A stretch of 64,000 nt of DNA from Candidatus Nomurabacteria bacterium. GTDB lineage: Bacteria; Patescibacteriota; Patescibacteriia; HK-STAS-PATE-3. Positions within the stretch are counted from its first letter, which is position 1. Each line of letters opens with the position of its first letter. The stretch covers positions 480,001-544,000 of the forward strand of contig CP060223.1 of the NCBI GenBank assembly GCA_023898465.1. Direction: 5' to 3'. Shown in pieces: positions 1 through 64,000 of this stretch. The position numbers and the translations under genes are program-made. The notes beneath the pieces were generated by a model. The model saw only the letters and a list, made by a program, of their open reading frames with translations, was not told the origin of the DNA and did not search any database.

Positions 1-59
1 AGCGCCGAGAAAAATTGGTGGCAAGTATTTGAATGTCTTATGAAAAAAATGTGACATTA

Positions 60-2012
60 CTACTCTACAAAAGTGAAAAAATTATAGTATCCCGTAGAAT
101 ATTCTAATCGAAATTTATCTTTTAATCGAGACTCTTCGACAATCTTCATCCTCAAATCTTGATCTTGAAAAAAATGATAAGAAGGGTCAAGTTGAGATTT
201 AATAATATCGGATCGACGATAATAGCTCGACTGCATATCCTCTTTTGTAAAAAGTGGGGCTAAACGCTGATAGTCAGGCTCTGCATTTGCGGTAATAAGA
301 TAGCGGACATGATACGCTTGCATTGTTTTTGCTAAACCACGAATAGCTATCGAATCTTCAAGTTTAGTTTCATCTAGAATATCAACATTTGCAAAACTGG
401 GACGCCCTGATCCTATCGTAAGTGTCATTACAAAACTCTCATCAATATATATATCATCTAAGTCCGTATGCTGACGTAAATATGTTAGTGCATCTAAGTA
501 TTCGGGACGTTGTTTTTCTAAGCGAACTTGAATTGCGTGCAGGTTTACTGGAAAGAGCCAGATGAAAGCATTAGCCAGAAAAAGAAGCATAAAAATCCTT
601 TTATTGAGAAGCTTGGCAATACCATACAAGGTCAAGGCTGCCGAAAAACACAAAAAAACTAGAATTATCAAGGTGTAATAATTATGAAAAAAGATTACCT
701 TGGAAGCGAGAATGAGATAAAAAACTGACGAAAATCCCAAAGTAATACCCATGTGCAAAATTCGCTTATTTGATTCTGTTTTTTGAAAAAAAATCAGAGG
801 ACTGCAAATTATCCCTGCTATTGCCAACCACGCTATTGGAGTTGTAACATACTCGCGCAATTGAGAAAGCAATTCTTTATACATCGGCCAATAGAGAATC
901 AATTGCCCGTCGGTCAAAAATTCTTTTACTGTATTTGAGTCTTTATTTTCCAACCAATAAAGAGTTATTCCTATAAAAACTAATCCGATACAAGCATACT
1001 TCCAAATTTGAAATTTTTGCACAAAAGCAACTATAGTTGCTATATATCTGGAAAAACGATGTCGGTAATGGATAAGGAGAAGTAAGGCGAGTAGCCAAAA
1101 AACAATAATAAAAGCGTCGCGTATGGGATAGCGCGGGAGACTAGATACAGCAGTCACAAGCATCCCGTATGGAATTGCCGCGATGAAAAAAAATGTAAGG
1201 CTTTGCTGAATAAAAAAAGAGATATTTTTTCGTTGTAACCAAAGCAACAATAGTGCAGCGGGAAGAAGCCACACACCAATAGAATCTTTCATCGTCAAAC
1301 CTAAACCAAAGCAAAGGCCAGCGGACATGATATAGACAGGATCTTTGGTTTTGAGTGACTCCGACAAAAAGGCTAAGGTTAAAAATGTACAAAGCAGCAA
1401 CAAATTATCATATACGGTAACAAAACTCGCAAAGCTAAGAATGGGATTTAACGCGAGTAAGCTTATTACTATTAACGAAGGGAATTTACTTATCCAATAT
1501 CGCAAAAAAATATATCCAGCGATTAAGGTGAGCATTCCGATCAAGTGTGTAAGTAAACGAGTATTCCATTCAAGCGAATTCTGAGGCAGCAGAGTATAAG
1601 TACCTGCTAAAGACCATTCCAAAACTGGAATGTGTGAAAAATCATTAAAAATTCCTTGGGGATTGCTTACGGGATTTGCTAAATATTTCCTTTGATGCCA
1701 AAAGGGATTTTTCATTTCAATCATGTGGAGCGCCGGCTCTACATAGGTGTTGTACTTTAATTCATGTTCACCAGTAAAATTGTATGAAAAATATGGAAGC
1801 TTAATCAGGGTCCAAGCGAATAGGATCAAGAAGAGAAACGTAAGGGCAATCCAGTTTTCACGAACGATAAAACGAAAAAACGATCCGAGGATAGGCAACT
1901 CCGCGAAACGTGGGAAGCGCGTCCTAAAGACCTCTACCCTCTTCGCGTCGTTCTGAGCCTCATTTTCACTTTCTTGCCCGATTTGTTTACCGAGCCTAGT
2001 TAGTACATTCAC
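60..2012 (-). CDS. Polytopic membrane glycosyltransferase of the GT-C superfamily (ArnT/PMT-like, GT39/GT83-like), about 12 TM helices plus a soluble C-terminal domain of about 150 aa
   Basis: Very hydrophobic N-terminal 450 aa with many predicted TM helices and a hydrophilic C-terminus. Sits at the end of a cluster with GT2, GtrA and UDP-sugar genes. Family assignment is by architecture and context only. Confidence 0.5.
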   Translation of the reverse strand: MNVLTRLGKQIGQESENEAQNDAKRVEVFRTRFPRFAELPILGSFFRFIVRENWIALTFLFLILFAWTLIKLPYFSYNFTGEHELKYNTYVEPALHMIEMKNPFWHQRKYLANPVSNPQGIFNDFSHIPVLEWSLAGTYTLLPQNSLEWNTRLLTHLIGMLTLIAGYIFLRYWISKFPSLIVISLLALNPILSFASFVTVYDNLLLLCTFLTLAFLSESLKTKDPVYIMSAGLCFGLGLTMKDSIGVWLLPAALLLLWLQRKNISFFIQQSLTFFFIAAIPYGMLVTAVSSLPRYPIRDAFIIVFWLLALLLLIHYRHRFSRYIATIVAFVQKFQIWKYACIGLVFIGITLYWLENKDSNTVKEFLTDGQLILYWPMYKELLSQLREYVTTPIAWLAIAGIICSPLIFFQKTESNKRILHMGITLGFSSVFYLILASKVIFFHNYYTLIILVFLCFSAALTLYGIAKLLNKRIFMLLFLANAFIWLFPVNLHAIQVRLEKQRPEYLDALTYLRQHTDLDDIYIDESFVMTLTIGSGRPSFANVDILDETKLEDSIAIRGLAKTMQAYHVRYLITANAEPDYQRLAPLFTKEDMQSSYYRRSDIIKSQLDPSYHFFQDQDLRMKIVEESRLKDKFRLEYSTGYYNFFTFVE

Positions 2013-2020
2013 AAAAACTC

Positions 2021-3367
2021 CTATCGCCCAATTCCTCGATAGTGCACGCCGGCCTTTTGCAAAGCAGACTTATCAAGCGCATTTTTACCGTCGATGAGGA
2101 CTTTTACATGATATTTCTTCCAGAGCTTGTTTGGGATATCGAGAAATGCCTGATGGTTTGTCACCAGAATCACTGCGTCTACCTTTGATAATAGAGCCTC
2201 TAGGCTCTCCACTGTGGATTTTTGTGGTACATGAGGGTCATACACCTCTACTTGCGCGCCAAGCTCTCTAAGACGCTCCTGAATGCGAAATGAGGGACTC
2301 TCGCGCACATCATCGATGTTGGCCTTATACGCTACCCCTAATATGCCTACTTTCGTACCCTTCACAGGCAGAGCAACTTGATTTAGTGCCTCTATGAGCT
2401 GCTTTACGGTATACTCTGGCATTCCATTATTAATCTCCCTCGCTAGCTTAAGGAACTTATGATCAAAGCCAATCTGCCTTGCTCGCTCAATGAGATAATA
2501 TGGATCAACGGGTATACAATGACCTCCAACGCCGCATGAAGGATAATGCGCTAAAAAGGCAAAAGGCTTTGTCTGAGCACCTTCAATAACATCTAAAATA
2601 TCAATGCCCAATTTGCTAAATGATTGTGCCATCTCATTCACAAAGGCAATATTAATATCGCGAAAAGAATTTTCCATTATCTTTGTCGCTTCCGCGGCCT
2701 TGAGAGATTCCATTGGCCGGATTGGCGCATCAATAATACTCTCATACAGCCGGATTGCCTTTGCTCTACCTTTTTTGGTATACGCGCCAATTACCCTGGG
2801 AATCGTTCGCACATTCCATTTTGCATTACCCGGATCAATTCGTTCAGGGCAATGCGCTAAGGTAAAATCTTTACCAGCATGAAGCCCAGATGTTTCTAAC
2901 ACGGGAAGGAGAACTTCTTCGCAAGTTCCAGGATTAATGGTGGACTCAATAATAATCAATTGTCCTTTGTGAAGATGCTTCGCAATTTTTTTACATGCAT
3001 CGATTACTGGACCATAATCAGGATTGTATGCGTGGTCAACTGGTGTAGGTACGCAAACAATTATAGCTTTTGCCTTTTTCACTACACTAAAATCAGTTGT
3101 AGCTAAGAAAGGATTCTTTTTTAAATTTTTACGGACTCGCACATCATCAATCGGAGATACACCAGCGCTGATCATTTCTGCTTTTTTTTGACTTCGAACG
3201 ACTCCCAGGACCTTATATCCCTTTTCAACAGCTAAGCATGCAAGTGGAAGACCAACATAACCCAATCCAACAACGGCTAAAGCCCCTTTCCTAGTTTTTT
3301 GTGAACGAATAGCACGCTTTTTACTTCGCATACTTTTGCTGCTTGAAAAACCAAGAGACTGTTTCAT
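2021..3367 (-). CDS. UDP-glucose/GDP-mannose dehydrogenase family enzyme (likely UDP-glucose 6-dehydrogenase). True start is probably an internal Met near 3331, which avoids overlap with the upstream gene.
   Basis: N-terminal Rossmann motif VVGLGYVGLPLA, typical of the UDPG/GMD dehydrogenase family; length 430-448 aa. Confidence 0.75.
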   Translation of the reverse strand: MKQSLGFSSSKSMRSKKRAIRSQKTRKGALAVVGLGYVGLPLACLAVEKGYKVLGVVRSQKKAEMISAGVSPIDDVRVRKNLKKNPFLATTDFSVVKKAKAIIVCVPTPVDHAYNPDYGPVIDACKKIAKHLHKGQLIIIESTINPGTCEEVLLPVLETSGLHAGKDFTLAHCPERIDPGNAKWNVRTIPRVIGAYTKKGRAKAIRLYESIIDAPIRPMESLKAAEATKIMENSFRDINIAFVNEMAQSFSKLGIDILDVIEGAQTKPFAFLAHYPSCGVGGHCIPVDPYYLIERARQIGFDHKFLKLAREINNGMPEYTVKQLIEALNQVALPVKGTKVGILGVAYKANIDDVRESPSFRIQERLRELGAQVEVYDPHVPQKSTVESLEALLSKVDAVILVTNHQAFLDIPNKLWKKYHVKVLIDGKNALDKSALQKAGVHYRGIGR

Positions 3368-4256
3368 TTATACCCATAGCAACATCAATGCTCGGCCCCC
3401 AATTCAACTCCTTGGCACTTTTTTGCACATCAAGACTACTCGCCATCAATTCACCGGGAATCTCCGGACCGTGCTTTGCTTCAAGATCGCTGTGCATGGA
3501 ATCTTTTATTAAGCTCCAAAGCTGGCTGATGCTGGTTTCTTGACTCGTACCAACGTTGAATATGCCGACACGATCCGAGTCAGCCGCCGCAATAAAAGCC
3601 CGCACAACGTCGGAAACGAATACGAAGTCTCGAGTTTGCGATCCGTCACCATTAATTTGCGGTGAACGATTGTGCAATACGTGATCAATAAATATTGCCA
3701 CTACACCCGCTTCACCCTTTGGATCTTGCCGAGGGCCGTATACATTTGCTAAGCGGAGTGCTGCGCTGGGCATCTTATACACTTTCGTATAAGCCGAAAG
3801 ATAATACTCAAAGGCCCGCTTCCCTATTCCGTACGGTGAAATAGGTGCAGCTAAACCAGTTTCTGGAGTTGGTCTTGCCTCATCTGCATCATAAATCGCC
3901 CCGCCGGTTGAGGCAAAGAGAAACTTCTCTACCTGTATTTCACGAGCCGCTTCAAGTAACTTAATACTACCAATAATATTAATATTGGCATCTTCGTCTG
4001 GATGTTCAAGTGAGTAGCGTAGATTTTTTTGCGCAGCTAAGTGAAATATCTGGTTCGGCTTAAACCTTTTAATTTCCTGAGCGGTCTTATCTTTACAGAT
4101 ATCAAGTTCTAAGAAATCAACCTCCGGATGCAAATACTCTTTATTGCCGGTGGACAAATCATCTATCACCAATACTCGATTACCCTGGGAGAGCAGCGCG
4201 TCAACCAAGTGAGAACCAATAAATCCAGCTCCCCCAGTTACGACGACTTTGCTCAT
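3321..4256 (-). CDS. NAD-dependent epimerase/dehydratase (UDP-sugar 4-epimerase-like SDR)
   Basis: [19 protein letters not shown] Rossmann motif followed by a YxxxK region; 311 aa, typical of GalE/UDP-xylose 4-epimerase-like extended SDRs. Confidence 0.7.
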
Positions 4257-5428
4257 AGGTATTTTTTGGCCGCCGATCGGAATTTAGCAGCTAAGGAGAG
4301 TTGCTCCCAACTAAAGCTTGCTTCTTTACGACCGAAGTGTCCATACGCTGCGGTTGGTCGATAAATAGGCCTACGTAAATTAAGGTGTTGGATAATACCA
4401 CCAGGAGTCAAATCCGCCACCTGGCGAACGATCTTTTCTAATTTACCATCGCTAATGACACCTGTGCCTTTTGTGTCGATAAGCACGCTGATAGGTTCAG
4501 CAACGCCAATGACGTAGGCGAGCTGTATTTCGCACTTCTTGGCAAGCTTTGCGCCGACAATATTTTTGGCAACATGTCTAGCCATGTATGAAGCTGATCG
4601 GTCAACCTTGGAAGGATCTTTACCAGAGAATGCTCCACCACCATGGCTACCGTGTCCTCCATAGGTATCGACAATAATTTTTCGTCCGGTCAAGCCTGCA
4701 TCAGCTGGAGGTCCACCCTTCACAAACTTTCCTGTCGCATTAATGAAGTGACGTGTTTTATTATCCATCCAGCGTCCTGCTATTGGTCGGATGACGTGCT
4801 TCATGACATCGCGCTCGACTTTTTTCTCGCTTACTTTTTCATTATGCTGCGTAGCAATAACAACAGTGTTTAAACGCTTTGCTTTACCATTTTCGTATTC
4901 GATCGCTACCTCAGTTTTACCATCCGGCCCTAAATAAGGCATTATTCCTTTCTTTCGCACGTATGCTAAGCGACGAGAAAGTTTATGAGACAGAATAATC
5001 GGCAATGGCATTAACTCAGGTGTTTCATCAGTGGCATAACCAAACATGAGTCCCTGATCACCTGCTCCTTGCTTTTTATACTTACCCTTACCCTCATCTA
5101 CACCCTGCGCAATATCAGCGCTCTGCTCATCAATTGCGACGATCACGCCGCAGTCCTGCCAATGAAATCCCATATTTGGATCAGTGTAGCCAATATCCCG
5201 AATAGTCTCTCGAGCTATTTTTGCAATATCAACATATCCCTTTGTCCTTATCTCTCCTGCAACAACAATCAAGCCGGTAGTTGCCATGGTTTCGACACCT
5301 GCGCGACTATGGGGATCCTGTCGTAATAATTCGTCAAGTATTGCGTCTGATATTTGATCGCACACCTTATCAGGGTGGCCTTCGGTTACTGACTCTGAAG
5401 TAAAGACATGATGTCGATTCGTTGACAT
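4253..5428 (-). CDS. metK: S-adenosylmethionine synthetase
   Basis: [16 protein letters not shown] signature, GGGAFSGKD motif, 391 aa. Confidence 0.9.
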
Positions 5429-5447
5429 GCTCCTAGTTCCTTAATTA

Positions 5448-6473
5448 TTACTGGTCTTTTGAAATACTAGCTGAAATATCAATATTTTTTGCGCCTTTAA
5501 AGTAATCAATGGTCCGGCGTAAGCCTTCTGATAAGGCCACTACTGGAAACCAGCCTAAGCGCTCTTTTGCCAAAGCTATATTAGGCACGCCCTGTATAAC
5601 TGTTGACTTAGTGTGTTCGGTAAAACGAGATCCTGATGTACTGCCCGTAAGTTCTTGAATGTACTTTACTACATCCTCTAGGCGATGTTGATCAGGACTA
5701 CCCAGATTAACTGGCCCTAACTCGCTTGATTTCATGAGTCGCAGTAAGCCCTCCACAATATCGCTGATGTAACAAAGAGTCGTGGTATCATCTGCTTTAC
5801 CGTATACCGTAATAGTTTCGTTACGCAACGCCGCATTAATCATTTCCGGCACCATTCTACCATCGTCTACGCGCAAGCGAGGACCATAGGTGTTAAAGAG
5901 TCGGGCGATTTTTGCCTTTAATGCGTATTTTTCTCGGTAGTGCACGGTTAAGCTTTCGGCAAAGCGCTTACCCTCACTAAAGGCCGATCGCGACCCAACC
6001 GGATTCACATAGCCCCAATATTCTTCTGGGTATGGAGTCCTTTCCATGGGTTCGCCATAAATGGCATCAGAAGAAGCCAAGAGAAAACTGGCTTGATATT
6101 TTTTCGCCATTTCAAGAGCATTCCGAGTTGCTTGAGCATTTGCTACCAGTGTTTCAACTGGCATCTGTAGATAATCCTTTGGTGAAGTCGGAGAGGCGAA
6201 ATGATAAATTTCCTGCACTCCTTGGAACTCCACTTGAAAAGGTTTAAGACCTGGCTCGTGATCAAGATCTATCGGATCAGACAAATCATGCTTCACAAAC
6301 TCAAAATTTGGATTTTGGAGAAGATGATTTATGTTTTCTTCTCGACCAGTTGAAAAATTGTCTAAACAAATAACCTTGTGTTGCTTCACCAGCTCATCAC
6401 AAAGATGAGATCCAATGAATCCTGCTCCACCTGTTACTAATATGTTTTTTCTTTCAAAAATGGGTCTGCTCAT
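5448..6473 (-). CDS. UDP-glucuronate decarboxylase (UDP-xylose synthase, UXS)-like extended SDR
   Basis: [19 protein letters not shown] motif and YGEPMERTPYPEEYWGYVNPVGSRSAFSEGKRFAESL, which closely resembles the UXS/ArnA-decarboxylase core. Adjacent to a Ugd-like gene. Confidence 0.7.
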   Translation of the reverse strand: MSRPIFERKNILVTGGAGFIGSHLCDELVKQHKVICLDNFSTGREENINHLLQNPNFEFVKHDLSDPIDLDHEPGLKPFQVEFQGVQEIYHFASPTSPKDYLQMPVETLVANAQATRNALEMAKKYQASFLLASSDAIYGEPMERTPYPEEYWGYVNPVGSRSAFSEGKRFAESLTVHYREKYALKAKIARLFNTYGPRLRVDDGRMVPEMINAALRNETITVYGKADDTTTLCYISDIVEGLLRLMKSSELGPVNLGSPDQHRLEDVVKYIQELTGSTSGSRFTEHTKSTVIQGVPNIALAKERLGWFPVVALSEGLRRTIDYFKGAKNIDISASISKDQ

Positions 6474-6482
6474 ACGCAGTAC

Positions 6483-7199
6483 TTAACGATAATGACCTAA
6501 AATGTCATGGTATCGAACACTAAGAAGCTCCCAAAAAGTTTTTATATAATCTGAGGGACGCACCTTACTAGCAAAATCATTCTTCCAAGTCACAGGAATT
6601 TCCTTCATCGTGAAGTGAAATTTTTTTGCCAGGAAAAGTATTTCAAAATCAAATCCCCACCCTCGTAGCTGCTGCTTTTGAAAAAGCATACGGCAGCGCT
6701 TACTATACAGTTTAAATCCGCATTGCGTATCTTCTATGCCGGACACTGCTAACCATTGAATCAACTTATTTCCAATTCGTCCCAGCGTTACCTTCACCGA
6801 AGATTGACGAACGGTAATATCAGCTTCGGGTAATGCTCGCGAGCCAATCAACACATCATACTGCTTACGCTCCGGCCAAAACTTAGCGAAATCTTGAATC
6901 GGAGTGGAGAGATCAGTATCGGTCAGCAACACCCAGACACCTCTTGCTTCTAGCATTCCAGCCTTAACGGCAGCACCTTTACCGCCATGTGGCACAGAAT
7001 GCACCCGGACCGGCTTCCCATAACCAGCTGCTAATCGAGCAGTACCATCCGTGCTACCATCATCCACCACCACTACCTCGTAGCTAAGATCGGGGTAGTG
7101 CTTGGGGAAATATTCAAGGATAGTTTCCAAGCTGGGAGGCAGGCGCTTCGCTTCATTATACGCCGGCAAAACAATGGAAAGCTCAACAGGATTTGACAT
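6483..7199 (-). CDS. GT2 family polyprenyl-phosphate glycosyltransferase (DPM1/ArnC/GtrB-like)
   Basis: LSIVLPAYNEAKRLP ... VVVVDDGSTDGT ... DxD-like region; 238 aa; directly followed by a GtrA-like gene. Confidence 0.7.
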   Translation of the reverse strand: MSNPVELSIVLPAYNEAKRLPPSLETILEYFPKHYPDLSYEVVVVDDGSTDGTARLAAGYGKPVRVHSVPHGGKGAAVKAGMLEARGVWVLLTDTDLSTPIQDFAKFWPERKQYDVLIGSRALPEADITVRQSSVKVTLGRIGNKLIQWLAVSGIEDTQCGFKLYSKRCRMLFQKQQLRGWGFDFEILFLAKKFHFTMKEIPVTWKNDFASKVRPSDYIKTFWELLSVRYHDILGHYR

Positions 7200-7299
7200 G
7201 ACTATTTCTTAATGTACGGCTCAATACTGAATAAAATGTGTACCGAGCTCGGCCGCTAGTATACCAATTTTTAAGCCTTTGGACAAGCAGGTCATATAC

Positions 7300-7731
7300 T
7301 TAATGCTGACGAAAGGTCCAAAATTTATTGGCAAAAAAATTCCAAAATAGCACAATGAGCACTGACACTATCTTTGCATAAATATCGTGCAATCCTACTA
7401 CGACAACAAAAAACCAAAGTCCTAATTCGGTTAGTACTGCGCCTACCGCACTCACAGCGACAAAGCGAGTGTATTGCCGACGAAAGGCTCTTTGACGATC
7501 ACGAAAAGTCCAGCGCTTATTTAAGGTAAAGCTTAAACTTACTGCGCTTAAAAATGCAACCGCGTTTGCTGCTAAAAAGGGAACGTGAAAAAAACGAGTG
7601 AGCGAAAAATAAATACTAAAGTCTAGGCAGGTATTCCCAAACCCAACAACACCAAACTTAATAAATTGCGCCAGGCCAGGCCGGCGCTCAATGAATGGGT
7701 GTTGGCGAATGTAGTTAACAAGCTGCTGCAT
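7300..7731 (-). CDS. GtrA-family small membrane protein (putative lipid-linked sugar translocase)
   Basis: 143 aa, 4 TM helices, FIKFGVVGFGNTCLDFSIYF GtrA-like N-terminus. Confidence 0.6.
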   Translation of the reverse strand: MQQLVNYIRQHPFIERRPGLAQFIKFGVVGFGNTCLDFSIYFSLTRFFHVPFLAANAVAFLSAVSLSFTLNKRWTFRDRQRAFRRQYTRFVAVSAVGAVLTELGLWFFVVVVGLHDIYAKIVSVLIVLFWNFFANKFWTFRQH

Positions 7732-10526
7732 TATCTTGGCTCAAAGTTTGCTCCAACGCTGATGCCACCGCGGAAAGCTGGATCAAAAGTAAACATTTGT
7801 TCAATGACACTTCCGTTACCATCAAAAACTCTCAGGTGTGGCCCTCCGCCAATCCCTGCACCCACAATGATATCGTCAGCCCCATCAGCATTCACATCCG
7901 CGCTCGCAATGCGTACTCCTCCGCGAAAATTCTCGGCAAAAGCGAAAAATTGAGACTGCACTTCCCCACTCGCATTAAATACTCGAACATGCGGTCCACC
8001 ATTACTTAAAGGAGCAACGACTATTTCTGATACGCCATTACCATCCACATCACCAACTGCCAGGTCTAAACCGATTCTAAAGTAGCTTGGGTAAGCGAAA
8101 AATTGAGAGACCAGTCCTCCACTCCCATTAAAAACACGCACATGTGGCCCACCGTTACTAATTGGCGCTACAACAATTTCAGGAATAGCATCCCCAGTCA
8201 CATCACCACATGCAACAGAGAGACCTATGCGAAAATATGATGGGTAGGCATAAAATTGACCGTATAAGCCTCCGCCGCTAAAAATGCGCACTTGGGGCGC
8301 TTTTCCTGCACCAGTACCCACAATAATTTCATCACGTCCATCACCATCCAAGTCGCAGGTTGCAATGCTTACTCCACCTCGATAACTTGGCGCATAGGCC
8401 ATAAACTGGTATTCCAAAGCCCCACGCGAGGAAAAGACGCGAATGTGTGGACCACCACTTGAAGCTGGCGCGCTTACAAATTCCATTAATCCATCTCGAT
8501 CAATATCACCTGAAGTAATATTCACTCCTCCAGTAAAGTTTGGAGCATAGGCCATTGTCTCCCATAGGAGACTCCCATCCTGACGCAAGGTTCGCACGGT
8601 TGGACTATGGTTGCTTAAAGGCGCGCTGAGTAGATTAACCCAAACGTCGTAGTTCATCGTATCAGTCGCTGTGCTCACTAACCCTGCCTGATCAGTGGCC
8701 TTCACTGTCACGGTGTTCAATCCCGGCCCTAAAGTAAGCACGCCGGAGTAGGTATTGCCATCACGAAAAGCAAGACGCCCATTCACGGTCACTTCAGCAA
8801 TTCCTGAATCATCGTCACGTGATACGCCAACGATATAATGACGTCGATTCCCGGTTGAGCTACCTGCAAAAGGATACGTTATGGTAACCGTTGGAGCCAG
8901 GGTGTCGATTTTTACTTCAAAGCTATGGGCACTTTCAATGTTGTCAGCAAGATCTTCGGCATAATATTCCACAGTTATATTACCTTTAGGCAAAGTCACT
9001 GCACTGGAGTATGTCTGCCAACTACCGCTATTAATGCGATAAAAAATTGCACTCACCCCAGCGGCATCATCGCTAGCGGACAATGTCATCTGCGGGGCTG
9101 TGCTATAAAAACCATTTTGGCCGTTTGGACTACTGGGACTGAGACTAGCTGAGGATACTGGCGGCGTAACATCAGTAGTGATAACAGACAAGCCGGCATC
9201 AATATCTAAAAGCCCGTATCCATACTCGAGATCATAGCCACTACTACCGAGGTCCTTAGCTGTTTCAGTAAGCACGCCTTTAGCATCAGCAGGATCAGCG
9301 CCGGCTGCTAAAAAGAGTGCTAAGGCAGCACTCACATGTGGAGTGGCCATCGACGTGCCCTGATAGCCCACATAACCAAAAGTGGTAAAATCAGCTGGTA
9401 GGCTATCCCCATCGAGGTTTGTGAATCCTTGCTGGATAATTGATGAGGAGCCATCCCCGCCTGGTGCAACCAAGGCGATATTTTGTCCATAATTAGAGTA
9501 CGAGGCGCGAGTATTTTGTGTGGTATTTCCGGTAGCTCCCACGGCAATAACTCCTGAGGTGCGAGCTGGGTATAGCAAGGTTGAGCTATTTGCATTTCCG
9601 GTAGCAGCGACCACTAGAATTCCCTGAGCAATAGCATCATTTACTGCGTCAGTCAGAGCCTGACTGTAGCTACTTGTTCCCAAGCTCATGGATATAATAT
9701 CAGCGCCGTGTGTTCGCGCATAATCAATCCCCTGCGCAATATCAGCAGTAGTACCATATCCATCTCTGGCTAAAACTTTAACCGGCATGATTGTGCTGTG
9801 ATATGCCAAACCCGCAGCGCCGAGGCTGTTATGTGTTGTCTCTGCTATGGTGCTACTTACATGTGTACCATGTCCATTATCATCATTCGGATGAGTATCT
9901 TCGTTTACAAAGTCATATCCAGTTGTGAAATTTGTGGCACTAAAATCTGGCGCTTTTGCATACTCTGCACCAGCTGATAAGCAATTACCCGGATTTTCTA
10001 CTAAACACTTCGCTGGGTTAGGGTCTGTATATGCTTGATAGGCAACGCCAGTATCTAAGACTGCGACGATAACACTCGGATCACCACCATGGGTTGGACT
10101 GCTCGTGTCATAATCCCAGGCCTGAGACGCTTTTACCTTTGTAAAATTCCATTGCTGGTTATACAAAGGATCATTAGGAGTGAAGGTTGCTCCTACTAAA
10201 TAATTTGGCTCTATATACCGAGTCTCAGGCAATGAGGCAAGTCTATCCTGCAAATCATTTGCCTCAGTTTCATTTGGTAATGAAAAAAGAAAACTCTGCG
10301 CACTTAATTGCTGCACAGTTAAGGAGGGAAAGGTCGAAAGTATAGTGGCGAGATGATCATTATCGGTAATAATGTCACCTTCCTCATTTGCACTTATACC
10401 AGTTGTGGTAAATCCCACAACCCGCTGACCAGGATATACAAACTGACTTTGCGCTTCTACTTGCGGACTAAAAAAACTGAAAATCCAAACTAGAACTATT
10501 CCGCCTATGAAGCGCCCCCATCTCAT
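7731..10526 (-). CDS. Secreted subtilisin-like serine protease (peptidase S8) with C-terminal FG-GAP/VCBS-like repeats
   Basis: Signal peptide; catalytic-triad motifs VAVLDTGV (Asp), HGTHVSSTIA (His) and GTSMATPHVSAALALF (Ser). The C-terminal 300 aa is a series of FxAYxxxxRGGVxxAxxDVxGDG repeats of FG-GAP type. Confidence 0.8.
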   Translation of the reverse strand: MRWGRFIGGIVLVWIFSFFSPQVEAQSQFVYPGQRVVGFTTTGISANEEGDIITDNDHLATILSTFPSLTVQQLSAQSFLFSLPNETEANDLQDRLASLPETRYIEPNYLVGATFTPNDPLYNQQWNFTKVKASQAWDYDTSSPTHGGDPSVIVAVLDTGVAYQAYTDPNPAKCLVENPGNCLSAGAEYAKAPDFSATNFTTGYDFVNEDTHPNDDNGHGTHVSSTIAETTHNSLGAAGLAYHSTIMPVKVLARDGYGTTADIAQGIDYARTHGADIISMSLGTSSYSQALTDAVNDAIAQGILVVAATGNANSSTLLYPARTSGVIAVGATGNTTQNTRASYSNYGQNIALVAPGGDGSSSIIQQGFTNLDGDSLPADFTTFGYVGYQGTSMATPHVSAALALFLAAGADPADAKGVLTETAKDLGSSGYDLEYGYGLLDIDAGLSVITTDVTPPVSSASLSPSSPNGQNGFYSTAPQMTLSASDDAAGVSAIFYRINSGSWQTYSSAVTLPKGNITVEYYAEDLADNIESAHSFEVKIDTLAPTVTITYPFAGSSTGNRRHYIVGVSRDDDSGIAEVTVNGRLAFRDGNTYSGVLTLGPGLNTVTVKATDQAGLVSTATDTMNYDVWVNLLSAPLSNHSPTVRTLRQDGSLLWETMAYAPNFTGGVNITSGDIDRDGLMEFVSAPASSGGPHIRVFSSRGALEYQFMAYAPSYRGGVSIATCDLDGDGRDEIIVGTGAGKAPQVRIFSGGGLYGQFYAYPSYFRIGLSVACGDVTGDAIPEIVVAPISNGGPHVRVFNGSGGLVSQFFAYPSYFRIGLDLAVGDVDGNGVSEIVVAPLSNGGPHVRVFNASGEVQSQFFAFAENFRGGVRIASADVNADGADDIIVGAGIGGGPHLRVFDGNGSVIEQMFTFDPAFRGGISVGANFEPR

Positions 10527-11743
10527 GTCGACAGTGAACTTAAGATAACTTTACTGTTTTGCGTTACACCGTCCCGTAAGTAATTTATATCCACTTCAGC
10601 GCCTATAGTCACGGACTGGAGTAATTGCTGCAAGCTGTGGGACTGGTCAATATTTTGACCATTCACGGAGATAATGATGTCGCCGTCTTGTAGACCCGCC
10701 TCGCTGGCCGGCCCACCCTCAACAACTGCTGGGTCAGCCGCGGTCCCTGCCAACAAAAACCCATCATTTCGCTGATTCGTTTGGCTCTCACTTAATCCTA
10801 CTGAGTTATGCAAATCATAACCATGCACACCTAATCGAGTCCGTGTGATAAGTCCTGAACTGGTATAGGCCTGAAGAGCTGTTCGTATATATACAACAGG
10901 GAAAATACGATTTGGATTTTCTTGTTGCAAATATATACCTTGCAGAGAACCGTTTTGATCAACCACAATTGACCCCGGGCTCACCGCCGCTTCTCCACTC
11001 AGCAAAATATCGTGGGATAAGACCTCGCTTGATTCAAGCGAAAGCGGATCACTGTTTATTGATGCATTTGCGCTGACTAACTGCGTACTACGAATTTGCG
11101 GCACTCCAAGTGATCGATTCGCACTTAAAATATATAGCCCTTGCCCGGCGTGCAAATCCGCAGCTACACCAAAGCTCAATACTTGGTATTGCTCTCCGCT
11201 CACTTGACCAAGGCTTAGATCGCTAATTGGATCATAGGCAAGAATACTTACGTCCAACTTTTTTCCTGCATTAGTATATGCGACAACCTGACCACTAATG
11301 GTACTTGCATTAACTTTTCCATCAAAAACAAAGATACCATCAGTGGTAACAAAAGCTCCTGTACCAAGGTACGTGTACTGAGTATCCTCAACTTGATATA
11401 CACTAAGGAGTGATTGAGTCACTCGGTCATAAAGCGCCTGCCTGTCTTGGTCAATCCGATCGGTGCTCCCTGTCTCCCGAATAATAACCTCTCGAGCCTC
11501 ATTTGAGGTTTCTGCGAGACGAATATCTCGCCAAAAAGGCCATTGAGGGTTCTGTTGATATAGACTATTGAGAAGTACCATCCCTACTGCCCCAGATAAC
11601 AAACCAAATAGAACCGTGAAAAGAAGAATAGAAATCCAAGAAACTCGTTTACTTGGTTGCTCAATTGTACTTTGGTTATAAAGCTTCTCAACTGAGGCTT
11701 CTTGGGAATATTTTGGGGATGTGGGAGCGATCTTTGGTTTCAT
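10523..11743 (-). CDS. Membrane-anchored trypsin-fold (HtrA/DegP-like) protein with a C-terminal PDZ domain; the catalytic His and GNSGG Ser motifs appear degenerate
   Basis: N-terminal TM helix. S1C-like core where the expected TNxHV is replaced by FVFDGKV and GNSGGP by GEAAVSPG. PDZ motif DGDIIISVNGQNI. Start overlaps the upstream stop by 4 nt. Confidence 0.5.
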   Translation of the reverse strand: MKPKIAPTSPKYSQEASVEKLYNQSTIEQPSKRVSWISILLFTVLFGLLSGAVGMVLLNSLYQQNPQWPFWRDIRLAETSNEAREVIIRETGSTDRIDQDRQALYDRVTQSLLSVYQVEDTQYTYLGTGAFVTTDGIFVFDGKVNASTISGQVVAYTNAGKKLDVSILAYDPISDLSLGQVSGEQYQVLSFGVAADLHAGQGLYILSANRSLGVPQIRSTQLVSANASINSDPLSLESSEVLSHDILLSGEAAVSPGSIVVDQNGSLQGIYLQQENPNRIFPVVYIRTALQAYTSSGLITRTRLGVHGYDLHNSVGLSESQTNQRNDGFLLAGTAADPAVVEGGPASEAGLQDGDIIISVNGQNIDQSHSLQQLLQSVTIGAEVDINYLRDGVTQNSKVILSSLST

Positions 11744-11753
11744 ACTTGTACAA

Positions 11754-12518
11754 CTAAACCCAGGAGGCGGTTCCTAATATAATCACGAGTAAGATAAATG
11801 ATAACACAAGAGGACGCAGTATCATGTTGCGTTCAATTTTCTCCTTTAATGCAGCCCGATGCATGGCCACCAAGGTGTAGTAAATGATTGTAATAACAGC
11901 TCCATTTACAATGAAATTTGTTGGAAAAAAGCTCATCACGATAAAGACCTCACTGAGCATGATGGAAAAAACAGCAAACCAGCGCCAACCCCGCACATCC
12001 AGGGTCTTTTTTACCCATAACATTTCATAAGAAACGCTCACGACTACTAAAACCCAAAAAGGCAAGAGCATGAACCAGTTAAATCCCAAAAAAACTATCA
12101 TTCCGTAAAGAGAGGCGCTGGCAAAGAACATAACCACTAACGCAAATCCATTTGAAAGGTTTTCTAAAGCAAAGGGTTGATATCTACCCGGCGAGTAGTG
12201 GTAATGAAAGATTTGTCGATAATAAAAACCAAGAGCAAACGGGATGATAATAGTGATGCCCCATCGAATAAATGACGAGGTGATAAACAAGACAATACTT
12301 TGACTACTGAGATATAACCAAAATGGCAGGATAAGAAGTGACCAAAAAGTTAGCGACCTCCACTGCCGTCCAGCTAGCAAATACACACTAAGGATATTCC
12401 ACACCGTGAGAATGGCGCCGATTATCCAAACTAAGCCAGGACGGAGAGTGAGGACAAACATCCCGCTAAGGAAGACTATTGTTGAAAAGGCTGGTAAAAA
12501 TCTAATAAACGCAAGCAT
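11754..12518 (-). CDS. Polytopic integral membrane protein (7-8 TM), unknown function
   Basis: 254 aa, almost entirely hydrophobic helices; tightly packed with the protease genes. Confidence 0.45.
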   Translation of the reverse strand: MLAFIRFLPAFSTIVFLSGMFVLTLRPGLVWIIGAILTVWNILSVYLLAGRQWRSLTFWSLLILPFWLYLSSQSIVLFITSSFIRWGITIIIPFALGFYYRQIFHYHYSPGRYQPFALENLSNGFALVVMFFASASLYGMIVFLGFNWFMLLPFWVLVVVSVSYEMLWVKKTLDVRGWRWFAVFSIMLSEVFIVMSFFPTNFIVNGAVITIIYYTLVAMHRAALKEKIERNMILRPLVLSFILLVIILGTASWV

Positions 12519-12519
12519 G

Positions 12520-13137
12520 CTATATTCTTCCTAAACCATTTGGGTTATAACCGTTTTTTACCTCTTCGCCATCACTAAAACCGTCACCATCGCTATCTTC
12601 TTCAGTCGGATCAGTTTGATATACATACACCTCTAGAAGGTCGTTTAAGCCATCACCATCGGTGTCGCTTTTCTCTGGGTCAGAGCCATATTGCGCCTCT
12701 AGACGATCGAGTAGTCCATCATTATCTGTATCGGTTCGATATGACACCGAGCTATTTACATTACTCGTATTCGTATTTTGATTTACTGCCCTACTGCTTG
12801 ATGTAGCACTCGTCTGAGTTTGCTGGACTTCACTTGCATTTGTTCCTGGTTGACGTTCAGGTAAAATTCGACGGATCGAATCTTGTAATGCATTCGTGGT
12901 GGAATTTGTTGTTGCTTCAGAGTCATCTTTTTTTGGCACGAGTAAAAGAATTCCACCCCCAACTATTACAATCCCGCTGAGAGAAAGGAGTAGCATGGTA
13001 AATACCCGAGGACTCTTGGGCGATATAACTTTCTTAACATCTGGCTCACTAAATGCGACTGGTTCATCAGGCAAACCAGGACTGTTCAGGGTCCCGCGAG
13101 AGTCGTCGTGCTCAAATTCTGAGTTGGTCTCGGGCAT
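12520..13137 (-). CDS. Membrane-anchored protein with a Thr/Asn/Ser-rich linker and C-terminal thrombospondin type-3-like Ca-binding repeats (DxDxDG); paralogue A
   Basis: TM helix LLLSLSGIVIVGGGILLLV; C-terminus DTDNDGLLDRLEAQYGSDPEKSDTDGDGLNDLLEVYVYQTDPTEEDSDGDGFSDGEEVKNGYNPNGLG. Confidence 0.6.
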   Translation of the reverse strand: MPETNSEFEHDDSRGTLNSPGLPDEPVAFSEPDVKKVISPKSPRVFTMLLLSLSGIVIVGGGILLLVPKKDDSEATTNSTTNALQDSIRRILPERQPGTNASEVQQTQTSATSSSRAVNQNTNTSNVNSSVSYRTDTDNDGLLDRLEAQYGSDPEKSDTDGDGLNDLLEVYVYQTDPTEEDSDGDGFSDGEEVKNGYNPNGLGRI

Positions 13138-13143
13138 AGCTCA

Positions 13144-13863
13144 TTAACTCTCGAGTCGACCGGATCCCAGAGGGCTATATCCGTTATTTACCTCTTCACC
13201 ATCCAAATAGCCGTCGCCATCGGAATCAGGGTTCAATGGATCGGTGTTATATATGTACACTTCTTTAAAATCGCCAAGATCGTCTCCATCGCTATCACTT
13301 AGGGTTGGATCAGTACCAAGAGCAGCCTCTTGCGTATCAGTTATGCCATCTCTGTCAGTATCAACGTTGGAATTTGTGTTTTGCGCACTGCTGTTTTGAT
13401 TCGACTGATTTGTACTTGTGTTCGTGTTTGACGTATTTGTAGCCTGATTAGCATTTGAGGTGTTTGTATTTGTGGTAAATTCGGTACCAGTATTCAAATT
13501 ACTCGTATTAGTATTGCTTGTGCGATTTACCACAGTGTTACTTGCCTGATTGCTTACCGTATTGGTCGTTTCTGTATTTACATTAGTATTGGTGTCGCTG
13601 GGTAAAAAGAAGAAGTAATATGCAGCCGCTCCACCCGCTACCACCACCAGGATAACGAGGAGTACCCAAAGCCAAGCCTTAGATCCTTTTTTAGGTGGAG
13701 GCGTTTGTGCCTGCCACTGAGGCTGAGGCGGAGTATTTTGATTTTGTTGCGGAATAAAGGGATTTTGAGGTGCTGGCGGAGGTGTAGCTTGTGGAAAACT
13801 TGGAGCTGCACGCATGCCTTGATCTGGCTGCGCTGTTGGTGTTGACTCTTGGTTCTCAAACAT
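13144..13863 (-). CDS. Paralogue B of the TSP3-repeat anchor protein (Pro/Gln-rich N-terminus, TM helix, TN-rich low-complexity linker, DxDxDG repeats). Start placed at the internal Met MFENQ.
   Basis: C-terminus DTDRDGITDTQEAALGTDPTLSDSDGDDLGDFKEVYIYNTDPLNPDSDGDGYLDGEEVNNGYSPLGSG is a near-duplicate of the neighbouring gene. The ORF-track N-terminal extension is probably spurious. Confidence 0.55.
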   Translation of the reverse strand: MFENQESTPTAQPDQGMRAAPSFPQATPPPAPQNPFIPQQNQNTPPQPQWQAQTPPPKKGSKAWLWVLLVILVVVAGGAAAYYFFFLPSDTNTNVNTETTNTVSNQASNTVVNRTSNTNTSNLNTGTEFTTNTNTSNANQATNTSNTNTSTNQSNQNSSAQNTNSNVDTDRDGITDTQEAALGTDPTLSDSDGDDLGDFKEVYIYNTDPLNPDSDGDGYLDGEEVNNGYSPLGSGRLES

Positions 13864-14032
13864 ACAAATCCCCTTTACATTAATTACAACGCCTTGAGTG
13901 TACCTGATTTTATAAAAAAAGACTAGAGAATAATATCGAGAGATTGTCAACTCTCTACCAAAAAGCCCCAGTTGGTACTGGAGCATGATTGGTATCGCCG
14001 GCTTACTAAGGAATTCGGCGAGAAGTTCTCAA

Positions 14033-14569
14033 CTAATGAAGATTGGTTTGCAACTGAGCCTTTTGTAGGAGCTTCATTGCCTCGCTAGTAATTACCTGCA
14101 CCTTTTCCTCCCCTTTATCAACTATTTTTTGTAGCACTTCAAAGGGGTGTAGCTTGGTAAAGTTTCCTTGCACCACTTTCTTTGTTTGCTTCTGAATTGC
14201 TCGCGGCATAACTTTTACGACATCATTCATCATATGCTGAGGGGAAAAGATATATGCTGCAGTAACCTTACCACTGTGCATAATCGTCTGCAGACTGCTC
14301 TCTAACTGACGGAGAAACTTCACTCGCAAGGAAGCCTCCACATCTTCTCGCACCGCGCCAGAAGCAAGAGTTTTTCCACCTCGGCGTTTGGCAAAATGGC
14401 CCTCCTTATCTGAGTATTCCGGCGCCTCGATTCTATATGAGAGCACGTTTTCTATTGTGCCATTCATTGCCTCATAGAGCTCGAGGGATTTTGTCCCAGT
14501 CACAATAAACAAGGCGCGCTCATTAGTAAACTGAGGCAGTGTTTGCGTAATATGTAATCTTCGTCGCAT
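14033..14569 (-). CDS. Hypothetical protein, possibly eRF1-like (Host_attach/baeRF-like) fold. Start placed at MRRRLH, which has GGAGGA 5 nt upstream.
   Basis: Pattern ...ALFIVTG...YSDKEGHFAKRRGG...VREDVEASLRVKFLRQL...AAYIFSPQHMM...KDLT-like tail. This recalls the host-attachment/bacterial eRF1-like family from memory; not verifiable here. Confidence 0.35.
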   Translation of the reverse strand: MRRRLHITQTLPQFTNERALFIVTGTKSLELYEAMNGTIENVLSYRIEAPEYSDKEGHFAKRRGGKTLASGAVREDVEASLRVKFLRQLESSLQTIMHSGKVTAAYIFSPQHMMNDVVKVMPRAIQKQTKKVVQGNFTKLHPFEVLQKIVDKGEEKVQVITSEAMKLLQKAQLQTNLH

Positions 14570-14776
14570 AGATCCTCCTACATAAGTTAATAGTTTGAAG
14601 CTATCTCTATATGTATTACCTGAGGGCGAAGAGCATTCTTTCACTTCCACAATGGGGATGAAAAAACCGAGGAGGCAGTTGGCGTTCACTCGGATTCCCC
14701 TGGCGCAGCTGGTGCTGTAGTTGCAGTCCTTTGCTGAATAGATTGTATGTTTAGGTTACTCGCCACAAAAGCACAT

Positions 14777-14788
14777 GTCAATATTGAC
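14777..14788. promoter_or_regulatory. Perfect 12-bp palindrome GTCAATATTGAC about 200 nt upstream of the baeRF-like/TSP3 operon and downstream of tRNA-Gln; candidate operator
   Basis: Seen directly in sequence; each half resembles a TTGACA -35 element. Confidence 0.3.
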
Positions 14789-14913
14789 GCTAGGTAAAAA
14801 CTCTTGTGCAATAATATTTTTTAGTTCGGGGAATCGAAAATCGCCTGCGAATGTTACAGCAGCTTCTTTGCTCTATGCAATTTACCCGTCTCAAGAAATA
14901 ATCTTCGCTGCGA

Positions 14914-14987
14914 TGGCTCGGGAGCAGGGACTCGAACCCCGGTTACTAGGGCCAGAACCTAGCGTCCTACCACTAGACGACTCCCGA
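14914..14987 (-). tRNA. tRNA-Gln (anticodon CUG), 74 nt with encoded CCA
   Basis: Manual fold of the reverse complement: acceptor TCGGGAG/CTCCCGA with U1-A72 and G73 (classic bacterial tRNA-Gln identity), D-stem GTCT/GGAC, anticodon stem CTAGG/CCTAG with loop TTCTGGC, T-loop TTCGAGT, 3' CCA. Confidence 0.85.
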
Positions 14988-15047
14988 ATCAACGCAGCGC
15001 GATAATGTACAGATTTCCCCTTATATCGTACAGAATACTACCCTACC

Positions 15048-16673
15048 TTATGCGCTAAAAGCCTGCAAGACCTTGTCCCAAGTGCTATCACCAGTCGAAA
15101 CCTCTGAGCGACTAGGGGCCGCTTTTGCAGGGGCCACGCGATCACTCGTATCAAGACTCACATCATCCAAGCGTTGAGGAATATCATCAGCCCGCGTGTA
15201 CTCTACTCGCTCAACCACCCCTTCAATTTTTAAGTCCTCGCCAGTCAATTCACGAAGTGCTTCAAGAAGCACTGCCCTATTTTTATGCTCAAGCAGCTGG
15301 TCACGATGAAATGGATAAGCTGCTGAAATAGTAAAAACCCCCTCCTCTTTGGCTTTTGGACGACACACTTTTAATACCACGGCCAAGCTATGTGAACTTT
15401 CGCTCACCTTTAACACTAATGACTCCCAGAGCTTTTGTACCCCCACGTCAGCAGGTAAAGAGGCTTTTACGGGTTTTTCTTTTTTTGCCTTAGGAGCTGG
15501 CGCTTCGGTTTTTTCCTCTACTTGAGGGATTTCCTCGGTGGGAGCACTAGGGGTTGAAGGAGGCTCAGGTGGGCTTGGCGGATCTTCAGGTGGACGACTT
15601 ATTGTCTCCCCTCCCTGGGATTGTTCAAGTATAAAAAGCTCTATTGGAAGCTCTGGCACTTGTACATCACGAAGCATGCCTTCCAGCTCCAATAATCCAC
15701 GCAACCAACTAGACAACATGCCTGGTCGTAATTTGGTTGAGAGTTCGGCTATATCACCTTTCTTTGCCTGTTTTTCCGCTGCTGTTTGGATTAAATCTTG
15801 CACCACGCCCAACATATCGAGATAGAACTGCTCAACGCGACTACCCGCCGCTAAGGCCTCACGCAATTCATTCCGTGCTTGCAGTGGATCCGCTTCAGTG
15901 ATTGCGGTAAAAACCTTAATAGCCCGCTCGCGGTCACGTCGAGGCAAAACCATTGCCGCAACCTCTTCAGTTATTTCCTTTTCTTCGAGGGAGAGAAGCT
16001 GACTTAAAAGACTCTCTGCATCGCGAATTGAACCGTCTGCTAAGTGAGCTACCTGCTCTAAGACTGAATCAACAACTTTTACCTTTTCCTTCTTACATAA
16101 ATCCTGCAGTCGATCGAGTAAATCTTCTGCCTCTAGACGGCGAAAATCAAAACGCTGACAACGTGAAATAATAGTTTCCGGAACCCGTTCAATGTCAGTT
16201 GTTGCAAAAATAAATACCACAAACTCAGGTGGCTCTTCAATTATCTTAAGTAGTGCGTTAAATGCTGAGGTCGACAGCATATGCACCTCATCGATAATAA
16301 ACACTTTATACGGAAAAACACTCGGACGAGTGCGTGCGTTTGGAATGATGTTCTCGCGCACATTATCTACCTGGGTATGAGAGGCCGCGTCCATTTCAAT
16401 GACATCCATTGCGCGATTCTCACGAAAGGCCTGACAATTTGCACACTTGGTACACGGCTCAGCTCCTTGGCGCTGTGCACAATTGATCGCCTTTGCAAAA
16501 ATGCGAGCAGTGGTTGTTTTACCAACCCCTCTCGGACCAGTGAACATATAGGCATGGCCAATACGGTCGCTGATGATCTCCCGCTCCAAAGGCAAACGAA
16601 TATGCTTTTGGTTCACTAAATCAGCAAAAGTCTGCGGTCGGTAGGTACGTGATAATGAGGTAGTTCCAGCCAT
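15048..16673 (-). CDS. dnaX: DNA polymerase III subunit gamma/tau
   Basis: N-terminus RPQTFADLVNQKHI...AYMFTGPRGVGKTTTARIFAKAINC (AAA+ clamp-loader Walker A, Zn-module Cys cluster), Pro-rich linker, 541 aa. Confidence 0.9.
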   Translation of the reverse strand: MAGTTSLSRTYRPQTFADLVNQKHIRLPLEREIISDRIGHAYMFTGPRGVGKTTTARIFAKAINCAQRQGAEPCTKCANCQAFRENRAMDVIEMDAASHTQVDNVRENIIPNARTRPSVFPYKVFIIDEVHMLSTSAFNALLKIIEEPPEFVVFIFATTDIERVPETIISRCQRFDFRRLEAEDLLDRLQDLCKKEKVKVVDSVLEQVAHLADGSIRDAESLLSQLLSLEEKEITEEVAAMVLPRRDRERAIKVFTAITEADPLQARNELREALAAGSRVEQFYLDMLGVVQDLIQTAAEKQAKKGDIAELSTKLRPGMLSSWLRGLLELEGMLRDVQVPELPIELFILEQSQGGETISRPPEDPPSPPEPPSTPSAPTEEIPQVEEKTEAPAPKAKKEKPVKASLPADVGVQKLWESLVLKVSESSHSLAVVLKVCRPKAKEEGVFTISAAYPFHRDQLLEHKNRAVLLEALRELTGEDLKIEGVVERVEYTRADDIPQRLDDVSLDTSDRVAPAKAAPSRSEVSTGDSTWDKVLQAFSA

Positions 16674-16742
16674 ACGATATGCAAAAGCTCACCCATTTTA
16701 GCGAAGGTGAAGTGTTTTGACAACGGAGCAGTGCTTTTGGCT

Positions 16743-17360
16743 CTAGACTGGGGAGTCTAGATCGTCTTCTGCCACTTCAGTCGGAAATTCTTCGAGTGGT
16801 GCTACTGGAGTACCGTCGGACTTTTTGATGATATTTTCCACAGCTGCCCACTGGCTATCCTTTTCTTTTGGCACCAAAATAACGATCTCATCGCCTACCT
16901 CGCCTTTAAAATACGTCACACTGGCCAAAAGCACTTTATATGCTCGATTGGCAGCCGCAACCTCGAATTCGCCACTGGTTTCATCGCGCAATAATTGACC
17001 AATGAGTCGTTGTCGCTCAGTTGGGCCAATCTGCTTATACACAAACGAACCATCGGTCATAATAGTGAGTTTAAGGCGATCGCCTTCAACTAGCTTGGAT
17101 TTTGAGGCATAGTTTGCCGGCACCGAGTACTGCTTGCCATCAGGTCCCAGCATATTTTGACCGTCAAAGAGGCCTTCAACTACTTTGGCGCCGTTTTCAA
17201 CAGTCATTTTACCGTTTTGACGAGCCTGAGCTAAGAGGTCGGTATTTGCGCCAACTGCCTCTGTGCCATCATCCTCAAGCATGGCCTTGGCTCTCGCTAG
17301 GCTCTGCTCGGCACTTTCAATCAATTGACGTATGATTTTTGCGTTATTTCCGTTACTCAT
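16743..17360 (-). CDS. Hypothetical soluble protein (start probably the internal Met MSNGNN)
   Basis: ORF only; no recognisable motif. Position between dnaX and a methyltransferase. Confidence 0.35.
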   Translation of the reverse strand: MSNGNNAKIIRQLIESAEQSLARAKAMLEDDGTEAVGANTDLLAQARQNGKMTVENGAKVVEGLFDGQNMLGPDGKQYSVPANYASKSKLVEGDRLKLTIMTDGSFVYKQIGPTERQRLIGQLLRDETSGEFEVAAANRAYKVLLASVTYFKGEVGDEIVILVPKEKDSQWAAVENIIKKSDGTPVAPLEEFPTEVAEDDLDSPV

Positions 17361-17407
17361 TTTGGCTTTCTTTGTGGAAACAGCATAGCAGCCTTTCCCC
17401 CCTGTCG

Positions 17408-17944
17408 TCAACGTATATAGAGGTAGACTGTCCCGCTCTTTGGATCAGGTTTATCAGCCTTTTTTGGAGAAATATTGGGGAAAGGAAAAGCATAGCTTAC
17501 TAAGCGACTTCCCGGTTTTGCCTCGGCTAACCACTTCTTTTCAAGCTTAGCCATGGCTTTTGGAGTAAGAAAACAGGCAATTAGATCGGCTTGATCAAGC
17601 TTCTGATGAAAAAAATCTCGGAAATGCATTTTTGCCTGTGATCGAGCTAAACCGCGCAAACGCCATAACGAGGCAAGGTAAGGAAGAAGCGAAATCTCAA
17701 AACCCTCCGCCCGAGCCTGATATTGCTTTACCGCATGAAGCAAAAAGCGGCCGTCACCGGCTCCCAGGTCCATGACAAGCTCGCCTGGCTGGACATTGCT
17801 TAACTGAAACATCCGCTCAACATCACGTTGACGAGTAGGAAGCCAAGGCGCTGCCCGCAAGCCAGCGAAAGCAGCGCTACCAAGAAATAAAATAAGAAAG
17901 ACAAAGAAGATGAAAATTGGCGATGTGGAAGCGAGGCTTACCAT
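17408..17944 (-). CDS. Class I SAM-dependent methyltransferase with an N-terminal TM anchor
   Basis: Motif I VMDLGAGDGRFL; 178 aa; N-terminal hydrophobic segment. Confidence 0.55.
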   Translation of the reverse strand: MVSLASTSPIFIFFVFLILFLGSAAFAGLRAAPWLPTRQRDVERMFQLSNVQPGELVMDLGAGDGRFLLHAVKQYQARAEGFEISLLPYLASLWRLRGLARSQAKMHFRDFFHQKLDQADLIACFLTPKAMAKLEKKWLAEAKPGSRLVSYAFPFPNISPKKADKPDPKSGTVYLYIR

Positions 17945-17955
17945 ATTAAGGCGAC

Positions 17956-20581
17956 CTATGCTTTACCATTAGCGAACCTTGGCCAAGGCCAAAGAGCACT
18001 ATGATACAAGTAATAAATCCCGTTGCGATAAGCGCAAAACCCACAGTAGACCCGCTCAAAATAAATACTCCATACCAAAGTGGGCTGACGAGACAATTCA
18101 CGGACCTGCTGTGCTGCTAATTCGGGGTTTGATGCGGTCGGCGGCAATGACTGCATATTAAAAGCACGAGCCGCAGTATTCTGTATCAAAAGCTTCACAT
18201 ACGCATTATAGCGCTCAATGTTAATCACATCATACTCATTAAAGACCGGTGAAAACTGTCGAGCAAAAACTTCTGCATCTTCCGCCCACCCGGAAAGCCA
18301 ACAAAGTCCCAACTGTACCCAAGACCGCGTCTCGCATGGTCGACTTACCGTCTTCAATAAGCTGACCTAGATATTGATGCGCAAGTGTTAAGCAGAGTCG
18401 ATACTTACGCGCTTCGGAAAGAATAGTTGCAATTGATGGCGTAATAAAATTTTGAAATTCATCAATGTACAGGTAAAAATCTTTGCGCTCTGTTTCAGGC
18501 AAAGCCGCCCGTGACATTGCGGCCATTTGAAGCTTGGTTACCAGGATAAGCCCAAGCAGATTAGAGTTCACTTCACCGGTCCGTCCCTTGGAGAGGTTCA
18601 CCAAGAGTATTTTTTGTTCATCCATTATTTTCCTAAAGTCAAACCCGGAGTGCGGTTGACCAATGATGTTGCGCATCATGCGGTTTTCTACAAAGCGACC
18701 GACTTTAGAAATAAGATAGCCAAGCATTTCGGACTTGTGGAAGTCTGAAGTCTGTGCCATTTCCTTTTCCCAAAAAGCCCGAACAACCGGATCTTGCACC
18801 TTACTCAACTTATATCGCTGGAAAGTCTTGTCAGTAAACATGCGTGGAATATCAACAATCGTTCCTGGTGCCTCGCGATCAGCCGCTAAAGTAAGCATAA
18901 CGTTACGCATATTATGCTCAAACATCGGGCCAATCATTTCTGGCGGGAAAAGCTTGTAGAAAATGGCAATCATTTCTTGTATAGCAAAGTCGATTTGCTC
19001 TTCTCCCTCAGCATCAAGCATATTCAAGCCAATGGGACGCTCAGTATCAGCCGGCTCAAACAATACCACATCCTTCATGCGTTCTTCTGGTATCGAGCCC
19101 AGTAAATGCTCAACTAAATCACCATGCGGATCAATCACGCAGACACCTTCACCGTTGCGAATATCCTGCTTGGCCATTTCCTGCATTTCAACCGATTTAC
19201 CTGTGCCGGTAATACCAATGATATAGGCATGACGGCGACGATCTTCTCGCGAAATACGTATGGGCGTGCGAGCGCCCCGATAGATATTTGTACCAAGTAA
19301 GAGACCTTCCTGTGGCACATTGACCGGTGGTGGCGCCTTACGAGCACCCAACCAAAGAATATTTGGAGTCTCAATCGTGGCTGAGGGCAGGTGATAAAGA
19401 CTGGCCAATTCCTCAGTATTTAACACATAGCGACGGCCCTCATTAAAACTACGATAAACAAAGTCCCGCACAAAACGAGTTTTAGAAAGGAGGGAGCGTT
19501 GTCGAAATCCATTACCTGATTCTGGTGAGGTGTATTGGGAAAAGGCATTCACCACGGCCTGATGAATCATGCGTGCTCGCGCTAGGGTTTGGGAGGCGGC
19601 AATGACACGTATATTCACATGAAAACCTGATTTAGAAGACTTTACCCCAATAGCCTCCACCTTACTCTGCTCAGCCGGCGTCATTTGATATGGAGTCATT
19701 TCCCGTTCCATCCGCTGCCGTCGATCAGCTTCACTTGTACCAGAGACGCTTGATTGCAAAGTACGGAAAGTGGCGCCCAGCACTGACATAGCACCTGAAT
19801 TACCTTGCCCAACCGGCTTACCATCCTGAATACGTCTGGCAATAGCATGTCCGCTCTTTTGCCAGCTCGTACCTGCCGGACGCAAGACCATTTGAATTGC
19901 CGCGCCTTCATTAGGGTCCAGCTTTGACATCACATTAGTTAATGCGTTCAGTGGATCAGACTCAAGTGTACGGTAGCTGCGTATTGGATAGGCGGAAGCT
20001 TTTGCGAGCGTCAAATAACTTCCCGCCACATAACCCTGCGGAGGGAAAATATTATAGTCAGGCACTTCCTCAATATGCGCCATGGGATATTGCGCTTGTA
20101 CTTGTGATTCGAGGAGCTGCTGCAAGTGTCTCGGTACGGCCATGTAAAACTTTATCAATCCCTTTTGCGCAACAATTTCAAACGCGAGATGATCGGTTCG
20201 GCCATAGAGAAAATTATACCAAGCGTTCGTAAGAATATTTGCGTGCTGTTCAGCCTTGATGCCAGCTAGGTTGGCATAGAGCGTTTCTGCCACGGAGAGG
20301 AGTTCGCGCGGATCACTTGGTTGATGTTCATCTTGCGCCGCCTCTTTAGGCACTGTTACGAGCAGTACTACATGCTCCAAAGCAACTGGCACACGATGCT
20401 TTGCTCGCACATACCAGCGAATTAACCAGAGGGCTAATACAACAACCAGCCCAAAAAGCACTATTGGCCATACTACTTGCACTATAGGTTGCTCAAAAAA
20501 ACTCTGGCTAATATCTTCAACCGAGGGGGTGGCTAAACTTCCACCTGGCCCGCCTATTTGTAATAATGCACCAAAAATCAT
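17956..20581 (-). pseudogene. Type IV secretion coupling-protein-like ATPase (TraD/TraG/VirD4-like DNA-binding-domain ATPase), interrupted by an apparent +1 frameshift near 18281-18292. Either a pseudogene or a sequencing indel.
   Basis: N-terminal TM helix; Walker A HAYIIGITGTGKS; Walker B FYLYIDEFQNF; LTLAHQYLGQL motif. The 780-aa frame ends ...LAFRVGGRCRS*, while the next frame continues ...(G)EDAEVFARQFSPVF... for 125 more residues (ORF 17956..18357). Skipping one nt in gggtgggcgga restores a continuous protein of about 875 aa. Confidence 0.6.
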
Positions 20582-21099
20582 AAATCCTTTTCTGGATGAC
20601 GTAAGCGCAAAATCTTATCTGTCTTAATTTTTGCTTCTTGCTCGAGATAATATTGACTCACGCCCGGGATAAATCGTAGCCAACGTAAAATAACCTTCGT
20701 TATGGCCTGTACCTTTACTTTTACCGCACTCAGCAATTCGGTAACCTTTTGAGCGGTTTTTTCTCCTTCTTGTTTGAAGCGCTGCTGCTGCTCAGGACTC
20801 ATCCCGCGAAAAACCTCTTGCAGATTTTCCTCCAAAATAGCCTCTACCTGCTGCGCTGGCGTACCATAAGGGAGGGCCGGCTCTATTTGACTGGTCTTAG
20901 TCTGCGGTTGAGCAATTCGTCGTCGAGATTCCGTATCAGAATGTATTTTTTCCTGCTCGTGTTGCGACTCACTTTCAAGAACCCTTTCAGGCTGCGGAGC
21001 CTGTTCAATCCCAAATTCAGGAGCTATCGCCTCGGGCTTTGCACGCTCTGGCGAAAAAGCCGGTGGTGCTTCTTGATGTTCCTTTGTTTGATCAGCCAC
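20578..21099 (-). CDS. Hypothetical acidic/charged protein with a helical C-terminus; start overlaps the T4CP-like gene (ATGA)
   Basis: ORF with 4-nt overlap coupling to the downstream ATPase; no recognisable domain. Confidence 0.4.
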   Translation of the reverse strand: MADQTKEHQEAPPAFSPERAKPEAIAPEFGIEQAPQPERVLESESQHEQEKIHSDTESRRRIAQPQTKTSQIEPALPYGTPAQQVEAILEENLQEVFRGMSPEQQQRFKQEGEKTAQKVTELLSAVKVKVQAITKVILRWLRFIPGVSQYYLEQEAKIKTDKILRLRHPEKDL

Positions 21100-21179
21100 G
21101 TGTGTTCCCCTATACCCCTTAAAACAAATGAAAGTATAACATTTTCATCTTGCTTTCTCAACTTGAAGAAAAAAGAAAA

Positions 21180-21265
21180 GCCCCGCTCCAATTTGTTCGG
21201 AAGACTCCTCGGGATGAGAAGTGCTCGGAACAAACCAGAGCGGAGCAGATAAGGCCTTACCCAAT
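21180..21265 (-). terminator. Long imperfect hairpin followed by a T-run on the minus strand, downstream of the 61-aa gene
   Basis: GCCCCGCTCC...GGAGCGGAGC outer stem with internal complementary arms, then TTTTCTTTTTT on the minus strand. Confidence 0.5.
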
Positions 21266-21272
21266 CAACGGC

Positions 21273-21458
21273 TTAGTATGCACCCATGTACACACTTGCA
21301 CCGACAGCCCATAAAAAGCTGAAAAGAATGAGTAGGGCAGAAAGTGTGACACCTTCCATAACTTCAACCAGGACATGTGGCTGTGCTTTAGCTTGGGCAG
21401 CAGCTGGCTGGTCAGTAGTTGAAGCTACCGGTGTGGTATTCATTTGTGATGGTTCCAT
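21273..21458 (-). CDS. Small membrane protein (61 aa) with a hydrophilic N-terminus and one C-terminal hydrophobic helix; pilin-like or T4SS-associated mini-protein candidate
   Basis: Strong RBS-like AAGGAAAAAG upstream and a strong terminator downstream; sequence ...LSALLILFSFLWAVGASVYMGAY. A 74-aa + strand ORF (21286..21510) is fully antisense to it and ends at a + strand hairpin/T8 at about 21487-21520, so the coding strand is not certain. Confidence 0.4.
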   Translation of the reverse strand: MEPSQMNTTPVASTTDQPAAAQAKAQPHVLVEVMEGVTLSALLILFSFLWAVGASVYMGAY

Positions 21459-21528
21459 TTTTCTTTTTCCTTTTTGCTCCGTTGTACTGAACGGAGATAA
21501 TTTTTTTTAAACCGACTCCCTTCGACCT

Positions 21529-22530
21529 TTATACGGGAACTTGGTTTCGAGATGATGAGGTGGGAAGTGTTGGCGCAATCTTAGGAGCATGCGCTTGCAG
21601 CTCTTCTTCCAGTCGGTTGTCCTTTTCCCACTCTTGGACAACGGTCAGAATATCAGATTCGATAACTGTTGGTACTTTGCCGTCTTGATTGTTCAGTGAC
21701 TCGAGTTTTACTTTGGCAGCCGCTTCATCAATCACATCAATTGCTTTATCCGGGAAATGACGGTTGCTTAATTTTTGATTAGAAAGTTGCACCGCATAAT
21801 TTAATGCCTCGTCGGTAATACGTACACCATGGTGCTTTTCATATCGCGAACGTAATCCATACAAAATTTTTAAAGTCATGTCGGCACTTGGCTCTTCAAT
21901 GGCAACCGGCTGGAAGCGTCGCTCTAGAGTACTGTCACGTGAAATATAATTTGTATACTCTTCAGGGGTAGAAGCGCCAATGACTTGTAACTCACCGCGT
22001 GCTAGAGCCGGCTTCAGAATATCGGCTGCATCAATTGCACCAGATGCCTCACCTGCCTCGGCTAAGGTATGAATCTCGTCGATGAACAAAATGATTGTTC
22101 GGTTCGCATGAATGATTTCATCGCGTAAAGTTTTTAAGCGCTTCTCAAATTCACCGCGATATTTTGTGCCAGCAACCAAGCCAGCTAAGTCGAGAGCTAG
22201 CACGCGTTTCCCTTTCAAAGTTTCGGGAACTTTTCCGTTGGCAATTTCGCTGGCTAACTCCTCAACTATAGCCGTCTTACCAACTCCTGAGTAACCGATC
22301 AACACGGGATTATTTTTTGTACGGCGTGAGAGAATTTGAATAAGTCGATGAATCTCATGACTGCGACCAATCACTGGATCTAATTTCCCTTGGCGTGCAA
22401 GGTGGGTTAAATCATTTGCGTATAAACCTAAAGTCGAGACATGATGGCCGCCATCCCTCTGTCCCTTAACGTAATAAAAAATTACCAGCAGTCCAATCAA
22501 CCCAATTCCGAGTGGTACAAATATTTCCAT
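21529..22530 (-). CDS. Membrane-anchored AAA+ ATPase equivalent to a ClpA/ClpB-type D1 module only (no Clp_N, no M-domain, no D2)
   Basis: N-terminal TM helix [21 protein letters not shown], then the canonical ClpB D1 signature [43 protein letters not shown], Walker [12 protein letters not shown] and sensor/arginine-finger region; 333 aa. Confidence 0.75.
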
Positions 22531-22578
22531 AACCTTTTTTGTTTTTCTTTTGCTTACAGCGCTTAACGCTGTACGTTT

Positions 22579-22842
22579 TTATTCTTCTGAGGTAACAAAG
22601 ACTTGATCTACGCCGAGCACTTCGCCATTGCGATATGTTTTTGTCGCGCTAGCGGTCGGGATAGTGTCTTGCTTCCCGCCTGTCCAAGTGTAGATGGCGG
22701 AAAAAAGAACTGAGCCAAGTACGATAACACCCACTGACACAACATAGAGCAGGGCTATTTTTTGACTTGTGCTTACTTGTGTAGTGGTTTGTACTGGGAT
22801 TGTTTTTTTATTTGGCATAAGGCCTCCTGGTTTGAAAAACAA
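22579..22842 (-). CDS. Small single-TM protein (87 aa)
   Basis: ORF with one hydrophobic helix; unknown function. Confidence 0.3.
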   Translation of the reverse strand: MFFKPGGLMPNKKTIPVQTTTQVSTSQKIALLYVVSVGVIVLGSVLFSAIYTWTGGKQDTIPTASATKTYRNGEVLGVDQVFVTSEE

Positions 22843-23183
22843 AGACCATATTCAGTCTTTGTGTTTCTTTTACATTTACTATTCTAGCACACTTTTTTAC
22901 TTTTTGCAAGCATAAAATAACGCGTCAATTGTTTCGGCAATGTTCAATTTAATATATTACCAAACTCCCTGGACTACCACGTTCAGGGAGAGCGCTTCTT
23001 CCGCGAAGGTGGTACTTCGCGGAATTGTAAAGGTGACTTTATTGCCCCCCCTCCCTTCCCTATTCCATGCACCGTCCAAGATAAATTCTTGGACTACGCG
23101 GTTATTATTTTCTCCTGCGTAGCGCAGGCGAAGAATTCATCTTCGCCATTCAGCATCGCTGGAGTTTATACAAAAACTTCAGG

Positions 23184-23224
23184 CAAAAGAAAGACGCCTG
23201 CACTCAAATGAGTAACAGGCGTCA
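23184..23224 (-). terminator. Intrinsic terminator for the lipoprotein pair
   Basis: Perfect 8-bp stem GACGCCTG/CAGGCGTC followed by a T-run on the minus strand. Confidence 0.6.
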
Positions 23225-23263
23225 TGGTGGTGAGTGAGTCGGGAAGATCATACTTCCTCCTCA

Positions 23264-23713
23264 CTACTGTCCGCGAACCGTGAAGTCCGGTCCGCCGTTG
23301 TTGTTGGTGCACACCGCGACGACCCAAGCGTACTTGCCCGTGAAACCGCGGACGGTTTCAACTTCGTAGATGCGCTCAGCCGTGATCGCCGGCACGTTGA
23401 TGGTGAAAGTACGAAACACACGATCACTGATCTGTGACTGATACACTTTGATAGTGTATCGCCCCTCGTTCAGGGTCATAGTCCCGTACTCATTGGGATG
23501 CACGGTCAGTCTTCGCGGCGGAGTACCGTCTTGCTCGTCCGCCGCTGCATGCCGAGTGATCTCGTACGACAAGGTGTAGTTCCAGTCGTTCGAGAAGATG
23601 CCTTCCGAACCTGCGAAATCCGGTCCCGTGAGCGTGAATGCACACCCAGAGAGGAGCGACGCTACGATGCCCAGAAGAGCAACGATAGCGAAGAAACGGT
23701 TGAACACCTGCAT
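23264..23713 (-). CDS. Lipoprotein (lipobox LLSGC), GC-rich gene
   Basis: MQVFNRFFAIVALLGIVASLLSGC signal with lipobox; local GC clearly higher (about 57%) than the surrounding genome. Confidence 0.5.
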   Translation of the reverse strand: MQVFNRFFAIVALLGIVASLLSGCAFTLTGPDFAGSEGIFSNDWNYTLSYEITRHAAADEQDGTPPRRLTVHPNEYGTMTLNEGRYTIKVYQSQISDRVFRTFTINVPAITAERIYEVETVRGFTGKYAWVVAVCTNNNGGPDFTVRGQ

Positions 23714-23719
23714 TGTTCA

Positions 23720-24142
23720 TTACCTCCCAATCACCACGCCAGCAGCGTAGCGATGGTTGTAGTAGCGGAAGCTCCGTCCTTGATATGGGACGAAGAACTT
23801 TCCGTCACGTGTCTTCTTCCCATCGACGTTGAAGGATGTCCAGAGATACTTGCCCTCCGGATACCACTTCACGAAAGTCGGACATGTTCCGTCCAACGTG
23901 AATTGGTCCAGAGGATTCCTGTCAGAATCGTAGACGATCACTCGTTGCGTGAAATCCCGAAGTGGACCAGTGTTGGCGAAGATGACTTCCCCGCCTCCAG
24001 TCGACTCCACCACCTCGTGTCCATGCGCGACAGGGTTGTCGCACACGAAAACTTCGTGACAGAAGCGAGCTGTCGGTCCGCAACCCGTGAGGAGGGTCAC
24101 GCCAGCAGTCAACAACATGATGACAAAGAGCGAGCGGTTCAT
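23720..24142 (-). CDS. Lipoprotein (lipobox LLTGC), GC-rich gene
   Basis: MNRSLFVIMLLTAGVTLLTGC signal; same GC-rich islet as the neighbour. Confidence 0.5.
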   Translation of the reverse strand: MNRSLFVIMLLTAGVTLLTGCGPTARFCHEVFVCDNPVAHGHEVVESTGGGEVIFANTGPLRDFTQRVIVYDSDRNPLDQFTLDGTCPTFVKWYPEGKYLWTSFNVDGKKTRDGKFFVPYQGRSFRYYNHRYAAGVVIGR

Positions 24143-24245
24143 TTTCCTTTCCTCCGTAGCTAGAGTGCTTCCAATTGTGAACAGAGCATGATAGCATATT
24201 TTCTCTATTTTGTCAAGAGGAGTAATAAATAACCTCCAACCGAAA

Positions 24246-24267
24246 GCTGAAGATGGCCATCTTCAGC
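24246..24267. promoter_or_regulatory. Perfect 22-bp palindrome GCTGAAGATGGCCATCTTCAGC in the divergent intergenic region between the lipoprotein gene and cysS
   Basis: Seen directly; no T-run follows, so it is more likely an operator or RNA hairpin than a terminator. Confidence 0.35.
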
Positions 24268-24316
24268 TGCGAATACTATTGCCCATGCACTCCTCTACTT
24301 GCTACACTTCCCCTAC

Positions 24317-25693
24317 ATGGAACTCCAGCTATTCAACACACTGACACGACAGAAAGAAATATTTACTCAACCAGACCAGAGTCCGGTAAAAATGTATTCA
24401 TGCGGACCAACGGTGTATGGCTTCGCGCACATTGGTAATCTCCGCACCTATGTGTTTAGCGACCTCCTCCGCCGAACTCTTGAGTACAATGGTTTCAAAG
24501 TTGCCCAAGTCATGAACAGCACCGACGTTGGACATCTCACCGACGATGCTGATCAGGGAGAAGATAAAGTCGAGCAACAAGCCAAACGTGAAGCAAAAAG
24601 TGCGCTCGAGCTCACTCGTTCCTATGAGGAAGCCTTTCTTCATGATTTAGATGCCCTGCATATCGAACGCCCTACCCAATGGCTACGTGCGAGCGAACAC
24701 ATCCAAGAACAAATTGCCTTGATTCAACAACTTGAGGCAAAAGGGGTTACCTATCAGACTAGCGATGGAATTTATTATGACACCAGCACCTTCCCCCGCT
24801 ACGGCGAATTCGCCCGACTACATACGGCCGGACAACAGGAAGGCGCCCGCGTGCAAGTGAATACTGAGAAGCGTCATCCGACTGACTTTGCTCTGTGGAA
24901 GTTCAGTCCAGCTAACCAACAGCGCCAAATGGAATGGGGTTCTCCTTGGGGAGTTGGCTTCCCGGGCTGGCATCTAGAGTGTTCAGCTATGGTGATGAAA
25001 GCCTTTGGACCGACTGCTGATATTCACACCGGCGGTATTGATCATATTCCTGTCCACCATACGAATGAAATTGCCCAGAGCGAAGCAGTGACCGGCCAAG
25101 CGCTGGCCCGTTTCTGGCTGCATGGCGAATTCCTTATAATAGACGAGGGTCGTATGGGTAAATCTGAAGGAAATGCGCTTACCTTAAAAACACTGCAGGC
25201 AAAGGCCTTTGATCCTATCGCCTACCGCTTCTGGCTATTGCAAACTCATTATCGCACCAAGTTAAACTTTACCTGGGAAGCTCTCGAGGCAGCCCAGCGA
25301 GGTTGGCAAAACATGACTGCCGAAATAGAGCGTTGGGGCGCTATAGAGCCGGGACAAAGGAATGAAGATTTTGAGCAGCGCTTCCACGAAGCCATCAACA
25401 ATGATTTAGATCTGCCAAAATCTATGGCTATAACTTGGGAGTTGTTGCGCTCGGAAATACCTACCAATGATAAACTGGCCACCCTCTTAGGTTTTGATCG
25501 AGTTCTTGGACTAGGTATTGAAAGCATCCGCCCAATTACGCTGCCTGAGGAATTAAACACCTTATTACAAGAGCGCGAAACAGCCAGACAGGCAAAGGAC
25601 TGGGAAAAGGCGGATACGCTTCGTCAGCAACTTCTCGATGCTGGGTATGTAGTTGAGGATCGACCAAGCGGCGCTTTTGTCCGCCGAGCCTAA
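24317..25693 (+). CDS. cysS: Cysteine--tRNA ligase
   Basis: MYSCGPTVYGFAHIGNLRTY (HIGH-class motif), KMSKS-like RMGKSEGN, CysRS Zn ligand region; start probably MELQLFNTLTRQKE. Confidence 0.9.
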   Translation: MELQLFNTLTRQKEIFTQPDQSPVKMYSCGPTVYGFAHIGNLRTYVFSDLLRRTLEYNGFKVAQVMNSTDVGHLTDDADQGEDKVEQQAKREAKSALELTRSYEEAFLHDLDALHIERPTQWLRASEHIQEQIALIQQLEAKGVTYQTSDGIYYDTSTFPRYGEFARLHTAGQQEGARVQVNTEKRHPTDFALWKFSPANQQRQMEWGSPWGVGFPGWHLECSAMVMKAFGPTADIHTGGIDHIPVHHTNEIAQSEAVTGQALARFWLHGEFLIIDEGRMGKSEGNALTLKTLQAKAFDPIAYRFWLLQTHYRTKLNFTWEALEAAQRGWQNMTAEIERWGAIEPGQRNEDFEQRFHEAINNDLDLPKSMAITWELLRSEIPTNDKLATLLGFDRVLGLGIESIRPITLPEELNTLLQERETARQAKDWEKADTLRQQLLDAGYVVEDRPSGAFVRRA

Positions 25694-26068
25694 TTACACT
25701 GAGACAAAGCTTTTTGCATAGGTGATGGCTTCATCCATGCCGCCTTCGTATTTCACCACGTACTGATCAGCCACTTCCCTACCTGCTTGCATATCCACGC
25801 GTGAACATAGGGAGCTAAGGAGTATTAAGGGGATGTGCTTTGTACGCTGGTCAGCTTTAATGCAACGAGCAGAGGCAATTCCATTCATCACTGGCATAAC
25901 AATATCTGAAATTATCAGGTCCGGCTTTTCATTCATAACTATAGATACCGGATCAGCACTTGGGTTAGTAAAGTGTCGCACCTCAAAGCCAGCTTGGCGC
26001 AGACGCTGGCCAAACTTTTCTGCAAAAGCTGGGTCATCTTCAAAATGAAGTACTCGAGGTTTAGACAC
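25694..26068 (-). CDS. Stand-alone CheY-like receiver domain protein
   Basis: HFEDDPAF acidic pair, DLIISDIVMP phospho-acceptor Asp, conserved Ser/Thr and Lys positions; 124 aa. Confidence 0.7.
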   Translation of the reverse strand: MSKPRVLHFEDDPAFAEKFGQRLRQAGFEVRHFTNPSADPVSIVMNEKPDLIISDIVMPVMNGIASARCIKADQRTKHIPLILLSSLCSRVDMQAGREVADQYVVKYEGGMDEAITYAKSFVSV

Positions 26069-26147
26069 AGAAGGAGTATAGCAAACTTTCTATATACTTA
26101 TGCTATAGTAAGACTGCTTAAATAATTGGATCATTTACGAGGGGAAA

Positions 26148-26834
26148 ATGAAAATACTACTCATCGAAGACAACCCAGAAATCCGTGAGTTTCTCAAGCC
26201 GGCTTTAGAAGCGGAGGCTTTTTCAGTTGATATTGCTGAGAATGGTAACATTGGTGCAAAAATGTCATGGGATCACACCTATGACTTGATTATTTTGGAC
26301 TACATGCTGCCGGATAAAAATGGCTGGGAAGTATGCCAAGAAATAAGAAATCGTGGAAATAAGGTACCTATTCTCGCACTTTCGGTGGTAAATGATACCG
26401 AAAAGAAAGTAGAATTTCTCAACTCAGGCGCTGATGACTATCTCACGAAACCTTTTTCCTTTAATGAATTATTAGCCAGAATTAGGGCACTTTTGCGTCG
26501 ACCCGATACTTTTGTGCACAATACACTGGCCGTTGGTGACCTTGAAATGGATCTCATTCAGCAAACAGTACGATGTGGGGGCCAAGAAGTATATCTAACT
26601 CGCAAAGAGTTTGAATTATTGGAGTATTTAATGCGAAACCCAGATCGTCCTTTATCCCGAGGAATGATTATTGAGCATGTCTGGGATATGGCAATTAATA
26701 CTTTTTCAAACACAATAGAAACGCATATTTTCAATTTGCGTCGGAAGCTCAATGAAAAAGCTTCGCGACAAATAATCGAAACACTCCCGGGTCGAGGTTA
26801 TAAAATAAGTTCAGTTTCCAAAATCACTTCTTAA
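26148..26834 (+). CDS. OmpR-family response regulator (receiver plus winged-helix)
   Basis: MKILLIEDNPEIREF, DLIILDYMLPDKNGWEV, C-terminal LTRKEFELLEYLMRNPDRPLSRGMIIEHVWD trans_reg_C. Confidence 0.85.
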   Translation: MKILLIEDNPEIREFLKPALEAEAFSVDIAENGNIGAKMSWDHTYDLIILDYMLPDKNGWEVCQEIRNRGNKVPILALSVVNDTEKKVEFLNSGADDYLTKPFSFNELLARIRALLRRPDTFVHNTLAVGDLEMDLIQQTVRCGGQEVYLTRKEFELLEYLMRNPDRPLSRGMIIEHVWDMAINTFSNTIETHIFNLRRKLNEKASRQIIETLPGRGYKISSVSKITS

Positions 26835-27051
26835 GATAAAGTTAAGCAATTCTTTATCTCACCTGCTCTATAGTACATGTGCGCCTTGCTGGTCGACATT
26901 GCGCAGTAGTACAAATTTAATAGGAATAAGCCACATGAGCACCTTACTGGAGCAAATGCTCAACCAAGTTGAGACGCGGGGGGAATTGCAGAGCACCGAA
27001 ATTGCTCTGCAGCAAAGTGAGTTCCAGCCCTGGTCTCCCTGATAGCGCAAA

Positions 27052-28506
27052 ATGAACGCTCCGACGCCTCAGTTTGGAAACGGCTTTTTTTCAAAACCGA
27101 ACTACCCGCGTAAGGGCGTTCATTTTTTTCGTCTGCTTTTTGCACTTAAATCCATTGATGAGGATAAGCGTCGTAAGGAATTTATTCTCCTTATTATTCT
27201 GACGACCTCCATACTTATTGTCCTAGCGCTGAATCTCAGCGTACTTATTCGATTACTGCAAAGCCCTGACTTCACCGATCTGCGAGTTGCCGTCCCTTTC
27301 ATCATACTTCTCGCCTTTGTTTTTCTCTTCTGGTTAATGAAAAAACAACACATTACGATTACATCGTACATTGTCGTTGGAGTATATTTCTTCAGTATAA
27401 GCTTTGCTGCTTATACTTGGGGTATTGATTTGCCGGCCGCACTACTGAGTTTTGGTGTCCTCCTTTTTATTTCCGGAATGCTTATTTCAGCTCGCTTTGG
27501 TATTGGCTTGGCTATTGCCACTGCGGCTATCTTGATTTATTTTGCGTATCTGGAAGAGCACGGTATACACACACCGGACCGAGCCTGGATACAACAAGGG
27601 ATACGAGTAAGCGATGCCATAAATTTTTCTATCATACTGCTCTTTTTAACTGTGATCTCATGGCTGGCTAACTCCCAAATCAATAAATCTTTGCAACGCG
27701 CTCGATATTCTGAGGAAGCCCTGAAACAAGAGAAAGACCTACTAGAAATTACGGTACAAAATCGCACAAAGGCTTTGCGAAAAATTGAGCTACAAAAAAT
27801 ATCCGAGCTGTCTCAATTTGCTGAATTTGGCCGACTAGCAGCAGGACTGTTTCATGATCTCATTAATCCACTTAATGGCCTGCTCTTAAATATCCATCGC
27901 CTCTAACAAAGTGATGAAGCAAAGCAAGGAGACACACAAGAACGTATACAGCAAGCCGTAAAAGTAGGAGCTAAATTACAAGAATTTATTCAAAGGATTA
28001 AAAAGCAAATTAGTCGGGAACAAAGCCATGAAATATTTTTCCCAGCAAATGAGATTAGCGATGTTATCGAGCTACTGCGATACCAAAGCACTGAAGCAAA
28101 GGTGCATATCGCCTGCGTGACCACTAGAGAAATTTCCATTTATGGCTCCCCTCTCCTGTTTAGACAGCTCATACTCAATCTCCTAACCAACGCGATTGAG
28201 GCGTATCAAGGAACTGAGCAAAAAGATAAAACTGTACTCATCACACTTCATGCAGATAATGCAAATAATGAACTGAGCGTCCGAGATCATGGAGTTGGTA
28301 TCCCGAAAGATAAGCTCTATAAAATATTTGAGCCATTTTATACGACCAAGCCTAGTGATACTGGGATAGGCATTGGACTATCCACCGTTAAAAGTATTGT
28401 TGAGCAAGAATTGGGAGGAAGTATTAAGGTGCAAAGCGGCGAATATACAACCTTTACCATTCGTTGGCCTCAAAACTCTTCACCGACGCGACATGGAGAA
28501 CACTAA
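27052..28506 (+). pseudogene. Sensor histidine kinase (multi-TM sensor, HisKA H-box, HATPase_c) interrupted by a single in-frame TAA at 27904-27906
   Basis: H-box LFHDLINPLNGL immediately before the stop. The same frame continues QSDEAKQ... to N-box LILNLLTNAIEA, G1 DHGVGIP and G2 GIGIGLSTV. The ORF track splits it into 27052..27906 and 28102..28506. Confidence 0.7.
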
Positions 28507-30439
28507 TGCGCAGATCATCAAACAAGGACTACGTTACCTACAAAACATACAAACAAAAGAAGGGGGCTTCCTCAGTCAATCAAGCCCACTAAGCGAAAAA
28601 AATCCCAGGGGAATTCCGCGCCTCACGAGTTTTTTTACTTCACATGTACTTTTTTGCCTTGCTCAACTTCGCGAGTACACTGAAACAGAACTCATCATTA
28701 AGAAAGCCGAGCATTTTTTACGTTCACAAATTAACGCGCAGGGTTCATTTAATTACTGGAATAGAACAAGTACAGAGGCTACACAAATCCCCTATCCGGA
28801 TGACCTCGATGATACGATATGTGGATGGAATGCGCTCCATCTACTTCACACCGACGGTCTAAGCGGCGCTGAGTTGGCCAAGCTCACTCAACTCCTTATT
28901 CATCAGGAAGAGCAACCCGGCGGACCCTACCGCACCTGGCTACTGAATTCTCACTCCCCTGATGGTGAATGGTCAGATACTGATTTGGCAGTCAATGCAC
29001 ATATCGCCCGCCTTTTACGTTACCTCGGAGTAAAAACACCGCGCCTAGATGCTTTTTTAGAAAATGCATTGCGACAGGAAGTTCTCCTCTCGCGATATTA
29101 TCCTAGCTCCTTCCCAATCCTCTATGCGCTCTCCTATCGTAGCCCTCAAAAACATTCAAGCTTTATTCTACGTCATATCAAGAAGCTCCAACTCCCTGAC
29201 GGCACCTGGGGTAATCCATTACATAACGCTTTAGCTATTGAAACGCTGAGGGAGCTTGGCATTCGAGAAAATGAATTCGATAGCACTCGTGCGCAACAGT
29301 CCTTACGGGAAGCTCAAGAAAAAGGAGCTTGGCCAGCCATTGCTTATTGTATTGATCCCTGCTTCGAGGGCGAACAAATGATTGCTCGATCGAGCGCCCT
29401 TACAACCGCATACTGCCTACTTGCACTACATCAAAAAGAGAAAAAATCTCCTGTAACTATCGCAAAGGCAAATGAAAGCGAGGCGCGCTTTCTGCATGAC
29501 GTCCATCAAATTCTTTCTTATAAAATTACTAGTCTTGCGCCAGAGTTACAAGATCAGGGTAAGCAAACAATACTGCACTTTATTGAAAAAAAAGAAAACG
29601 CACATATCGCACTCCTCTCTTTACTAAGTTACCGAGCACTTTCCTCAAATATACTTAGATCCGACTATGAGTATCTGCTACGTCTCGCAATAAATAATAT
29701 CTATGGATGGATTGCCTATGGCATTTACGATCACATTCTCGATGAAAAAGATCTCATTGAGAAGCTACCTCTCGCCAATGTTTTACTCCGCACTCTTCAA
29801 TCAGAATACACTAAGCTTTTGCAATATATCCCGGGAGGTATTACTTATCTCGAAAACACTCTTAATGCCATAGACGCGGCTAATGCATGGGAAATTGACC
29901 ATTGCCGACTACACGTTAATGAAAAAAAACTTAAGCTACCCCAACACTTGCCTGCATTTAAGGATCTTTCGCAGCTAGCACAAAAAAGCTTTGGACATGC
30001 ACTACCAGCAATAACGGTATTTGCGCTCCACGGCTATAGCTTAGAAGAAGCTCCCCTTCAACATTTGCAAAACTTTTTTAAACACTTCCTCATAGCACGT
30101 CAGTTAAACGATGATGCACATGACTGGCTTACTGACTTAACAAAAGGAAGAATCACGCCAGCCAACCTGCGGGTGATTAAAAAAATATCAACTAAAGAAA
30201 TTAACTTTCAAGAGGATCTTACAAAACTAAAAAAAATGTATTGGGAAGAATGTATCAATGATATTAGTCAAGAAATTCTTCAGCATATTGCTGAAGCAAA
30301 AAATGAGCTTGGACAAATTAATATAGCAAATCCTGAGTACCTCAGCTCACTTCTTCACTCCTCGGAAACTGCAGCTAAAGAGGCAAAAAAACAAAGTAAG
30401 CAAATACTAGGCTTTCTAAAAAACTTTCATCCAGCCTAG
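28493..30439 (+). CDS. Prenyltransferase/squalene-oxidase-repeat (alpha/alpha-toroid, terpene-cyclase-like) protein with a DxDDT motif, plus a C-terminal helical domain carrying a DDxxD-like motif. Start MENTNAQ overlaps the HK stop by 14 nt.
   Basis: Repeated Q..(D/E)GG(F/W) units: QTKEGGFLSQ, NAQGSFNYWN, EQPGGPYRTW, LPDGTWGNPLH, EKGAWPAIAYC. PYPDDLDDTICGWNAL resembles the class II terpene cyclase DxDDTA acid motif. The C-terminus has LIARQLNDDAHDWLTD. Confidence 0.45.
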   Translation: MENTNAQIIKQGLRYLQNIQTKEGGFLSQSSPLSEKNPRGIPRLTSFFTSHVLFCLAQLREYTETELIIKKAEHFLRSQINAQGSFNYWNRTSTEATQIPYPDDLDDTICGWNALHLLHTDGLSGAELAKLTQLLIHQEEQPGGPYRTWLLNSHSPDGEWSDTDLAVNAHIARLLRYLGVKTPRLDAFLENALRQEVLLSRYYPSSFPILYALSYRSPQKHSSFILRHIKKLQLPDGTWGNPLHNALAIETLRELGIRENEFDSTRAQQSLREAQEKGAWPAIAYCIDPCFEGEQMIARSSALTTAYCLLALHQKEKKSPVTIAKANESEARFLHDVHQILSYKITSLAPELQDQGKQTILHFIEKKENAHIALLSLLSYRALSSNILRSDYEYLLRLAINNIYGWIAYGIYDHILDEKDLIEKLPLANVLLRTLQSEYTKLLQYIPGGITYLENTLNAIDAANAWEIDHCRLHVNEKKLKLPQHLPAFKDLSQLAQKSFGHALPAITVFALHGYSLEEAPLQHLQNFFKHFLIARQLNDDAHDWLTDLTKGRITPANLRVIKKISTKEINFQEDLTKLKKMYWEECINDISQEILQHIAEAKNELGQINIANPEYLSSLLHSSETAAKEAKKQSKQILGFLKNFHPA

Positions 30440-30463
30440 AACTGTGAAAACTTCCTGGCGCTC

Positions 30464-31108
30464 TTAATTTTTCACGCTAATCCCGCCAAACATAGCCGTA
30501 CCCTGAATTGTCAGAGTCTTGCTCGCATTTGGATCGGGTTGTGATTTATCCTCTGAGCCACCTAAGATCGGTGTTACATTCATCACCACCCGCACATTTT
30601 TTGGCACAATAATATCAATACCAGCAAAACTGGCTGATGCGTTCAGGACTGATTGCTCAGCCAAATCTGCTTCGCGAAAATCTAACTTAATGCCACCGAA
30701 CCAGGCTGAGCTTTGTCCTTCCTTAAAATGACCAGTCACTTTGCGTTCTATACCGCTAAATACCACGCTTGCATCAGCTGACCCTTGATCCTCCTTCATC
30801 CTTCCATCCCATTGCTTTCCCATGACGATCCGGGCACCAAAGACAATGATAATGATTGGCCAGAATAAGGTCCAGGCAGATTTCGCAAAGAGATCGAGTT
30901 GATCAATAAACAATAATAAGCCAACTAAAATAATGAGGGCCGGACCAAACCACATGCGACGATTATTATTCAATGCGTAAAAACCTACTGCGATTATTGC
31001 CAAGGACCACCAAAAATTTGGTAGATTGTCTGCCCAAGCAAGATCAAGCTGCTGCAGGAGAAAACCCAAGCCTAATAAAATCAAGAAAAAACCTATAAGT
31101 TTGCGCAT
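30464..31108 (-). CDS. LiaF/YvqF-like membrane protein (DUF2154-type cell-envelope stress-response domain)
   Basis: N-terminal 4 TM helices plus a C-terminal beta-rich domain FAGIDIIVPKNVRVVMNVTPILGGSEDKS...TLTIQGTAMFGGISVKN. Confidence 0.55.
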   Translation of the reverse strand: MRKLIGFFLILLGLGFLLQQLDLAWADNLPNFWWSLAIIAVGFYALNNNRRMWFGPALIILVGLLLFIDQLDLFAKSAWTLFWPIIIIVFGARIVMGKQWDGRMKEDQGSADASVVFSGIERKVTGHFKEGQSSAWFGGIKLDFREADLAEQSVLNASASFAGIDIIVPKNVRVVMNVTPILGGSEDKSQPDPNASKTLTIQGTAMFGGISVKN

Positions 31109-31162
31109 ACTACATCCATTAAGATTCTGATACTATAAGCATACACCTCTCAGTACAGCTGT

Positions 31163-31825
31163 CTATAGGGTATCAAGATGCCGGTTCTGTCGAAACCATT
31201 GCTTCTGTAGCTGGTAATTCGGCAAAATACTGGCGACCCGCTGCCAAAATTTCTTGCTGTGATTATGCTCAAGTAGATGGGCTAACTCATGTACGAGCAC
31301 ATAATCAATTGCTTCGGAGGGTAATAAGATAAGACGCCAGCTCAAAGCGATATTTCCACCCAGACTGCAGGAACCCCAGCGTGTTTTAGCGCTGCTCAAA
31401 CGAAGTTTTTTATACTTTAAGCCGGTCCGCTCGCTCCATTCCTGAATTCGTGAAAAAAGATATTCTCGCGCCTCTCTCTTGTACCATTCGTGCACTAGTT
31501 TTTTTGCCTGAAGTCTTTTTTGTGTTGGTAGAAGCAAAACATCATCTCGGAGAGTTGCTTTTTTTATTGAGGAAAAATGTAGGGTAAATATTTTACCTTT
31601 ATAGTTAAAACGCTCCCCTTCTTGATATTGTTTTACTTTTCTCGGTCCACCGTTCTTTCTTATCCGTTGGAGATGCTGCTCAATCCAGGTCGACTTCTGT
31701 CGTAGGAGTTCTTCGATTTTTTCTACCGGGAATTGAAGAGGAGCTCGGATCAGCAATTGCGCTTCGGGCGTAATCAATACTGCCACACTTCTTCGGCGTG
31801 ACCGAATAAGGCGATACGTATGCAT
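31163..31825 (-). CDS. YgjP/DUF45-family metal-dependent hydrolase (WLM/SprT-like HExxH)
   Basis: YVLVHELAHLLEHNHSKKFW motif. Confidence 0.65.
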   Translation of the reverse strand: MHTYRLIRSRRRSVAVLITPEAQLLIRAPLQFPVEKIEELLRQKSTWIEQHLQRIRKNGGPRKVKQYQEGERFNYKGKIFTLHFSSIKKATLRDDVLLLPTQKRLQAKKLVHEWYKREAREYLFSRIQEWSERTGLKYKKLRLSSAKTRWGSCSLGGNIALSWRLILLPSEAIDYVLVHELAHLLEHNHSKKFWQRVASILPNYQLQKQWFRQNRHLDTL

Positions 31826-32191
31826 TTATTTCCCGGACTTTACTTTTAACTCACGCAAACGATGAGTAAGTAGCTGACGGAGTAGACTAAGAGGAATCTT
31901 GGAATCGAAAGGAAACTGTAGTGTGGCTTTACCTGTTTGATACGGTGCGAGTTTCTTTGCCCATTTTGAATCAGAACGCATGCTCGACATAACAAAGAAG
32001 CTCACATGATCACGAAATGCAGCAAAATATGCTAGACGACCATTCCAGTCATAATAAGGCATACCATAGCTTATCTTTTCTTCCGCCTTAGGTGCTACGG
32101 TTGTTATTAATTTCCGTATTTGCCGTAGCATTGGCTGGGCTTTCTTCGGCGCTGCACTAATATATGCACTTACTGTTTTAGCTTTTTGCAT
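31826..32191 (-). CDS. DUF1801 (YdhG-like) domain protein
   Basis: MQKAKTVSAYISAAPKKAQPMLRQIRKLI... characteristic N-terminus; 121 aa. Confidence 0.55.
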   Translation of the reverse strand: MQKAKTVSAYISAAPKKAQPMLRQIRKLITTVAPKAEEKISYGMPYYDWNGRLAYFAAFRDHVSFFVMSSMRSDSKWAKKLAPYQTGKATLQFPFDSKIPLSLLRQLLTHRLRELKVKSGK

Positions 32192-32193
32192 AG

Positions 32194-32514
32194 CTACTTC
32201 TTTCTTGCGGTTTTCTTATTTCGTTTCTCAAGTATCCCTCGTACTGAAGGACTAACTGCTTTATCTTTTCTATGAATACAGCCTAACCAACAACATGGAC
32301 GTCGCATACCTTCCTTTAGCTCACTCACCACTCGTCGGACATGCTCCTTTCTCGTTTCTTCCTTTTTCACAAAGGTGGTCCAACAAATCCACTCATTACG
32401 AGCAAGTGGTGTAAGTTTCTCCCATAATCCAAGAGCGGCCTTATCAGCGCTTAATGCTTTTTGTAGGTCAGGTGGAACTGTATGAGCTGTTCCAGGGGAA
32501 ATTTTTTGAGACAT
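32194..32514 (-). CDS. YdeI/OmpD-associated family protein
   Basis: DLQKALSADKAALGLWEKLTPLARNEWICWTTFVKKEETRKEHVRRVV pattern; 106 aa. Confidence 0.5.
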   Translation of the reverse strand: MSQKISPGTAHTVPPDLQKALSADKAALGLWEKLTPLARNEWICWTTFVKKEETRKEHVRRVVSELKEGMRRPCCWLGCIHRKDKAVSPSVRGILEKRNKKTARKK

Positions 32515-32567
32515 TTTAGTCGTAGTGTTTATTTCTTCACTTCTGATATTAACACATGCAAGATGTA

Positions 32568-32813
32568 TTATGAAATATCAATTTCAGCTTGGTAACCCGC
32601 TTCGCGAACCGCTTGAATAAGCTGGTCAGCCTTTACCTCATCACCGTGCGTAACCTCGGTGCGTGCTTTCGCATAATTAGTTTTTGAAGAATCAACACCA
32701 GGCAAATCCTCAATACTATCATCAATGGTCATGCTACATGAAGTACAATGCATACCACTAATTTTTAGAAGGGTCTTTTGCCTATCGCTTTGTTTTTTAC
32801 GTTGAAAAAACAT
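32568..32813 (-). CDS. copZ: Heavy-metal-associated (HMA) copper chaperone
   Basis: GMHCTSC metal-binding motif; 81 aa. Confidence 0.8.
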   Translation of the reverse strand: MFFQRKKQSDRQKTLLKISGMHCTSCSMTIDDSIEDLPGVDSSKTNYAKARTEVTHGDEVKADQLIQAVREAGYQAEIDIS

Positions 32814-32829
32814 AATTGGATATTGTGAA

Positions 32830-33876
32830 TTAAATAACTTCCATCACGCCTGTATACATACCCATAGAACATGAATATGTATATCGGCCCGGTTGCGTTG
32901 GAGTAAATTGAAAACTTTGTCGGTCAGTGGGACGCAAAAAAGTGTCAATACCAAATTGTCGAAAAGTAAAAGCAACCGCACAAGAATATACGTCATTACT
33001 CTGCAATATCAACTCCACTGGCTTATTCTTTTCAACCGCAAAATATCGGGGCGAGTACCCTTGACCCAACACGTTAATGGTTACTCGCTGCACACCGTTA
33101 GTAAGTACCACTTCATCACTAACAGCCTTTGGTGTGCTTGTGTTCTGAAATTTTGCAATAATTTTTTCATACGTAATTGGTGCATCATACACATTAAGGA
33201 TCCCGTTGAAGCTGATAAGCGACAAGACAATCAAAATAGCAGCGGCAGTTTTTTGAAACCATCCATGCATCGTATCTGAGAGCTTCGCGGTCATGACGCC
33301 AAGTAAGGTAAAAATTGGTGAAGTACCAAGCACAAAGAAAAACATAATAAGGGCTCCAGCTATAGGACTGCCACTAGTAACTGCCACCACTTCCATTGCC
33401 TGAGTAACGCCGCAAGGGATAAAGACGGTCAAGACCCCTAATACTGCGGGGGCAAATAAAGTATCGCTCTTACTTGATTTCTTCACAAAGCGCTGCAGCC
33501 AACGCGGTGGCTGAAATGCTAAGAAGCGAAAGATTGGATGCACGTTTAATAAGTTCATTGCTGTAGCAAACATAAACAACGCTGCAGCAAGTTGAAAAGC
33601 GATACGCACATTTAATCCTATCGCTAACACTGAACCAAGCCAGCCAAGCAAAAAACCAAAGGCGGTGTGTACAATTAATTTCGCTAGTAAAAAAATACCT
33701 ACTGGCCAAATATCTGTTCCGCGGATTCGTGCATCGCTAGATTTTAGTGATGTTTTTCCGTTTTCAGATCGTTCCTTCTGATTAGCTATCACGCCTGCCA
33801 ACAACCCCCCTTGGACAGCTAGGCAGGTTAAGCCACCGGTAGTTAAGCCTGCTAAGAAAAAAACCCAATAATTCAT
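32830..33876 (-). CDS. Polytopic membrane protein (TauE/DsbD-like core) fused to a C-terminal cupredoxin-like domain; putative copper handling
   Basis: Eight or so TM helices, then a soluble beta domain ...[17 protein letters not shown] with cupredoxin-like Cys/Met spacing; sits between copA and copZ. Confidence 0.5.
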
Positions 33877-36104
33877 ATGTGTGATCGAAACGTTTTTAAT
33901 CGTAAGGCATTAAGCACAACTGAAACACTTGAAAAGGCCATTGCAGCGCCTGCCCAAATTGGATTGATAGTAATTCCCCAAATCGGCGCTAATGCTCCCA
34001 TGGCAACGGGTATGAGAAGAACATTATAACCAAAAGCCCAAGCAAGATTTTGCCAAATATTCTTCATAGTTGCTCGAGAAAGCGCAAGAGTCACTGGAAT
34101 TAACCGTAAGTCTGGACGAAGTAACACAACTCCAGCGGTCGCAATAGCAACATCAGTTCCCTGCCCCATTGCAATACTTAGATCCGCCGCTGCCAAGGCA
34201 GGCGCGTCGTTAATTCCATCCCCAATCATTGCGACGCCTTTTTTCTGCTGCTGCAGCTCTTTTATTCGCTGCTCTTTTTCTTGTGGAAGCACCTGTCCGA
34301 TAACTTGCGAAAGTTTAAGCTCACGCTGCACGTGCTGCGCTGCTTCTCTAGTATCACCAGTGAGCATTATGGTCTGTATGCCCTGATGATTTAAGGCGGC
34401 AATTACGCTGGCGGATTCCTCACGTATCGTATCAGCAATACTAAAGGAGACGAGGGCTTCATGATTGTCGGCCACATATACACGAGACATATTCACTGGC
34501 ATGAATTGAGCCTGGTCTGCATCGATTTGGATATTCTCTTGAGCCAACAGTGAGGCACTACCAATATTCATTTGACCGATAGTATCCTTAGCCCGAACTC
34601 CTTTTCCGGGCACATCAATTATTTCAGGCGCTGTTTCTGCGCTAGGTATTCCTTTGTCATTGATATACTGCGCAATAGCTTTTGCTAAAGGATGATTTGA
34701 GCGTTCTTCAATTGTCCGGACACGGCCAAGTAACTCTTGCTGCTCCTGGACGGAAAAAGTACGCATCATTTGTATATCTTGTACACGGGGCTTGCCTTCC
34801 GTTAAGGTGCCAGTTTTATCAAACACAATGGTCTGCACACGTCTCCCCAATTCAAGCGCTTCAGCATTTTTTATAAGTATCCCAAGCTCTGAACCCTTAC
34901 CAATGCCGACCATAATTGAAGTGGGAGTGGCTAAGCCGAGCGCGCAGGGACAAGCAATAATAAGCACACTCACCATGCTTACAAGTGCGTGTGCCCAAAC
35001 TGGATCTGGTCCAAAAAATAACCAAAGTCCAAAAGTGAGCAATGAAAGAGCGATAACAATTGGCACGAAATATGCTGAGATCTTGTCAGCTAAATTCTGT
35101 ACCGGGGGTCGAGATCCTTGCGCTTCTTCAACTAAGCGTACGATTTGTGCCAGCATAGTTTCATCACCCACTCGTCTTGCTTCCATCTCAAAAGCACCGC
35201 TAGTATTCATAGTTGCGCCAATTACCTGGTCTCCTGCCTTTTTCTCTACTGGCAAGCCTTCCCCAGTCACCATGCTTTCGTCTACCGCAGAGGATCCAGA
35301 CACAATATTCCCATCAACAGGAACTTTTTCACCTGGCTTCACTAAAATACGGTCTCCTACACGCACGTCAGTAAGGGGAAGATCCTGCCAAGTTTTTTTT
35401 TGAAATACATGCGCTATTTTTGCCTCTAGCTTCAACAAACGCTTCATTGCTGTAGCTGCCTGACCTTTTGCTCGCAACTCGAGAAATTTACCCAGTAACA
35501 CTAATGTAATTACCGTAGCTGAAGTTTCAAAGTACGCTAGCTGACTAATACCTAATGCCGCTAATTGATTTTCGTAAACTATTGAGAATGCTGAGGAGGC
35601 ATAGGCTACGCTAGTTCCTAAGGCGATAAGCGTATCCATATTGGCCGTGCGATTTTTCAGCGCAGACCAAGCGCTCAGGTAATAGTTTTTTCCAGCCCAA
35701 AACTGTACCGGGGTGGCAAGTATCCACATCAACCATGACTGACGCAGCCAATCAGGCGCTCCTGGCACCATCGCGCCAATAAGCAATAGTACAGTGAGTG
35801 GGAAAGAAACAAACAATCTCTGTCTCAACTGACGCAACTCTTCGACTCGTTCCTTTTCCGTAAGATCGCCGTGATCATGTACGCCTATGTGCGCTTTATA
35901 ACCCAACTTTGCAACGGTTTGCCCTATTTCATACTCTGGAGTTGCATGAGGGTCGAAGCTAACTGCTGCTTGATGATTTCCATAATTTACCGTTGCCTCT
36001 TTTACACCTGGAAGTTTCTTTAGACGACGTTGGATATTTGCCGCACAGCTTGCGCAATGCATGCCAGACACATGAAAATTGATCTGTTGGACATTATTTG
36101 GCAT
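33873..36104 (-). CDS. copA: Copper-translocating P1B-type ATPase (start at the internal Met MPNNVQQ)
   Basis: N-terminal [18 protein letters not shown] motif [20 protein letters not shown] phosphorylation site, [10 protein letters not shown] hinge. Confidence 0.9.
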
Positions 36105-36615
36105 ATTTTCCTGGATTTTTTTGAAAAGCCTTTTTACATCCACTCGCGCAAAAATAATATTTCTTCCCCTGATATTGCATGGCCGCGCCGGCCGTACTCG
36201 GAGAGACACGCATGTGACATACAGGGTCATGCACGATTGGCATAAGATCCTTCATTGTCCTACTGAATTCATCAGGTTTTTTATCGCCCTGTTGAACAAC
36301 AATAATGTCGCGAATAAGTTGACTCGCCTTAGCAAAATTCGGATGAGCTAAATGGTATCGAAGACGCTTTCCCAGCCGATGATAACTTACCGCTCCAGCA
36401 TCACGAAGTATTTTAAGATGCTGACTGAGATTTGCTTGTGGCAAACCAAGCATGTCTTGCATTTCCTCAACCGTTGCTGGGCCTTCTTTTAGTAAATGTA
36501 AAACCTCCAAACGGCGCGGATGTGCAAGCGCTTTTAAAAGCTTGGCGTGGAGTTTAAAAACTTGTTCATACATATTCGCTATTTCGAATATATATACTTC
36601 AGAAAAAACTGTCAA
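36094..36615 (-). CDS. ArsR/SmtB-family metalloregulator fused to a C-terminal YHS/TRASH metal-binding domain
   Basis: [48 protein letters not shown]; C-terminus VCHMRV...[12 protein letters not shown]. Confidence 0.75.
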
Positions 36616-36623
36616 GAAATCCC

Positions 36624-37880
36624 CTATCGAATGTAGACGACCGCGCCTGTGCTAAAGGTGTTTATATCTTTACACGCCTGACCTGGAAAAACCTCAGCCC
36701 GTAATTTACGACTCTCCAGCATCTCTACCATAAAACATCCAGCTGAACTTGTTCCTGAACGCAGCTCCAGAGTGCTGCTCAAACTTGATCTATCCCAAAC
36801 TTGGCCATCAGCGTAATAGACTTGCTCGTAAAGGTCATAGGCTACCCGGCCGTTTTCTGGACTAATATCAACTGGCTTAGCAGCGTCGTGAGCAATAGTG
36901 AACTGTGAAGCGCCATCTGGCCAGTTACCTATTGAAATTACCGTAGCGCTAGGGTCGAGATGATCTGGAGCGATCGCGAGATGGGTAGTCCAATACGCAG
37001 ACGGATCATTGCCCGCATAACCATTTGTGGTCCCATCAGGATTCATCACAAACCAGGTGCCAATTAACCGTCCATCAATATCATAGTCAATCTTGCCGCT
37101 ACGTGGTTCAACTGTACGTAAATACTGGGTCAAAGCTAGGGAGCGAAGTTCTTCAGTGTAGTACGGCAGCGGATCAACAGTATGAATCTTCCACGATTCA
37201 CGCTCATAATGCTCCGGCACCACGAAGCCGCTAAGCTCGCTCTCTGTATCCCAAACAGCAAAATCGAGAGTCTGCCCGCCGATACTCCCTATACGTTGTC
37301 CAGCCTTCACAGGTAAATCAATACTATTCCCCTGCTGCTGATAGGCACTAAGTATATCAGGTGCTAAACCAGTGACTAAATCATAGTAGTAAAATAGATG
37401 ACAACTCATGCTGAATACTATCCGAAAGTCTGTCACGGTCTTGTTCGCATTTTGCCCCTGACCAGAGTGGGTACGCGTCCCTATATCAACAATCCGCGCA
37501 TCGGCCATTGCGTATACTGGATAGGCATCAATAGGTGAATCAAAAGGCTCGGGTGAGAAGTATTGATGATCAATTGGGGTGACGTGCCCACCGATCATTA
37601 ATCCGTATGGGATAATAAATCCAACATCGCTAGGGTCCATGGGATAATCGGTAAGCAAGGGTTTGTCGGTTCCCTGACAATGTCCATGACTTAATTCCTG
37701 ACCAGCTACATCAGCCGGCGTCCTCGCCTGCTCTTGTGTATTGATATTTTCTTCATTTTGCATTGAGGAGTTTTGATTTTGACTAACAGTATTGTCGTTA
37801 TTTCTACGAGTGAATAGCACAATAAGCACTGCCAGAAGAATGAGGACAGCGATGATGACGAGCGTCGCTACTTTTTTCAT
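36624..37880 (-). CDS. Secreted/anchored hypothetical protein (418 aa)
   Basis: N-terminal TM/signal sequence plus a large soluble domain with no recognised motifs. Confidence 0.4.
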   Translation of the reverse strand: MKKVATLVIIAVLILLAVLIVLFTRRNNDNTVSQNQNSSMQNEENINTQEQARTPADVAGQELSHGHCQGTDKPLLTDYPMDPSDVGFIIPYGLMIGGHVTPIDHQYFSPEPFDSPIDAYPVYAMADARIVDIGTRTHSGQGQNANKTVTDFRIVFSMSCHLFYYYDLVTGLAPDILSAYQQQGNSIDLPVKAGQRIGSIGGQTLDFAVWDTESELSGFVVPEHYERESWKIHTVDPLPYYTEELRSLALTQYLRTVEPRSGKIDYDIDGRLIGTWFVMNPDGTTNGYAGNDPSAYWTTHLAIAPDHLDPSATVISIGNWPDGASQFTIAHDAAKPVDISPENGRVAYDLYEQVYYADGQVWDRSSLSSTLELRSGTSSAGCFMVEMLESRKLRAEVFPGQACKDINTFSTGAVVYIR

Positions 37881-37969
37881 ATGGGTAAGTATAGCATAGA
37901 AAAAATAGCTTACTCAGTATGAGTAGATTTTAATAGGCATTAAAAGGATTTTCGCTGTAAAATATCTCT

Positions 37970-38446
37970 TTACTGCCCTTGCTCGAAATCCTTCAGGATA
38001 CGCAAGTATTTTGCTTGAGTATCACTACCAATTTGTGGATGCGTAAAAACCGGCATTACACCGGTTATTGCTATGATATTTCTTACTTCATCAAAATAGA
38101 ATCCATCCAACGTTGCAATAAAGAGCCAAGAAGGATTCCAAGACTTAGCCATCCGTTTAGCATCTATAAGCACATATTCAGGACTTAGTTGTTTTTGATA
38201 TTTTACCTCTATCAATCTGACTTCGCTTGTTGCATGATCAATGACAGCGAAATCTGGCGCGGTACGTAAAATATTAACTGTTGGATTATCTTGTGAATAA
38301 CCCTGCTGGATAAGCTCAGGGATAATTTTTTCATACCCAAATTCGAGTACTGTAAATTGGCGTGATTCGCGAAACATTTGTGCAAATATCGTTTCAGCAA
38401 TTTTACCTTTAATGAGATTGTGAGTGAATTCTGTTGAGGTAGACAT
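37970..38446 (-). CDS. Small hypothetical protein with a PD-(D/E)xK nuclease-like motif
   Basis: APDFAVID ...(17 aa)... LIEVKYQ spacing matches the PD...(D/E)xK core; 158 aa. Confidence 0.3.
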   Translation of the reverse strand: MSTSTEFTHNLIKGKIAETIFAQMFRESRQFTVLEFGYEKIIPELIQQGYSQDNPTVNILRTAPDFAVIDHATSEVRLIEVKYQKQLSPEYVLIDAKRMAKSWNPSWLFIATLDGFYFDEVRNIIAITGVMPVFTHPQIGSDTQAKYLRILKDFEQGQ

Positions 38447-38455
38447 TATTTTTTC

Positions 38456-38598
38456 TTAATAAACTTTTTCAACTTTACTTGAATGTAGGTTGCCGCAATA
38501 GTAAACAGAAGTATTATTCCAAAAGCAGGAAGAAATACTTTCAGCATTATTCCCATAAACCTACTTGTACCTTCAACAAGCTGAGGATCGGCAGGCAT
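38456..38598 (-). CDS. Unlisted mini-ORF, 51 aa, single-TM protein (MPADPQLVEG...ILLFTIAATYIQVKLKKFIKKK)
   Basis: Found by manual translation of the minus strand between two annotated ORFs; below the 60-aa track cutoff. Confidence 0.25.
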
Positions 38599-38784
38599 TT
38601 ATCTTGTTTTCTTCTTATAGCAGCTATAACAAAGCGAACGATCGCGGGAAATAACTGTACCACAACTCCGGCACTTTTTCGTGCCATACTTTTTTACACT
38701 CGAAGACTTTTTCTTAGTCTGGCATGAGTAGCACAGTGTATACGTTCCTGTTGTTTTTGTTCCACAGCGGCTGCATTTAGGCAT
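38599..38784 (-). CDS. Double zinc-ribbon mini-protein (start MPKCSRCG)
   Basis: CSRCG...CYSC and CRSCG...CYSC CxxC pairs; Lys-rich. Confidence 0.5.
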   Translation of the reverse strand: MPKCSRCGTKTTGTYTLCYSCQTKKKSSSVKKYGTKKCRSCGTVISRDRSLCYSCYKKKTR

Positions 38785-38789
38785 ACTTA

Positions 38790-38966
38790 CTACGCCCCCA
38801 AAAACTTCAGCGCCTCGTAGACAAAGAAAACGGGCCAGATAATCGCTTTTAACAAACCGAGTACGCCAATCCAAAATGAAGTCGCTACCGAGATATAGTA
38901 GATAGCGGCACCGATCAGACCGAGACCATAGAAAGCCCCACTACTCCCTGCATTTGCCTTATTCAT
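38790..38966 (-). CDS. Unlisted mini-ORF, 59 aa, two-TM protein (MNKANAGSSGAFYGLGLIGAAIYYISVATSFWIGVLGLLKAIIWPVFFVYEALKFLGA)
   Basis: Manual translation. It fits exactly between the Zn-ribbon gene and the next ORF, and displaces the spurious N-terminal extension of ORF 38599..38874. Confidence 0.35.
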   Translation of the reverse strand: MNKANAGSSGAFYGLGLIGAAIYYISVATSFWIGVLGLLKAIIWPVFFVYEALKFLGA

Positions 38967-39000
38967 ATAACTCCTTAACTAATTATGTTTACAGGACAAA

Positions 39001-39258
39001 TTATACCACTTCGCGACGAACATAAAATAGACAACAAAGGGATACAGTCGCCGGAAACAAATATACCAAATCAAACCACCCTATTTGATCAGTGATAGTC
39101 AAAAAAATATTCAACAACATGAGTAGAGCAAGCATCCAGTAGGCCCACTTCTTTTTCAATCGTAATTGCCAAGTAAGTAAGAAGAGCGCAAAAGCATTTA
39201 CTAACGCAAAGCTAGAATAAAAGAAGCGGTAATCTGAGTCGCGAAATAACCAAAACAA
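39001..39258 (-). CDS. Small membrane protein (85 aa, 3 TM)
   Basis: ORF; hydrophobic. Confidence 0.35.
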   Translation of the reverse strand: MFWLFRDSDYRFFYSSFALVNAFALFLLTWQLRLKKKWAYWMLALLMLLNIFLTITDQIGWFDLVYLFPATVSLCCLFYVRREVV

Positions 39259-39391
39259 CGCAAAGCATACCCAGAAGGCCGCAATGCTATAGAGTAGTCG
39301 AATGGTAAAAGTGAAATAATTTATAGTCGAAGCATATTATTGATAAGTGGAAAGGAAAAGCCGCCGGTAAAGACCAACGGCTAGATGAAAT

Positions 39392-39877
39392 CTAGGCCGC
39401 TCGTTGCTCAGTCCTCAGGATAGCAGAAGCACGACGATACGCTTTGTCTCGCACCGCCTTTGGTACATCCTGCTCTCTTAAGGCACCTTGAATCGAGCCT
39501 AGCTGCACCTCATTCCCCTTACGATAAAAGGTGAGCACAAAGCCTTCAGCGCCTATTTCCACTCGACCATGTAGACGATCAACCTCCAGCACCTCGGTCT
39601 CTGCATCTTGTTCACCCATATGAGCCTCCTGGTCGGGAAAAAGCTCTTCTTGGATTGGTCGCATGTGTCTTTCACGCATATATATATTGTACGCCTCAAG
39701 CAGGAAAAGTAAAAGTAGTCTTGACGAGCCCAAGGCTCGGGGTTTATTATAGCGACACTTCTCAAGCCGACAGAGAAGTTGTCTCAGAATCCGTTTTGTC
39801 GGCACTCTCGCGTGAATGTTTCGCGGTTCATCGAGAGCGTAGAACGGCGATAGGCTGATGGGACCGATCCCACTCAA
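39392..39877 (-). CDS. Hypothetical protein (true start possibly the internal Met MRPIQEE)
   Basis: ORF only; a convergent + strand promoter-like TTGACG-17-TATTAT lies inside its 5' part (about 39721-39755), so gene boundaries are uncertain. Confidence 0.25.
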   Translation of the reverse strand: MSGIGPISLSPFYALDEPRNIHARVPTKRILRQLLCRLEKCRYNKPRALGSSRLLLLFLLEAYNIYMRERHMRPIQEELFPDQEAHMGEQDAETEVLEVDRLHGRVEIGAEGFVLTFYRKGNEVQLGSIQGALREQDVPKAVRDKAYRRASAILRTEQRAA

Positions 39878-40034
39878 AAGCCGAAAAAAAACGGGATCCT
39901 GCCCCAGGCATCAATACTTGTCGCCCGAATTCCAATCGGGAAACATAGATGCGCTGGGGCTCCATTTTTTTATAGATACCTAAAAGCCAGGAGCTGCCCT
40001 CTCCTGGCCTTTGAGGCTGAAAGGAGGAATGAGC

Positions 40035-41186
40035 CTAATTATCTATTTCAAAATCCCAGAGTGCTTGTACCTGCGACGCGCTTAGGCCGGTGCGTGTCGC
40101 AATCTCTTGAGCCAAACTTGAGGTGCTGGTATTTGCAGAGGTCCACTCATAGCGCTGTGTATCACCACGGCGGGCTTTAATTTCTGTGCCATCTTCACGT
40201 ACCCGGACTTCTATTTCCCATTGGGCTTCTTCTTCATCGCCGTGATCCTCTGAATCGTTTGAATTACTATTACTGTTATGTGAATTGGTATCATCATTCA
40301 CATTTCCTTCATGAGAGTTGGTTGCATCTACATGCGTATTCTTATTATCATTTCCATGATCATCATTGGTGTCAGAATGGTCATCACTGCTATTGGCATT
40401 TTGCAGATCTACACCATCATACTCAATTTTGATAGCTGCCCGAACTTGGGCTTCGCTTAAGCCTAAACGGTCGGTAACTGCTTTAATAATTTCTTCACGA
40501 TCAGTCGTAGTCAGGGTAAACTCACTGTGCTGATTTGCTACTTCAGCCTGAACAAAGGCTTGTGCACCAGCTACGTGCACTTCAATTTCAATTCGCTGAA
40601 GACTATGACTGTTTTGTGCGTCTTCAATCTCACGCAGTTTTACTTCAACGTTACTTAGCGTCGCTGCAGCATGCTCATTTTCTTTGGCTTCTAATTCATC
40701 GCGCACTTCAGCTACGGTTTGTTGCGCATTTTGCAGAGCGGAATTTACATGATCAGCAGCATCTCGAGCTAGTTGCTCCTTTTGCTCTTGCTCTAACTCA
40801 GCTAGCTCTTTTGCTCGCTCAGCTGCAATCTCAGCCTGGATGCGGAGTCGCGCCTCAGCTGAGGTGGCTAAATTTAAACGGACTTGCTCGACGGCTTGAT
40901 CAATACCAAAGAGCCAATCTCCTGGCTTGGCATTATTCGCTGCGAGGACAGTGCCGGTGCCGCTGCCTAATAACACGATAGCGATAAGGATGCTTGCAAT
41001 CATATTTTTGTGATTAAGGAAAAAACCTGATCGCTGCTTATATCGATCAGCTTCCGGGACTGTTACGCTCGATGCAGCCATACGCAAACGAGCCTCAATA
41101 CGTTCACGGGCAGCCGGAGATAAAGACTGAGAATGAGACATCTTTAACAGCTTGATAATTTCTTTTGATGAAAAATGTTTCGACAT
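40035..41186 (-). CDS. Putative anti-sigma factor (single TM, coiled-coil periplasmic part, low-complexity His/Asn/Asp-rich tail)
   Basis: Immediately downstream of, and co-oriented with, the ECF sigma gene; N-terminal cytoplasmic segment plus one TM helix; 383 aa. Confidence 0.5.
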   Translation of the reverse strand: MSKHFSSKEIIKLLKMSHSQSLSPAARERIEARLRMAASSVTVPEADRYKQRSGFFLNHKNMIASILIAIVLLGSGTGTVLAANNAKPGDWLFGIDQAVEQVRLNLATSAEARLRIQAEIAAERAKELAELEQEQKEQLARDAADHVNSALQNAQQTVAEVRDELEAKENEHAAATLSNVEVKLREIEDAQNSHSLQRIEIEVHVAGAQAFVQAEVANQHSEFTLTTTDREEIIKAVTDRLGLSEAQVRAAIKIEYDGVDLQNANSSDDHSDTNDDHGNDNKNTHVDATNSHEGNVNDDTNSHNSNSNSNDSEDHGDEEEAQWEIEVRVREDGTEIKARRGDTQRYEWTSANTSTSSLAQEIATRTGLSASQVQALWDFEIDN

Positions 41187-41190
41187 ATAT

Positions 41191-41736
41191 TTACGAATAA
41201 GAGAGTTGTTCCATTTCCTTGCGTAAGGCTTGCAAAGCCCTATGTTTCAATACGCGCACATTGAGAGCACTGATCTGCATTACTTTTGCCACTTCACTTA
41301 TACTTAGATCCTCTCGATAAAGCATATGGAGCAGAGTTGCGTAGCGTTCAGGAAGGCGGGTTAAGGCTGATTCCATTTCCCGCTCCATTATTACATCTGG
41401 CATCTCATCCGGATCACTTGATAAAGTATGACTCACGCTCTCAATATCAACCTGGGTGCGTTGGCCACGATAATGATCAATCAAGCGGAAACGGGCAATT
41501 TGAAAAAGCCAGGTAGAGAATTTTGCATGTTTCTGCTCCTTATATCGGGGCAATGAGCGAATCATTTCAAGAAAAACAGTTTGGGTTAAATCCTCAGCTG
41601 TTTCCTGACTACTGACCCGCATAAGCAAGAAACGGAACACCCGGTCTCCGAAAAGGTGGAAAAGTTCGGCCACCCCTTCTTGATCCCCTTGTTGCGCTCT
41701 GGCGACGATTTCCTGTACTTGGCTTTCGTGTTGCAT
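41191..41736 (-). CDS. ECF-type RNA polymerase sigma-70 family factor
   Basis: Region 2 DLTQTVFLEMIRSLPRYKEQKHAKFSTWLFQIARFRLIDHYR; region 4 DLSISEVAKVMQISALNVRVLKHRALQALR. Confidence 0.85.
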   Translation of the reverse strand: MQHESQVQEIVARAQQGDQEGVAELFHLFGDRVFRFLLMRVSSQETAEDLTQTVFLEMIRSLPRYKEQKHAKFSTWLFQIARFRLIDHYRGQRTQVDIESVSHTLSSDPDEMPDVIMEREMESALTRLPERYATLLHMLYREDLSISEVAKVMQISALNVRVLKHRALQALRKEMEQLSYS

Positions 41737-41798
41737 AGCGTATATTAGTATATCGGAAATAGGATTATTTTGTTACATCTACCAAGAAATGCTATTAC

Positions 41799-41827
41799 TT
41801 GACATTTTTTCATATCTAGTCTAGTAT
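41799..41827 (+). promoter_or_regulatory. Sigma-70-like promoter (TTGACA-17 nt-TAGTAT) driving a + strand transcript with no ORF
   Basis: Seen in sequence; predicted TSS about 41834. Confidence 0.45.
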
Positions 41828-41833
41828 ATGCAC

Positions 41834-42192
41834 TCGATGTTCATTAGAAATGAGAGAGAGGCGGGATGAGATAGGTGTCCCCCCAGACACCTCGCTACCT
41901 TCATACAGCGGTAGTTGCATCATCCCACTGCCCGAAGCGGCTCCCCACCCTTGTTACTACTTGTACTGGCTTCATCCCTAAGGATCCCCCGCCAGTCTGG
42001 TGCTGACATGTTCGGCGTCATATCCTTATGGTCTATTGGCTGCAAAGCTGATCACCTTTTGTGATGATGACTCACCGATGCTTCGGCTCAGATGCCTCTC
42101 TCTCCACCTACGCCTGCGCACCTGAGCACTCCCCCAGGCTCACTGCGCATGTGCCCCCGTCGTGTCGTTGTACCGACGGGGGTGCTTTTTTA
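41834..42192 (+). ncRNA. Candidate structured ncRNA of about 360 nt, GC-rich, unknown family
   Basis: No ORF of 60 aa or more in any frame across about 500 nt despite high GC. Hairpins GGTGTC-CCCCCA-GACACC, GC-UUCG-GC tetraloop, long-range GGGATGA/TCATCCC pairing. Ends in a canonical intrinsic terminator. Confidence 0.35.
42152..42192 (+). terminator. Intrinsic terminator CCCCCGTCG...CGACGGGGG followed by T6
   Basis: Seen in sequence. Confidence 0.7.
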
Positions 42193-42226
42193 TAAAAAGA
42201 AATCCCCAGGCCGATTGGTCTGGGGA
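42192..42226 (-). terminator. Intrinsic terminator for the minus-strand gene at 42233 (CCCCAG...CTGGGG followed by a T-run on the minus strand)
   Basis: Seen in sequence; back-to-back with the + strand terminator. Confidence 0.6.
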
Positions 42227-42232
42227 TGAGAA

Positions 42233-42679
42233 CTAGAACTGTTGTGCTGAACGCATCCGATGAAGCGTGCTACACACCAGTCCAATACCAGAGCGACGCT
42301 CTACACAGAACTGATACACCCGTTGCGCCGCCATGAGCTTTTCATAGAGCGCCTGACCATGCTTAGTGGCTAGTTCGTTTCGCATCTCCCGGTCTAGACC
42401 TTGGTAATACGAACCAAGCAGCAGATAGCGCACTAGAAGCCACCCCAGTAACCCGGAGCTGAGCAGCATCGCTGTTAAAGCACCGGGCAGAGTCAGATAC
42501 CCGAGCAAATCCTCCAGTCTTGCCCAGTAGTACACTGCAACAAGCTCAAATAGCAGAAACGCTAGCGTGGCTATAGTTGACCCTATCCGGATAAACAGGC
42601 GCCACCTTTTCACTCTCTCGCACAACTCTAGAATCTCTTCTTCTTGAACACTGAGTTGCGCGTAGAGGAAATTCGACAT
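42233..42679 (-). CDS. Hypothetical membrane protein (GC-rich; start probably MSNFLYAQ)
   Basis: Two or three TM helices; GC content like the adjacent ncRNA region rather than the flanking genes. Confidence 0.4.
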   Translation of the reverse strand: MSNFLYAQLSVQEEEILELCERVKRWRLFIRIGSTIATLAFLLFELVAVYYWARLEDLLGYLTLPGALTAMLLSSGLLGWLLVRYLLLGSYYQGLDREMRNELATKHGQALYEKLMAAQRVYQFCVERRSGIGLVCSTLHRMRSAQQF

Positions 42680-42745
42680 ATGCACCTCCCTCTTGCATAC
42701 CCAAAAGCAGTCTACACCCGCTGCACTGCAGGTCAAGCATTCAGG

Positions 42746-43528
42746 TTAAGGCCGGAGAGTACCGGAAAACATTTGCCAGGCTAGAGCTGATTTCGCCACC
42801 AGGGACAAAATCATATAGGCCTTTTCACCGTAGAGATAGTCCTGCCATTTCCCTATCTTCTTATACTGCAGGACCATGTTAATCGCGAAGATGTTAAAGG
42901 TGACAAAGATGGTGGCCACAATGAAATAAACAAAGGTAGGAATCTCCACTCCGGTCGACTGTACCGCGCCAATGAAGAAAGCAACAATGACCAGCCAGGG
43001 AATTAAGCCAGCCAAAACTCCTATCCAGTACGAAAGCCAATTCGTATGCTTGGTCGTCTGATTATGTACTTCCATCATCAAGCCCATGAGATTCATAATC
43101 GCATTCAAGGCAAACAGCGAAATGAGTAGCCAAAGATCGTACACACCACAAAGCATGGCAATAACTACAATCATAACTGACGAGGATAAGGCATACTCAG
43201 CCCAACGCAGCTTGTTGATGCCCTTTTTCAAATTCTCCTCATACCATTCCCGCAAAGGTCCGGCTAGAAGGAAATGCGCAAAAGCAGAAAGGAAGAGAAA
43301 GACCGCTACGGTGGGGCCTAAGCGTAAGTCAAACAAATGCTCAGGAAGTGGAGCTACACCAAAAACTGGATTATTTGGATCGATTTTCAGGTATGAAGTA
43401 ACAACTGGTAAAGATGAATTATTGCTTATCAAAACCATAATGACGCCTTGCACGAAGTGAAGGGCGGCCATTGACCAATTCCAGACTTGTAGTTTTTTTA
43501 ACTGCTCTTTTTGACTACGCATTTTCAT
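42746..43528 (-). CDS. Heliorhodopsin (7TM retinal protein with inverted topology)
   Basis: Strong similarity to heliorhodopsin 48C12 as recalled: LQVWNWSMAALHFVQG..., RWAEYALSSSVMIVVIA (counterion Glu), IPWLVIV, and C-terminal YLYGEKAYMILSLVAKSALAWQMFSG with the Schiff-base Lys. Both conserved His (LHFVQ, FAHFLL) are present; 260 aa. Confidence 0.9.
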   Translation of the reverse strand: MKMRSQKEQLKKLQVWNWSMAALHFVQGVIMVLISNNSSLPVVTSYLKIDPNNPVFGVAPLPEHLFDLRLGPTVAVFLFLSAFAHFLLAGPLREWYEENLKKGINKLRWAEYALSSSVMIVVIAMLCGVYDLWLLISLFALNAIMNLMGLMMEVHNQTTKHTNWLSYWIGVLAGLIPWLVIVAFFIGAVQSTGVEIPTFVYFIVATIFVTFNIFAINMVLQYKKIGKWQDYLYGEKAYMILSLVAKSALAWQMFSGTLRP

Positions 43529-43546
43529 ACCCCCCCCTTTTTTTCT

Positions 43547-43885
43547 TTACTTAAACCGTTTGCCTAGCCACGCGCCAATCCAAACGGCAAAAAGAATAAT
43601 ACCAAAAAGAATAAGTTGCCACAACCATTGTTCGCTTTCACGCCATAGCATTAGTAGCACGAATAGTGCAGCTGGTACTAGCCAAATACCCGTCCACGCT
43701 TTCCAAAGTGATGGAAACGCAAAAGTAAAGCCAGCGCTAAAAAGCAAGTACACTGCAAAAATTATTGCTCCAGCAACTATGTAATCATTTATCCCGGCGC
43801 TATCAGAAAAAAGCACATTCAGGACGAGAAAAAATCCAAAGAGGCAGCTAAGTAGACAGGCAAGGATAATCAAAAACGTACGCAT
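43547..43885 (-). CDS. Small 4-TM membrane protein, 18 nt upstream of and co-directional with the heliorhodopsin gene (likely co-transcribed)
   Basis: 112 aa, four hydrophobic helices; 18-nt spacing to the heliorhodopsin start. Confidence 0.5.
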   Translation of the reverse strand: MRTFLIILACLLSCLFGFFLVLNVLFSDSAGINDYIVAGAIIFAVYLLFSAGFTFAFPSLWKAWTGIWLVPAALFVLLMLWRESEQWLWQLILFGIILFAVWIGAWLGKRFK

Positions 43886-43925
43886 ATACTAAAGTATATC
43901 ACTTGCCTCGGTCTTTGCGTAGTAC

Positions 43926-45614
43926 TTACTTAGGCTCTGCTACTGGATCTGTAAGCGACGCTCCTGCTGCTGCCATCTCTTCGTGTTCAGCGTCTCTAGG
44001 TAAGAAGAAGGATGCAATGAGGGTGAGTAAGGTAAAAGCAGCTGCGTAATTCATCACATCTTTGTTTGAATCAACGATTGCCTCGTACTGTAGACGGGAT
44101 AACTGCGGCAGCAGTTCAGCTGGGATGTTAGAGGTATCACCCGGTTCAGCGTTACCGAAAGTACGAGCCTGCTCCTCAATCGCTTCAATCAACTGAGGCT
44201 TCATTGCCTCAGGGATATTTACCAAGTCCTGGACGCCTGTTTCAACATGAGAGAGTAAGGAGCTTAAGAGAATCGTCCCAATAATAGCCGTACCAAGTGC
44301 CTGGCCCACAGTACGGAAGGTGGTATTTAAACCTGACGCTTGGCCAGAAAACTGCAGTGGAATAGTGGCTAAAGTAAGATTGGTAATCTGGGACATGATT
44401 AATCCAAAACCAAAGCCATACAAGGCAAGACCGGGAATCAAATCCCATTGACTCATATCAACTGAGAACTCGCTCTTGAGCACAAAAGCACTGATGAAAG
44501 AGATGAGAATGCCGAGCTGAATAATGTAGCGAGCGTGGAAGCGACCAGTGAAACGTGAGAAAAGCCCAGCGGCGATAAACAAGGCGATCGACATCGGCAT
44601 CAATGCTAGGCCCGTATCAAAGGCGCTTAAACCCAAAATAGCCTGTAGTAAAACTGGAATGGTAAAGAAGATGCCAGATTGAGCTAATACGAGAATGGTC
44701 AATGTCACAATGCCAGTGGAAAAAGCTCGATTCTGCAATATCACTGGATTCATAAGGGGCACTAAACCATCTGCACGTTGTGAACGATGTAAGCGTCGCT
44801 GCCAAAAACCAAAAAAGATGAGTATGAGCACGCCAAGGGCTACTGCTATTGGGGTAATGGAAAGGTCAAAAGGATGTATAGCAATATCGCCCATAGAATA
44901 AATCTCTTTTGCCTTCCACCAACCGTACTGACTTGCTTCCAAGAGGCCAAACACCACCGAACCAAGACCAAACGCTGACAGGATGGCGCCTAAATAATCA
45001 AGCTTCTCGCGTGAAGCATCATGCGTGCGTGGATCACGAATATAGCGAGCCAGAGCGAGAATAACTATGACAATAATCACCTCAGTAGCAAAAGCCCAGC
45101 GCCAGCTAAAATGCGTAGTCATATAACCGCCGAATAGTGGTCCAAGTGCTGCAGTCGCGCCAGCGGTGCCGCCCCAGATGCCGAAGGCAATGCGCAAATC
45201 CCTGCCGCGGTAATTCGCCAAAATAAGCGAAACAGTAGCTGGCATCATCAATGCCGCTCCAATGCCCTCAATAATTGACCAGCCTAATATCAACACATTT
45301 ACGTTCGGACTGAGTGCGGCAGTGATAGTGCCGGTCGCATACACCACTACGCCGATAAGGAAAAGCTTTTTGCGGCCATACATATCACCTATTCTGCCAC
45401 CAGTGAGCATAAAGGCTGCCATAACAAGAGAATAGATGGTGATGGCCCACTGCACATTTCGCAAGCTTGTACCGAGATCATGCACAACGTTTCGAATAGA
45501 AACATTAAGCATGGTGGTATCAAAGATGATAATCACCAAAGCAAGGCTAAGTACAACTACTAGGCCCCACTTCTGGAACCAAGCGCGAATAGGATGTGAA
45601 GTATTTGTTTCCAT
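43926..45614 (-). CDS. MFS transporter, 14-TM DHA2-like drug:H+ antiporter family
   Basis: Approximately 14 hydrophobic helices; MFS motif-A-like GRIGDMYGRKK; start probably the internal Met. Confidence 0.75.
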   Translation of the reverse strand: METNTSHPIRAWFQKWGLVVVLSLALVIIIFDTTMLNVSIRNVVHDLGTSLRNVQWAITIYSLVMAAFMLTGGRIGDMYGRKKLFLIGVVVYATGTITAALSPNVNVLILGWSIIEGIGAALMMPATVSLILANYRGRDLRIAFGIWGGTAGATAALGPLFGGYMTTHFSWRWAFATEVIIVIVILALARYIRDPRTHDASREKLDYLGAILSAFGLGSVVFGLLEASQYGWWKAKEIYSMGDIAIHPFDLSITPIAVALGVLILIFFGFWQRRLHRSQRADGLVPLMNPVILQNRAFSTGIVTLTILVLAQSGIFFTIPVLLQAILGLSAFDTGLALMPMSIALFIAAGLFSRFTGRFHARYIIQLGILISFISAFVLKSEFSVDMSQWDLIPGLALYGFGFGLIMSQITNLTLATIPLQFSGQASGLNTTFRTVGQALGTAIIGTILLSSLLSHVETGVQDLVNIPEAMKPQLIEAIEEQARTFGNAEPGDTSNIPAELLPQLSRLQYEAIVDSNKDVMNYAAAFTLLTLIASFFLPRDAEHEEMAAAGASLTDPVAEPK

Positions 45615-45715
45615 AATTGCAAAAAAATGAATGGCCGTACTCACCCGGAGCACTCCCGGATAATAACGTAACGTCAAGTATACTCGCCGCTCAATAACTT
45701 GTCGAGACTACGGCA

Positions 45716-46222
45716 TCATATCTTCCGAGCGTCATAGGCCCAGTGTAGCAGCGCCTGACGTTGCCGACGGCGACAAGCCATATCACGAGGCGCGCAATAC
45801 TTCTTGATTTGACCAACGTGACGACGAATAGCTTTCCAGCGCTTTATTTGACGCTCATCCTCCCTGGGAATACGACGGCCTGAATAATAGCGACAGTACC
45901 ATTGAAACCAACCTCGTGGATCCTCTGGATAAATCCAGCCTTTGCGCTGCCACTCTGCTAAAGATTGACTAGCGTCGACAGCAAAGAAATTGAGGTGGGG
46001 ATTATGGGTGGAGGATAATCGTGCGCCGCGAAACCATGAAGCGGGAAATTCTTTTTGACAATCATTGAGGTACTTACCCCCAAAAACACCTAGTCGCAGC
46101 ATCTGCGCAGGACTTAATTCAGGCGTAAACTCTGGAGCAAAGTTTCGGCCAGGCGCTTCTGTCCGGTAGTATGTGTAGGCCTGCTGAAAGCTATCGTTTA
46201 CTTTAACTTTTTTCTTCATAAT
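45716..46222 (-). CDS. Hypothetical basic, Cys/Trp-rich protein
   Basis: ORF; no recognised motif. Confidence 0.35.
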   Translation of the reverse strand: MMKKKVKVNDSFQQAYTYYRTEAPGRNFAPEFTPELSPAQMLRLGVFGGKYLNDCQKEFPASWFRGARLSSTHNPHLNFFAVDASQSLAEWQRKGWIYPEDPRGWFQWYCRYYSGRRIPREDERQIKRWKAIRRHVGQIKKYCAPRDMACRRRQRQALLHWAYDARKI

Positions 46223-46541
46223 CCCCTGTTGAAGCTTGCCGCACCCAGCGCTGCTCAATATAGAGCACTCGCCACCACCATCGCCCTAAGAAATACCCAC
46301 CAATCGCTCCAAGTAGTAACAAGCCAATTTGAATGTATGGTGGAAGCGCACATCCCCAGGTCCAATGTATAACCTGTCCATTTTTCTCAGCCCAGCTTAA
46401 ATACCACTGCTCAATTCCTAAATGTAACAGCAAACTTAACAGCACGCCGAACACAGTAGCGCTAATGAGATAAAGTGCATGTTTGAACGGGGTTGCTTTA
46501 AGTGGTCCGCGATGAAACATATTTAGAAAAGATTTAACCAA
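46203..46541 (-). CDS. Small membrane protein (112 aa)
   Basis: Two or three TM helices; overlaps neighbours by a few nt on both sides (operon-like). Confidence 0.4.
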   Translation of the reverse strand: MVKSFLNMFHRGPLKATPFKHALYLISATVFGVLLSLLLHLGIEQWYLSWAEKNGQVIHWTWGCALPPYIQIGLLLLGAIGGYFLGRWWWRVLYIEQRWVRQASTGDYEEKS

Positions 46542-49500
46542 CCAAAGAGGTCTTGCACTGATCCTAGGATTACCTGCACAACTGTTTGTTCTTGCTGTGG
46601 AGTAAGAATAGTCAGAGGCTCAGACACCGAGGTCTGTCCACTGGAATCCGTGCTCTCCACCTTGAACTGATACACCGAACCTGGCTCAAAACTTGTCAAA
46701 ACGACAACGTGCCGTTTCGTATAGTTTGTATCAAGTGGCGTGGCTTCGGTAATTGCTTCATCAGCACTGGCAACACCCTGTCGATAGTACACTCGACTAG
46801 TGGCTGGCTCATTTGTTAGCCAGCTGATGATGGTTTGGACTTTAGTATCACGGCCCGGGGAAAGGGCTGAGTCAGTTTGAATCTGCGAGATAAGCGGAGG
46901 CGCATTCTCATCGCCGGTCACAAAGGAGTCAAGCGTCTTGGAAACCGTATTGCCATCTGCATCAACACTTACCAACTCAATTGCGTAAGTCACTCCAGAC
47001 TCAAAACTATCTACAGTCACCTGATGAATAATGGTTTGCGTATCATCTCGAACACTGCTTAACTCATCGACCGCTTTGATGTTATTGCGATAAGGTATCA
47101 CCCGTACAGTGGCATCTGCATCACGAGTGGTGGTCCAGCGGAATACCGCTTCCTCGCTTGATATTTTTTCGACGGCATAATTTTGAATATCAAAAACCTG
47201 CGGATCAGTAGTGAAACTAAAGTCTGCACTTTGCGTTGTCTGGCTAATCTTTGTTCGACTACGCACTTGGTAATGATAGGTTGTATCAGGCTGTAAGTTG
47301 TAAACCGTAACTGAATGGGTCGTGCTATAGGTTTCCGCATCACCCACCACCTGAGTATACTGTTGTGCCAGAGCAAAGTCAGCATCTGAAGCGTAAGCTA
47401 CCAGGGCATTAGAGTCTTTATCAGTTCTCCATTGGATAGTGACTGAAGTTGGACCAACATCCACGCGAGGCTCTCCACTAATAAGCGGAGTAGGAATTAT
47501 TTTTGATAACTCCTCGATGAGTTGATACTGCTCTTCTAAACTTAGCTCTAAAATATCAATGCTAACATTGCCATAGAGATCATTCAGTAGATCAAGATTT
47601 TCTTCAAGGATATTCTTAATCTCATCAGGATTGTTTCTATCGATTGGTGCAGTGCCAGACGTAGTGAATGTTTTATCGCCGGTAATCGACGTGTTGCCGC
47701 TTGCATCAACGGAAATAACTCGATAATGATAAGTAGACCCACTGTTTAATTGTTGCAGAGTAAGGCTATGACTGGTGGCATAAGTCCAGTCACCATAAAT
47801 AGTTCCGTAAACTGTGGTAAGGCCAAATTGAATAAAGCTATTCGCTTCCTCACTTGTAGTCCAACGCACAGTGGCAGCGCTATCGCTAATGTTTACCACC
47901 TCGATGCCGGTTATGCTTGGATTTGTCTCATCCTTACTACCATCAATAGCATCTTGTTCACGTTGCTCTACATCTGATTCCTCAGACAGCATTTCTAAAG
48001 TGCTAAAGGATTTTTCTGTACTCGTTGTGCTATTACCTGAAGCATCAACTGACGAAACAGTGTAATAGTATGTCGTCTTAGGGCTGAGATTACTTAAGGT
48101 AACTAAATGGGTTAGGTTGAGACTTTCGTCTAAGCTCGTTGTAACCGTATAATTTCCCGAGCTTGTCCCATAACGCAATTGAGATGTTGCTCGCTCGTTA
48201 CTTAGCCAGGTAACTACTGCTCGAGTGTCAATGACCGGATCGGCCTGTATATTTGATAAGACTGGTGGCACTGTATCACTAGTCGTAACAAAGGAGTAAT
48301 ATTCACCACCGTTGTTATCAAAAGCTACGCCTGAGGTTACATAGTAGTAATACAGGGTACCGTTTGTCAGTCCTGATAACTTCACTAAATGATTCATCGT
48401 TGGTGGAGTATCCAGACCAACCTCAATGGCATCACTCATATCTGAATTCACTGAATAGAAGACGTGTGAATCAGACTCTACATCAGTTAACCAGCTTATA
48501 CTCGCTTCAGTATTACTCACCTCTTGCGTACTTACATTAGAAATTGCTGGACCACTTAAGGTTGTTACCGTATATCCATCACCTCCGTCAGAGTCAGTTG
48601 CCGAGTTCCCACCCGGATCCTCTGAACGAACTCTGAAATAGTACGTTGTCGAGGGATCGAGTCCGGTAAGTATGACTCGGTGAACACCAACACCTGCTTC
48701 ATTATCCATCAGAGTTGCAACACCGATAGTCGTACCAAAATCAGCTGGGGTATCTGAATATCCAATAGTAGAATCAGAGAGCTCATCTGTCTCCCAGGTA
48801 ATAGTGACCGTCTGAGTACCTATCTGACTGGTTGCTACATTTGAAATAGTTGGAGGCGTACTATCAGTACCTCCTTGTCCGTTGGCAGACTCTGAGACAA
48901 CCGCCGAGTAGTAAGAAAAATTTCCATCGCTATCTTCGCTTGATATCTTATACCAATAGCTTGTATCTGCTGTAACACTTTGATCGAGATAATAGTTAAT
49001 TGCTCTATCGCTTATGTGGCTAATCGTACTATAGCTCGTGCCGTCTGTTGAACGATACACCGTGTATTCGCTAAAGCCTGGGTCGGGCAGTGCTACTGCC
49101 TTCCAAGAAATAAAGAGTTGATAGGCATCAGCTTCTACATTACTAATATCACGAATAATCACTGTTGTTGGTGTTTCTGGTGTTACCGCTGATGCACTAC
49201 TGCTGGTATTTTTGTACGCATCACGGAAACGGACATAGACTGTATCTGGATCAGTAACCAAGGAAATAGTTGAGGAAGAGGCATAGCTTACCCACGTCGC
49301 GCCAACAAAGTCACTCCGCAAAGATACTTGCATTTCAAGGCTGCTATCATCAGAGCCGGAGAGATCGAGAGAAGCGGGGTCAGTACGTGCGTCCACCACA
49401 ATTGCCGGACTACCGAGGACTGGGTCTTTTACATCAAGAGTAAAGGCGCTTGTTTCATCGCTGGCTGTATTATTTGCTAATTCCCCATCATCAATAGTGA

Positions 49501-51943
49501 CTCTAATTAAGGTAGTGGTGCTATAGGTCCCATCGATTTGGGCTTTTGCGTTCCAGCTTGCACTATATTCAGTGTAATTAGTTTCATCGATGTCTTTAGG
49601 ATCGGTTGCCCCGGATGATAGCCCTGTGGTCACGTTAAACCAATCAAGGCCATTATTTAACGAATATTCAAAACTCGGGGTCACCTGTCCTGAGCCAGAG
49701 CTGCCATCTGGGTCACGAACTGAGTAAGTGATAAGCACGCTACCATCACTGCTTTGCTGGGTAGCTGTTGGTGCGCCCTCAAACTCAGGCGGTGCATTTA
49801 CCACATACACCATAGTTGCATCATACAGTGTTGGCGCCGCATAACCGTTTGAAGACTCTAGCCATACCTTATACTGCATCCACTGATCATTCGTACTATC
49901 GGTATGAGTGCTATTCACCGTCTCTCCGCCACTTGGATCAGTATAATAATCCCCTGTGCCGCTAGGACCAAGCCAGCTTGACCAAGTACCAGGAGATCCT
50001 GAGCTATCTGGAGCGGTCCGAATCTGAAATTTGATTTCAGTACCACTCGGTAGATTTTCTGTCCAGCGCATACCCCCCAGCGCATTTAATGCATCGGTGC
50101 TATCAAAAGCAGATGAGGTCAGTGTTTGTGATGATGGGTATTGTTGATAACCGATGCTAATGTCTTCAAAGTGCGGCGAAGCACTAGTATCACTCGTCGA
50201 CATACTCACTCGATATTGAATGTATTGCTCACCATCCGTGACGCAAGCGTCAGAACTAATATCATTCCCGCTCGTTAAATTACCGCATCCGGACCAATCA
50301 GGTGCTCCACTCATGCCTGAATCATTTGAGGTACGAGCCTGAACAGTTAAAGTGGTGCTTCCTGGAACGGTAGCATTCCAACTTAAGGTATCAAAAACAG
50401 TGTTTCCGTTTGTATTAAGTGCCGCTGAGGTGAAAGTGCCCGGTGTAAGATAGGTTGAAGGAATATTAATGGCTAATCCGCTTGCACCATCAGCCATATA
50501 GCTAGTGGTGCCTGATTGCAACACATGTTTTCCGAGCGCGGTAAGTGCGGTGCTGCTCACTTCTGATGGAGAGGTTGGATTGCTCACATCAAGCACTTTT
50601 AAGCTTGCGTCATCAATAATGTACAAGTCTGTGCCTACCGCCTCTACTGAACGCACATCAGTCAAACCTGTACTATAAGCCCCTATGCGAACCGGGACAG
50701 ATGGATTACTAATATCAATAATAGTGACACCAACCGAGGAGTCTGCGGTATATGCGTAGCTACCTACTATAGCTACATCATATCCTTCATCAAAGGCTTC
50801 AAAATCATACGAATATCCTCGTACACCGCTAATAGAACCCGGGGTTCCAATATTGTATATGTTTAAACTCGCAGCCTCTCCGTAATCATCGTACCCAACC
50901 CCATATAAGTAATCACCATCAGCAACCAGGCGATACGGTCTTGCTTGATATGAAACGTTTGACGCACTGAGACTTGGGTTTACCGGATCCGCCAAAGACA
51001 ACACATAAATGCGCATCACACGACAAAAACCTGAACAACCTCCTACTGCAAAACCGGCATACAAATATGATCCACGAAGGTATACGCTGTACACCTCTCC
51101 CGTGCTTGTATATTGCCCTACTAAGCTCGGCGCATTTTTGTTGCTAATATCCACTACACGAACATCACCGGTATAGTCAGCAAGATACGCATAGTTGCCT
51201 GAAACGGTAACGTCTCGCGCGTCGTTTGTGTCGACACTACCAAGGGGCTGAGGTGATAAAGGATTCGAAATATCAAAAATTTTCAAACCATCAACGCCAT
51301 CGGCAATATAGGCATAATTACCGTCGACAAAAACTCCTTTTGCGTCAGTGGTGTCGGAATAGGCAGTGCCACCACTTGATTGGGCCAACTCAACATAGGC
51401 CCCACTTCCCGATCCCGTGACTTGAGTGCTACTCGTGGTACCTGTACCAAAATCAGCATCACTCGTTTGCACGAGAGACTGCGACGTGGTAGTTAAGCTT
51501 AGTTCCGTGCCAATGTTAAGGTTTGCATCAGCTGCTGAGTACTCATTCCAACCTGTCTGATCACCTGGATGCTGAGCAGTATTTGCAGTTTGACCACCGC
51601 TCCAGTCTGTCTGCACCCAATAATAAGTGGCCGCTCGAGAGGAACCAATAGTGAGAGCCCAAAATGTCACGCTAATGAGTAAAACAGACGAAATAATTGC
51701 TCCTGCGTAACGTCGAGAACTTTTAAAAGGCTTTATTACCTTTTGCGCTACCTTTTTATTACGTTTTAAGGAAATGGCAAGTACCCATCCAAAATATAAT
51801 GGGATAAACGCGGTATAAGGACGCTGCTTCTTGCGTTTCGCGCGAAGAAGCGTTGTTTTTTTCTGTAAGCTGGCTGATAAAGAAAATATTCCGAAACCAG
51901 CTCTTTTTGGGGGGCTTTTTTTCGCCGACCTTTTTTTGGTCAC
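46523..51943 (-). CDS. Giant cell-surface protein (about 1800 aa): signal/anchor, LVIVD-repeat beta-propeller region, then at least 6 fibronectin type III-like domains
   Basis: LVIVD-type repeats GNYAYIADGVDGLKIFDISNPLSPQPLG / GNYAYLADYTGDVRVVDISNKNAPSLVG; FN3 units TPPTISNVATSQIGTQTVTITWETDELSDSTIGYS...YYFRVRSEDPGGN repeated. The annotated Met start lies in a Lys/Arg-rich extension, so the real start may be a downstream GTG/TTG before the hydrophobic signal. Confidence 0.7.
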   Translation of the reverse strand: MTKKRSAKKSPPKRAGFGIFSLSASLQKKTTLLRAKRKKQRPYTAFIPLYFGWVLAISLKRNKKVAQKVIKPFKSSRRYAGAIISSVLLISVTFWALTIGSSRAATYYWVQTDWSGGQTANTAQHPGDQTGWNEYSAADANLNIGTELSLTTTSQSLVQTSDADFGTGTTSSTQVTGSGSGAYVELAQSSGGTAYSDTTDAKGVFVDGNYAYIADGVDGLKIFDISNPLSPQPLGSVDTNDARDVTVSGNYAYLADYTGDVRVVDISNKNAPSLVGQYTSTGEVYSVYLRGSYLYAGFAVGGCSGFCRVMRIYVLSLADPVNPSLSASNVSYQARPYRLVADGDYLYGVGYDDYGEAASLNIYNIGTPGSISGVRGYSYDFEAFDEGYDVAIVGSYAYTADSSVGVTIIDISNPSVPVRIGAYSTGLTDVRSVEAVGTDLYIIDDASLKVLDVSNPTSPSEVSSTALTALGKHVLQSGTTSYMADGASGLAINIPSTYLTPGTFTSAALNTNGNTVFDTLSWNATVPGSTTLTVQARTSNDSGMSGAPDWSGCGNLTSGNDISSDACVTDGEQYIQYRVSMSTSDTSASPHFEDISIGYQQYPSSQTLTSSAFDSTDALNALGGMRWTENLPSGTEIKFQIRTAPDSSGSPGTWSSWLGPSGTGDYYTDPSGGETVNSTHTDSTNDQWMQYKVWLESSNGYAAPTLYDATMVYVVNAPPEFEGAPTATQQSSDGSVLITYSVRDPDGSSGSGQVTPSFEYSLNNGLDWFNVTTGLSSGATDPKDIDETNYTEYSASWNAKAQIDGTYSTTTLIRVTIDDGELANNTASDETSAFTLDVKDPVLGSPAIVVDARTDPASLDLSGSDDSSLEMQVSLRSDFVGATWVSYASSSTISLVTDPDTVYVRFRDAYKNTSSSASAVTPETPTTVIIRDISNVEADAYQLFISWKAVALPDPGFSEYTVYRSTDGTSYSTISHISDRAINYYLDQSVTADTSYWYKISSEDSDGNFSYYSAVVSESANGQGGTDSTPPTISNVATSQIGTQTVTITWETDELSDSTIGYSDTPADFGTTIGVATLMDNEAGVGVHRVILTGLDPSTTYYFRVRSEDPGGNSATDSDGGDGYTVTTLSGPAISNVSTQEVSNTEASISWLTDVESDSHVFYSVNSDMSDAIEVGLDTPPTMNHLVKLSGLTNGTLYYYYVTSGVAFDNNGGEYYSFVTTSDTVPPVLSNIQADPVIDTRAVVTWLSNERATSQLRYGTSSGNYTVTTSLDESLNLTHLVTLSNLSPKTTYYYTVSSVDASGNSTTSTEKSFSTLEMLSEESDVEQREQDAIDGSKDETNPSITGIEVVNISDSAATVRWTTSEEANSFIQFGLTTVYGTIYGDWTYATSHSLTLQQLNSGSTYHYRVISVDASGNTSITGDKTFTTSGTAPIDRNNPDEIKNILEENLDLLNDLYGNVSIDILELSLEEQYQLIEELSKIIPTPLISGEPRVDVGPTSVTIQWRTDKDSNALVAYASDADFALAQQYTQVVGDAETYSTTHSVTVYNLQPDTTYHYQVRSRTKISQTTQSADFSFTTDPQVFDIQNYAVEKISSEEAVFRWTTTRDADATVRVIPYRNNIKAVDELSSVRDDTQTIIHQVTVDSFESGVTYAIELVSVDADGNTVSKTLDSFVTGDENAPPLISQIQTDSALSPGRDTKVQTIISWLTNEPATSRVYYRQGVASADEAITEATPLDTNYTKRHVVVLTSFEPGSVYQFKVESTDSSGQTSVSEPLTILTPQQEQTVVQVILGSVQDLFGWLNLF

Positions 51944-51988
51944 GACAAAATTATCCCACTTTTTCCACTATTGAGCAAGTGAAAACTA

Positions 51989-53188
51989 TTACTTATATCG
52001 CAGCGCTTCCAATGGATCCATATTTGCAGCGCGACGTGAAGGAAAAATACCAGTTAAGAAACCGATGAAGGTGGAAAAAACAATAATAACCACAACAAAC
52101 CACAGTGGTTCATAAAATAAATCTAAAGAGCGTCCACCTAAGCGCATCGCCAGGAAATTTAATCCAACATTAGTAATTTGACCAGCCAAAAATCCTAATA
52201 ATACGCCACCCAGACCACCGAGAAAGCCCATCAACATTGACTCGATTAAAAACATCTTACGAATATCCGCTCGCGTAACACCAACCGAGCGCATAATACC
52301 TATTTCATTAATACGTTCGAGTAAGGCAATTGTCATGGTATTAAACATACCAATTGCTGAAACAACTAAGGCAATTAATCCAAAGAGACCGAGGATGATT
52401 TGTAGCACGTTAAATATCTGATTTGCCTGGGAGATGATGTCGGATAATGAGGAAACAAGGTATCCACGAGCAATAATTTGATCACGAACAGTCGCCAGCG
52501 CATCCTGCTCAGCTACTTTCACCTTTACTAGGTCATAGGACTCAATGTCATCAATGCCCAACTCTTGAAGCGGCACATAGGCAAAACTTGATGTTTCATC
52601 TTCAATAATTCCCTGAACTGTGAAGCTCTGCTCCACCTCACGCACATCAACGGTTTCAAAACCCTGCTCATCAAGCTGTGCCACATATACGGTCATAGTC
52701 ACTTCTTGATGCAACATCTCGTCAGCACTCTTATTAAAGAGCTTAGCGGCAGCACTTGATAACACAATTGCCTGACTTGCCTCACTGCTAAATATTTCAC
52801 CTTGATCGACTTGCAAGCCATGTAGTCTGAAAAAATTTGGGTCTACTGCTTGTAAAAGGGAGTCACTGCTCAAGCCCTGGAAGTGGATCTGGCCGGAAAA
52901 GCTCTTCAAACGCGCAGTTTCTGTTACCTCTGGTAAATCCTCTAGATTCTTTAAGGATGCGTCATCCAACACAACCAAGCCGGAATCTCCAGGGGCAACA
53001 TCTAAGCTTAACAATGCATCGGCGGTGGTAATTTGGCTTAAAATAACTCTTTGTAAACCATAGCCTAGCGATACGAGGAAGAGCACTGCGCCAATACCGA
53101 TACCCACGCCTAAGATCGTTAAAAAGGTCCGCATTGGACGGGTAGTAAACATACGCGTCGAAAGTGAAAGGAGATCCGGAATACGCAT
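51989..53188 (-). CDS. ABC transporter permease, FtsX/MacB-like (4 TM with a large extracytoplasmic loop)
   Basis: Architecture plus C-terminal IGIMRSVGVTRADIRKMFLIESMLMGFLGG FtsX-like motif. Confidence 0.8.
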   Translation of the reverse strand: MRIPDLLSLSTRMFTTRPMRTFLTILGVGIGIGAVLFLVSLGYGLQRVILSQITTADALLSLDVAPGDSGLVVLDDASLKNLEDLPEVTETARLKSFSGQIHFQGLSSDSLLQAVDPNFFRLHGLQVDQGEIFSSEASQAIVLSSAAAKLFNKSADEMLHQEVTMTVYVAQLDEQGFETVDVREVEQSFTVQGIIEDETSSFAYVPLQELGIDDIESYDLVKVKVAEQDALATVRDQIIARGYLVSSLSDIISQANQIFNVLQIILGLFGLIALVVSAIGMFNTMTIALLERINEIGIMRSVGVTRADIRKMFLIESMLMGFLGGLGGVLLGFLAGQITNVGLNFLAMRLGGRSLDLFYEPLWFVVVIIVFSTFIGFLTGIFPSRRAANMDPLEALRYK

Positions 53189-53190
53189 AC

Positions 53191-54537
53191 TTACTCGACC
53201 TGATACTTACCTAACATAATTAGTTCTAGACGGCGAGCTAATTTACGAGCTGTTTGTCTGTTATATCCTAAGCCGCCCTCATCCCACGGTAAATCAAATT
53301 GACGAAAAGCTTCTTTTTGATCAATAACACCCTGTAAACGATTTTGAAGTACTGTATTGAAACGACGCAGTTCATCCGCGCTCCTCATATGAATAGCAAA
53401 CACATCGAGGAGATAATGTCGAATTGTGTGCACTCGTTCTTCTTCGCTTGTAGCTTGCGCTTCGCCCTCTCTTTGCTGAAGTAGTTTAATTTCCTCGACA
53501 AGCTGGGCGATCTTTTCAGTCATCTTTTCTGCGGTGCGATGATCCAAGCCAAAGCCGCCGTCCTCAATATTGAGGTCAAGTAACTGTTCTAAACGCTGAT
53601 CCTCACGCAGCCCGCTCATCAACATGTGCTGCACTTGCTCCTCTAGCTTTGACAATTGAGGAAGTGTTAATCCTGTCAGCACCTCGGTAACAATCTCACG
53701 CGACTTATAGGGCAGAAGCAAATGTTCAATATGCTGAGGCTCTAAGGTGGTATATGATCGCAGGAGTAATTCGAGATTATGCGGCACAACGGGCGGCACC
53801 TCTTTTACCTCTTTCACGCCGGGATGAATAGCTCGGTTCACTTTCGTCTGAATGATCTGCCCATCCTTCATATAAAAAACCCGATGGGCTAAATGCAAAT
53901 GGGCCGGATTATGCGTGACGAGAATAATCGTCTTATTTCTTTTCTCATTTAGCTCATGAATCAAATCCATCACATCATTGGCTGACTTTGAATCAAGGTT
54001 TCCAACCGGCTCATCCGCAAGCACAATGTCGGGATTATTTACTAGAGCGCGACAAATAGCCACTCGTTGCTGCTGACCACCAGAAAGCTCTGTTGGCAAT
54101 TTTTCAGCCTGGGTAATCACGCCAAAGTGCTTGAGAAGCTCGTTAGCAAGCTTAGTTCGCTCGGCCACCGCAGTATGAATTGCCATTTGCGGCAAAAGTA
54201 CATTTTTGCGAACTGATAAGGTTGGTATCAAATAGAAGGCTTGAAAAATCATGCCAATCTTATGCTGGCGATACTCAGCAATCTCTCGCATGGTCAGATG
54301 AGCAATGTCTTTTTTATCTACTGAAATATTTCCATGCGTATGGGTTTCTAGGCCAGCAATTGAATAGAGTAAGGTAGACTTTCCACAACCCGAAGGGCCA
54401 AAGAAAATAATAAATTCACCTGGATAAATTTCCAGGTTAATACGCTGAAGTGCTTTCACTTCATTCTTGCGACCCATAAAATAGGTCACGTTAAGGTCTT
54501 TTACTTCAATAATTGGCTGTAGTACTTGCTTGCCCAC
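53191..54537 (-). CDS. ABC transporter ATP-binding protein with an unusual C-terminal extension of about 200 aa containing two tandem EDGGFGL/DEGGLGY repeat modules
   Basis: Walker A GPSGCGKST, signature LSGGQQQRVAICRAL, Walker B ILADEP. C-terminal repeats LNIEDGGFGLDHRTAEKMTEKIAQL and FDLPWDEGGLGYNRQTARKLARRLELI. Confidence 0.85.
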   Translation of the reverse strand: MGKQVLQPIIEVKDLNVTYFMGRKNEVKALQRINLEIYPGEFIIFFGPSGCGKSTLLYSIAGLETHTHGNISVDKKDIAHLTMREIAEYRQHKIGMIFQAFYLIPTLSVRKNVLLPQMAIHTAVAERTKLANELLKHFGVITQAEKLPTELSGGQQQRVAICRALVNNPDIVLADEPVGNLDSKSANDVMDLIHELNEKRNKTIILVTHNPAHLHLAHRVFYMKDGQIIQTKVNRAIHPGVKEVKEVPPVVPHNLELLLRSYTTLEPQHIEHLLLPYKSREIVTEVLTGLTLPQLSKLEEQVQHMLMSGLREDQRLEQLLDLNIEDGGFGLDHRTAEKMTEKIAQLVEEIKLLQQREGEAQATSEEERVHTIRHYLLDVFAIHMRSADELRRFNTVLQNRLQGVIDQKEAFRQFDLPWDEGGLGYNRQTARKLARRLELIMLGKYQVE

Positions 54538-54597
54538 CTTCGCGTATACTCCGACAGCTGAATAAAACTCTTTTAAGTATACGCTTTTTTGAGGAAC

Positions 54598-55734
54598 TTA
54601 TCTAGTTTTTGCCTGCCAAATAGGCATTTGCGCAAGTTCCGCCATTGCTTCACTTGCCTCAATAATTCCCCCTCCAATAAGCTCATCCCCTTGATAAAAC
54701 ACGATGAACTGTCCTGGCGTGACTGCACGCTGTGCTGTAGTGAAAGAAACGCGCAAGTGCCCATCCTGCTTCTCAATCACGCAATCCTGGGCTGGCTGAC
54801 GGTAACGAATGCGAGCCTGGCAATGATAAGGAAATTCTGGCTCTCTCATTGTCCAACTTGGCTCAATCATGCTCAGCCAGGTAGAGTAAAGCAAAGGGTG
54901 CTTATTCCCCTGCACGGCAATAAGACGATTATGCTCGGTATCTTTTACTGCCACATAGTACGGAATACCCGTGCCGCTCACCCCTAGGCCTTCTCGCTGG
55001 CCAATGGTGGCAAATATACTTCCCTGGTGCTGACCAATAACCTTACCCTCTGGAGTTATCACCTCGCCGGGCTGCTTGTGCAAGCGTGTTTGTAAAAATT
55101 CAGCGATATTCACTGGACCAACAAAGCAGATACCCTGGCTGTCTTTTTTCTCCGCTGTGCGCAGTCCGGCTTCTCGCGCCATCTTTCGCACTTCAGGTTT
55201 TGTATACTCACCGATTGGAAAAAACGCGTAGGGCAAACTGCGCTGATCTAAACTCATGAGAAAATACGACTGATCTTTGTTGCTATCTAAACCCTGGAGA
55301 AGATGAGACCCATCTGCATCATGACGCACTCGGGCATAATGTCCGGTTGCAACTGCATCATATCCTTCGGCAAGCGCCCGTTGTAAAAATAATCCAAACT
55401 TAATCTCCTTATTACAAAGAATATCAGGATTTGGCGTGCGACCTGCAGCGTATTCTGCAAAGAAGATATCCATAACCCGTTGACGATACTCTTCTTCAAA
55501 ATCCCAGACTTCGAAAGGAATGCCTAACTGGGTAGCAACCCGGACCGCATCTTTGCGATCAGCTTCTTCTGAGCAGTATGGCGAAATCTTGGACTTGGTC
55601 CAGTTTTTCATAAATACGCCCGTGATGTCATATCCTTGGTCTCGCAATAAAAGTGCGGCAACCGAAGAATCAACCCCACCGGACATACCTACGGCGATTT
55701 TTTTCTTCTTCGTCATAGCGACGCAATGTACCAC
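54598..55734 (-). CDS. mnmA: tRNA-specific 2-thiouridylase
   Basis: PP-loop KKIAVGMSGGVDSSVAALLL, catalytic Cys region, 378 aa. Confidence 0.9.
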   Translation of the reverse strand: MVHCVAMTKKKKIAVGMSGGVDSSVAALLLRDQGYDITGVFMKNWTKSKISPYCSEEADRKDAVRVATQLGIPFEVWDFEEEYRQRVMDIFFAEYAAGRTPNPDILCNKEIKFGLFLQRALAEGYDAVATGHYARVRHDADGSHLLQGLDSNKDQSYFLMSLDQRSLPYAFFPIGEYTKPEVRKMAREAGLRTAEKKDSQGICFVGPVNIAEFLQTRLHKQPGEVITPEGKVIGQHQGSIFATIGQREGLGVSGTGIPYYVAVKDTEHNRLIAVQGNKHPLLYSTWLSMIEPSWTMREPEFPYHCQARIRYRQPAQDCVIEKQDGHLRVSFTTAQRAVTPGQFIVFYQGDELIGGGIIEASEAMAELAQMPIWQAKTR

Positions 55735-55759
55735 ATGCCGAAGCCTGATGCAAGCATCT

Positions 55760-56905
55760 TTACTTGCCTAGCGCGGTATAGAGGTCATAGACATCAGTCG
55801 TACCCTCTCGCAAAACTTCAACATACATACGGACGCTCCCATCGCTCTGCGTAATAACTTCCGGCTGTCGAATACTGCGATTGTTTGGACCGAGCAATAC
55901 GGCTTGATTGGTTTTCGTAAAAGTGAGTCCATCACTGCTCTCGGCTTGGAAAATTGCCAAGCTTTGTACAATGTTCCCGTCTTGCGAAATGTCACTTCGC
56001 GGCGCAGCGTAATAGAGAATGTAATCCTCCCCTAGGTAGTGAAGCGCTGGATCATATACCGTTGCGGCTATGCGTTCACCTTCCCAGATCCAGTCCTGAC
56101 CAACATTTTCTGAAAGCATGCTCACAATTCGATCACCCTGAGACTCATATACCATACGCAAGTTGCCATTTGGGAGAAGCAGGAGATCAGGACTACTCAA
56201 CAAGCCTGCATCATTACGAGCACCATCAACAATTTTGCCGTGCTGGCTAAAACGCAATCCATCAGAAGAAAAGGCTACATAAAAAGCGCGAGGTTGATCA
56301 ATCTGCGGCACTTCAATTTTTTGTCGAGGTGATAACTCATACACCATGATGAAATACTCACTCGAAATTTGAAGCACTGCTGGATTATGAATTTCCGGAC
56401 GGCGATCAAAAGGAATGCTAGTGTCCTCAGAAATGCCGGTTGACTCGGGATCACCAAATTCTACCCCATCTTGAGAAGTTCTCCGATAAATATTCCCATC
56501 CTGCACATAGTAGAGTGCGATCGTGCCATCGGGGTACACAATACTTGAAACATTAGTAATACCTCGTAAGATCGGCTCATCACTGAGGGTCCAGCTTTGT
56601 GGCGCGTCAAGGTCAGGCGCTTCTGGTATGACAAAGGAATAATCGTTTTCTGCGCTTGAGGTATTGGTGATAGGCCCCGGGGTTAATGTAGTTCCAGGGT
56701 TATACCAACGGGTGAGCAGAGCTATGCTAAAAAGGACAATTGAAAGCACAAGTGTCTGCCAATACAAACGCGGAATACTATACAACTTTGTTTTTTTGTT
56801 TCGCGTCGACCTAATCCGATTCCTCAAGGTCGTCCCAGCGACCGAGGATTTCCTTTTGGGTCTGCTGGAGGCACGACGCGCAGTAGTCTTCACTGCCCTC
56901 CTCAT
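55760..56905 (-). CDS. Secreted/anchored beta-propeller-like protein with Asp-box-like SxDGxxF repeats (possible glycoside hydrolase or BNR-like protein)
   Basis: SQDGVEFG, SSDGLRFS, SSDGLTFT motifs; N-terminal basic extension plus TM. Confidence 0.35.
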   Translation of the reverse strand: MRRAVKTTARRASSRPKRKSSVAGTTLRNRIRSTRNKKTKLYSIPRLYWQTLVLSIVLFSIALLTRWYNPGTTLTPGPITNTSSAENDYSFVIPEAPDLDAPQSWTLSDEPILRGITNVSSIVYPDGTIALYYVQDGNIYRRTSQDGVEFGDPESTGISEDTSIPFDRRPEIHNPAVLQISSEYFIMVYELSPRQKIEVPQIDQPRAFYVAFSSDGLRFSQHGKIVDGARNDAGLLSSPDLLLLPNGNLRMVYESQGDRIVSMLSENVGQDWIWEGERIAATVYDPALHYLGEDYILYYAAPRSDISQDGNIVQSLAIFQAESSDGLTFTKTNQAVLLGPNNRSIRQPEVITQSDGSVRMYVEVLREGTTDVYDLYTALGK

Positions 56906-57023
56906 ATTTTTTCTTGCACTGTTTACAAGTTTTCACTGACTCAGTATAACAGAAATCTTTTTTTAGCCCAAAAAAACCAAAGTGGCATGGAAAGAAACAA
57001 TACGTTATACTGCTCGTATGCAT
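56811..57023 (-). CDS. Small Zn-ribbon protein (CKQCKK...CASC)
   Basis: Two CxxC pairs; overlaps the 5' extension of the downstream ORF, so one of the two starts is mis-set. Confidence 0.3.
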   Translation of the reverse strand: MHTSSITYCFFPCHFGFFGLKKDFCYTESVKTCKQCKKKYEEGSEDYCASCLQQTQKEILGRWDDLEESD

Positions 57024-57398
57024 ATTATTTTTCGTTGGATTCTTAACGCACTCGCCCTCCTCCTGGTCGCCTATCTCCTGCCTGGATTTGCGGTTGATTC
57101 TTTTTATGCCGCGCTTATTACCGCGCTTATCCTAGGCATCCTGAACGCGGTTATCCGACCGCTGCTCATCATCCTCACCCTGCCCGTTACCATCCTCACT
57201 CTCGGACTTTTCACCTTTGTGATTAATGCCCTGCTTATCTGGTTTGTAGCGAGCTTTGTGCAAGGATTTCAGGTTGATGGATTTGGACCTGCTTTCCTAG
57301 CTGGATTACTACTTTGGATTATTTCTTGGTTCACCAACGGACTTACAAAAAAGCGCAACACAAAACCAAAAGTGGAAGTATTAGGTCAACCTAAATAG
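57018..57398 (+). CDS. DUF360/phage-holin-4-like (YvlD-type) small 4-TM membrane protein
   Basis: ILGILNAVIRPLLIILTLPVTILTLGLFTFVINALLIWFVA is characteristic of the family; start probably MHIIFRW. Confidence 0.55.
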   Translation: MHIIFRWILNALALLLVAYLLPGFAVDSFYAALITALILGILNAVIRPLLIILTLPVTILTLGLFTFVINALLIWFVASFVQGFQVDGFGPAFLAGLLLWIISWFTNGLTKKRNTKPKVEVLGQPK

Positions 57399-57404
57399 CC
57401 CTGC

Positions 57405-58886
57405 ATGCAACGCGCCTCCGGAGTCTTACTGCCGGTCTCTTCACTACCTAGTCCCTATGGCATTGGTGATTTTGGGCCATCTGCGTATACCTATGTAGAT
57501 TGGCTGCAGGAAGCAGGTCAGAGATACTGGACCATCCTGCCTCTCCTTATCCCTGACTCGCTGGGGTCACCCTTTAATACCGTTTCCGCCTTTGCGCTGA
57601 ATTGGCAACTTATTAGCCCGGAACTTCTGGTACAACAGAAACTCCTTGATGCAAAAACTGCTCGTGCGCTACAGAGTGATGCAAAACGAGTTCGCCATCG
57701 TGAGGTAGCGCAAACAAAACGCCGAATTTTGCACCAAGCTTGGAAATATTTCCTTCTTCATGCAAGCGCTCAGCAACGGCGTGACTTTGCTGCTTTTCAA
57801 AAGCAAGAAAAAGACTGGCTAGACGATTTTGCGCTTTATATGGCAATCAAAGAAACGCAGCGAGGTCGACCCTGGTTTCGTTGGATCAACGTCTATCGAG
57901 AACGAGATTTTAAAGCACTGCAAAAGTTTCGCGAGAAACAAAGCGATAGGATACAGCAGCACGCTTTTGGCCAATGGGTTGCTACTCAACAATGGCAGTC
58001 ATTAAAAGACTATGCCAATAAAAAAGGTGTGCGTATTTTTGGCGATCTCCCTTTCGCCGTAGCGCATGACAGCGTTGATGTTTGGAGTCATCCAGAACTT
58101 TTTTACATAAGCCCGCAGGGTAAATCCCTCCAAGTACTTGGAGTTCCACCTGATAGTTTTTCTAAAACCGGACAACTGTGGGGTTCACCGGCTTATAAGT
58201 GGAAAAAACACGCAGCTACTCACTTCCAGTGGTGGGTGCAACGCTTTGCTAAAGCAAGTCAGCTCTATGACATGCTCCGGCTCGATCATTTCCGTGGTTA
58301 CGCAGCGAACTGGGTTATTCCTGGAAAAGCAAAAACAGCCAAGGGTGGACACTGGGAAAAAGTGCCTGGTAAAAAACTCTTCCGCGCAATTCAGAAAAAG
58401 GCTCAACACCTACACTGTGTGGCCGAAGACCTGGGTGTCATAACACCGGATGTGATTGCGCTAAGGAATGCTCTTCAATTTCCCGGCATGCGCATACTTG
58501 AATTTGGCCTAAGTGATGGCAAGCGAAGTGTGCACCATCCTGATAATTATCCAATAAACTGTGTAGCCTATACCGGCACCCACGACCTCCCTCCACTCAA
58601 ACAGTGGTTCCACAATGCAAAGCGCACAAGTAAAATGAATGCGACACGCTATGGGCAGAGCGACACCCAACACATTGGGCAAAATCTCATCCACGCCCTG
58701 CTATGGAACAAAGCGAAAATAGTAATCATACAAATGCAAGACCTGCTTGCGCTTGGCCAGGGCAGCCGTATAAACACCCCAGCCACCAAGCGAAATAACT
58801 GGAGCTGGAGATTGACTTCGACCTCTCTCAGCAAAAAAACAGCGCGAGAGCTAAAAAGTCTGCTCAAAGAAACGCGTCGGATCTAG
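57405..58886 (+). CDS. malQ: 4-alpha-glucanotransferase (amylomaltase, GH77)
   Basis: N-terminus RASGVLLPVSSLPSPYGIGDFGPSAYTYVDWL, typical of MalQ; 493 aa. Confidence 0.85.
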   Translation: MQRASGVLLPVSSLPSPYGIGDFGPSAYTYVDWLQEAGQRYWTILPLLIPDSLGSPFNTVSAFALNWQLISPELLVQQKLLDAKTARALQSDAKRVRHREVAQTKRRILHQAWKYFLLHASAQQRRDFAAFQKQEKDWLDDFALYMAIKETQRGRPWFRWINVYRERDFKALQKFREKQSDRIQQHAFGQWVATQQWQSLKDYANKKGVRIFGDLPFAVAHDSVDVWSHPELFYISPQGKSLQVLGVPPDSFSKTGQLWGSPAYKWKKHAATHFQWWVQRFAKASQLYDMLRLDHFRGYAANWVIPGKAKTAKGGHWEKVPGKKLFRAIQKKAQHLHCVAEDLGVITPDVIALRNALQFPGMRILEFGLSDGKRSVHHPDNYPINCVAYTGTHDLPPLKQWFHNAKRTSKMNATRYGQSDTQHIGQNLIHALLWNKAKIVIIQMQDLLALGQGSRINTPATKRNNWSWRLTSTSLSKKTARELKSLLKETRRI

Positions 58887-58963
58887 TCTTTACTTTTCTT
58901 GTAGAATGCGATAAGTATTGTACAGATTTTGGATAGGTCGCACATTAAAATGGAGGTAATCGG

Positions 58964-59563
58964 ATGTCGCTTATTCAGGCTCGTGTACACGAGCAAATAG
59001 CCTTCAGCAATCAAGCTGATTTCACACGACTACTGCAGCGCTATCTCGTCGCGGACCAAATCCAGCCGGGGCATCAGAACGGTACAGCTGAAGTCTCGGA
59101 AAGGCCGCGGGTGGTTCGTTTTCCTGGATGCCTGGTAGTGACGGCCGCCTATCGAAACCTCGCAGTTGGAGGGATCGACCGGTCAGACCTGCACAGACTG
59201 CATCACTTGCACGCATCACTTCGCGCCGAGCTGTATGAACCTGATGAGCTGGCCCGGGTTGGATTCTGGTCGCAGACTGATCCGGCTGCCGTCGTCACTC
59301 TCACAGCCCTGGGTGGCGGGATTCAAGAGGTTCGCTTCTTCGAATCCGAATGGCAAAGGTGCGATCAAATTCCACTCTTCTTCCAACGACTCCGTGAAGA
59401 GCATGGCGATGACGCAAATATCATCGTGCTAGAAGCGGCAGCTGCGAAGGAGATGCTCGAACTGGGCATCACGCCAAAGAGCTTGCAGTGTTTCTTGGTC
59501 CAGATCGATGCCCACCGGGTTTCTGTCGTCGACAACTTCATGCCAACTTTCGTGCCCAAGTAG
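58964..59563 (+). CDS. Hypothetical protein in a GC-rich islet
   Basis: ORF with GGAGG RBS; GC about 58%; terminator follows at about 59574-59610. Confidence 0.4.
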   Translation: MSLIQARVHEQIAFSNQADFTRLLQRYLVADQIQPGHQNGTAEVSERPRVVRFPGCLVVTAAYRNLAVGGIDRSDLHRLHHLHASLRAELYEPDELARVGFWSQTDPAAVVTLTALGGGIQEVRFFESEWQRCDQIPLFFQRLREEHGDDANIIVLEAAAAKEMLELGITPKSLQCFLVQIDAHRVSVVDNFMPTFVPK

Positions 59564-59621
59564 GAGGATCTCCCAGGCCCTGAGGTAAACACTTCAGGGC
59601 CTTTTTTATTTTACGTATGAC

Positions 59622-59649
59622 TTGACAAAAGCCCTCTTTTTAGTATACT
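59622..59649 (+). promoter_or_regulatory. Near-consensus sigma-70 promoter TTGACA-16 nt-TATACT upstream of the CBM/T9SS-CTD gene
   Basis: Seen in sequence, about 70 nt upstream of the GTG start, which has GAGGAGG 8 nt upstream. Confidence 0.5.
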
Positions 59650-59718
59650 GGCCGGTCTAGAAATAGTAGTAGCTATCGAACGGAACGTATATTCACAAAG
59701 GGAAGAGGAGGCTCAAAC

Positions 59719-61161
59719 GTGGTGCAGAAGACTGCCACGGCTTGGGTCGTGGCATTCATTCTTCTGTTCTGCCACGCTCAAGCCTCGACTGCTACAGTCA
59801 CTCATTTCGTTTTTGGCATGCGCGGCAACGCGAATGTCGACGTGTGTGACAACGGCGACCTTCGCCAGTTTCACACCACGCCGGCAGGTGGACTCGTATT
59901 CACCAGTATGGGAGGTGGCGAATTCGAGATCGGTCTCGAGGGTCAAGTCAGCTGCAGTCGTGATGGAGGAGGTGGAGAAAACCTCATCCAAAACGGCGCT
60001 TTTGACCAGGGCACTTGCTCAGAATGGGAATTGGAGGACCCCAATGGACGCGCTGCAGCATCCTGTAGCAATGAGGGTCGCGTCACCGTGCAGAGTAGCG
60101 GACAATACTACGAAGTCCAGCTCAAGCAATCGATCCCGCTGATCAATGGTCAATGGTATCGTCTGAGCTTCGACGGCGACAGTAGCGTTCGCCACATCAT
60201 ACCGGTCGGAATTATCAATCCGGCCAGCTATGATTCGATCGGCCTCTGGGCTGATTGCGATCTGCACACCGATCGACGCAGCTTCGAATACCTTTTTCGC
60301 TCCAGTGAGACCATCTCTGATGCACGCTTCAGTTTCTACATTGGTGAACATCCGGCGACCTATCGTTTCGACAACGTAACGATAGTGCCGGTTGATCCCA
60401 GTGCAGACTGTTTCCGTGCTCCAGGTGAACTCATTGTGAACGGAGGGTTCGAGTGCGATCAGGTCTGCCAGCACGCTTGGCGATTCGAGGATCACTTTGG
60501 ACCCGGCTATGCTCTGTGCGATGCTGTGTCCCATAGTGGTGCTCACTCAGCCAAGCTACGACCAGCTCAAGCGGGTCAGTACTACGAAACGCAGTATCAG
60601 CAGCTTGTCACTGTCCAACAGGGACAACGCTATGAATTGCGTTTCTACGCCCGGACCAATCGTGACCCGCAGACTATTGTGGTCGAGCTGGTTGACCCAC
60701 AGAGCTTTGCGAACCGCGGACTCGTCTTTGGTCCCGTGCTCAACAGTAGCTGGACTGAGGTGCGACAAAGCTTCACTGCCAATCGTAGTGGTGTTGCTCG
60801 TCTCGGTTTTGCGGTTGGTAACTGGGACCCTGGTACTCCGGTCTGGATCGACGACGTCAGCTTGCGTCCGGTACTTAGCGTCGGAGGCGGTGACGCACAA
60901 AGCGCGACACCATCAGCCCTGGCCACCCAAGCGAACGCTGCAGTCTTTGCTCTAGAGCAACGAGCTGATGTTCGTATCAACGTCTTTGACGTGGGAGGAC
61001 GTCAAATTGCTGGCGAGTCTCGCTCCTTGTCTGCCGGGACTCATACCTACATCTGGGACGGATTGCTGCACAGCGGTGTCCGTGCTCCCAGCGGCATTTA
61101 CTTTGTCCAGGTCACCGGCGCTAGTGTCCATGCCATCAAACGCATTGTAATGGTGCGTTAG
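59719..61161 (+). CDS. Secreted protein with two CBM4/9-like (galactose-binding-like) domains and a C-terminal T9SS-type sorting domain (Por_Secre_tail-like)
   Basis: Signal peptide; LIQNGAFDQGTCSEWELED... and LIVNGGFECDQVCQHAWRFED... CBM-like starts; C-terminus ...RINVFDVGGRQIAGESRSLSAGTHTYIWDGLLHSGVRAPSGIYFVQVTGASVHAIKRIVMVR matches the T9SS CTD pattern. GC about 58%. Confidence 0.6.
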   Translation: MVQKTATAWVVAFILLFCHAQASTATVTHFVFGMRGNANVDVCDNGDLRQFHTTPAGGLVFTSMGGGEFEIGLEGQVSCSRDGGGGENLIQNGAFDQGTCSEWELEDPNGRAAASCSNEGRVTVQSSGQYYEVQLKQSIPLINGQWYRLSFDGDSSVRHIIPVGIINPASYDSIGLWADCDLHTDRRSFEYLFRSSETISDARFSFYIGEHPATYRFDNVTIVPVDPSADCFRAPGELIVNGGFECDQVCQHAWRFEDHFGPGYALCDAVSHSGAHSAKLRPAQAGQYYETQYQQLVTVQQGQRYELRFYARTNRDPQTIVVELVDPQSFANRGLVFGPVLNSSWTEVRQSFTANRSGVARLGFAVGNWDPGTPVWIDDVSLRPVLSVGGGDAQSATPSALATQANAAVFALEQRADVRINVFDVGGRQIAGESRSLSAGTHTYIWDGLLHSGVRAPSGIYFVQVTGASVHAIKRIVMVR

Positions 61162-61193
61162 AGGCTGGAACCATGCGTCAACACATCTACAAC

Positions 61194-61231
61194 AGCGCCT
61201 GAAGAGATTTACTCTCTCAGGCGCTTTTTTG
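61194..61231 (+). terminator. Intrinsic terminator GCGCCTGA...TCAGGCGC followed by T6
   Basis: Seen in sequence. Confidence 0.7.
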
Positions 61232-61287
61232 TATATGAAAAGCCGCCAAAGTTCCGAAGAAGCTTGGCGGCGAGAGACGAGGAGGGA

Positions 61288-61611
61288 TCAGGCGCCCTCA
61301 GTACTGACCTCCTCCTTCCCGCAAAGATGCAGGATGAATGACAATAGCGTGAGGAACCCGAGGATCCCGCCTGCAATAAGCAGGAACCAGCGGCCGAGGT
61401 CTCCGAAGAAACCCCGATAGACTCCTTCGATGAAGGGACGATGACCCGTGCCTTCAAACACGAGTACCGTGGGGAATCCTCCCCAAAACATGAGGAGGGA
61501 GATGATCGCAAGAGTCGCCACCGACACACCCATGGCAAAGGGCGACAGAATGATCGCCAGTCCCATGTGCTTTCCGACCAGCTTGAGCAAACCCGTAAAC
61601 AAGCGTGCCAT
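61288..61611 (-). CDS. Small membrane protein (GC-rich; start MARLFTG)
   Basis: Three TM helices; ORF. Confidence 0.4.
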   Translation of the reverse strand: MARLFTGLLKLVGKHMGLAIILSPFAMGVSVATLAIISLLMFWGGFPTVLVFEGTGHRPFIEGVYRGFFGDLGRWFLLIAGGILGFLTLLSFILHLCGKEEVSTEGA

Positions 61612-61721
61612 AATAGTATTCCTCGTATGTACCGACCTCAAAAGGTCGAGTTTGAGTCAATGTACAAAACGTATCTGGGCAATATAATAGCACATTTCGT
61701 TTATTTTGTCAATATATAAAG

Positions 61722-62996
61722 CTAAAATCTTGCTAATCTTGGCGAATTATCATGCAATACTGTGCTTGCTGCAATAGTTTTACGGAAGCCCACTCGCTCT
61801 TGCGCATGCTTCCGTACATTCCACATTGCTCCCCAACGCAACATATACGCACCATAACGCTCATGCACTCGATCAATCACTGCTTCAACAGCATCGTGAT
61901 TTACCTCGGGCCAAATCTTGAGCTGACCGCTCCTTGGGCGTAAGCGAAAAGTGCCTATGCCTAAAAAAGTAAGGAAGCGTCCATGAACTTCTGGTGCTAA
62001 CATATCCCAGGCCAATTGAAAAAGCTTTCGCCCTTCGCGTAGCCCATCACCTAACTTACGCTGTCCACCGTGTGAAGCGCCTTCAGCCATACGGGTATAT
62101 TCACTTGGCACACTGCGAGCCATTGCCCAGATGCCATGGGCTTCTAAGTTCTTCTGGCGCAATTCCCGAGCAGTCTTTTCGCAAAGCTTCATCAACACCG
62201 CTCGGTGAAAAGTGTGATCGCGCGTACGTTCACGCAAGACATGCGTATGTCCAATTGACTTCGGGTCTCGCTCCTCCTGCACACCGCCTAATTCAATCCC
62301 TTGCACATTTGCCCAGAGCTCATAGCCACGCACTCCGAGAGCCTCCATTAGATTAGTAACTGGATAGCGATAAAGATCCTCGAGAGTAAAAATACCTAAA
62401 GCATGCAGGCGACGTTCATAGCCCTTATTAATCCCCCAAGCCTCAGTCACTGGTCGGCCGGCCAAGTAGCTTGGCACCTGGCGCCGCTCAAGCACAACCG
62501 TCCCACCCTTTGGCGCAATATCAGAGGCGAACTTAGCTAACCAGCGAGTTGGTGCTACCCCAATGGAACACCGCAGCCACTCGCCCACCTCGCGAAAAAT
62601 ACGCTGACGAAAAGCCTCACCTATCTTCGCCACTTCATCAAGTGAATGGGCGTCACCAGTGAAATCAACAAAAGCCTCGTCAATTGAGTAAGGCTCGATA
62701 TCCTCAGAGTACTCAGCCATGATACGAAAAATTGCTTCAGTGGTGGAATGATACTTTGGTGGATCAACCTCTACCACCTTCAGGGCAGGATAAATGTGCA
62801 AACCATCCTTCACCCGCATACCAGTCACAATGCCTAACGCTTTTGCTTCTCGTGAAGTGGCAATCATGCAGCCTCCCGGCGCCATGGTGGCGGCAATGCC
62901 GACCGGCCGACCTCGCAACTTCGGATTCGCCTGCTGCTCGACTGAGGCGAAATACGAGTTCATATCGAAATGGAGAATGAGGCGAGAATGAGACAT
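61722..62996 (-). CDS. dinB: Y-family DNA polymerase (DNA polymerase IV-like)
   Basis: ILHFDMNSYFASVEQQANPKLRGRPVGIAA with catalytic D-x-D...E, little-finger region; 424 aa. Confidence 0.85.
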   Translation of the reverse strand: MSHSRLILHFDMNSYFASVEQQANPKLRGRPVGIAATMAPGGCMIATSREAKALGIVTGMRVKDGLHIYPALKVVEVDPPKYHSTTEAIFRIMAEYSEDIEPYSIDEAFVDFTGDAHSLDEVAKIGEAFRQRIFREVGEWLRCSIGVAPTRWLAKFASDIAPKGGTVVLERRQVPSYLAGRPVTEAWGINKGYERRLHALGIFTLEDLYRYPVTNLMEALGVRGYELWANVQGIELGGVQEERDPKSIGHTHVLRERTRDHTFHRAVLMKLCEKTARELRQKNLEAHGIWAMARSVPSEYTRMAEGASHGGQRKLGDGLREGRKLFQLAWDMLAPEVHGRFLTFLGIGTFRLRPRSGQLKIWPEVNHDAVEAVIDRVHERYGAYMLRWGAMWNVRKHAQERVGFRKTIAASTVLHDNSPRLARF

Positions 62997-63136
62997 ACGA
63001 TTACTTAACTAGATTGACAAAACAAGCTTATGGGTGGTAAGTAAGAGGACTGTCTGATGCCCCTGAATCGGGTGTCTGTGAGCACTTACTCACATCCGTG
63101 GTGGAGACAGTGTTCCTTACACAGGAGGTAAAACCT

Positions 63137-63655
63137 ATGAGTCGCAAGAGTGCTCACCAAACGAGGACTCCATCAGACATCAACGAAGAATCACCCTTTC
63201 TCAGAACGCTCTACTATTCCTTGATGAAGTGGAGTACGGTCCCGAGGAAAGAGATCGTGCCCGAACTACAGGACGAAATGAGACTGCGAGCTGAGACAAT
63301 GGGTCTCAGCGTCACTCTCTCCAGCGGCGTTCAGGGACCGAGCTACACCGACGTCGTGCTTGGGCTTTACGTCCTGCTGACCCGTAGCTACGTCGAGAGG
63401 TCTATCCAGAACATCATCTGGGGAGTCCTGGGTCACTGCACAAATCATCAGTTCGCCAAGTTCATCCGTTTGACCAACGCGCGGCACAACCCTAATCCCG
63501 AGAGCAGGACAAGGGCGATGAGGGCGCTCTATGAAATCGCTTCATTGGGCCATAGTCGCTGGCTCAATGTTGGGAAGTCCTGGCAACGGGGCGCGAGGTG
63601 GCGCATGAACGAGCTGATCAACTCTGGTCGCTTCGAGGCCCCAATCTATTGGTAA
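63137..63655 (+). CDS. Hypothetical protein (GC-rich; start MSRKSAHQ with AGGAGG RBS), followed by an intrinsic terminator at about 63666-63700
   Basis: ORF, RBS, terminator AGCCCAG...CTGGGCT followed by T7. Confidence 0.4.
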   Translation: MSRKSAHQTRTPSDINEESPFLRTLYYSLMKWSTVPRKEIVPELQDEMRLRAETMGLSVTLSSGVQGPSYTDVVLGLYVLLTRSYVERSIQNIIWGVLGHCTNHQFAKFIRLTNARHNPNPESRTRAMRALYEIASLGHSRWLNVGKSWQRGARWRMNELINSGRFEAPIYW

Positions 63656-63698
63656 GGAAGCTACATAGCCCAGACACTCCGGTGTGCTGGGCTTTTTT

Positions 63699-63884
63699 CT
63701 ACTTCACAAACTCCACCTTTTCACACTCACTGCAATACATAGGCTTCATCGCATGCGTCACAAAGGAAGGTAAAGCACGCATAGGCTTAGCGCATTGACT
63801 GCAGCGCTTTGTGCCCCGCTCCTGTTTTGTTTCTCGAATCGTACGCGGTGTCATATATTTTCGTTTGCCCTCCATAGACACCAT
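63699..63884 (-). CDS. Small Zn-ribbon protein (CSQC...CSEC)
   Basis: Two CxxC pairs; 61 aa. Confidence 0.3.
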   Translation of the reverse strand: MVSMEGKRKYMTPRTIRETKQERGTKRCSQCAKPMRALPSFVTHAMKPMYCSECEKVEFVK

Positions 63885-64000
63885 TCCAAGCGTATGGTGT
63901 CAAAACAAAGATCAAAAGTGTTGTCCTGGCTTGAAACAGCAAAATGATAATAAAGCTTATTGCCATCTCGGCGCCGATAGGTCAGATTCACCCGCTCCAC

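Follow-up and report, generated by a model that had tools for sequence, protein, structure and literature searches.

Introduction

A large part of bacterial diversity belongs to the Patescibacteria, most of which live attached to other cells; to our knowledge, the biogenesis of their envelope is largely unknown. Several described systems share parts with the locus reported here. DegP, DegQ and DegS combine a protease domain with PDZ modules, in DegS behind an N-terminal membrane anchor, and DegP with a mutated catalytic serine still binds clients as a chaperone. In GtrA/GtrB(/GtrC) and CsbB/GtcA/YfhO-type lipid-linked sugar systems, a GtrA-family protein and a polyprenyl-phosphate-type GT2 glycosyltransferase are encoded side by side, and the operon also encodes a polytopic membrane protein. 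Mycosin- and PrtP-type cell-envelope subtilases carry extra C-terminal domains on an S8 domain, and their genes lie within envelope-machinery operons. A non-catalytic HtrA has been described in magnetotactic bacteria: MamO is reported (Hershey et al. 2016, PMC4794232) to be a membrane-associated pseudo-protease with a trypsin/HtrA fold and a degenerate active site, encoded beside an active protease whose proteolysis it promotes non-catalytically. Its partner is another HtrA, MamE, and the extra function known for MamO is metal binding via a di-His motif.

Here we analyze a 64,000-nt stretch of a Candidatus Nomurabacteria bacterium (GCA_023898465.1, CP060223.1 positions 480,001-544,000, forward strand; hereinafter the window). 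A secretome block at 7731-14689 had been proposed in it as a surface display or processing unit. Most of the domain calls in that original prediction hold, and a pseudo-protease and a surface or processing role remain the favored interpretation; the limits of the unit and its gene count do not, and the palindrome upstream of it stands at chance frequency.

Results

Every gene of the block lies on the minus strand (Table 1), as had been claimed, although the block holds six protein genes rather than seven. Since the minus strand carries 44 of the 54 large ORFs in the window, this shared orientation is nothing special. The tRNA-Gln gene reported next to the block was recovered.

Table 1 Features of the locus, in window coordinates
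Feature	Length	Position	Strand	Evidence or remark
NDP-sugar SDR (dehydratase, epimerase or UXS-like)	341 aa	5448..6473	minus	Epimerase E=3e-44; position conserved
GT2 glycosyltransferase, polyprenyl-phosphate-sugar-synthase type	238 aa	6483..7199	minus	Glycos_transf_2 E=1e-22; position conserved
GtrA-family small membrane protein	143 aa	7300..7731	minus	GtrA_DPMS_TM E=1e-29
Secreted S8 subtilase	931 aa	7731..10526	minus	Pfam and NCBIfam matches, alignment to subtilisins
HtrA-fold predicted pseudo-protease, one PDZ, membrane-anchored	406 aa	10523..11743	minus	
DUF5656-like polytopic membrane protein	254 aa	11754..12518	minus	
TSP3-B	205 aa	12520..13137	minus	TSP3_bac E=4.5e-19
TSP3-A	~239 aa from MFENQ	13144..13863	minus	TSP3_bac E=4.7e-11
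Terminator-like hairpin and T-run		13965..13984	minus	Consensus scan, pattern match only
Host_attach / bacterial eRF1-like protein	178 aa	14033..14569	minus	
Perfect palindrome GTCAATATTGAC		14777..14788		Upstream of eRF1-like gene
tRNA-Gln(CTG)		14914-14987	minus	

Behind a cytoplasmic tail (MKPKIAPTSPK) and a single-pass, N-in TM helix (~36-64), the HtrA-like protein shows the chymotrypsin-like double β-barrel plus PDZ architecture of HtrA / peptidase S1C. This is evident in its AF2 model (pLDDT 89.8), in the top Foldseek matches of that model (DegP, DegQ, MucD and DegS; E from 4.5e-21 for DegP to 1e-17, TM 0.6-0.8) and in a PDZ_2 match (E=1e-12, 48.5 bits against a cut-off of 27); the R301..LGV305 loop of the PDZ is conserved. 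The protein narrowly misses the Pfam Trypsin_2 cut-off (27.5 versus 27.6 bits) and falls far under that of NCBIfam TIGR02037 degP_htrA_DO (68.1 versus 416.2 bits). The His-Asp-Ser triad of the family (TNxHV...D...GNSGG) is absent from it. Where HMMER aligns the protein to DegP (1ky9 and others), K143 or a gap stands at the catalytic His, and GNSGG of DegP aligns with VSPGS, which puts P256 in place of the Ser; the catalytic Asp is kept (D175, within SDLSL). The suspected loss of His and Ser is thus borne out. While sharing fold and protease-plus-PDZ architecture with DegP, DegQ and DegS, and the N-terminal anchor with DegS, the window protein differs from them in this loss and in having one PDZ only. 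The window yielded no second HtrA-like ORF.

The triad is missing in 141 of 145 full-length sequences that represent clusters at 50% identity. The other four are canonical HtrAs that read TNKHV, DxA and GNSGGP in exactly the tested columns, which validates the alignment, and none of the ~25 locus-encoded members has the triad. The N-terminal tail MKxKxxPTSPK occurs in half of the family. Judged by its sequences, this large family (hereinafter triad-less HtrA) is predicted to be catalytically dead though annotated "serine protease", in line with the pseudo-protease originally proposed for the window protein.

The adjacent S8 subtilase presents the opposite picture. It comprises a signal peptide, a pro-region, a catalytic domain (151-438; Peptidase_S8 E=3e-53, 181.3 bits versus a cut-off of 21.8), two Ig-like/OmpL47-type domains (476-626) and a C-terminal FG-GAP region. 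Alignment to subtilisins places the triad D158/H219/S392 in Asp-His-Ser order with oxyanion N311, all present, and D, H, N and S are kept in all complete orthologues, suggesting that the enzyme beside the triad-less HtrA stays active. FG-GAP and FG-GAP_3 matches span ~670-930 and exceed the Pfam cut-offs (FG-GAP_3, 68.4 versus 26.9 in four stretches; FG-GAP, 47.6 versus 22.1 in three), so that the earlier call of an intact protease with FG-GAP repeats stands; the region is a predicted propeller. The best NCBIfam resemblances of the enzyme are to mycosin and PrtP-type subtilases, yet far under the cut-offs (136 versus 279; 105 versus 300), and it differs from these in having no C-terminal TM anchor, no accompanying T7SS genes and a distinct Ig-like and FG-GAP tail.

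On the other side of the HtrA-like gene, the polytopic membrane protein, previously counted as 8-TM, is modelled with nine helices, N-terminus inside and C-terminus outside. Conservation is seen in a YQPxALEN loop (113-120) and in T-A-x-W-x at the C-terminus, where the last residue varies, unlike a classical PDZ ligand. Precomputed database annotation lists PF18900 for it; the DUF5656 model scores 9.9 bits on the window protein and 18.9-20.5 bits on orthologues, against a Pfam gathering score of 23.3. Searches found no informative fold or sequence relative of DUF5656, including no GT-C-like fold match for this 254-aa protein with its very short loops. Ideas of motif pairing met counter-examples in loci L082 and L095.

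We compared ~30 related loci, drawn from both metagenomes and genomes; the metagenome sample was picked via the PTSPK motif and covers about half of the triad-less HtrA family. In all assessable loci (L001-L011, 23 metagenome loci and L132) the DUF5656-like gene lies directly upstream of the triad-less HtrA gene, at HtrA-like identities as low as 23-27% and across the candidate phyla Nomurabacteria and Kerfeldbacteria, which makes the DUF5656-like protein its invariant partner. S8, which often has Ig-like and FG-GAP propeller domains, follows in most loci, and then GtrA, GT2 and SDR, which are present in all loci long enough except L127, a locus with Wzz/GNVR-like and DUF2207 proteins. In 4 of 24 new loci (L045, L048, L050 and L130) S8 is missing and the triad-less HtrA is coupled directly to GtrA, with gaps of 2-3 nt in L045, L048 and L130; presenting substrates to S8 is therefore not its universal role. 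Junctions measure 0-11 nt or overlap by 1-4 nt in most loci; in the window, the HtrA-like stop and the S8 start overlap by 4 nt, and the S8 stop and the GtrA start by 1 nt. The conserved unit differs from the one first drawn at 7731-14689: only some lineages have the TSP3 pair and the eRF1-like gene, and the operon continues downstream into GtrA, GT2 and SDR (5448-7731).

These three downstream products score well above Pfam cut-offs where tested (GtrA_DPMS_TM, 103.6 bits versus 26.1; Glycos_transf_2, 80.8 versus 23.3). The best NCBIfam resemblances of GT2 include ArnC, PpgS, AglJ and dolichyl-P hexose transferase, all under cut-off, and the matches of SDR are generic. The constant GtrA-GT2 adjacency, kept wherever the locus is long enough apart from L127, recalls the lipid-linked sugar systems introduced above, which unlike the window operon have no pseudo-protease or subtilase among their known parts.

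The two TSP3 proteins are paralogous anchors, as claimed: both exceed the TSP3_bac cut-off of 25 bits (68.4 in three stretches for TSP3-B, 42.8 in two for TSP3-A) with DxDxDG-type repeats, and their C-terminal 80 aa are 59% identical. TSP3-B consists of an N-in single-pass anchor, a TN/S-rich stalk and three predicted Ca-binding repeats; TSP3-A has a Pro/Gln-rich tail, a TM helix, a TN-rich stalk and TSP3 repeats, and most likely starts at MFENQ rather than at the ORF maximum (13986). Only L001/L006, the closest relative, retains the pair; in more distant loci there is one short TSP3 or none. TSP3-B is a lineage-variable accessory gene, present in the window, L001, L003-5, L011, L041 and L108 and missing in L007-L010, L045 and L127; its TSP3 domain is 43% identical to that of the L005 orthologue. 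The 178-aa protein, whose gene has an AGGAGG Shine-Dalgarno site, is a marginal case, passing Host_attach (28.8 versus 26.7) and failing baeRF_family12 (22.8 versus 27.7), with no sequence match in the PDB. Its only orthologue among the loci is in L001 (36% identity), and the terminator-like hairpin parts its gene from the TSP3 operon; it is an adjacent separate unit outside the conserved module.

Discussion

The reading we favor, with a probability of roughly 0.55, is that the block forms the upstream half of a Parcubacteria-group envelope-biogenesis operon whose core is the DUF5656-like protein together with the triad-less HtrA acting as a non-catalytic module. Such a Patescibacteria envelope-maturation operon, with an HtrA adaptor, would be loosely analogous to MamO. 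Starting from the folds, family-wide triad loss, S8 triad retention, strict DUF5656-HtrA adjacency and tight or overlapping junctions shown above, we infer a mechanism along the following lines. The triad-less HtrA would act outside the membrane as a binding module tethered by DUF5656, its PDZ and retained protease-fold cleft holding exported polypeptides or partner tails. It may present or hold envelope proteins for S8 processing, and these could be modified via the downstream lipid-linked-sugar route. The TN/S-rich, predicted Ca-binding TSP3 anchors would then be lineage-specific clients or accessories, and the eRF1-like gene and the palindrome probable bystanders.

The gene order might instead have been inherited without functional coupling, the genes being independent envelope housekeeping genes in streamlined Patescibacteria genomes that rearrange little. 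MetK, with no obvious link to the others, also keeps its place after SDR in L001, L003-5, L008 and L011, so that conserved order is no proof of a shared pathway; the strand bias of the window and the gain and loss of S8 and TSP3 genes between loci point the same way. Against this, the core adjacency survives between Nomurabacteria and Kerfeldbacteria at very low protein identity, junctions overlap or lie a few nucleotides apart, and where S8 is missing the triad-less HtrA closes onto GtrA, all of which leads us to regard mere inheritance as unlikely. Quite unlikely, and more ambitious, is that DUF5656 and the HtrA/PDZ protein form an unrecognised Patescibacteria-specific membrane machine. With the MKxKxxPTSPK tail and the YQPxALEN loop as its contacts to the cytoplasm, such a machine would connect the cell interior with the surface. 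Surface proteins, for example the TSP3 anchors, would be captured, glycosylated or anchored, and trimmed by S8, all of this coupled to the delivery of a lipid-linked sugar by GtrA/GT2/SDR. If true, this would represent a novel type of system for surface-protein maturation.

That the six genes of the block, TSP3 pair and eRF1-like gene included, make up one palindrome-controlled surface-display unit is very improbable. The same order of TSP3 pair and eRF1-like gene in the 45%-identity relative L001/L006 speaks for it, but the eRF1-like gene occurs in no other locus and has the terminator-like hairpin behind it, the long TSP3 gene is swapped for unrelated genes in L005, L011, L007, L008 and L009, and the conserved GtrA, GT2 and SDR genes lie outside the unit. 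The palindrome, though located, occurs at chance frequency (19 perfect 12-bp palindromes in the window versus 16 ± 3.6 in shuffles). We give hardly any credence to a fourth possibility, that the HtrA-like protein has remained proteolytic with a non-canonical nucleophile and base, for example a Ser/Lys pair from K143 and S255 or S258. The Lys at the His position, the two Ser flanking P256 and the retained D175 invite the idea, yet none of the candidate residues is conserved (position 143 is K in 15/145, 256 is S in 16/145 and 175 is D in 40/145), whereas a catalytic set would be expected to be under purifying selection as in the adjoining S8.

Under the favored envelope-operon reading, the proposed surface or processing role, rather than housekeeping proteolysis, agrees with the conservation of the operon and with products that are exported or anchored in the membrane. 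The comparison with MamO has clear bounds, common ancestry being established only at the HtrA superfamily level: the partner of MamO is another HtrA, whereas that of the window protein is an S8 subtilase that is sometimes missing, and the triad-less HtrA has a PDZ, a conserved cytoplasmic tail and a constant pairing with DUF5656 and sugar genes. Together with MamO, it would make two independent cases of the HtrA scaffold in non-catalytic use. The triad loss would correct a systematic annotation error in a large "serine protease" family, DUF5656 gains a testable context, and the operon ties both to a putatively live subtilase and a lipid-linked-sugar route. We see this as a useful lead rather than a surprise, one that overturns no established view. 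The gene neighborhoods also speak for the envelope-operon reading: L127 has the Wzz/GNVR-like and DUF2207 proteins mentioned above, the S8-less loci carry a PD40 propeller, and farther downstream in the window lie genes for UGDH, an epimerase and a PMT_2 GT-C enzyme.

Catalytic residues are lost in the HtrA-fold protein and its family

The original prediction of a catalytically dead HtrA-PDZ protein is borne out by HMMER alignments of the 406-aa, membrane-anchored window protein (hereafter dead HtrA, a name also covering its family) to DegP. The TNNHV motif of DegP aligns with FDGK(V), placing K143 or a gap at the catalytic His, and GNSGG aligns with VSPGS, replacing the Ser by P256, while SDLSL aligns with SDIAL and retains D175. 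The PDZ domain is solid, and the protease domain scores 27.5 bits, just below the Pfam Trypsin_2 cut-off of 27.6. An AlphaFold2 model built from 72 family sequences (pLDDT 89.8) matches DegP, DegQ, MucD and DegS (Foldseek E ~1e-20). Alignments and model together indicate that the window protein has kept the HtrA fold and lost the catalytic chemistry.

Word-indexed homologue searches returned only 7, 2 and 7 matches, and the family became visible only in an exhaustive profile search covering 1.84 billion cluster representatives, which gave more than 1400 matches at E ≤ 1e-30. Nearly all of the best 150 are full-length (360-430 aa), and catalytic columns were counted in an alignment of the 145 of normal length. 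The His column (window residue 143) holds His in 5/145 sequences, the Asp column (residue 175) Asp in 40/145 and the Ser column (residue 256) Ser in 16/145. Only four carry the complete triad; these read TNKHV, DxA and GNSGGP and are canonical HtrAs, thus providing an internal control that the columns are correctly placed. The triad is found in none of ~25 further family members from genomes and metagenomes. As far as the alignments reach, triad loss is a trait of the family, not an accident of one protein, correcting the source records, which call these proteins "serine protease" or "S1C family serine protease".

A conserved cytoplasmic tail precedes the membrane anchor

In 72 of the 145 representatives, the protein opens with a cytoplasmic N-terminal tail, M-K-x-K-x-x-P-T-S-P-K, followed by (L/I)(E/D)xLY and a single TM helix. 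A more restrictive pattern, M[KD]PKIAPT, yielded no more than three genome loci, its 60 other matches being unconfirmed as relatives by tblastn; a degenerate DNA pattern for MKxKxxPTSPK was used instead in a metagenome-wide scan. Dead HtrAs with a confident score are encoded by 24 of the 120 matched stretches, and L110 contributes a truncated one. The remaining matches are short chance frames, apart from identical 271-aa ORFs in L056 and L103, which have the same start and no dead-HtrA match. These two aside, an exact MKxKxxPTSPK plus TM helix in a long ORF led to a dead HtrA each time. The tail may serve in binding or be phosphorylated. Dead HtrA combines a triad-less HtrA scaffold and an intact PDZ module with membrane anchoring and, in half of the family, a conserved cytoplasmic tail.

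Gene layout and neighbouring proteins in the window

All genes of the block at 7731-14689 share one direction as predicted, lying on the minus strand, but we count six protein genes, not seven, and co-directionality is unremarkable, as 44 of the 54 large ORFs in the window share that strand. The expected tRNA-Gln(CTG) is present upstream at 14914-14987. From TSP3-A downstream, the successive gaps are 6, 1 and 10 nt, and the dead HtrA and S8 genes overlap by 4 nt; a terminator-like hairpin (13984-13965) separates the eRF1-like gene from TSP3-A.

Features of the dead HtrA module and its surroundings in the window
Feature	Position	Strand	Remark
eRF1-like gene, 178 aa	14033-14569	-	AGGAGG Shine-Dalgarno site; first in transcription order
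TSP3-A	13144-13863	-	second in transcription order
TSP3-B	12520-13137	-	third in transcription order
DUF5656-like polytopic membrane protein	11754-12518	-	fourth in transcription order
Conserved tail of dead HtrA	11669-11743		residues 1-25; also family members P0010-P0151
Dead HtrA (HtrA-like/PDZ)	10523-11743	-	fifth in transcription order
S8 subtilase	7731-10526	-	sixth in transcription order
GtrA-family protein	7300-7731	-	next after S8; 1-nt overlap with S8
MetK	4253-5428	-	directly downstream of conserved module
NDP-sugar epimerase	3321-4256	-	downstream of module
UDP-glucose dehydrogenase	2021-3367	-	downstream of module
PMT_2/GT-C membrane glycosyltransferase, 650 aa	60-2012	-	downstream of module

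The S8 protein (Peptidase_S8, E=3e-53) has the intact triad ascribed to it, D158/H219/S392 and the oxyanion N311 aligning to subtilisins, and FG-GAP repeats do occupy its last third; Ig-like/OmpL47-type domains lie at 476-626. No complete orthologue of this S8 has lost any of the four residues D/H/N/S. Both TN/S-rich anchor proteins pass the Pfam TSP3_bac cut-off, and 59% identity across their last 80 residues supports their paralogy. Conservation of the tandem pair in relatives holds only in part: the long paralogue persists in just the nearest relative and L050, and the short TSP3 protein turns up in several lineages and is missing from others, its repeat domain retaining 43% identity at long range. 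The eRF1-like call is likewise mixed, Host_attach being narrowly passed and the baeRF models failing; among the loci compared, this gene is common only to the window and L001.

The dead HtrA gene very probably resides in a conserved operon

Related loci (L-numbers) were gathered by protein look-up, from species-representative genomes and by metagenome scan, and annotated with HMMs built from orthologues; one genome locus belongs to a Kerfeldbacteria MAG. In each locus that extends far enough upstream (L001-L011 and 23 metagenome loci), a DUF5656-like gene directly precedes dead HtrA, as it does in the divergent L132 (hhalign probability 96%). S8 follows in most loci, typically with a 4-nt overlap, and varies in length: ~930-960 aa with FG-GAP repeats, ~680-715 aa, or 459 aa without the tail in L010. 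Four loci (L045, L048, L050 and L130) lack S8, and there dead HtrA abuts GtrA, with gaps of 2-3 nt in three. On all contigs that reach that far, GtrA, GT2 and an SDR sugar enzyme come next, in many cases followed by MetK, with L127 as the sole exception, where HMM annotation recognised no GtrA, GT2 or SDR after dead HtrA. DUF5656 is an obligatory neighbour in these loci, an active secreted subtilase the usual one, and the coupling to GtrA/GT2/SDR near-constant. The genes at window 60-5428, together with GtrA, GT2 and SDR, would make up a complete lipid-linked extracytoplasmic glycosylation route.

Several loci show individual variations. L127 has a DUF2207 membrane protein upstream (932-2842) and, straight after dead HtrA, a Wzz/GNVR-like chain-length-determinant protein (5782-6585) replacing S8 and GtrA. 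In S8-less loci, a ~355-aa PD40/DPPIV_N-type beta-propeller protein is encoded just upstream of DUF5656 (L045, 3087-4175; L050, 4356-5417); this free-standing propeller may substitute for the FG-GAP propeller fused to S8 elsewhere. The S8 of L009 (2344-3976) is split into two overlapping ORFs, probably by an assembly frameshift or as a pseudogene; that of the near-identical L010 (2352-3731) is intact. L008 (CAYWEH010000029.1), from a bin labelled 'uncultured Gammaproteobacteria', carries the full module DUF5656, dead HtrA, S8-FG-GAP, GtrA, GT2, SDR and MetK; the label is probably wrong and the module of Patescibacteria type.

The DUF5656-like membrane protein

The polytopic protein is indeed polytopic, but the model (pLDDT 84) contains nine helices rather than the eight predicted, and the protein is probably a distant DUF5656 relative. 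Positive-inside counts over 31 orthologues place loops 2, 6 and 8 in the cytoplasm, giving an N-in/C-out topology. The most strongly conserved motif, Y113-Q114-P-x-A-L-E-N, is accordingly predicted to face the cytoplasm, and the C-terminal T-A-x-W253-x to lie outside. The C-terminus (window 11754-11768 and 30 orthologues) reads T/S-A/T-x-W plus one or two residues, with Trp in 31/31. The last residue is variable, and we regard a role of T-A-x-W-x as a PDZ ligand as speculation. Pairing of the YQP loop with the PTSPK tail was also considered: L132 lacks both, yet L082 and L095 have PTSPK without YQ, so the pairing is unsupported.

Interpretation

That dead HtrA is a conserved pseudo-protease within a conserved envelope operon is highly probable. 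For the mechanism, we propose, with a probability of about 0.55, that dead HtrA acts at the membrane's outer side as a non-catalytic binding or adaptor protein, with DUF5656 as its tether or working partner. Its role would be to keep exported envelope proteins in place for processing by S8 and perhaps also for modification through the lipid-linked-sugar route; the TN/S-rich TSP3 anchors are plausible clients in particular lineages. In function, the nearest precedent is MamO, a pseudo-protease of the HtrA type reported to stimulate proteolysis by the protease it is partnered with (PMC4794232). New in dead HtrA are the architecture, the partners and the phyletic home for an HtrA-fold pseudo-protease; our literature search found no paper on DUF5656, this HtrA family or this operon. 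A domain of unknown function thereby gains a testable context in poorly understood bacteria, which is useful rather than startling biology, the mechanism being inferred.

Gene order preserved through inertia only is best argued from MetK, which also holds a conserved position, but the overlapping gene junctions and the closing up of dead HtrA onto GtrA where S8 is lost make this account rather unlikely. A protease working through a non-canonical active site is hardly credible, as no candidate residue is conserved. Only slightly less improbable is the display unit of the original prediction, taken as six genes under palindrome control. The palindrome exists (14777-14788), but perfect 12-bp palindromes number 19 in the window versus 16 ± 3.6 in shuffles, and this chance-level count marks it as noise rather than a signal. 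The adaptor reading is the one we prefer.

Two further observations concern the window at large. It holds four perfect 16-bp palindromes, where a simple random-sequence estimate gives ~one, and seven of 14 bp versus ~four expected. A very large ORF of ~1800 aa occupies 46523-51943 on the minus strand.

Follow-up and report, generated by a model that had tools for sequence, protein, structure and literature searches.

A conserved regulator-peptide-kinase-enzyme cassette in Patescibacteria that resembles ComQXPA-type pheromone loci

Introduction

The locus at positions 25694-31108 of a 64-kb stretch of DNA from a Candidatus Nomurabacteria bacterium (the whole stretch is called the window below) raises the question of why a protein resembling a terpene cyclase should be encoded directly behind a sensor kinase. 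Patescibacteria (CPR) are ultra-small, have reduced genomes and are mostly episymbiotic. The initial annotation of the locus listed a stand-alone receiver, an OmpR-type regulator, a kinase with an in-frame stop codon, a 648-aa protein with cyclase-like repeats and a LiaF-like protein, and suggested a cyclase regulated by the two-component system.

Results and discussion

Layout and conservation of the locus

All of the listed genes were found, although the LiaF-like gene, which had been described as divergent, is convergent with (tail-to-tail to) the 648-aa gene. The features are as follows.

25694-26068, minus strand: receiver-only protein (Pfam Response_reg, 1e-13)
26148-26834, plus strand: OmpR-family response regulator, 228 aa (Pfam Response_reg, 1.1e-27; Trans_reg_C, 2.2e-25)
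26935-27042, plus strand: mini-gene for a putative 35-aa precursor peptide, MSTLLEQMLNQVETRGELQSTEIALQQSEFQPWSP (peptide-family HMM; position between regulator and kinase)
27052-27906, plus strand: histidine kinase, N-terminal fragment, 284 aa (from translation; 5-6 TM segments at aa 44-206 and DHp helix 1)
27907-28506, plus strand: histidine kinase, C-terminal fragment, 199 codons in the same frame (Pfam HATPase_c, 4.9e-25)
28493-29440, plus strand: N-terminal domain of the 648-aa protein (aa 1-316), single-barrel (monodomain-type) class II terpene cyclase, activity putative (single barrel, DxDD)
29465-30439, plus strand: C-terminal domain of the 648-aa protein (aa 325-648), all-α, trans-isoprenyl-diphosphate-synthase (trans-IDS)-like putative prenyltransferase (fold, Asp-rich motifs)
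30464-31108, strand opposite to the 648-aa gene, convergent: LiaF-like gene (Pfam LiaF-TM, 1.6e-15)

In the window and in its relatives the OmpR-type regulator, the peptide, the 5-6-TM kinase and the cyclase/prenyltransferase follow each other in this order on one strand. Neighbours were counted over 82 related loci and upstream genes over the 68 non-redundant loci with enough upstream DNA. The kinase gene lies directly 5′ of the enzyme gene at 81/82 loci; the regulator gene was detected at 70/82 and is directly upstream on the same strand at 58/68. Peptide, kinase and enzyme occur together at 67/68 loci, and all four genes in order at 58/68. The association of the 648-aa protein with a two-component system, as first noted, is thus strongly conserved. 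The cassette is widespread in Patescibacteria, with 305 species genomes and, at a 50% identity threshold, no fewer than 1594 clusters, and the conserved neighbours around the enzyme gene in the 82 loci are cassette genes only.

The LiaF-like protein and the stand-alone receiver do not belong to the cassette and are its neighbours only incidentally. Both flank the operon in the window, and this arrangement could be taken for an envelope-stress module in which a LiaF-like protein, a two-component system and an extra receiver control a membrane-remodelling terpene cyclase. Neither gene is found in any of 86 related loci, however, and the other flanking genes are not conserved either, so there is no LiaFSR-type module. 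The LiaF-like gene is also not co-oriented with the kinase and regulator genes, and the regulator is of the OmpR type, whereas LiaR is of the NarL type. We regard such a module as highly improbable.

The peptide gene

The peptide gene ends 9 nt upstream of the kinase start and encodes a single tryptophan, Trp33 (27031-27033). This 35-aa gene between the regulator and the kinase had been overlooked in the initial annotation. At 67 of the 68 related loci with sufficient sequence upstream, a 34-40-aa peptide is encoded at the same site. An HMM derived from 18 such peptides and searched against 32 171 six-frame segments (1.13 Mb; E < 0.01) gave 79 matches, every one of them on the plus strand directly upstream of a kinase gene. 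The 75 unique peptides are 34-40 aa in length; a lone Trp, located 1-6 residues before the C-terminus, occurs in 73 of them, and in 55 Pro directly precedes the Trp (PW). They share an N-terminal motif, LLxKxLTDKxAR, and a Shine-Dalgarno core is present at 47 of the 75 genes (19.5 expected). No Pfam or NCBIfam model was found for the family. The peptide of the window is its most divergent member, with a degenerate leader motif and a weak profile match of 13.6 bits, compared with at least 34 bits for all of the others.

The 648-aa enzyme

The 648-aa open reading frame (28493-30439) begins with ATGGAGAACACTAA and overlaps the kinase stop by 14 nt, as the initial annotation had stated; the two genes also overlap in two related loci (L004 and L005).

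Its N-terminal domain is a class II terpene cyclase of the MstE/drimenol synthase type, with a putative protonation-initiated cyclization activity. It has a single α/α-barrel fold of about 300-350 residues, and the DxDD/DxDTT general-acid motif is at the equivalent position. The motif Tyr101-PDDLDDT108 (28793-28816) contains the putative general acid, Asp106, which aligns with Asp333 of AsDMS, the residue that is mutated in PDB entry 9m7d. Across 56 homologues with 27-37% identity Pro102, Asp104 and Asp106 of PYPDDLDDT (aa 100-108) are invariant and Asp103, Asp107 and Thr108 are conserved in at least 90%; the class-II-like motif reported earlier is therefore both present and conserved. About five of the Q..(D/E)GG(F/W) repeats that had been described can be read, but all are degenerate and none is perfect. 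The best sequence relative of the domain is an FPP-cyclizing drimenol synthase (E = 2e-18).

The protein was also compared with squalene-hopene cyclases and with the thioester domains of A2M, and belongs to neither group. Squalene-hopene and oxidosqualene cyclases have a two-barrel (βγ) architecture and only one barrel is present here; the scores were 15 bits for TIGR01507 (cutoff 431) and 18 bits for SQHop_cyclase_C (cutoff 26). Squalene-hopene cyclase has been reported to be absent from CPR (PMC7306690). For A2M/complement, TED_complement reached 21.4 bits (cutoff 22) over aa 5-85 only, there is no CGEQ in the 648-aa sequence and the complement matches in Foldseek had TM scores of 0.26-0.28.

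The C-terminal half had been noted as helical with an NDDAHD motif; the motif is there, but the identity of the domain had been missed. It has the all-α trans-IDS fold and is structurally closest to genuine synthases. The first Asp-rich motif (DDxxD) appears as the FARM-like Asp413-His-Ile-Leu-Asp417 (29729-29743), in which Asp413 and Asp417 are invariant among the 56 homologues, and the second as Gln537-Leu-Asn-Asp540-Asp541-Ala-His-Asp544-Trp-x-x-Asp548 (30101-30136), with a Gln one turn before it. Within NDDAHD (aa 539-544) Asp540 and Asp544 are invariant and Asp541 and His543 are conserved in at least 90%; the whole Gln537-x-x-Asp540-Asp541-x-x-Asp544 pattern is invariant or nearly so and Asp548 is invariant. 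The gene adjoins that of a small peptide with a near-C-terminal Trp, as is the case for trans-IDS-like peptide Trp prenyltransferases.

These Asp and Gln motifs are common to canonical synthases, and are thus necessary for a peptide prenyltransferase but do not discriminate it from a true synthase. The 648-aa protein could therefore be a bifunctional terpenoid synthase with free isoprenoids as its substrates, in which the C-terminal domain is a divergent prenyl-diphosphate synthase or a class-I-type ionizing domain, the N-terminal domain cyclizes the product of this domain to a drimenyl- or copalyl-type compound (such as a lipid used in membranes or in signalling) that the two-component system regulates or responds to, and the mini-gene encodes an unrelated small regulatory protein. 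The retention of both Asp-rich motifs with canonical FQ-like Gln spacing, the structural closeness to synthases and the relationship to drimenol synthase all fit this reading. Against it, no member tested matched Pfam polyprenyl_synt and no synthase was found among the PDB profile matches, even at E < 10. The usual IPP/diphosphate-binding motifs of trans-IDS are the GGKR, RRG and KT elements, and none of these is visible in the consensus of the enzyme family. A search for polyprenyl synthase genes showed a separate canonical polyprenyl synthetase (PF00348, 2.6e-49) beside or within the operon at 17/82 loci, with which a second synthase would be redundant, and the one-Trp peptide that accompanies the enzyme at 67/68 loci would be left unexplained. 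We consider a synthase of free isoprenoids to be unlikely.

It is still less likely that the protein is a noncatalytic, ligand-binding accessory of the kinase (for example a cytoplasmic sensor of isoprenoids or lipid carriers) in a three-component sensory system, with the peptide as an MgrB/SafA-like modulator. The tight translational coupling seen in the gene overlaps is compatible with such a role, as is the lack of a conserved peptidase or exporter in the neighbourhoods of the 82 loci. The invariant residues are exactly the catalytic ones, however (Asp104/Asp106, Asp413/Asp417 and Asp540/Asp544/Asp548), which argues for enzymatic activity, and the peptides are mostly hydrophilic or amphipathic and not membrane-spanning.

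The regulator and upstream repeats

The receiver domain of the regulator has an intact acidic pocket (Asp51 and Lys101), and the output domain behind it is a winged helix. In the relatives, TTAAT repeats with 11-bp spacing are ∼100-fold enriched 5′ of the regulator gene and are also found 5′ of the peptide and enzyme genes. The TTTAAT-N5-TTTAAT direct repeats in front of their own operon are probably the binding site of the regulator in many relatives, which would allow autoinduction. The TTTAAT repeat was not found in the window and is also missing in about half of the relatives.

The interrupted kinase

The kinase has tightly spaced TM segments with no large loop (modal count 5 from the hydropathy of 80 homologues) and a HisKA-like H-box, FHDLxNPL, with His268 at 27853-27855. 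Translation of the frame 27052-28506 confirmed the nonsense codon noticed at the outset: the sole in-frame stop is TAA 27904-27906, 16 codons past the H-box His and before HATPase_c. It falls in the DHp loop at a variable column where the homologues have Lys, Asn, Glu, Gln or Ala, and is a single-base step from Lys, Glu or Gln codons. The C-terminal fragment continues with DHp helix 2 and HATPase_c (about 28150-28473) without further disruption. Both halves align to uninterrupted kinases of ∼450-490 aa in about 80 related loci, and are continuous in every homologue but one (L086). As no other gene in the 64-kb window is interrupted, nothing suggests that TAA is recoded.

The nonsense codon is real at the assembly level, as the identical TAA is present in an independent Logan assembly of run SRR12358676, although this and the MAG could have been built from the same reads. 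An error in the consensus or the base calling, with a kinase that is intact in the organism, would be compatible with any of the readings of the enzyme. The possibly shared reads, the single-base nature of the event and the undisrupted remaining 199 codons with all of the catalytic boxes present would be expected from such an error. The agreement of the two assemblies speaks against it, as does the lack of a further broken gene that would hint at a poor consensus; in addition, the peptide gene next to the kinase is unusually degenerate and the TTTAAT repeats of many relatives are missing, both of which fit relaxed selection. An error is thus improbable. Given the nonsense codon and the degenerate peptide leader, the cassette in this Nomurabacteria genome is most likely signal-blind or decaying, with the regulator and the maturase intact.

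Proposed function of the cassette

The conserved trans-IDS-like domain, the Trp peptide and the two-component link together suggest that one operon holds a signal-making enzyme, the peptide on which it would act and the pair of proteins that would sense the product. The link between cyclase and two-component system that was originally proposed stands, but its logic does not: the enzyme is grouped with a putative peptide substrate and a sensing pair rather than simply being the target of regulation. Our preferred reading, to which we assign a probability of roughly 60%, is that the locus is a ComQXPA-like autoregulated peptide-pheromone cassette of CPR/Patescibacteria with a fused cyclase-prenyltransferase maturase resembling the 'PC' fusions. 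Everything beyond the presence and conservation of the cassette genes, including chemistry, expression and export, we infer.

In this proposed pheromone cassette the C-terminal domain would use a prenyl diphosphate to attach a C15-C20 prenyl group to the single conserved Trp near the C-terminus of the peptide, a step modelled on ComQ, PalQ, StheQ and the P domain of ChrPC. The N-terminal domain would cyclize the isoprenoid with Asp106 of DxDD as the proton donor, either after the transfer or on the diphosphate before it. The lipophilic peptide-terpenoid would probably lose its leader and be exported. The 5-6-TM kinase would then detect it, either inside the membrane or at it, and phosphorylate the OmpR-type regulator.

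Whether a self-contained, autoregulated circuit for signalling between cells is widespread in CPR, with a short ribosomal peptide bearing a cyclized terpenoid on Trp as the pheromone, is in our estimate evenly balanced. If so, this would be a previously unrecognized phylum-wide language for quorum sensing or for host or kin sensing, the peptide-terpenoids would form a very large and untapped natural-product family, and the window would hold a natural signal-blind variant.

Comparison with known systems

The ComQXPA system of Bacillus consists of the isoprenyl transferase ComQ, the pre-peptide ComX, the kinase ComP and the regulator ComA (PMC4008528, PMC5331326). Both systems have four adjacent genes on one strand (at 58/68 loci here), a trans-IDS-fold enzyme beside a small peptide with a Trp close to its C-terminus (the site of modification in ComX and the presumed one here), and a polytopic membrane kinase with a cognate response regulator. 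The CPR cassette differs in its order (regulator-peptide-kinase-enzyme), its OmpR-type rather than NarL-type regulator and its HisKA-like H-box; the peptide is shorter than ComX (34-40 aa) with its own leader motif. In the enzyme the second motif is a full DDxxD, and a class II cyclase domain is present in addition. In place of a ComP-type kinase and a NarL/LuxR-type ComA there are a non-ComP-like kinase and an OmpR-type regulator, which make the cassette an analogue and not an orthologue of ComQXPA. The hosts also differ: the CPR cassette is found in Patescibacteria, whereas a 2014 census found ComQXPA loci in Firmicutes only.

Enzymes of the ComQ family and other trans-IDS-like enzymes act on small peptides encoded alongside, prenylating a Trp that is C-terminal or nearly so, and the gene cluster of PalQ includes a histidine kinase (PMC10853753); StheQ/StheX of Sphaerobacter are a trans-IDS-like Trp prenyltransferase and its neighbouring peptide (bioRxiv 10.64898/2026.08.29.745113). 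PalP-PalX-PalQ of Paenibacillus alvei and StheQ/StheX share with the CPR cassette an isoprenoid-synthase-fold enzyme beside its peptide, a Trp at or next to the C-terminus and a conserved Gln that precedes the second Asp motif by one helical turn. PalX, which has an NHLP leader and whose Trp is strictly C-terminal, and StheX, with 69 aa, are unlike the CPR peptide, and PalQ and StheQ have no cyclase domain and no OmpR-type regulator described with them. ComQ and StheQ also have a pseudo-SARM (NDxxx), whereas in the CPR enzyme Q-x-x-DDxxD is complete, as it is in the canonical synthases that elongate prenyl chains.

The closest kin of the cyclase domain are the monodomain class II cyclases MstE (PDB entries 6sbb and 6sbd), the drimenol synthase AsDMS (9mhs and 9m7d), 8pak/8paj and the prenylcyclase 6ij1. 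The CPR domain differs in being fused to a trans-IDS-like domain instead of forming a protein by itself or having a HAD phosphatase as its fusion partner, and in its presumably peptide-bound substrate. The precursors of the PC maturases are reportedly of the proteusin, Nif11 or lasso type, while the putative precursor here, 35 aa in length, belongs to an undescribed family, and the cassette is embedded in a two-component system. In the part of PMC13290415 that covers them (citing Hubrich et al., 2024, Chem 10:3224), ChrPC and NctPC are fused prenyltransferase-cyclase maturases with an MstE-like C domain that prenylate Trp and then cyclize the prenyl group. By that description, and not by sequence, they resemble the CPR enzyme in combining a prenyltransferase (trans-IDS-like in ChrPC) and an MstE-like monodomain class II cyclase in one polypeptide; a Trp in a ribosomal peptide as the substrate and cyclization after the transfer would be further shared features if our reading of the cassette is right. 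By analogy, the cassette is best read as a variant of the known ComQXPA/PC-type systems.

Organization of the locus

The window derives from a MAG of Candidatus Nomurabacteria (CPR/Patescibacteria). The genes of the locus are listed below; all but the peptide gene were assigned by ORF listing, translation and Pfam.

Genes of the locus (window coordinates, strand, description)
24299–25693, +, CysRS
25694–26068, −, receiver-only protein
26148–26834, +, OmpR-type regulator
26935–27042, +, putative peptide gene; stop 9 nt ahead of the kinase start
27052–28506, +, histidine-kinase frame with one TAA (27904–27906)
28493–30439, +, 648-residue ORF, from an ATG; its first 14 nt are shared with the end of the kinase frame
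30464–31108, −, LiaF-TM protein, convergent
31163–31825, −, YgjP-like peptidase

The 648-residue protein is 100% identical to NCBI H6760_02495, which lies on a 1.08 Mb contig. What the initial annotation had read from the sequence was reproduced throughout, except that the LiaF-like gene, described as divergent, is convergent and that the QxxDGG repeats are rather degenerate. A promoter and terminator consensus scan of 25600–31300 gave counts that were not above shuffled expectation.

Just past the LiaF/YgjP-side end of the locus is a copper-handling cluster (32568–36230, −) comprising a small HMA metallochaperone (32568–32813, −), a DsbD_2/cupredoxin membrane protein (32830–33876, −) and a P-type ATPase with an HMA domain (33873–36230, −), the last with a 4 nt overlap with the preceding gene. 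Elsewhere in the window, an 1806-residue protein (46523–51943, −) with LVIVD repeats and fibronectin-III and purple-acid-phosphatase N-terminal-type domains is probably a large surface protein, and a TrwB/VirD4-like coupling-protein ATPase (18239–20581, −) and a 931-residue subtilase with FG-GAP repeats (7731–10526, −) represent secretion or surface functions, which may bear on an episymbiotic lifestyle. Paired small proteins of 149 and 140 residues (23264–23713, −, and 23720–24142, −) have lipoprotein-like N-termini (…LLSGC and …LLTGC); a 221-residue ORF overlapping both genes on the opposite strand is probably spurious. The G+C content rises to 0.51–0.53 at 58001–64000 compared with about 0.42–0.48 over most of the window; this segment, with genes for a carbohydrate-binding protein and a Y-family polymerase among others, may be of foreign origin or under different constraints.

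Conserved neighbourhood and peptide gene

The gene content and order of the cassette are conserved in related CPR/Patescibacteria loci (denoted by L-numbers, with coordinates counted within each locus). Of 68 non-redundant loci for which 2.7 kb or more of upstream sequence was available, 67 have the peptide, kinase and enzyme genes together and 58 have the order regulator–peptide–kinase–enzyme, which bears out in relatives the pairing of the enzyme with a two-component system. Clustering of the flanking ORFs found no conserved genes other than those of the cassette. The LiaF-like and receiver-only proteins, which the initial annotation had listed in the locus, lie beside the cassette in none of 86 related loci. 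The YgjP-like peptidase, DUF1801 and OmdA had no matches beside the cassette in related loci either, and all five were rejected as parts of the system.

Next in frequency among the neighbours comes a canonical polyprenyl synthetase (PF00348, E = 2.6e-49; L074 3486–4658), present at 17 of 82 loci. It is immediately downstream on the + strand in 12 loci (L074, L071, L022, L025, L049, L017, L030, L023, L044, L057, L037 and L038), downstream on the − strand in L018 and L055, and within the operon in L010, L021 and L078, where it separates the regulator gene from the peptide gene; it is probably a dedicated supplier of the prenyl donor. A tblastn search with the L074 synthase found no polyprenyl synthase in the 64 kb window. 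In six loci (for example L035 8494–10344) a gene a few kilobases downstream encodes an ABC exporter in which the membrane and ATPase domains are fused (PF00664 and PF00005); this protein is a possible exporter of the peptide, although it is not generally conserved.

The ORF of 34–38 residues between the regulator and the kinase was first seen in the gene calls of distant homologous loci, and 26935–27042 is its counterpart in the window. With an HMM of 18 such peptides, a search of 88 loci (1.13 Mb; 32,171 segments over all six frames) gave 79 matches at E < 0.01, every one of which is on the + strand directly 5′ of the kinase. The 75 unique peptides (34–40 residues) have an N-terminal M-K-x-L-x-x-K-I-L-T-D-K-x-A-R motif, then a variable stretch and then one Trp near the end. 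Exactly one Trp is present in 73 of the 75, with 1–6 residues C-terminal to it, and Pro directly precedes the Trp in 55. A strong Shine–Dalgarno sequence stands before 47 of the 75 (19.5 expected). No Pfam or NCBIfam model matched the peptide above its cut-off.

The 648-residue enzyme

A single-sequence search returned 126 full-length homologues with 28–38% identity, all of which are annotated as ‘hypothetical’. A profile of 56 homologues searched against 1.84 billion representatives gave 1594 clusters at E ≤ 1e-30, and a pattern scan, run on a single genome of each species, found relatives in 305 species. Among the matches listed, the lineage names are almost all those of Patescibacteria (Saccharibacteria, Microgenomates groups, Parcubacteria groups and Doudnabacteria), with a few obviously mislabelled MAGs. 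Many cassette-bearing public records carry MAG titles such as ‘uncultured Gammaproteobacteria’, ‘Vitreimonas sp.’, ‘Methylomirabilota’ or ‘Bacillota’ (L014, L019, L024, L025, L027, L033, L034, L039, L043, L044, L080 and others); their peptides and enzymes group with those of Saccharibacteria or Microgenomates, and these names thus look mislabelled or mis-binned.

The AlphaFold2 model is of high confidence (pLDDT 91.1, pTM 0.83) and has two domains connected by a low-confidence linker (residues 317–324). The N-terminal domain gives a profile match to the cyclase domain of the bacterial drimenol synthase AsDMS (E = 2e-18), with D106 of PYPDDLDDT aligned to the catalytic D333, in agreement with the initial description of a terpene-cyclase-like DxDDT protein. 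Squalene–hopene cyclase (SHC) was considered and rejected: the domain is a single barrel and is thus not an SHC, and it scores far below the TIGR and Pfam cut-offs. One paper reports that no SHC was found in CPR (PMC7306690). By sequence, the C-terminal domain matches no Pfam family. The residues that do not vary in it are D413 and D417, which belong to a first motif of the DDxxD type, and Q537, D540, D544, W545 and D548, within ‘ARQLNDDAHDWxxD’. No Pfam or NCBIfam family was above cut-off for the enzyme as a whole; PF28380 is listed for three homologues.

The main rival to a role in peptide modification is that the enzyme is a bifunctional synthase releasing a free terpenoid. Such an activity would suit the complete Q-x-x-DDxxD motif, which is absent from the peptide prenyltransferases ComQ and StheQ, and a cyclase domain whose closest relative acts on FPP; however, the enzyme has no sequence similarity to synthases, a separate synthase gene adjoins it in 17 loci and a peptide with an invariant Trp is encoded alongside.

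The kinase and its stop codon

The kinase frame contains exactly one in-frame TAA, as the initial annotation had stated; frame translation finds it in the MAG, and an identical sequence over this region is present in the Logan assembly of SRR12358676 (described as independent, although the two may share reads). Each half aligns with single continuous kinases from about 80 homologous loci, which have 5–6 closely spaced hydrophobic segments without a large extracytoplasmic loop. The TAA lies 16 codons past the H-box His. Homologues have K, N, E, Q or A at this column, which is part of a variable loop, and a single substitution in AAA, GAA or CAA accounts for the stop. The 199 codons past it are undisrupted and include the HATPase_c domain (Pfam). 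The first in-frame start after the TAA is a GTG at 28102, the product of which would be the catalytic domain only, so a functional split kinase is unlikely. Recoding or readthrough is not indicated either: a six-frame scan for stops with a long open segment on either side identified the kinase as the sole split gene in 64 kb, the other flagged stops being ordinary gene boundaries with immediate restarts. The kinase of another locus, L086 (4313–5792), is disrupted too, by a frameshift that leaves overlapping ORFs (4313–5128 and 5061–5792); this may represent recurrent sensor loss or an assembly error.

In this copy of the cassette the kinase is truncated. The peptide retains its position, its length, an N-terminal MS-LL and a P-W-S-P end; its leader motif has LNQVETR in place of LTDKxAR, its Shine–Dalgarno sequence is weak and it scores 13.6 bits against ≥34 for each of the other 74 peptides (a gap that is somewhat inflated, as the profile was made from those 74). 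The phospho-acceptor residues of the regulator are present. The enzyme keeps all of its invariant residues, with His at the second position of the first Asp-rich motif, where it is tolerated. This fits a recently signal-blind and possibly decaying copy; with a best identity of 38% and no close database relatives, lineage-specific divergence is not separable from decay.

A candidate operator

In 27 of 60 loci the regulator gene is preceded, at a distance of 20–60 nt, by pairs of TTAAT exactly 11 bp apart (TTTAAT-N5-TTTAAT), with a density there of 2.67 per kb compared with 0.026 per kb per strand elsewhere (about 100-fold enrichment). Additional copies are grouped a short way 5′ of the enzyme gene (L017 5932/5957, L022 5950/5975, L033 5944, L039 5922, L044 5932 and L073 5936) and of the peptide gene. 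The direct repeats sometimes have three or four copies; examples are L004 (about 3700–3740), L014 (about 540–575) and L043 (about 3600–3660). They look like candidate operators, arranged as OmpR-family binding sites are expected to be, and suggest autoregulation. The window has no copy of the TTTAAT repeat.

Discussion

CPR/Patescibacteria represent a large share of bacterial diversity and are mostly uncultured; to our knowledge, peptide quorum sensing is not known in them. Full-text literature searches returned nothing tying this group to ComQ/ComX, to terpene cyclases, to the prenylation of peptides or to pheromones of peptide type; the primary report on fused prenyltransferase–cyclase (PC) maturases may already include these proteins in a network figure. 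In annotation, the enzyme and the peptide gene are hypothetical or uncalled, and neither has a Pfam or NCBIfam model. We regard this operon, ordinary at first sight, as representing a large type of signalling and RiPP cassette that extends across CPR and lacks annotation. For natural-product chemistry it would add at least 1594 clusters (50% identity) of maturases that join a cyclase to a prenyltransferase and whose substrates are very short. The cassette can be tested directly, being small and widely distributed and having a readable input (peptide and maturase), a sensor, a regulator and a candidate operator in many lineages: cultivable Saccharibacteria offer a route to signalling tests and heterologous expression a route to peptide modification.

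Isoprenoid-synthase-fold enzymes encoded beside small peptides prenylate Trp at or near the peptide C-terminus (PMC4008528, PMC5331326, PMC10853753, bioRxiv 10.64898/2026.08.29.745113). Trp prenylation is known for ComQ/ComX of the Bacillus comQXPA quorum-sensing locus (PMC4008528, PMC5331326), for PalQ/PalX, encoded beside the kinase PalP (PMC10853753), and for StheQ/StheX (bioRxiv 10.64898/2026.08.29.745113). The fused PC maturases ChrPC and NctPC, whose cyclase domain is MstE-like, first prenylate Trp and afterwards cyclise the attached prenyl group, a chemistry first reported only in 2024 (Hubrich et al., as summarised in PMC13290415). For the CPR cassette, the genes present, their order and conservation, the fold and the conserved motifs are observations. 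By analogy, the Trp of the CPR peptide would be prenylated and the prenyl group cyclised, either after transfer or beforehand on the diphosphate; leader removal, export and sensing by the kinase would follow, with the regulator acting back on the cassette. As the cassette joins a PC-type enzyme and its Trp peptide with a two-component operon, we propose a ComQXPA-like peptide–terpenoid signalling circuit, probably autoinducing, that resembles comQXPA and the PC maturases combined.

Follow-up and report, generated by a model that had tools for sequence, protein, structure and literature searches.

The gene at 42746..43528 on the minus strand of the window (the whole 64-kb stretch of DNA that was analysed) is confirmed by profile searches and alignments as a genuine, full-length heliorhodopsin (HeR). 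It is probably a canonical retinal-binding HeR, presumed to be a light sensor that uses scavenged retinal, and it would stand third in a four-gene unit with strain-specific neighbours. Because the genes next to HeR are strain-specific indels, guilt-by-association would mislead at this locus, and the value of the result is in this respect negative and methodological. The only new leads are two genes further upstream of HeR, p112b and p180. The features referred to below are listed in order of coordinate.

40035..41186, minus strand, DUF5667 protein (Pfam; 67% identity in L086)
41191..41736, minus strand, ECF sigma factor (Pfam; 76% identity in L086)
42194..42227, minus strand, intrinsic-terminator-like hairpin (AUCCCCAG...CUGGGGAU) then UUCUUUUU (fold and sequence)
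42233..42679, minus strand, down148, 148 aa, 2 TM, USN54031.1 (hypothetical), GGGAGG before the start (ORF and hydropathy)
42746..43528, minus strand, heliorhodopsin (HeR), 260 aa (PF18761, NF038020, PDB alignments, exact match to USN54032.1)
43547..43885, minus strand, up112, 112 aa, 4 TM, USN54033.1 (hypothetical) (ORF and hydropathy)
43926..45614, minus strand, DHA2/EmrB-type MFS efflux transporter, 562 aa from ATG, USN54034.1 (PF07690, TIGR00711)
45677..45705, minus strand, sigma-70-like promoter match TCGACA, 17 nt, TATACT, 10/12, consensus only (consensus scan)
45716..46219, minus strand, p180, 167 aa, soluble, basic, Trp-rich, USN54035.1 (recurs next to heliorhodopsin)
46203..46520, minus strand, p112b, 105 aa, 2 TM, USN54036.1, H6760_02595 (jackhmmer and tblastn, family alignment)

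Identity and hallmark residues of the heliorhodopsin

The 260-aa product matches the Pfam profile PF18761 over positions 1-242 of 242 (E=2.1e-98, 329 bits vs a cutoff of 26.7) and the NCBIfam HeR equivalog NF038020 over positions 1-244 of 244 (340.9 bits vs a cutoff of 100). Heliorhodopsin is the sole Pfam family that matches the ORF at E<=0.01, and the type-1 rhodopsin profile PF01036 (Bac_rhodopsin) gives no match at that threshold. Type-1 microbial rhodopsins carry the TM7 motif DxxxK; with no Bac_rhodopsin match and with SLVAK as its TM7 motif, the protein is ruled out as a member of that class. The best solved relative is TaHeR (PDB 6is6, E=9e-79), at 53% identity over 246 aligned residues, and the alignment with solved heliorhodopsins runs end to end. 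The motifs from which the sequence-only reading had named the protein a heliorhodopsin are all present: residues 13-27 are LQVWNWSMAALHFVQ, residues 108-121 are RWAEYALSSSVMIV, and the C-terminal SLVAKSALAWQ contains K246. The diagnostic Lys, Glu and His residues align with those of both TaHeR and 48C12. Both conserved histidines (H24 and H85) correspond to H23 and H80 of 48C12, E111 in RWAEY corresponds to the TM3 counterion E107, and K246 corresponds to K241 and also to the equivalent Lys of TaHeR. K246, the predicted Schiff-base Lys, lies in a TM7 SxxxK motif (S242-L-V-A-K246), which is the criterion for the retinal lysine used in PMC9166423. PMC7807009 sets out what the Lys of TM7, the Glu of TM3 and H23/H80 do in heliorhodopsin.

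Outside the Schiff-base Lys, 15 of the 18 Lys and Arg residues fall in the N-terminus (five in residues 1-12) and in the TM2-3 (five), TM4-5 (one) and TM6-7 (four) loops, the opposite side having three. Because of this concentration the N-terminus is predicted to be cytoplasmic, and the protein would have seven TM segments, its C-terminus outside, and hence the inverted topology of HeR. The A7G8 tract of the HeR ribosome-binding site was considered as a site of phase variation and rejected, as other assemblies have A8G7 or A7G8 with the total length unchanged.

The protein is identical to GenBank USN54032.1, "heliorhodopsin HeR [Candidatus Nomurabacteria bacterium]", which is encoded on a 1,082,586-bp contig of a Candidatus Nomurabacteria MAG (Patescibacteria/Parcubacteria group). 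The guess that the host is a reduced, CPR-like bacterium was therefore correct, and because of the same identity both the CPR assignment and the heliorhodopsin label were already in place in the GenBank record. A survey of 86 CPR genomes found 115 rhodopsins, 98 of them inferred to be heliorhodopsins, with SLVAK as the commonest motif (PMC9166423). The finding as originally stated adds little, since HeR is labelled in GenBank and both CPR heliorhodopsins and retinal scavenging have been published.

Retinal supply and expected activity

None of the families BCD/Blh, lycopene cyclase, phytoene synthase, phytoene desaturase and type-1 rhodopsin was found among 43 window ORFs, which comprise every ORF of at least about 200 aa and some smaller ones. 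No retinal biosynthesis cluster (crtE/B/I/Y plus blh) lies near the opsin within the 64-kb window, and the earlier statement that the window has no retinal pathway holds for the ORFs scanned. Seven window ORFs, of 185-418 aa, have no Pfam match whatsoever. As the host is a member of the Patescibacteria (CPR) with a genome of about 1.08 Mb, the retinal would most likely be taken up from other organisms. Such scavenging is plausible as judged from 64 kb of the 1.08-Mb genome, and in CPR it is not new (PMC9296517). TaHeR is reported to derive from an organism that lacks a retinal pathway and to bind external retinal fast via an opening in the protein; Saccharibacteria rhodopsins, from CPR genomes without blh, also take up external retinal fast (PMC9296517).

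By homology, HeR would bind all-trans-retinal within its seven TM segments by a Schiff base to K246, for which E111 would be the counterion, H24 and H85 lying nearby. By analogy with characterised relatives, it would sense light with a slow photocycle instead of pumping ions, and its effect would come from changing the activity of other proteins. Some viral heliorhodopsins, as cited in PMC11109279, transport protons. For the window HeR we infer retinal binding, a photocycle and the absence of ion transport from homology.

The four-gene unit

The sequence-only reading described HeR and the membrane protein upstream of it as a two-gene operon. The two ORFs are as claimed (260 and 112 aa, an 18-nt gap, four TM segments in the smaller product), but the unit is more aptly seen as comprising four genes, MFS, up112, HeR and down148, and as ending at a terminator near 42200. 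All four point the same way, separated by 40, 18 and 66 nt in that order; the up112-HeR gap becomes 24 nt if the second Met is the start of HeR, which is how Logan calls the gene. The hairpin at 42194..42227 has a predicted energy of -16.4 kcal/mol (z=-3.3, with 1 of 200 shuffles as good) and is followed by a U-run, and the small gaps between the four genes hold no significant structure of the kind expected for internal terminators. The promoter match at 45677..45705 lies ahead of the MFS gene, in a gap of 101 nt; across the region nine sigma-70-like matches were found vs 6.6 expected, which is no enrichment. Co-transcription of the four genes is suggested by how closely they are spaced, by a single consensus match to a promoter and by a single predicted terminator, and HeR would be the third gene transcribed.

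The MFS ORF, which extends to a TTG at 45677, matches PF07690 (E=1.5e-46) and passes the cutoff of TIGR00711 (DHA2/EmrB; 237.1 vs 230.2 bits), so that the MFS transporter noted earlier in this minus-strand block is upheld. The DHA2 family is one that we take to be a 14-TM class (TCDB). The membrane protein downstream of HeR, down148, starts at 42679 and had been called GC-rich; it is mildly so (51.5% vs 45.6% for the window), and it has no family match in Pfam, NCBIfam, PHROG or PADLOC. Hydropathy gives four hydrophobic segments for up112, which likewise matches nothing in these four collections, and an exhaustive phmmer search of 1.84 billion representatives returned only itself and nine weak matches. 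It is close to an orphan; its family is sparse and is marked by the motif GFFLVFNxxFSD.

Neighbours compared over heliorhodopsin loci

Neighbourhoods were compared over 170 heliorhodopsin loci by tblastn and profile searches. In tblastn, up112, MFS and down148 adjoin heliorhodopsin only in L081 and L082, both of which are the same strain as the window (99.9% DNA identity). The nearest relative, L086, is syntenic on one contiguous contig and has an HeR 85% identical to that of the window. It carries p112b, p180, HeR, the sigma factor and DUF5667 but is without up112, MFS and down148; the backbone common to the two is mnmA, p112b, p180, HeR, ECF sigma and DUF5667. These comparisons indicate that up112, MFS and down148 are recent strain-specific additions or retentions. 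Being strain-specific and outside the common backbone, the immediate neighbours say little on general HeR function, contrary to the earlier suggestion that they would be informative. Being confined to one strain does not prevent a neighbour from being a genuine partner there.

The possible co-occurrence of up112 with heliorhodopsin in other genomes, raised at the outset, was seen only in the same strain among the 170 loci, and up112 was rejected as a conserved HeR partner. A profile made from its nine weak relatives has no match near heliorhodopsin in the other loci, and the one weak relative on a readable contig adjoins a methyltransferase gene. Also rejected was a general, non-homologous theme of a small membrane protein directly upstream of HeR, such proteins being present upstream in 7 of 142 loci and downstream in 12 of 142.

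Recurrent neighbours further upstream

The most frequently recurring HeR neighbour in CPR loci is p112b. Searches by jackhmmer and tblastn place it on the same strand as HeR in nine other loci, mostly CPR. In the named loci it is upstream of HeR by 106 nt (L092), 267 nt (L157), 510 nt (L029), 594 nt (L086), 608 nt (L050), 1197 nt (L038) and 2700 nt (L002), compared with 2678 nt in the window, and in L083 it lies 2 kb downstream. Every copy found is at most 2.7 kb from HeR, with flanks examined to 10 kb. The family alignment has conserved features, namely H-x2-IE in TM1, a loop Cys and a WWRxVYIExRW tail. The genes that lie between p112b and HeR are p180 and GNAT-like genes, with MFS and up112 in the window.

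The other lead, p180, belongs to a very large, widespread family whose members in different phyla are about 70% identical, and it has invariant Cys and His residues. It has no match in Pfam, NCBIfam, PHROGs, PADLOC or a PDB sequence search and no recognisable fold, and its neighbours in genomes without heliorhodopsin are inconsistent. As an extremely widespread, highly conserved 167-aa protein without a Pfam model, it is a side lead.

Possible partners of the heliorhodopsin

The recurrence of p112b raises the possibility, which we hold tentatively and consider unlikely on the whole, that HeR works with p112b as a lineage-specific Patescibacteria membrane partner, the two forming a conserved bracket around variable cargo (p180, MFS, up112). 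Apart from the proximity and the conserved features of p112b, this is favoured by the identities to the window, 51-85% for HeR and 27-60% for p112b across the loci, from which the two appear to diverge together, while the genes flanking and between them vary from locus to locus; a literature search returned no published mention of p112b. However, only about 5 of the 12 loci in the closest HeR clade (>70% identity) have p112b, and it was not found in L001, L084, L087, L089, L093 and L094. The loci are also partly non-independent phylogenetically, a downstream gene being common to L029 and L157. A word-indexed search meant to trace the family beyond HeR loci returned only two proteins, and L174, the one relative found via p112b itself, is followed by an unrelated lipoprotein-like gene on a contig of only 1272 bp. 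Nor does p112b have a signalling domain. Sensory rhodopsins of the SRII-HtrII type are paired with a neighbouring 2-TM protein in which HAMP and methyl-accepting domains do the signalling; p112b, down148 and up112 have no Pfam or NCBIfam domain and are too short for HAMP/methyl-accepting domains, and none of them makes a sensory rhodopsin-transducer pair of this type with HeR. That p112b is a dedicated HeR partner in Patescibacteria, in a pair that persists over deep divergence with unrelated cargo inserted between, is a shade less likely again. In that case p112b would become the first candidate for a membrane subunit of a heliorhodopsin, either accessory or transducing, and light-linked control could be proposed for the genes inserted between the two. 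To our knowledge, the heliorhodopsin partners described so far are isolated cases (glutamine synthetase, photolyase, an ABC exporter), and therefore a recurrent CPR membrane partner would give a testable handle.

Regulation of the adjacent DHA2 efflux pump by HeR in response to light, possibly with up112 as an accessory, is improbable. It would parallel the binding of OcHeR to OmrDE, a multidrug ABC exporter that OcHeR upregulates under illumination (PMC11109279), and the window MFS is likewise of an efflux-type family; its gene is also co-directional with up112 and HeR at short gaps, after a promoter-like site and ahead of the single terminator that follows down148. However, an HeR-regulated transporter operon would be recognised by its recurrence, and the MFS gene is found only in L081 and L082 and is absent from the syntenic L086, as is up112; homologues of neither are near heliorhodopsin in other lineages among the 170 loci. 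MFS transporters are missing from the ten recurrent heliorhodopsin neighbour groups of PMC11109279, and a small TM protein directly upstream of HeR is not a general feature. Slightly more improbable still is a path by which HeR would feed a light or photo-oxidative-stress signal to the ECF sigma factor and DUF5667, the latter as a putative anti-sigma factor. The sigma-DUF5667 pair is syntenic with HeR in L086, and in L114 a heliorhodopsin of 54% identity is followed after 269 nt by a gene of the sigma-70 family. Seven loci have, near heliorhodopsin, a recurring protein whose N-terminus looks MsrA-like by eye. Heliorhodopsins are linked to signal transduction and oxidative-stress genes in PMC8612252, but sigma factors have zero occurrences there. 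Moreover, the pair lies downstream of the 42194..42227 terminator, which together with a 496-nt gap separates it from the HeR unit, and its synteny amounts to one close relative and one weak case. The preferred reading remains that of a canonical, probably light-sensing HeR among strain-specific neighbours.

Comparison with known systems

Among solved heliorhodopsins, the window HeR most resembles TaHeR (6IS6/7U55) of a Thermoplasmatales archaeon, with which it shares the His, Glu and Lys hallmarks and the C-terminal SLVAKSALAWQ. However, the host of TaHeR is archaeal whereas that of the window HeR is bacterial (CPR). The extracellular TM1-2 loop of the window protein is two residues longer than in TaHeR, and its TM5-6 region five residues longer. 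The founding member, 48C12 (6SU3/6UH3), from an actinobacterial fosmid, is more distant than TaHeR (E=3e-57), but the hallmark residues align and the window HeR matches the family profiles over their full length. The closest named homologues are Kerfeldbacteria heliorhodopsins (75-76% identity). The CPR heliorhodopsins of Chiriac et al. 2022 (PMC9166423) are likewise Patescibacteria HeR, with SLVAK as their commonest retinal-lysine motif; they are mostly from Saccharimonadia, whereas the window HeR is labelled Nomurabacteria (Parcubacteria group) and has a gene context not described there.

In gene arrangement there is a likeness to OcHeR-OmrDE (PMC11109279), where the HeR gene also shares a single co-directional unit with the gene of an efflux transporter of multidrug type. 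That transporter is an ABC exporter, and ABC transporters are one of the ten recurrent neighbour groups (PMC11109279), whereas the window transporter is an MFS protein (DHA2) whose pairing with HeR occurs in this strain only. The type-1 rhodopsins of Saccharibacteria (PMC9296517) are likewise CPR retinal proteins without blh (here, within the window), and the published account is that their retinal is scavenged from neighbours or hosts. Unlike the window HeR, which has a predicted inverted topology and is presumed sensory, they are outward proton pumps.

Identity and host of the heliorhodopsin

The sequence-only reading had called a 260-aa ORF (HeR) a heliorhodopsin, and both this ORF and its 112-aa partner lie exactly where it placed them. 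HeR covers the whole Pfam Heliorhodopsin profile (PF18761, E=2.1e-98), its only Pfam match at E<=0.01, and scores 340.9 bits against the NCBIfam HeR equivalog model (cutoff 100). Its top solved relative is TaHeR (6is6; E=9e-79; 53% identity over 246 aligned residues), and 48C12 (6su3; E=3e-57) is also among the best. The best hit is thus not a type-1 rhodopsin, and the conserved Lys, Glu and His positions are in register: H24, H85, E111 and K246 of HeR align with H23, H80, E107 and K241 of 48C12. What the TM7 Lys, the TM3 Glu counterion and both His residues do is summarised in PMC7807009. Lys and Arg number 15 in the N-terminus and the TM2-3, TM4-5 and TM6-7 loops versus 3 on the opposite side, a pattern that fits an inverted, N-terminus-in topology. 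As judged from its sequence, HeR has every feature of a retinal-binding heliorhodopsin.

All 260 residues are identical to GenBank USN54032.1, encoded on a 1,082,586-bp contig whose taxon falls in the Patescibacteria/Parcubacteria group; a reduced, CPR-like bacterium had thus been guessed correctly, and GenBank already annotates the gene. The genes around it occupy consecutive entries of the same record. The nearest named homologues are from Candidatus Kerfeldbacteria (75-76% identity). The remaining gene content of the window is in keeping with a small CPR genome: sugar-nucleotide enzymes, S8 and PDZ proteases, a TrwB-like ATPase, a Cu-ATPase and an LVIVD/FN3 surface protein of 1806 aa.

The locus and its probable transcription unit

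Genes of the locus in order, with the GenBank entry and annotation where available and the distance to the next gene.
mnmA (-); 60 nt
ABC ATPase (-); 2 nt
FtsX permease (-); 45 nt
46523..51943 (-), 1806-aa predicted surface protein with LVIVD repeats, FN3 and purple-acid-phosphatase N-terminal domains; 2 nt
46203..46520 (-), p112b, 105 aa, 2 TM; USN54036.1, H6760_02595, hypothetical; 17-nt overlap
45716..46219 (-), p180, 167 aa; USN54035.1, H6760_02590, hypothetical; 101 nt
43926..45614 (-), MFS transporter; USN54034.1, MFS transporter; 40 nt
43547..43885 (-), up112, 112 aa; USN54033.1, H6760_02580, hypothetical; 18 nt
42746..43528 (-), HeR; USN54032.1, heliorhodopsin HeR; 66 nt
42233..42679 (-), down148, 148 aa; USN54031.1, H6760_02570, hypothetical; 496 nt, terminator inside the gap
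ECF sigma factor (-); 4 nt
DUF5667 (-); last

HeR and up112 are co-directional and 18 nt apart. The unit is probably larger than the two-gene operon proposed earlier, the simplest reading being four genes: MFS, up112, HeR and down148. The 101-nt gap before MFS carries a sigma-70-like site (10/12, a consensus match only), and 3' of down148 lies a hairpin (-16.4 kcal/mol, z=-3.3) followed by UUCUUUUU. The small internal gaps of the unit showed no significant structure. HeR and down148 both have strong, purine-rich ribosome-binding sites. MFS exceeds the NCBIfam DHA2/EmrB efflux cutoff; hydrophobic segments number four in up112 and two in down148. The latter is the downstream membrane protein described as GC-rich, which it mildly is (51.5% versus 45.6% for the window).

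The ribosome-binding region of HeR is made up of an A7G8 homopolymer run (43529..43546 (-)). L081, assembled independently from the same strain, has A8G7 at unchanged total length, and the difference is therefore a junction SNP; slipped-strand length variation was rejected.

Immediate neighbours are strain-specific

Neighbourhoods were compared across 170 heliorhodopsin loci (80 from genomes, 80 from metagenomes and 10 close relatives retrieved by exact look-up), with 1.9 Mb of flanking DNA. Among these, up112, MFS and down148 adjoin heliorhodopsin only in L081 and L082, Logan contigs 99.9% identical to the window and belonging to its own strain. The nearest different relative, L086 (heliorhodopsin 85% identical), has on a contiguous 3.4-kb contig an mnmA-like C-terminus (by eye only), p112b (58% identity), p180 (76%), heliorhodopsin, ECF sigma (76%) and DUF5667 (67%); up112, MFS and down148 are all absent from it. 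The three genes are therefore indels on a common backbone. Since p112b directly follows mnmA in L086, the 1806-aa gene, which ends 2 nt before p112b in the window, and the ABC/FtsX pair look like a further insertion.

Used as query in an exhaustive HMMER search against 1.84 billion representatives, up112 retrieved itself and nine weak matches (E 5e-6 to 8e-4). These share a real motif, GFFLVFNxxFSD, plus an R/K-E-S/P turn, which makes up112 part of a sparse family. With a profile built from this family, no member turned up near any other heliorhodopsin in the collected loci, and the one relative with readable context adjoins a methyltransferase. A small membrane protein directly upstream was also rejected as a general pattern (7/142 loci). 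MFS is not one of the ten recurrent heliorhodopsin neighbour groups (PMC11109279) and is unmentioned in PMC8612252. The proposal that the 112-aa partner and the MFS neighbourhood inform on function is not supported.

Recurring neighbours

Two families, p112b and p180, recur near heliorhodopsin out of eight window proteins tested as neighbours.

Position of p112b relative to heliorhodopsin, identity of that heliorhodopsin to HeR, and intervening genes.
L092: 106 nt upstream; 83%; no gene
L157: 267 nt upstream; 51-55%; 58-aa TM peptide
L029: 510 nt upstream; 52-55%; 153-aa or 178-aa ORF, GNAT-like by eye (also L050)
L086: 594 nt upstream; 85%; p180
L050: 608 nt upstream; 54%; as L029
L038: 1197 nt upstream; 54%; 294-aa protein
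Window: 2678 nt upstream; query; p180, MFS, up112
L002: 2700 nt upstream; 75%; several genes
L083: about 2 kb downstream; 80%

In all these loci p112b is on the heliorhodopsin strand, and upstream except in L083; no detected copy is farther than 2.7 kb away, with flanks reaching 10 kb, while the intervening genes and outer flanks vary. The family alignment conserves H-x2-IE, a loop Cys and WWRxVYIExRW. Against a functional link, about seven loci in the closest heliorhodopsin clade lack p112b. In L174, a 1.3-kb contig with the single relative whose detection did not depend on heliorhodopsin, the gene that comes next is unrelated. We consider such a link rather unlikely. A 158-aa ORF (37970..38446 (-)), 8 kb from p112b in the window, resembles by eye a 157-aa gene (97-570) that immediately precedes the p112b homologue in L174.

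The p180 gene lies 22 nt downstream of heliorhodopsin in L011 (labelled Saccharibacteria), is convergent with it at 23 nt in L061 (labelled WWE3), and adjoins it in L086, where 3 nt separate the called genes and p180 homology stops 94 nt before heliorhodopsin homology starts. In the window, L002 and L031 the distance is at most 10 kb. The family is very large, about 70% identical across phyla, with 60/167 invariant positions including three Cys and two His. Its members include MAGs labelled Pseudolabrys, Gemmatimonadaceae and Gammaproteobacteria, so the family is not confined to genomes with heliorhodopsin.

Two MAGs titled 'uncultured Gammaproteobacteria' (L001, L002) carry heliorhodopsins 75% identical to HeR, L002 with p112b and p180 homologues as well. 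According to published work, heliorhodopsins are confined to monoderms, so these labels are probably wrong.

About 6.5 kb downstream of HeR, a Cu-type P1B ATPase (HMA + E1-E2) precedes a DsbD_2-cupredoxin protein (32830..36230 (-)); the same pair directly follows a 74% identical heliorhodopsin in L088 (1659-4849), which may reflect regional synteny or a recurring association. Proteins with an MsrA-like N-terminus (GCFWC, by eye) occur within 4 kb of heliorhodopsin in L002, L003, L006, L019, L033, L063 and L070, and in L083 a PF01625 PMSR gene (14068-14568) is no more than 6 kb away. This agrees with the connection to oxidative stress published for heliorhodopsin.

Retinal supply

Of 43 window ORFs searched against Pfam (every ORF of at least about 200 aa plus some smaller), none encodes BCD/Blh, lycopene cyclase, phytoene synthase, phytoene desaturase or a type-1 rhodopsin; seven (185-418 aa) had no Pfam match. 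The remark that no retinal-synthesis genes are in view holds at this scope, the 64-kb window of a 1.08-Mb genome. Scavenging of retinal by CPR bacteria is already a published inference: Saccharibacteria with rhodopsins are without blh, the TaHeR source organism is described as being without a retinal pathway, and the apoproteins of both take up external retinal within seconds (PMC9296517).

Possible function and comparison with known heliorhodopsins

The identification is correct but ordinary: HeR is already annotated, and its family is known and has been described before in this lineage. A CPR survey found 115 rhodopsins in 86 genomes, 98/115 inferred to be heliorhodopsins, with SLVAK the commonest motif (PMC9166423). 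Only the p112b and p180 associations are leads that may be new. HeR would bind scavenged all-trans-retinal and, by analogy with reported heliorhodopsins, could act as a slow-cycling light sensor modulating other proteins; candidate targets are, in order of preference, p112b, the putatively co-transcribed MFS and up112, and the ECF sigma pair. Photo-oxidative stress, proposed for heliorhodopsins of monoderms and CPR (PMC8612252, PMC9166423), is a possible connection. Among known systems, heliorhodopsins are reported to modulate glutamine synthetase (PMC9529153) and an ABC exporter (PMC11109279).
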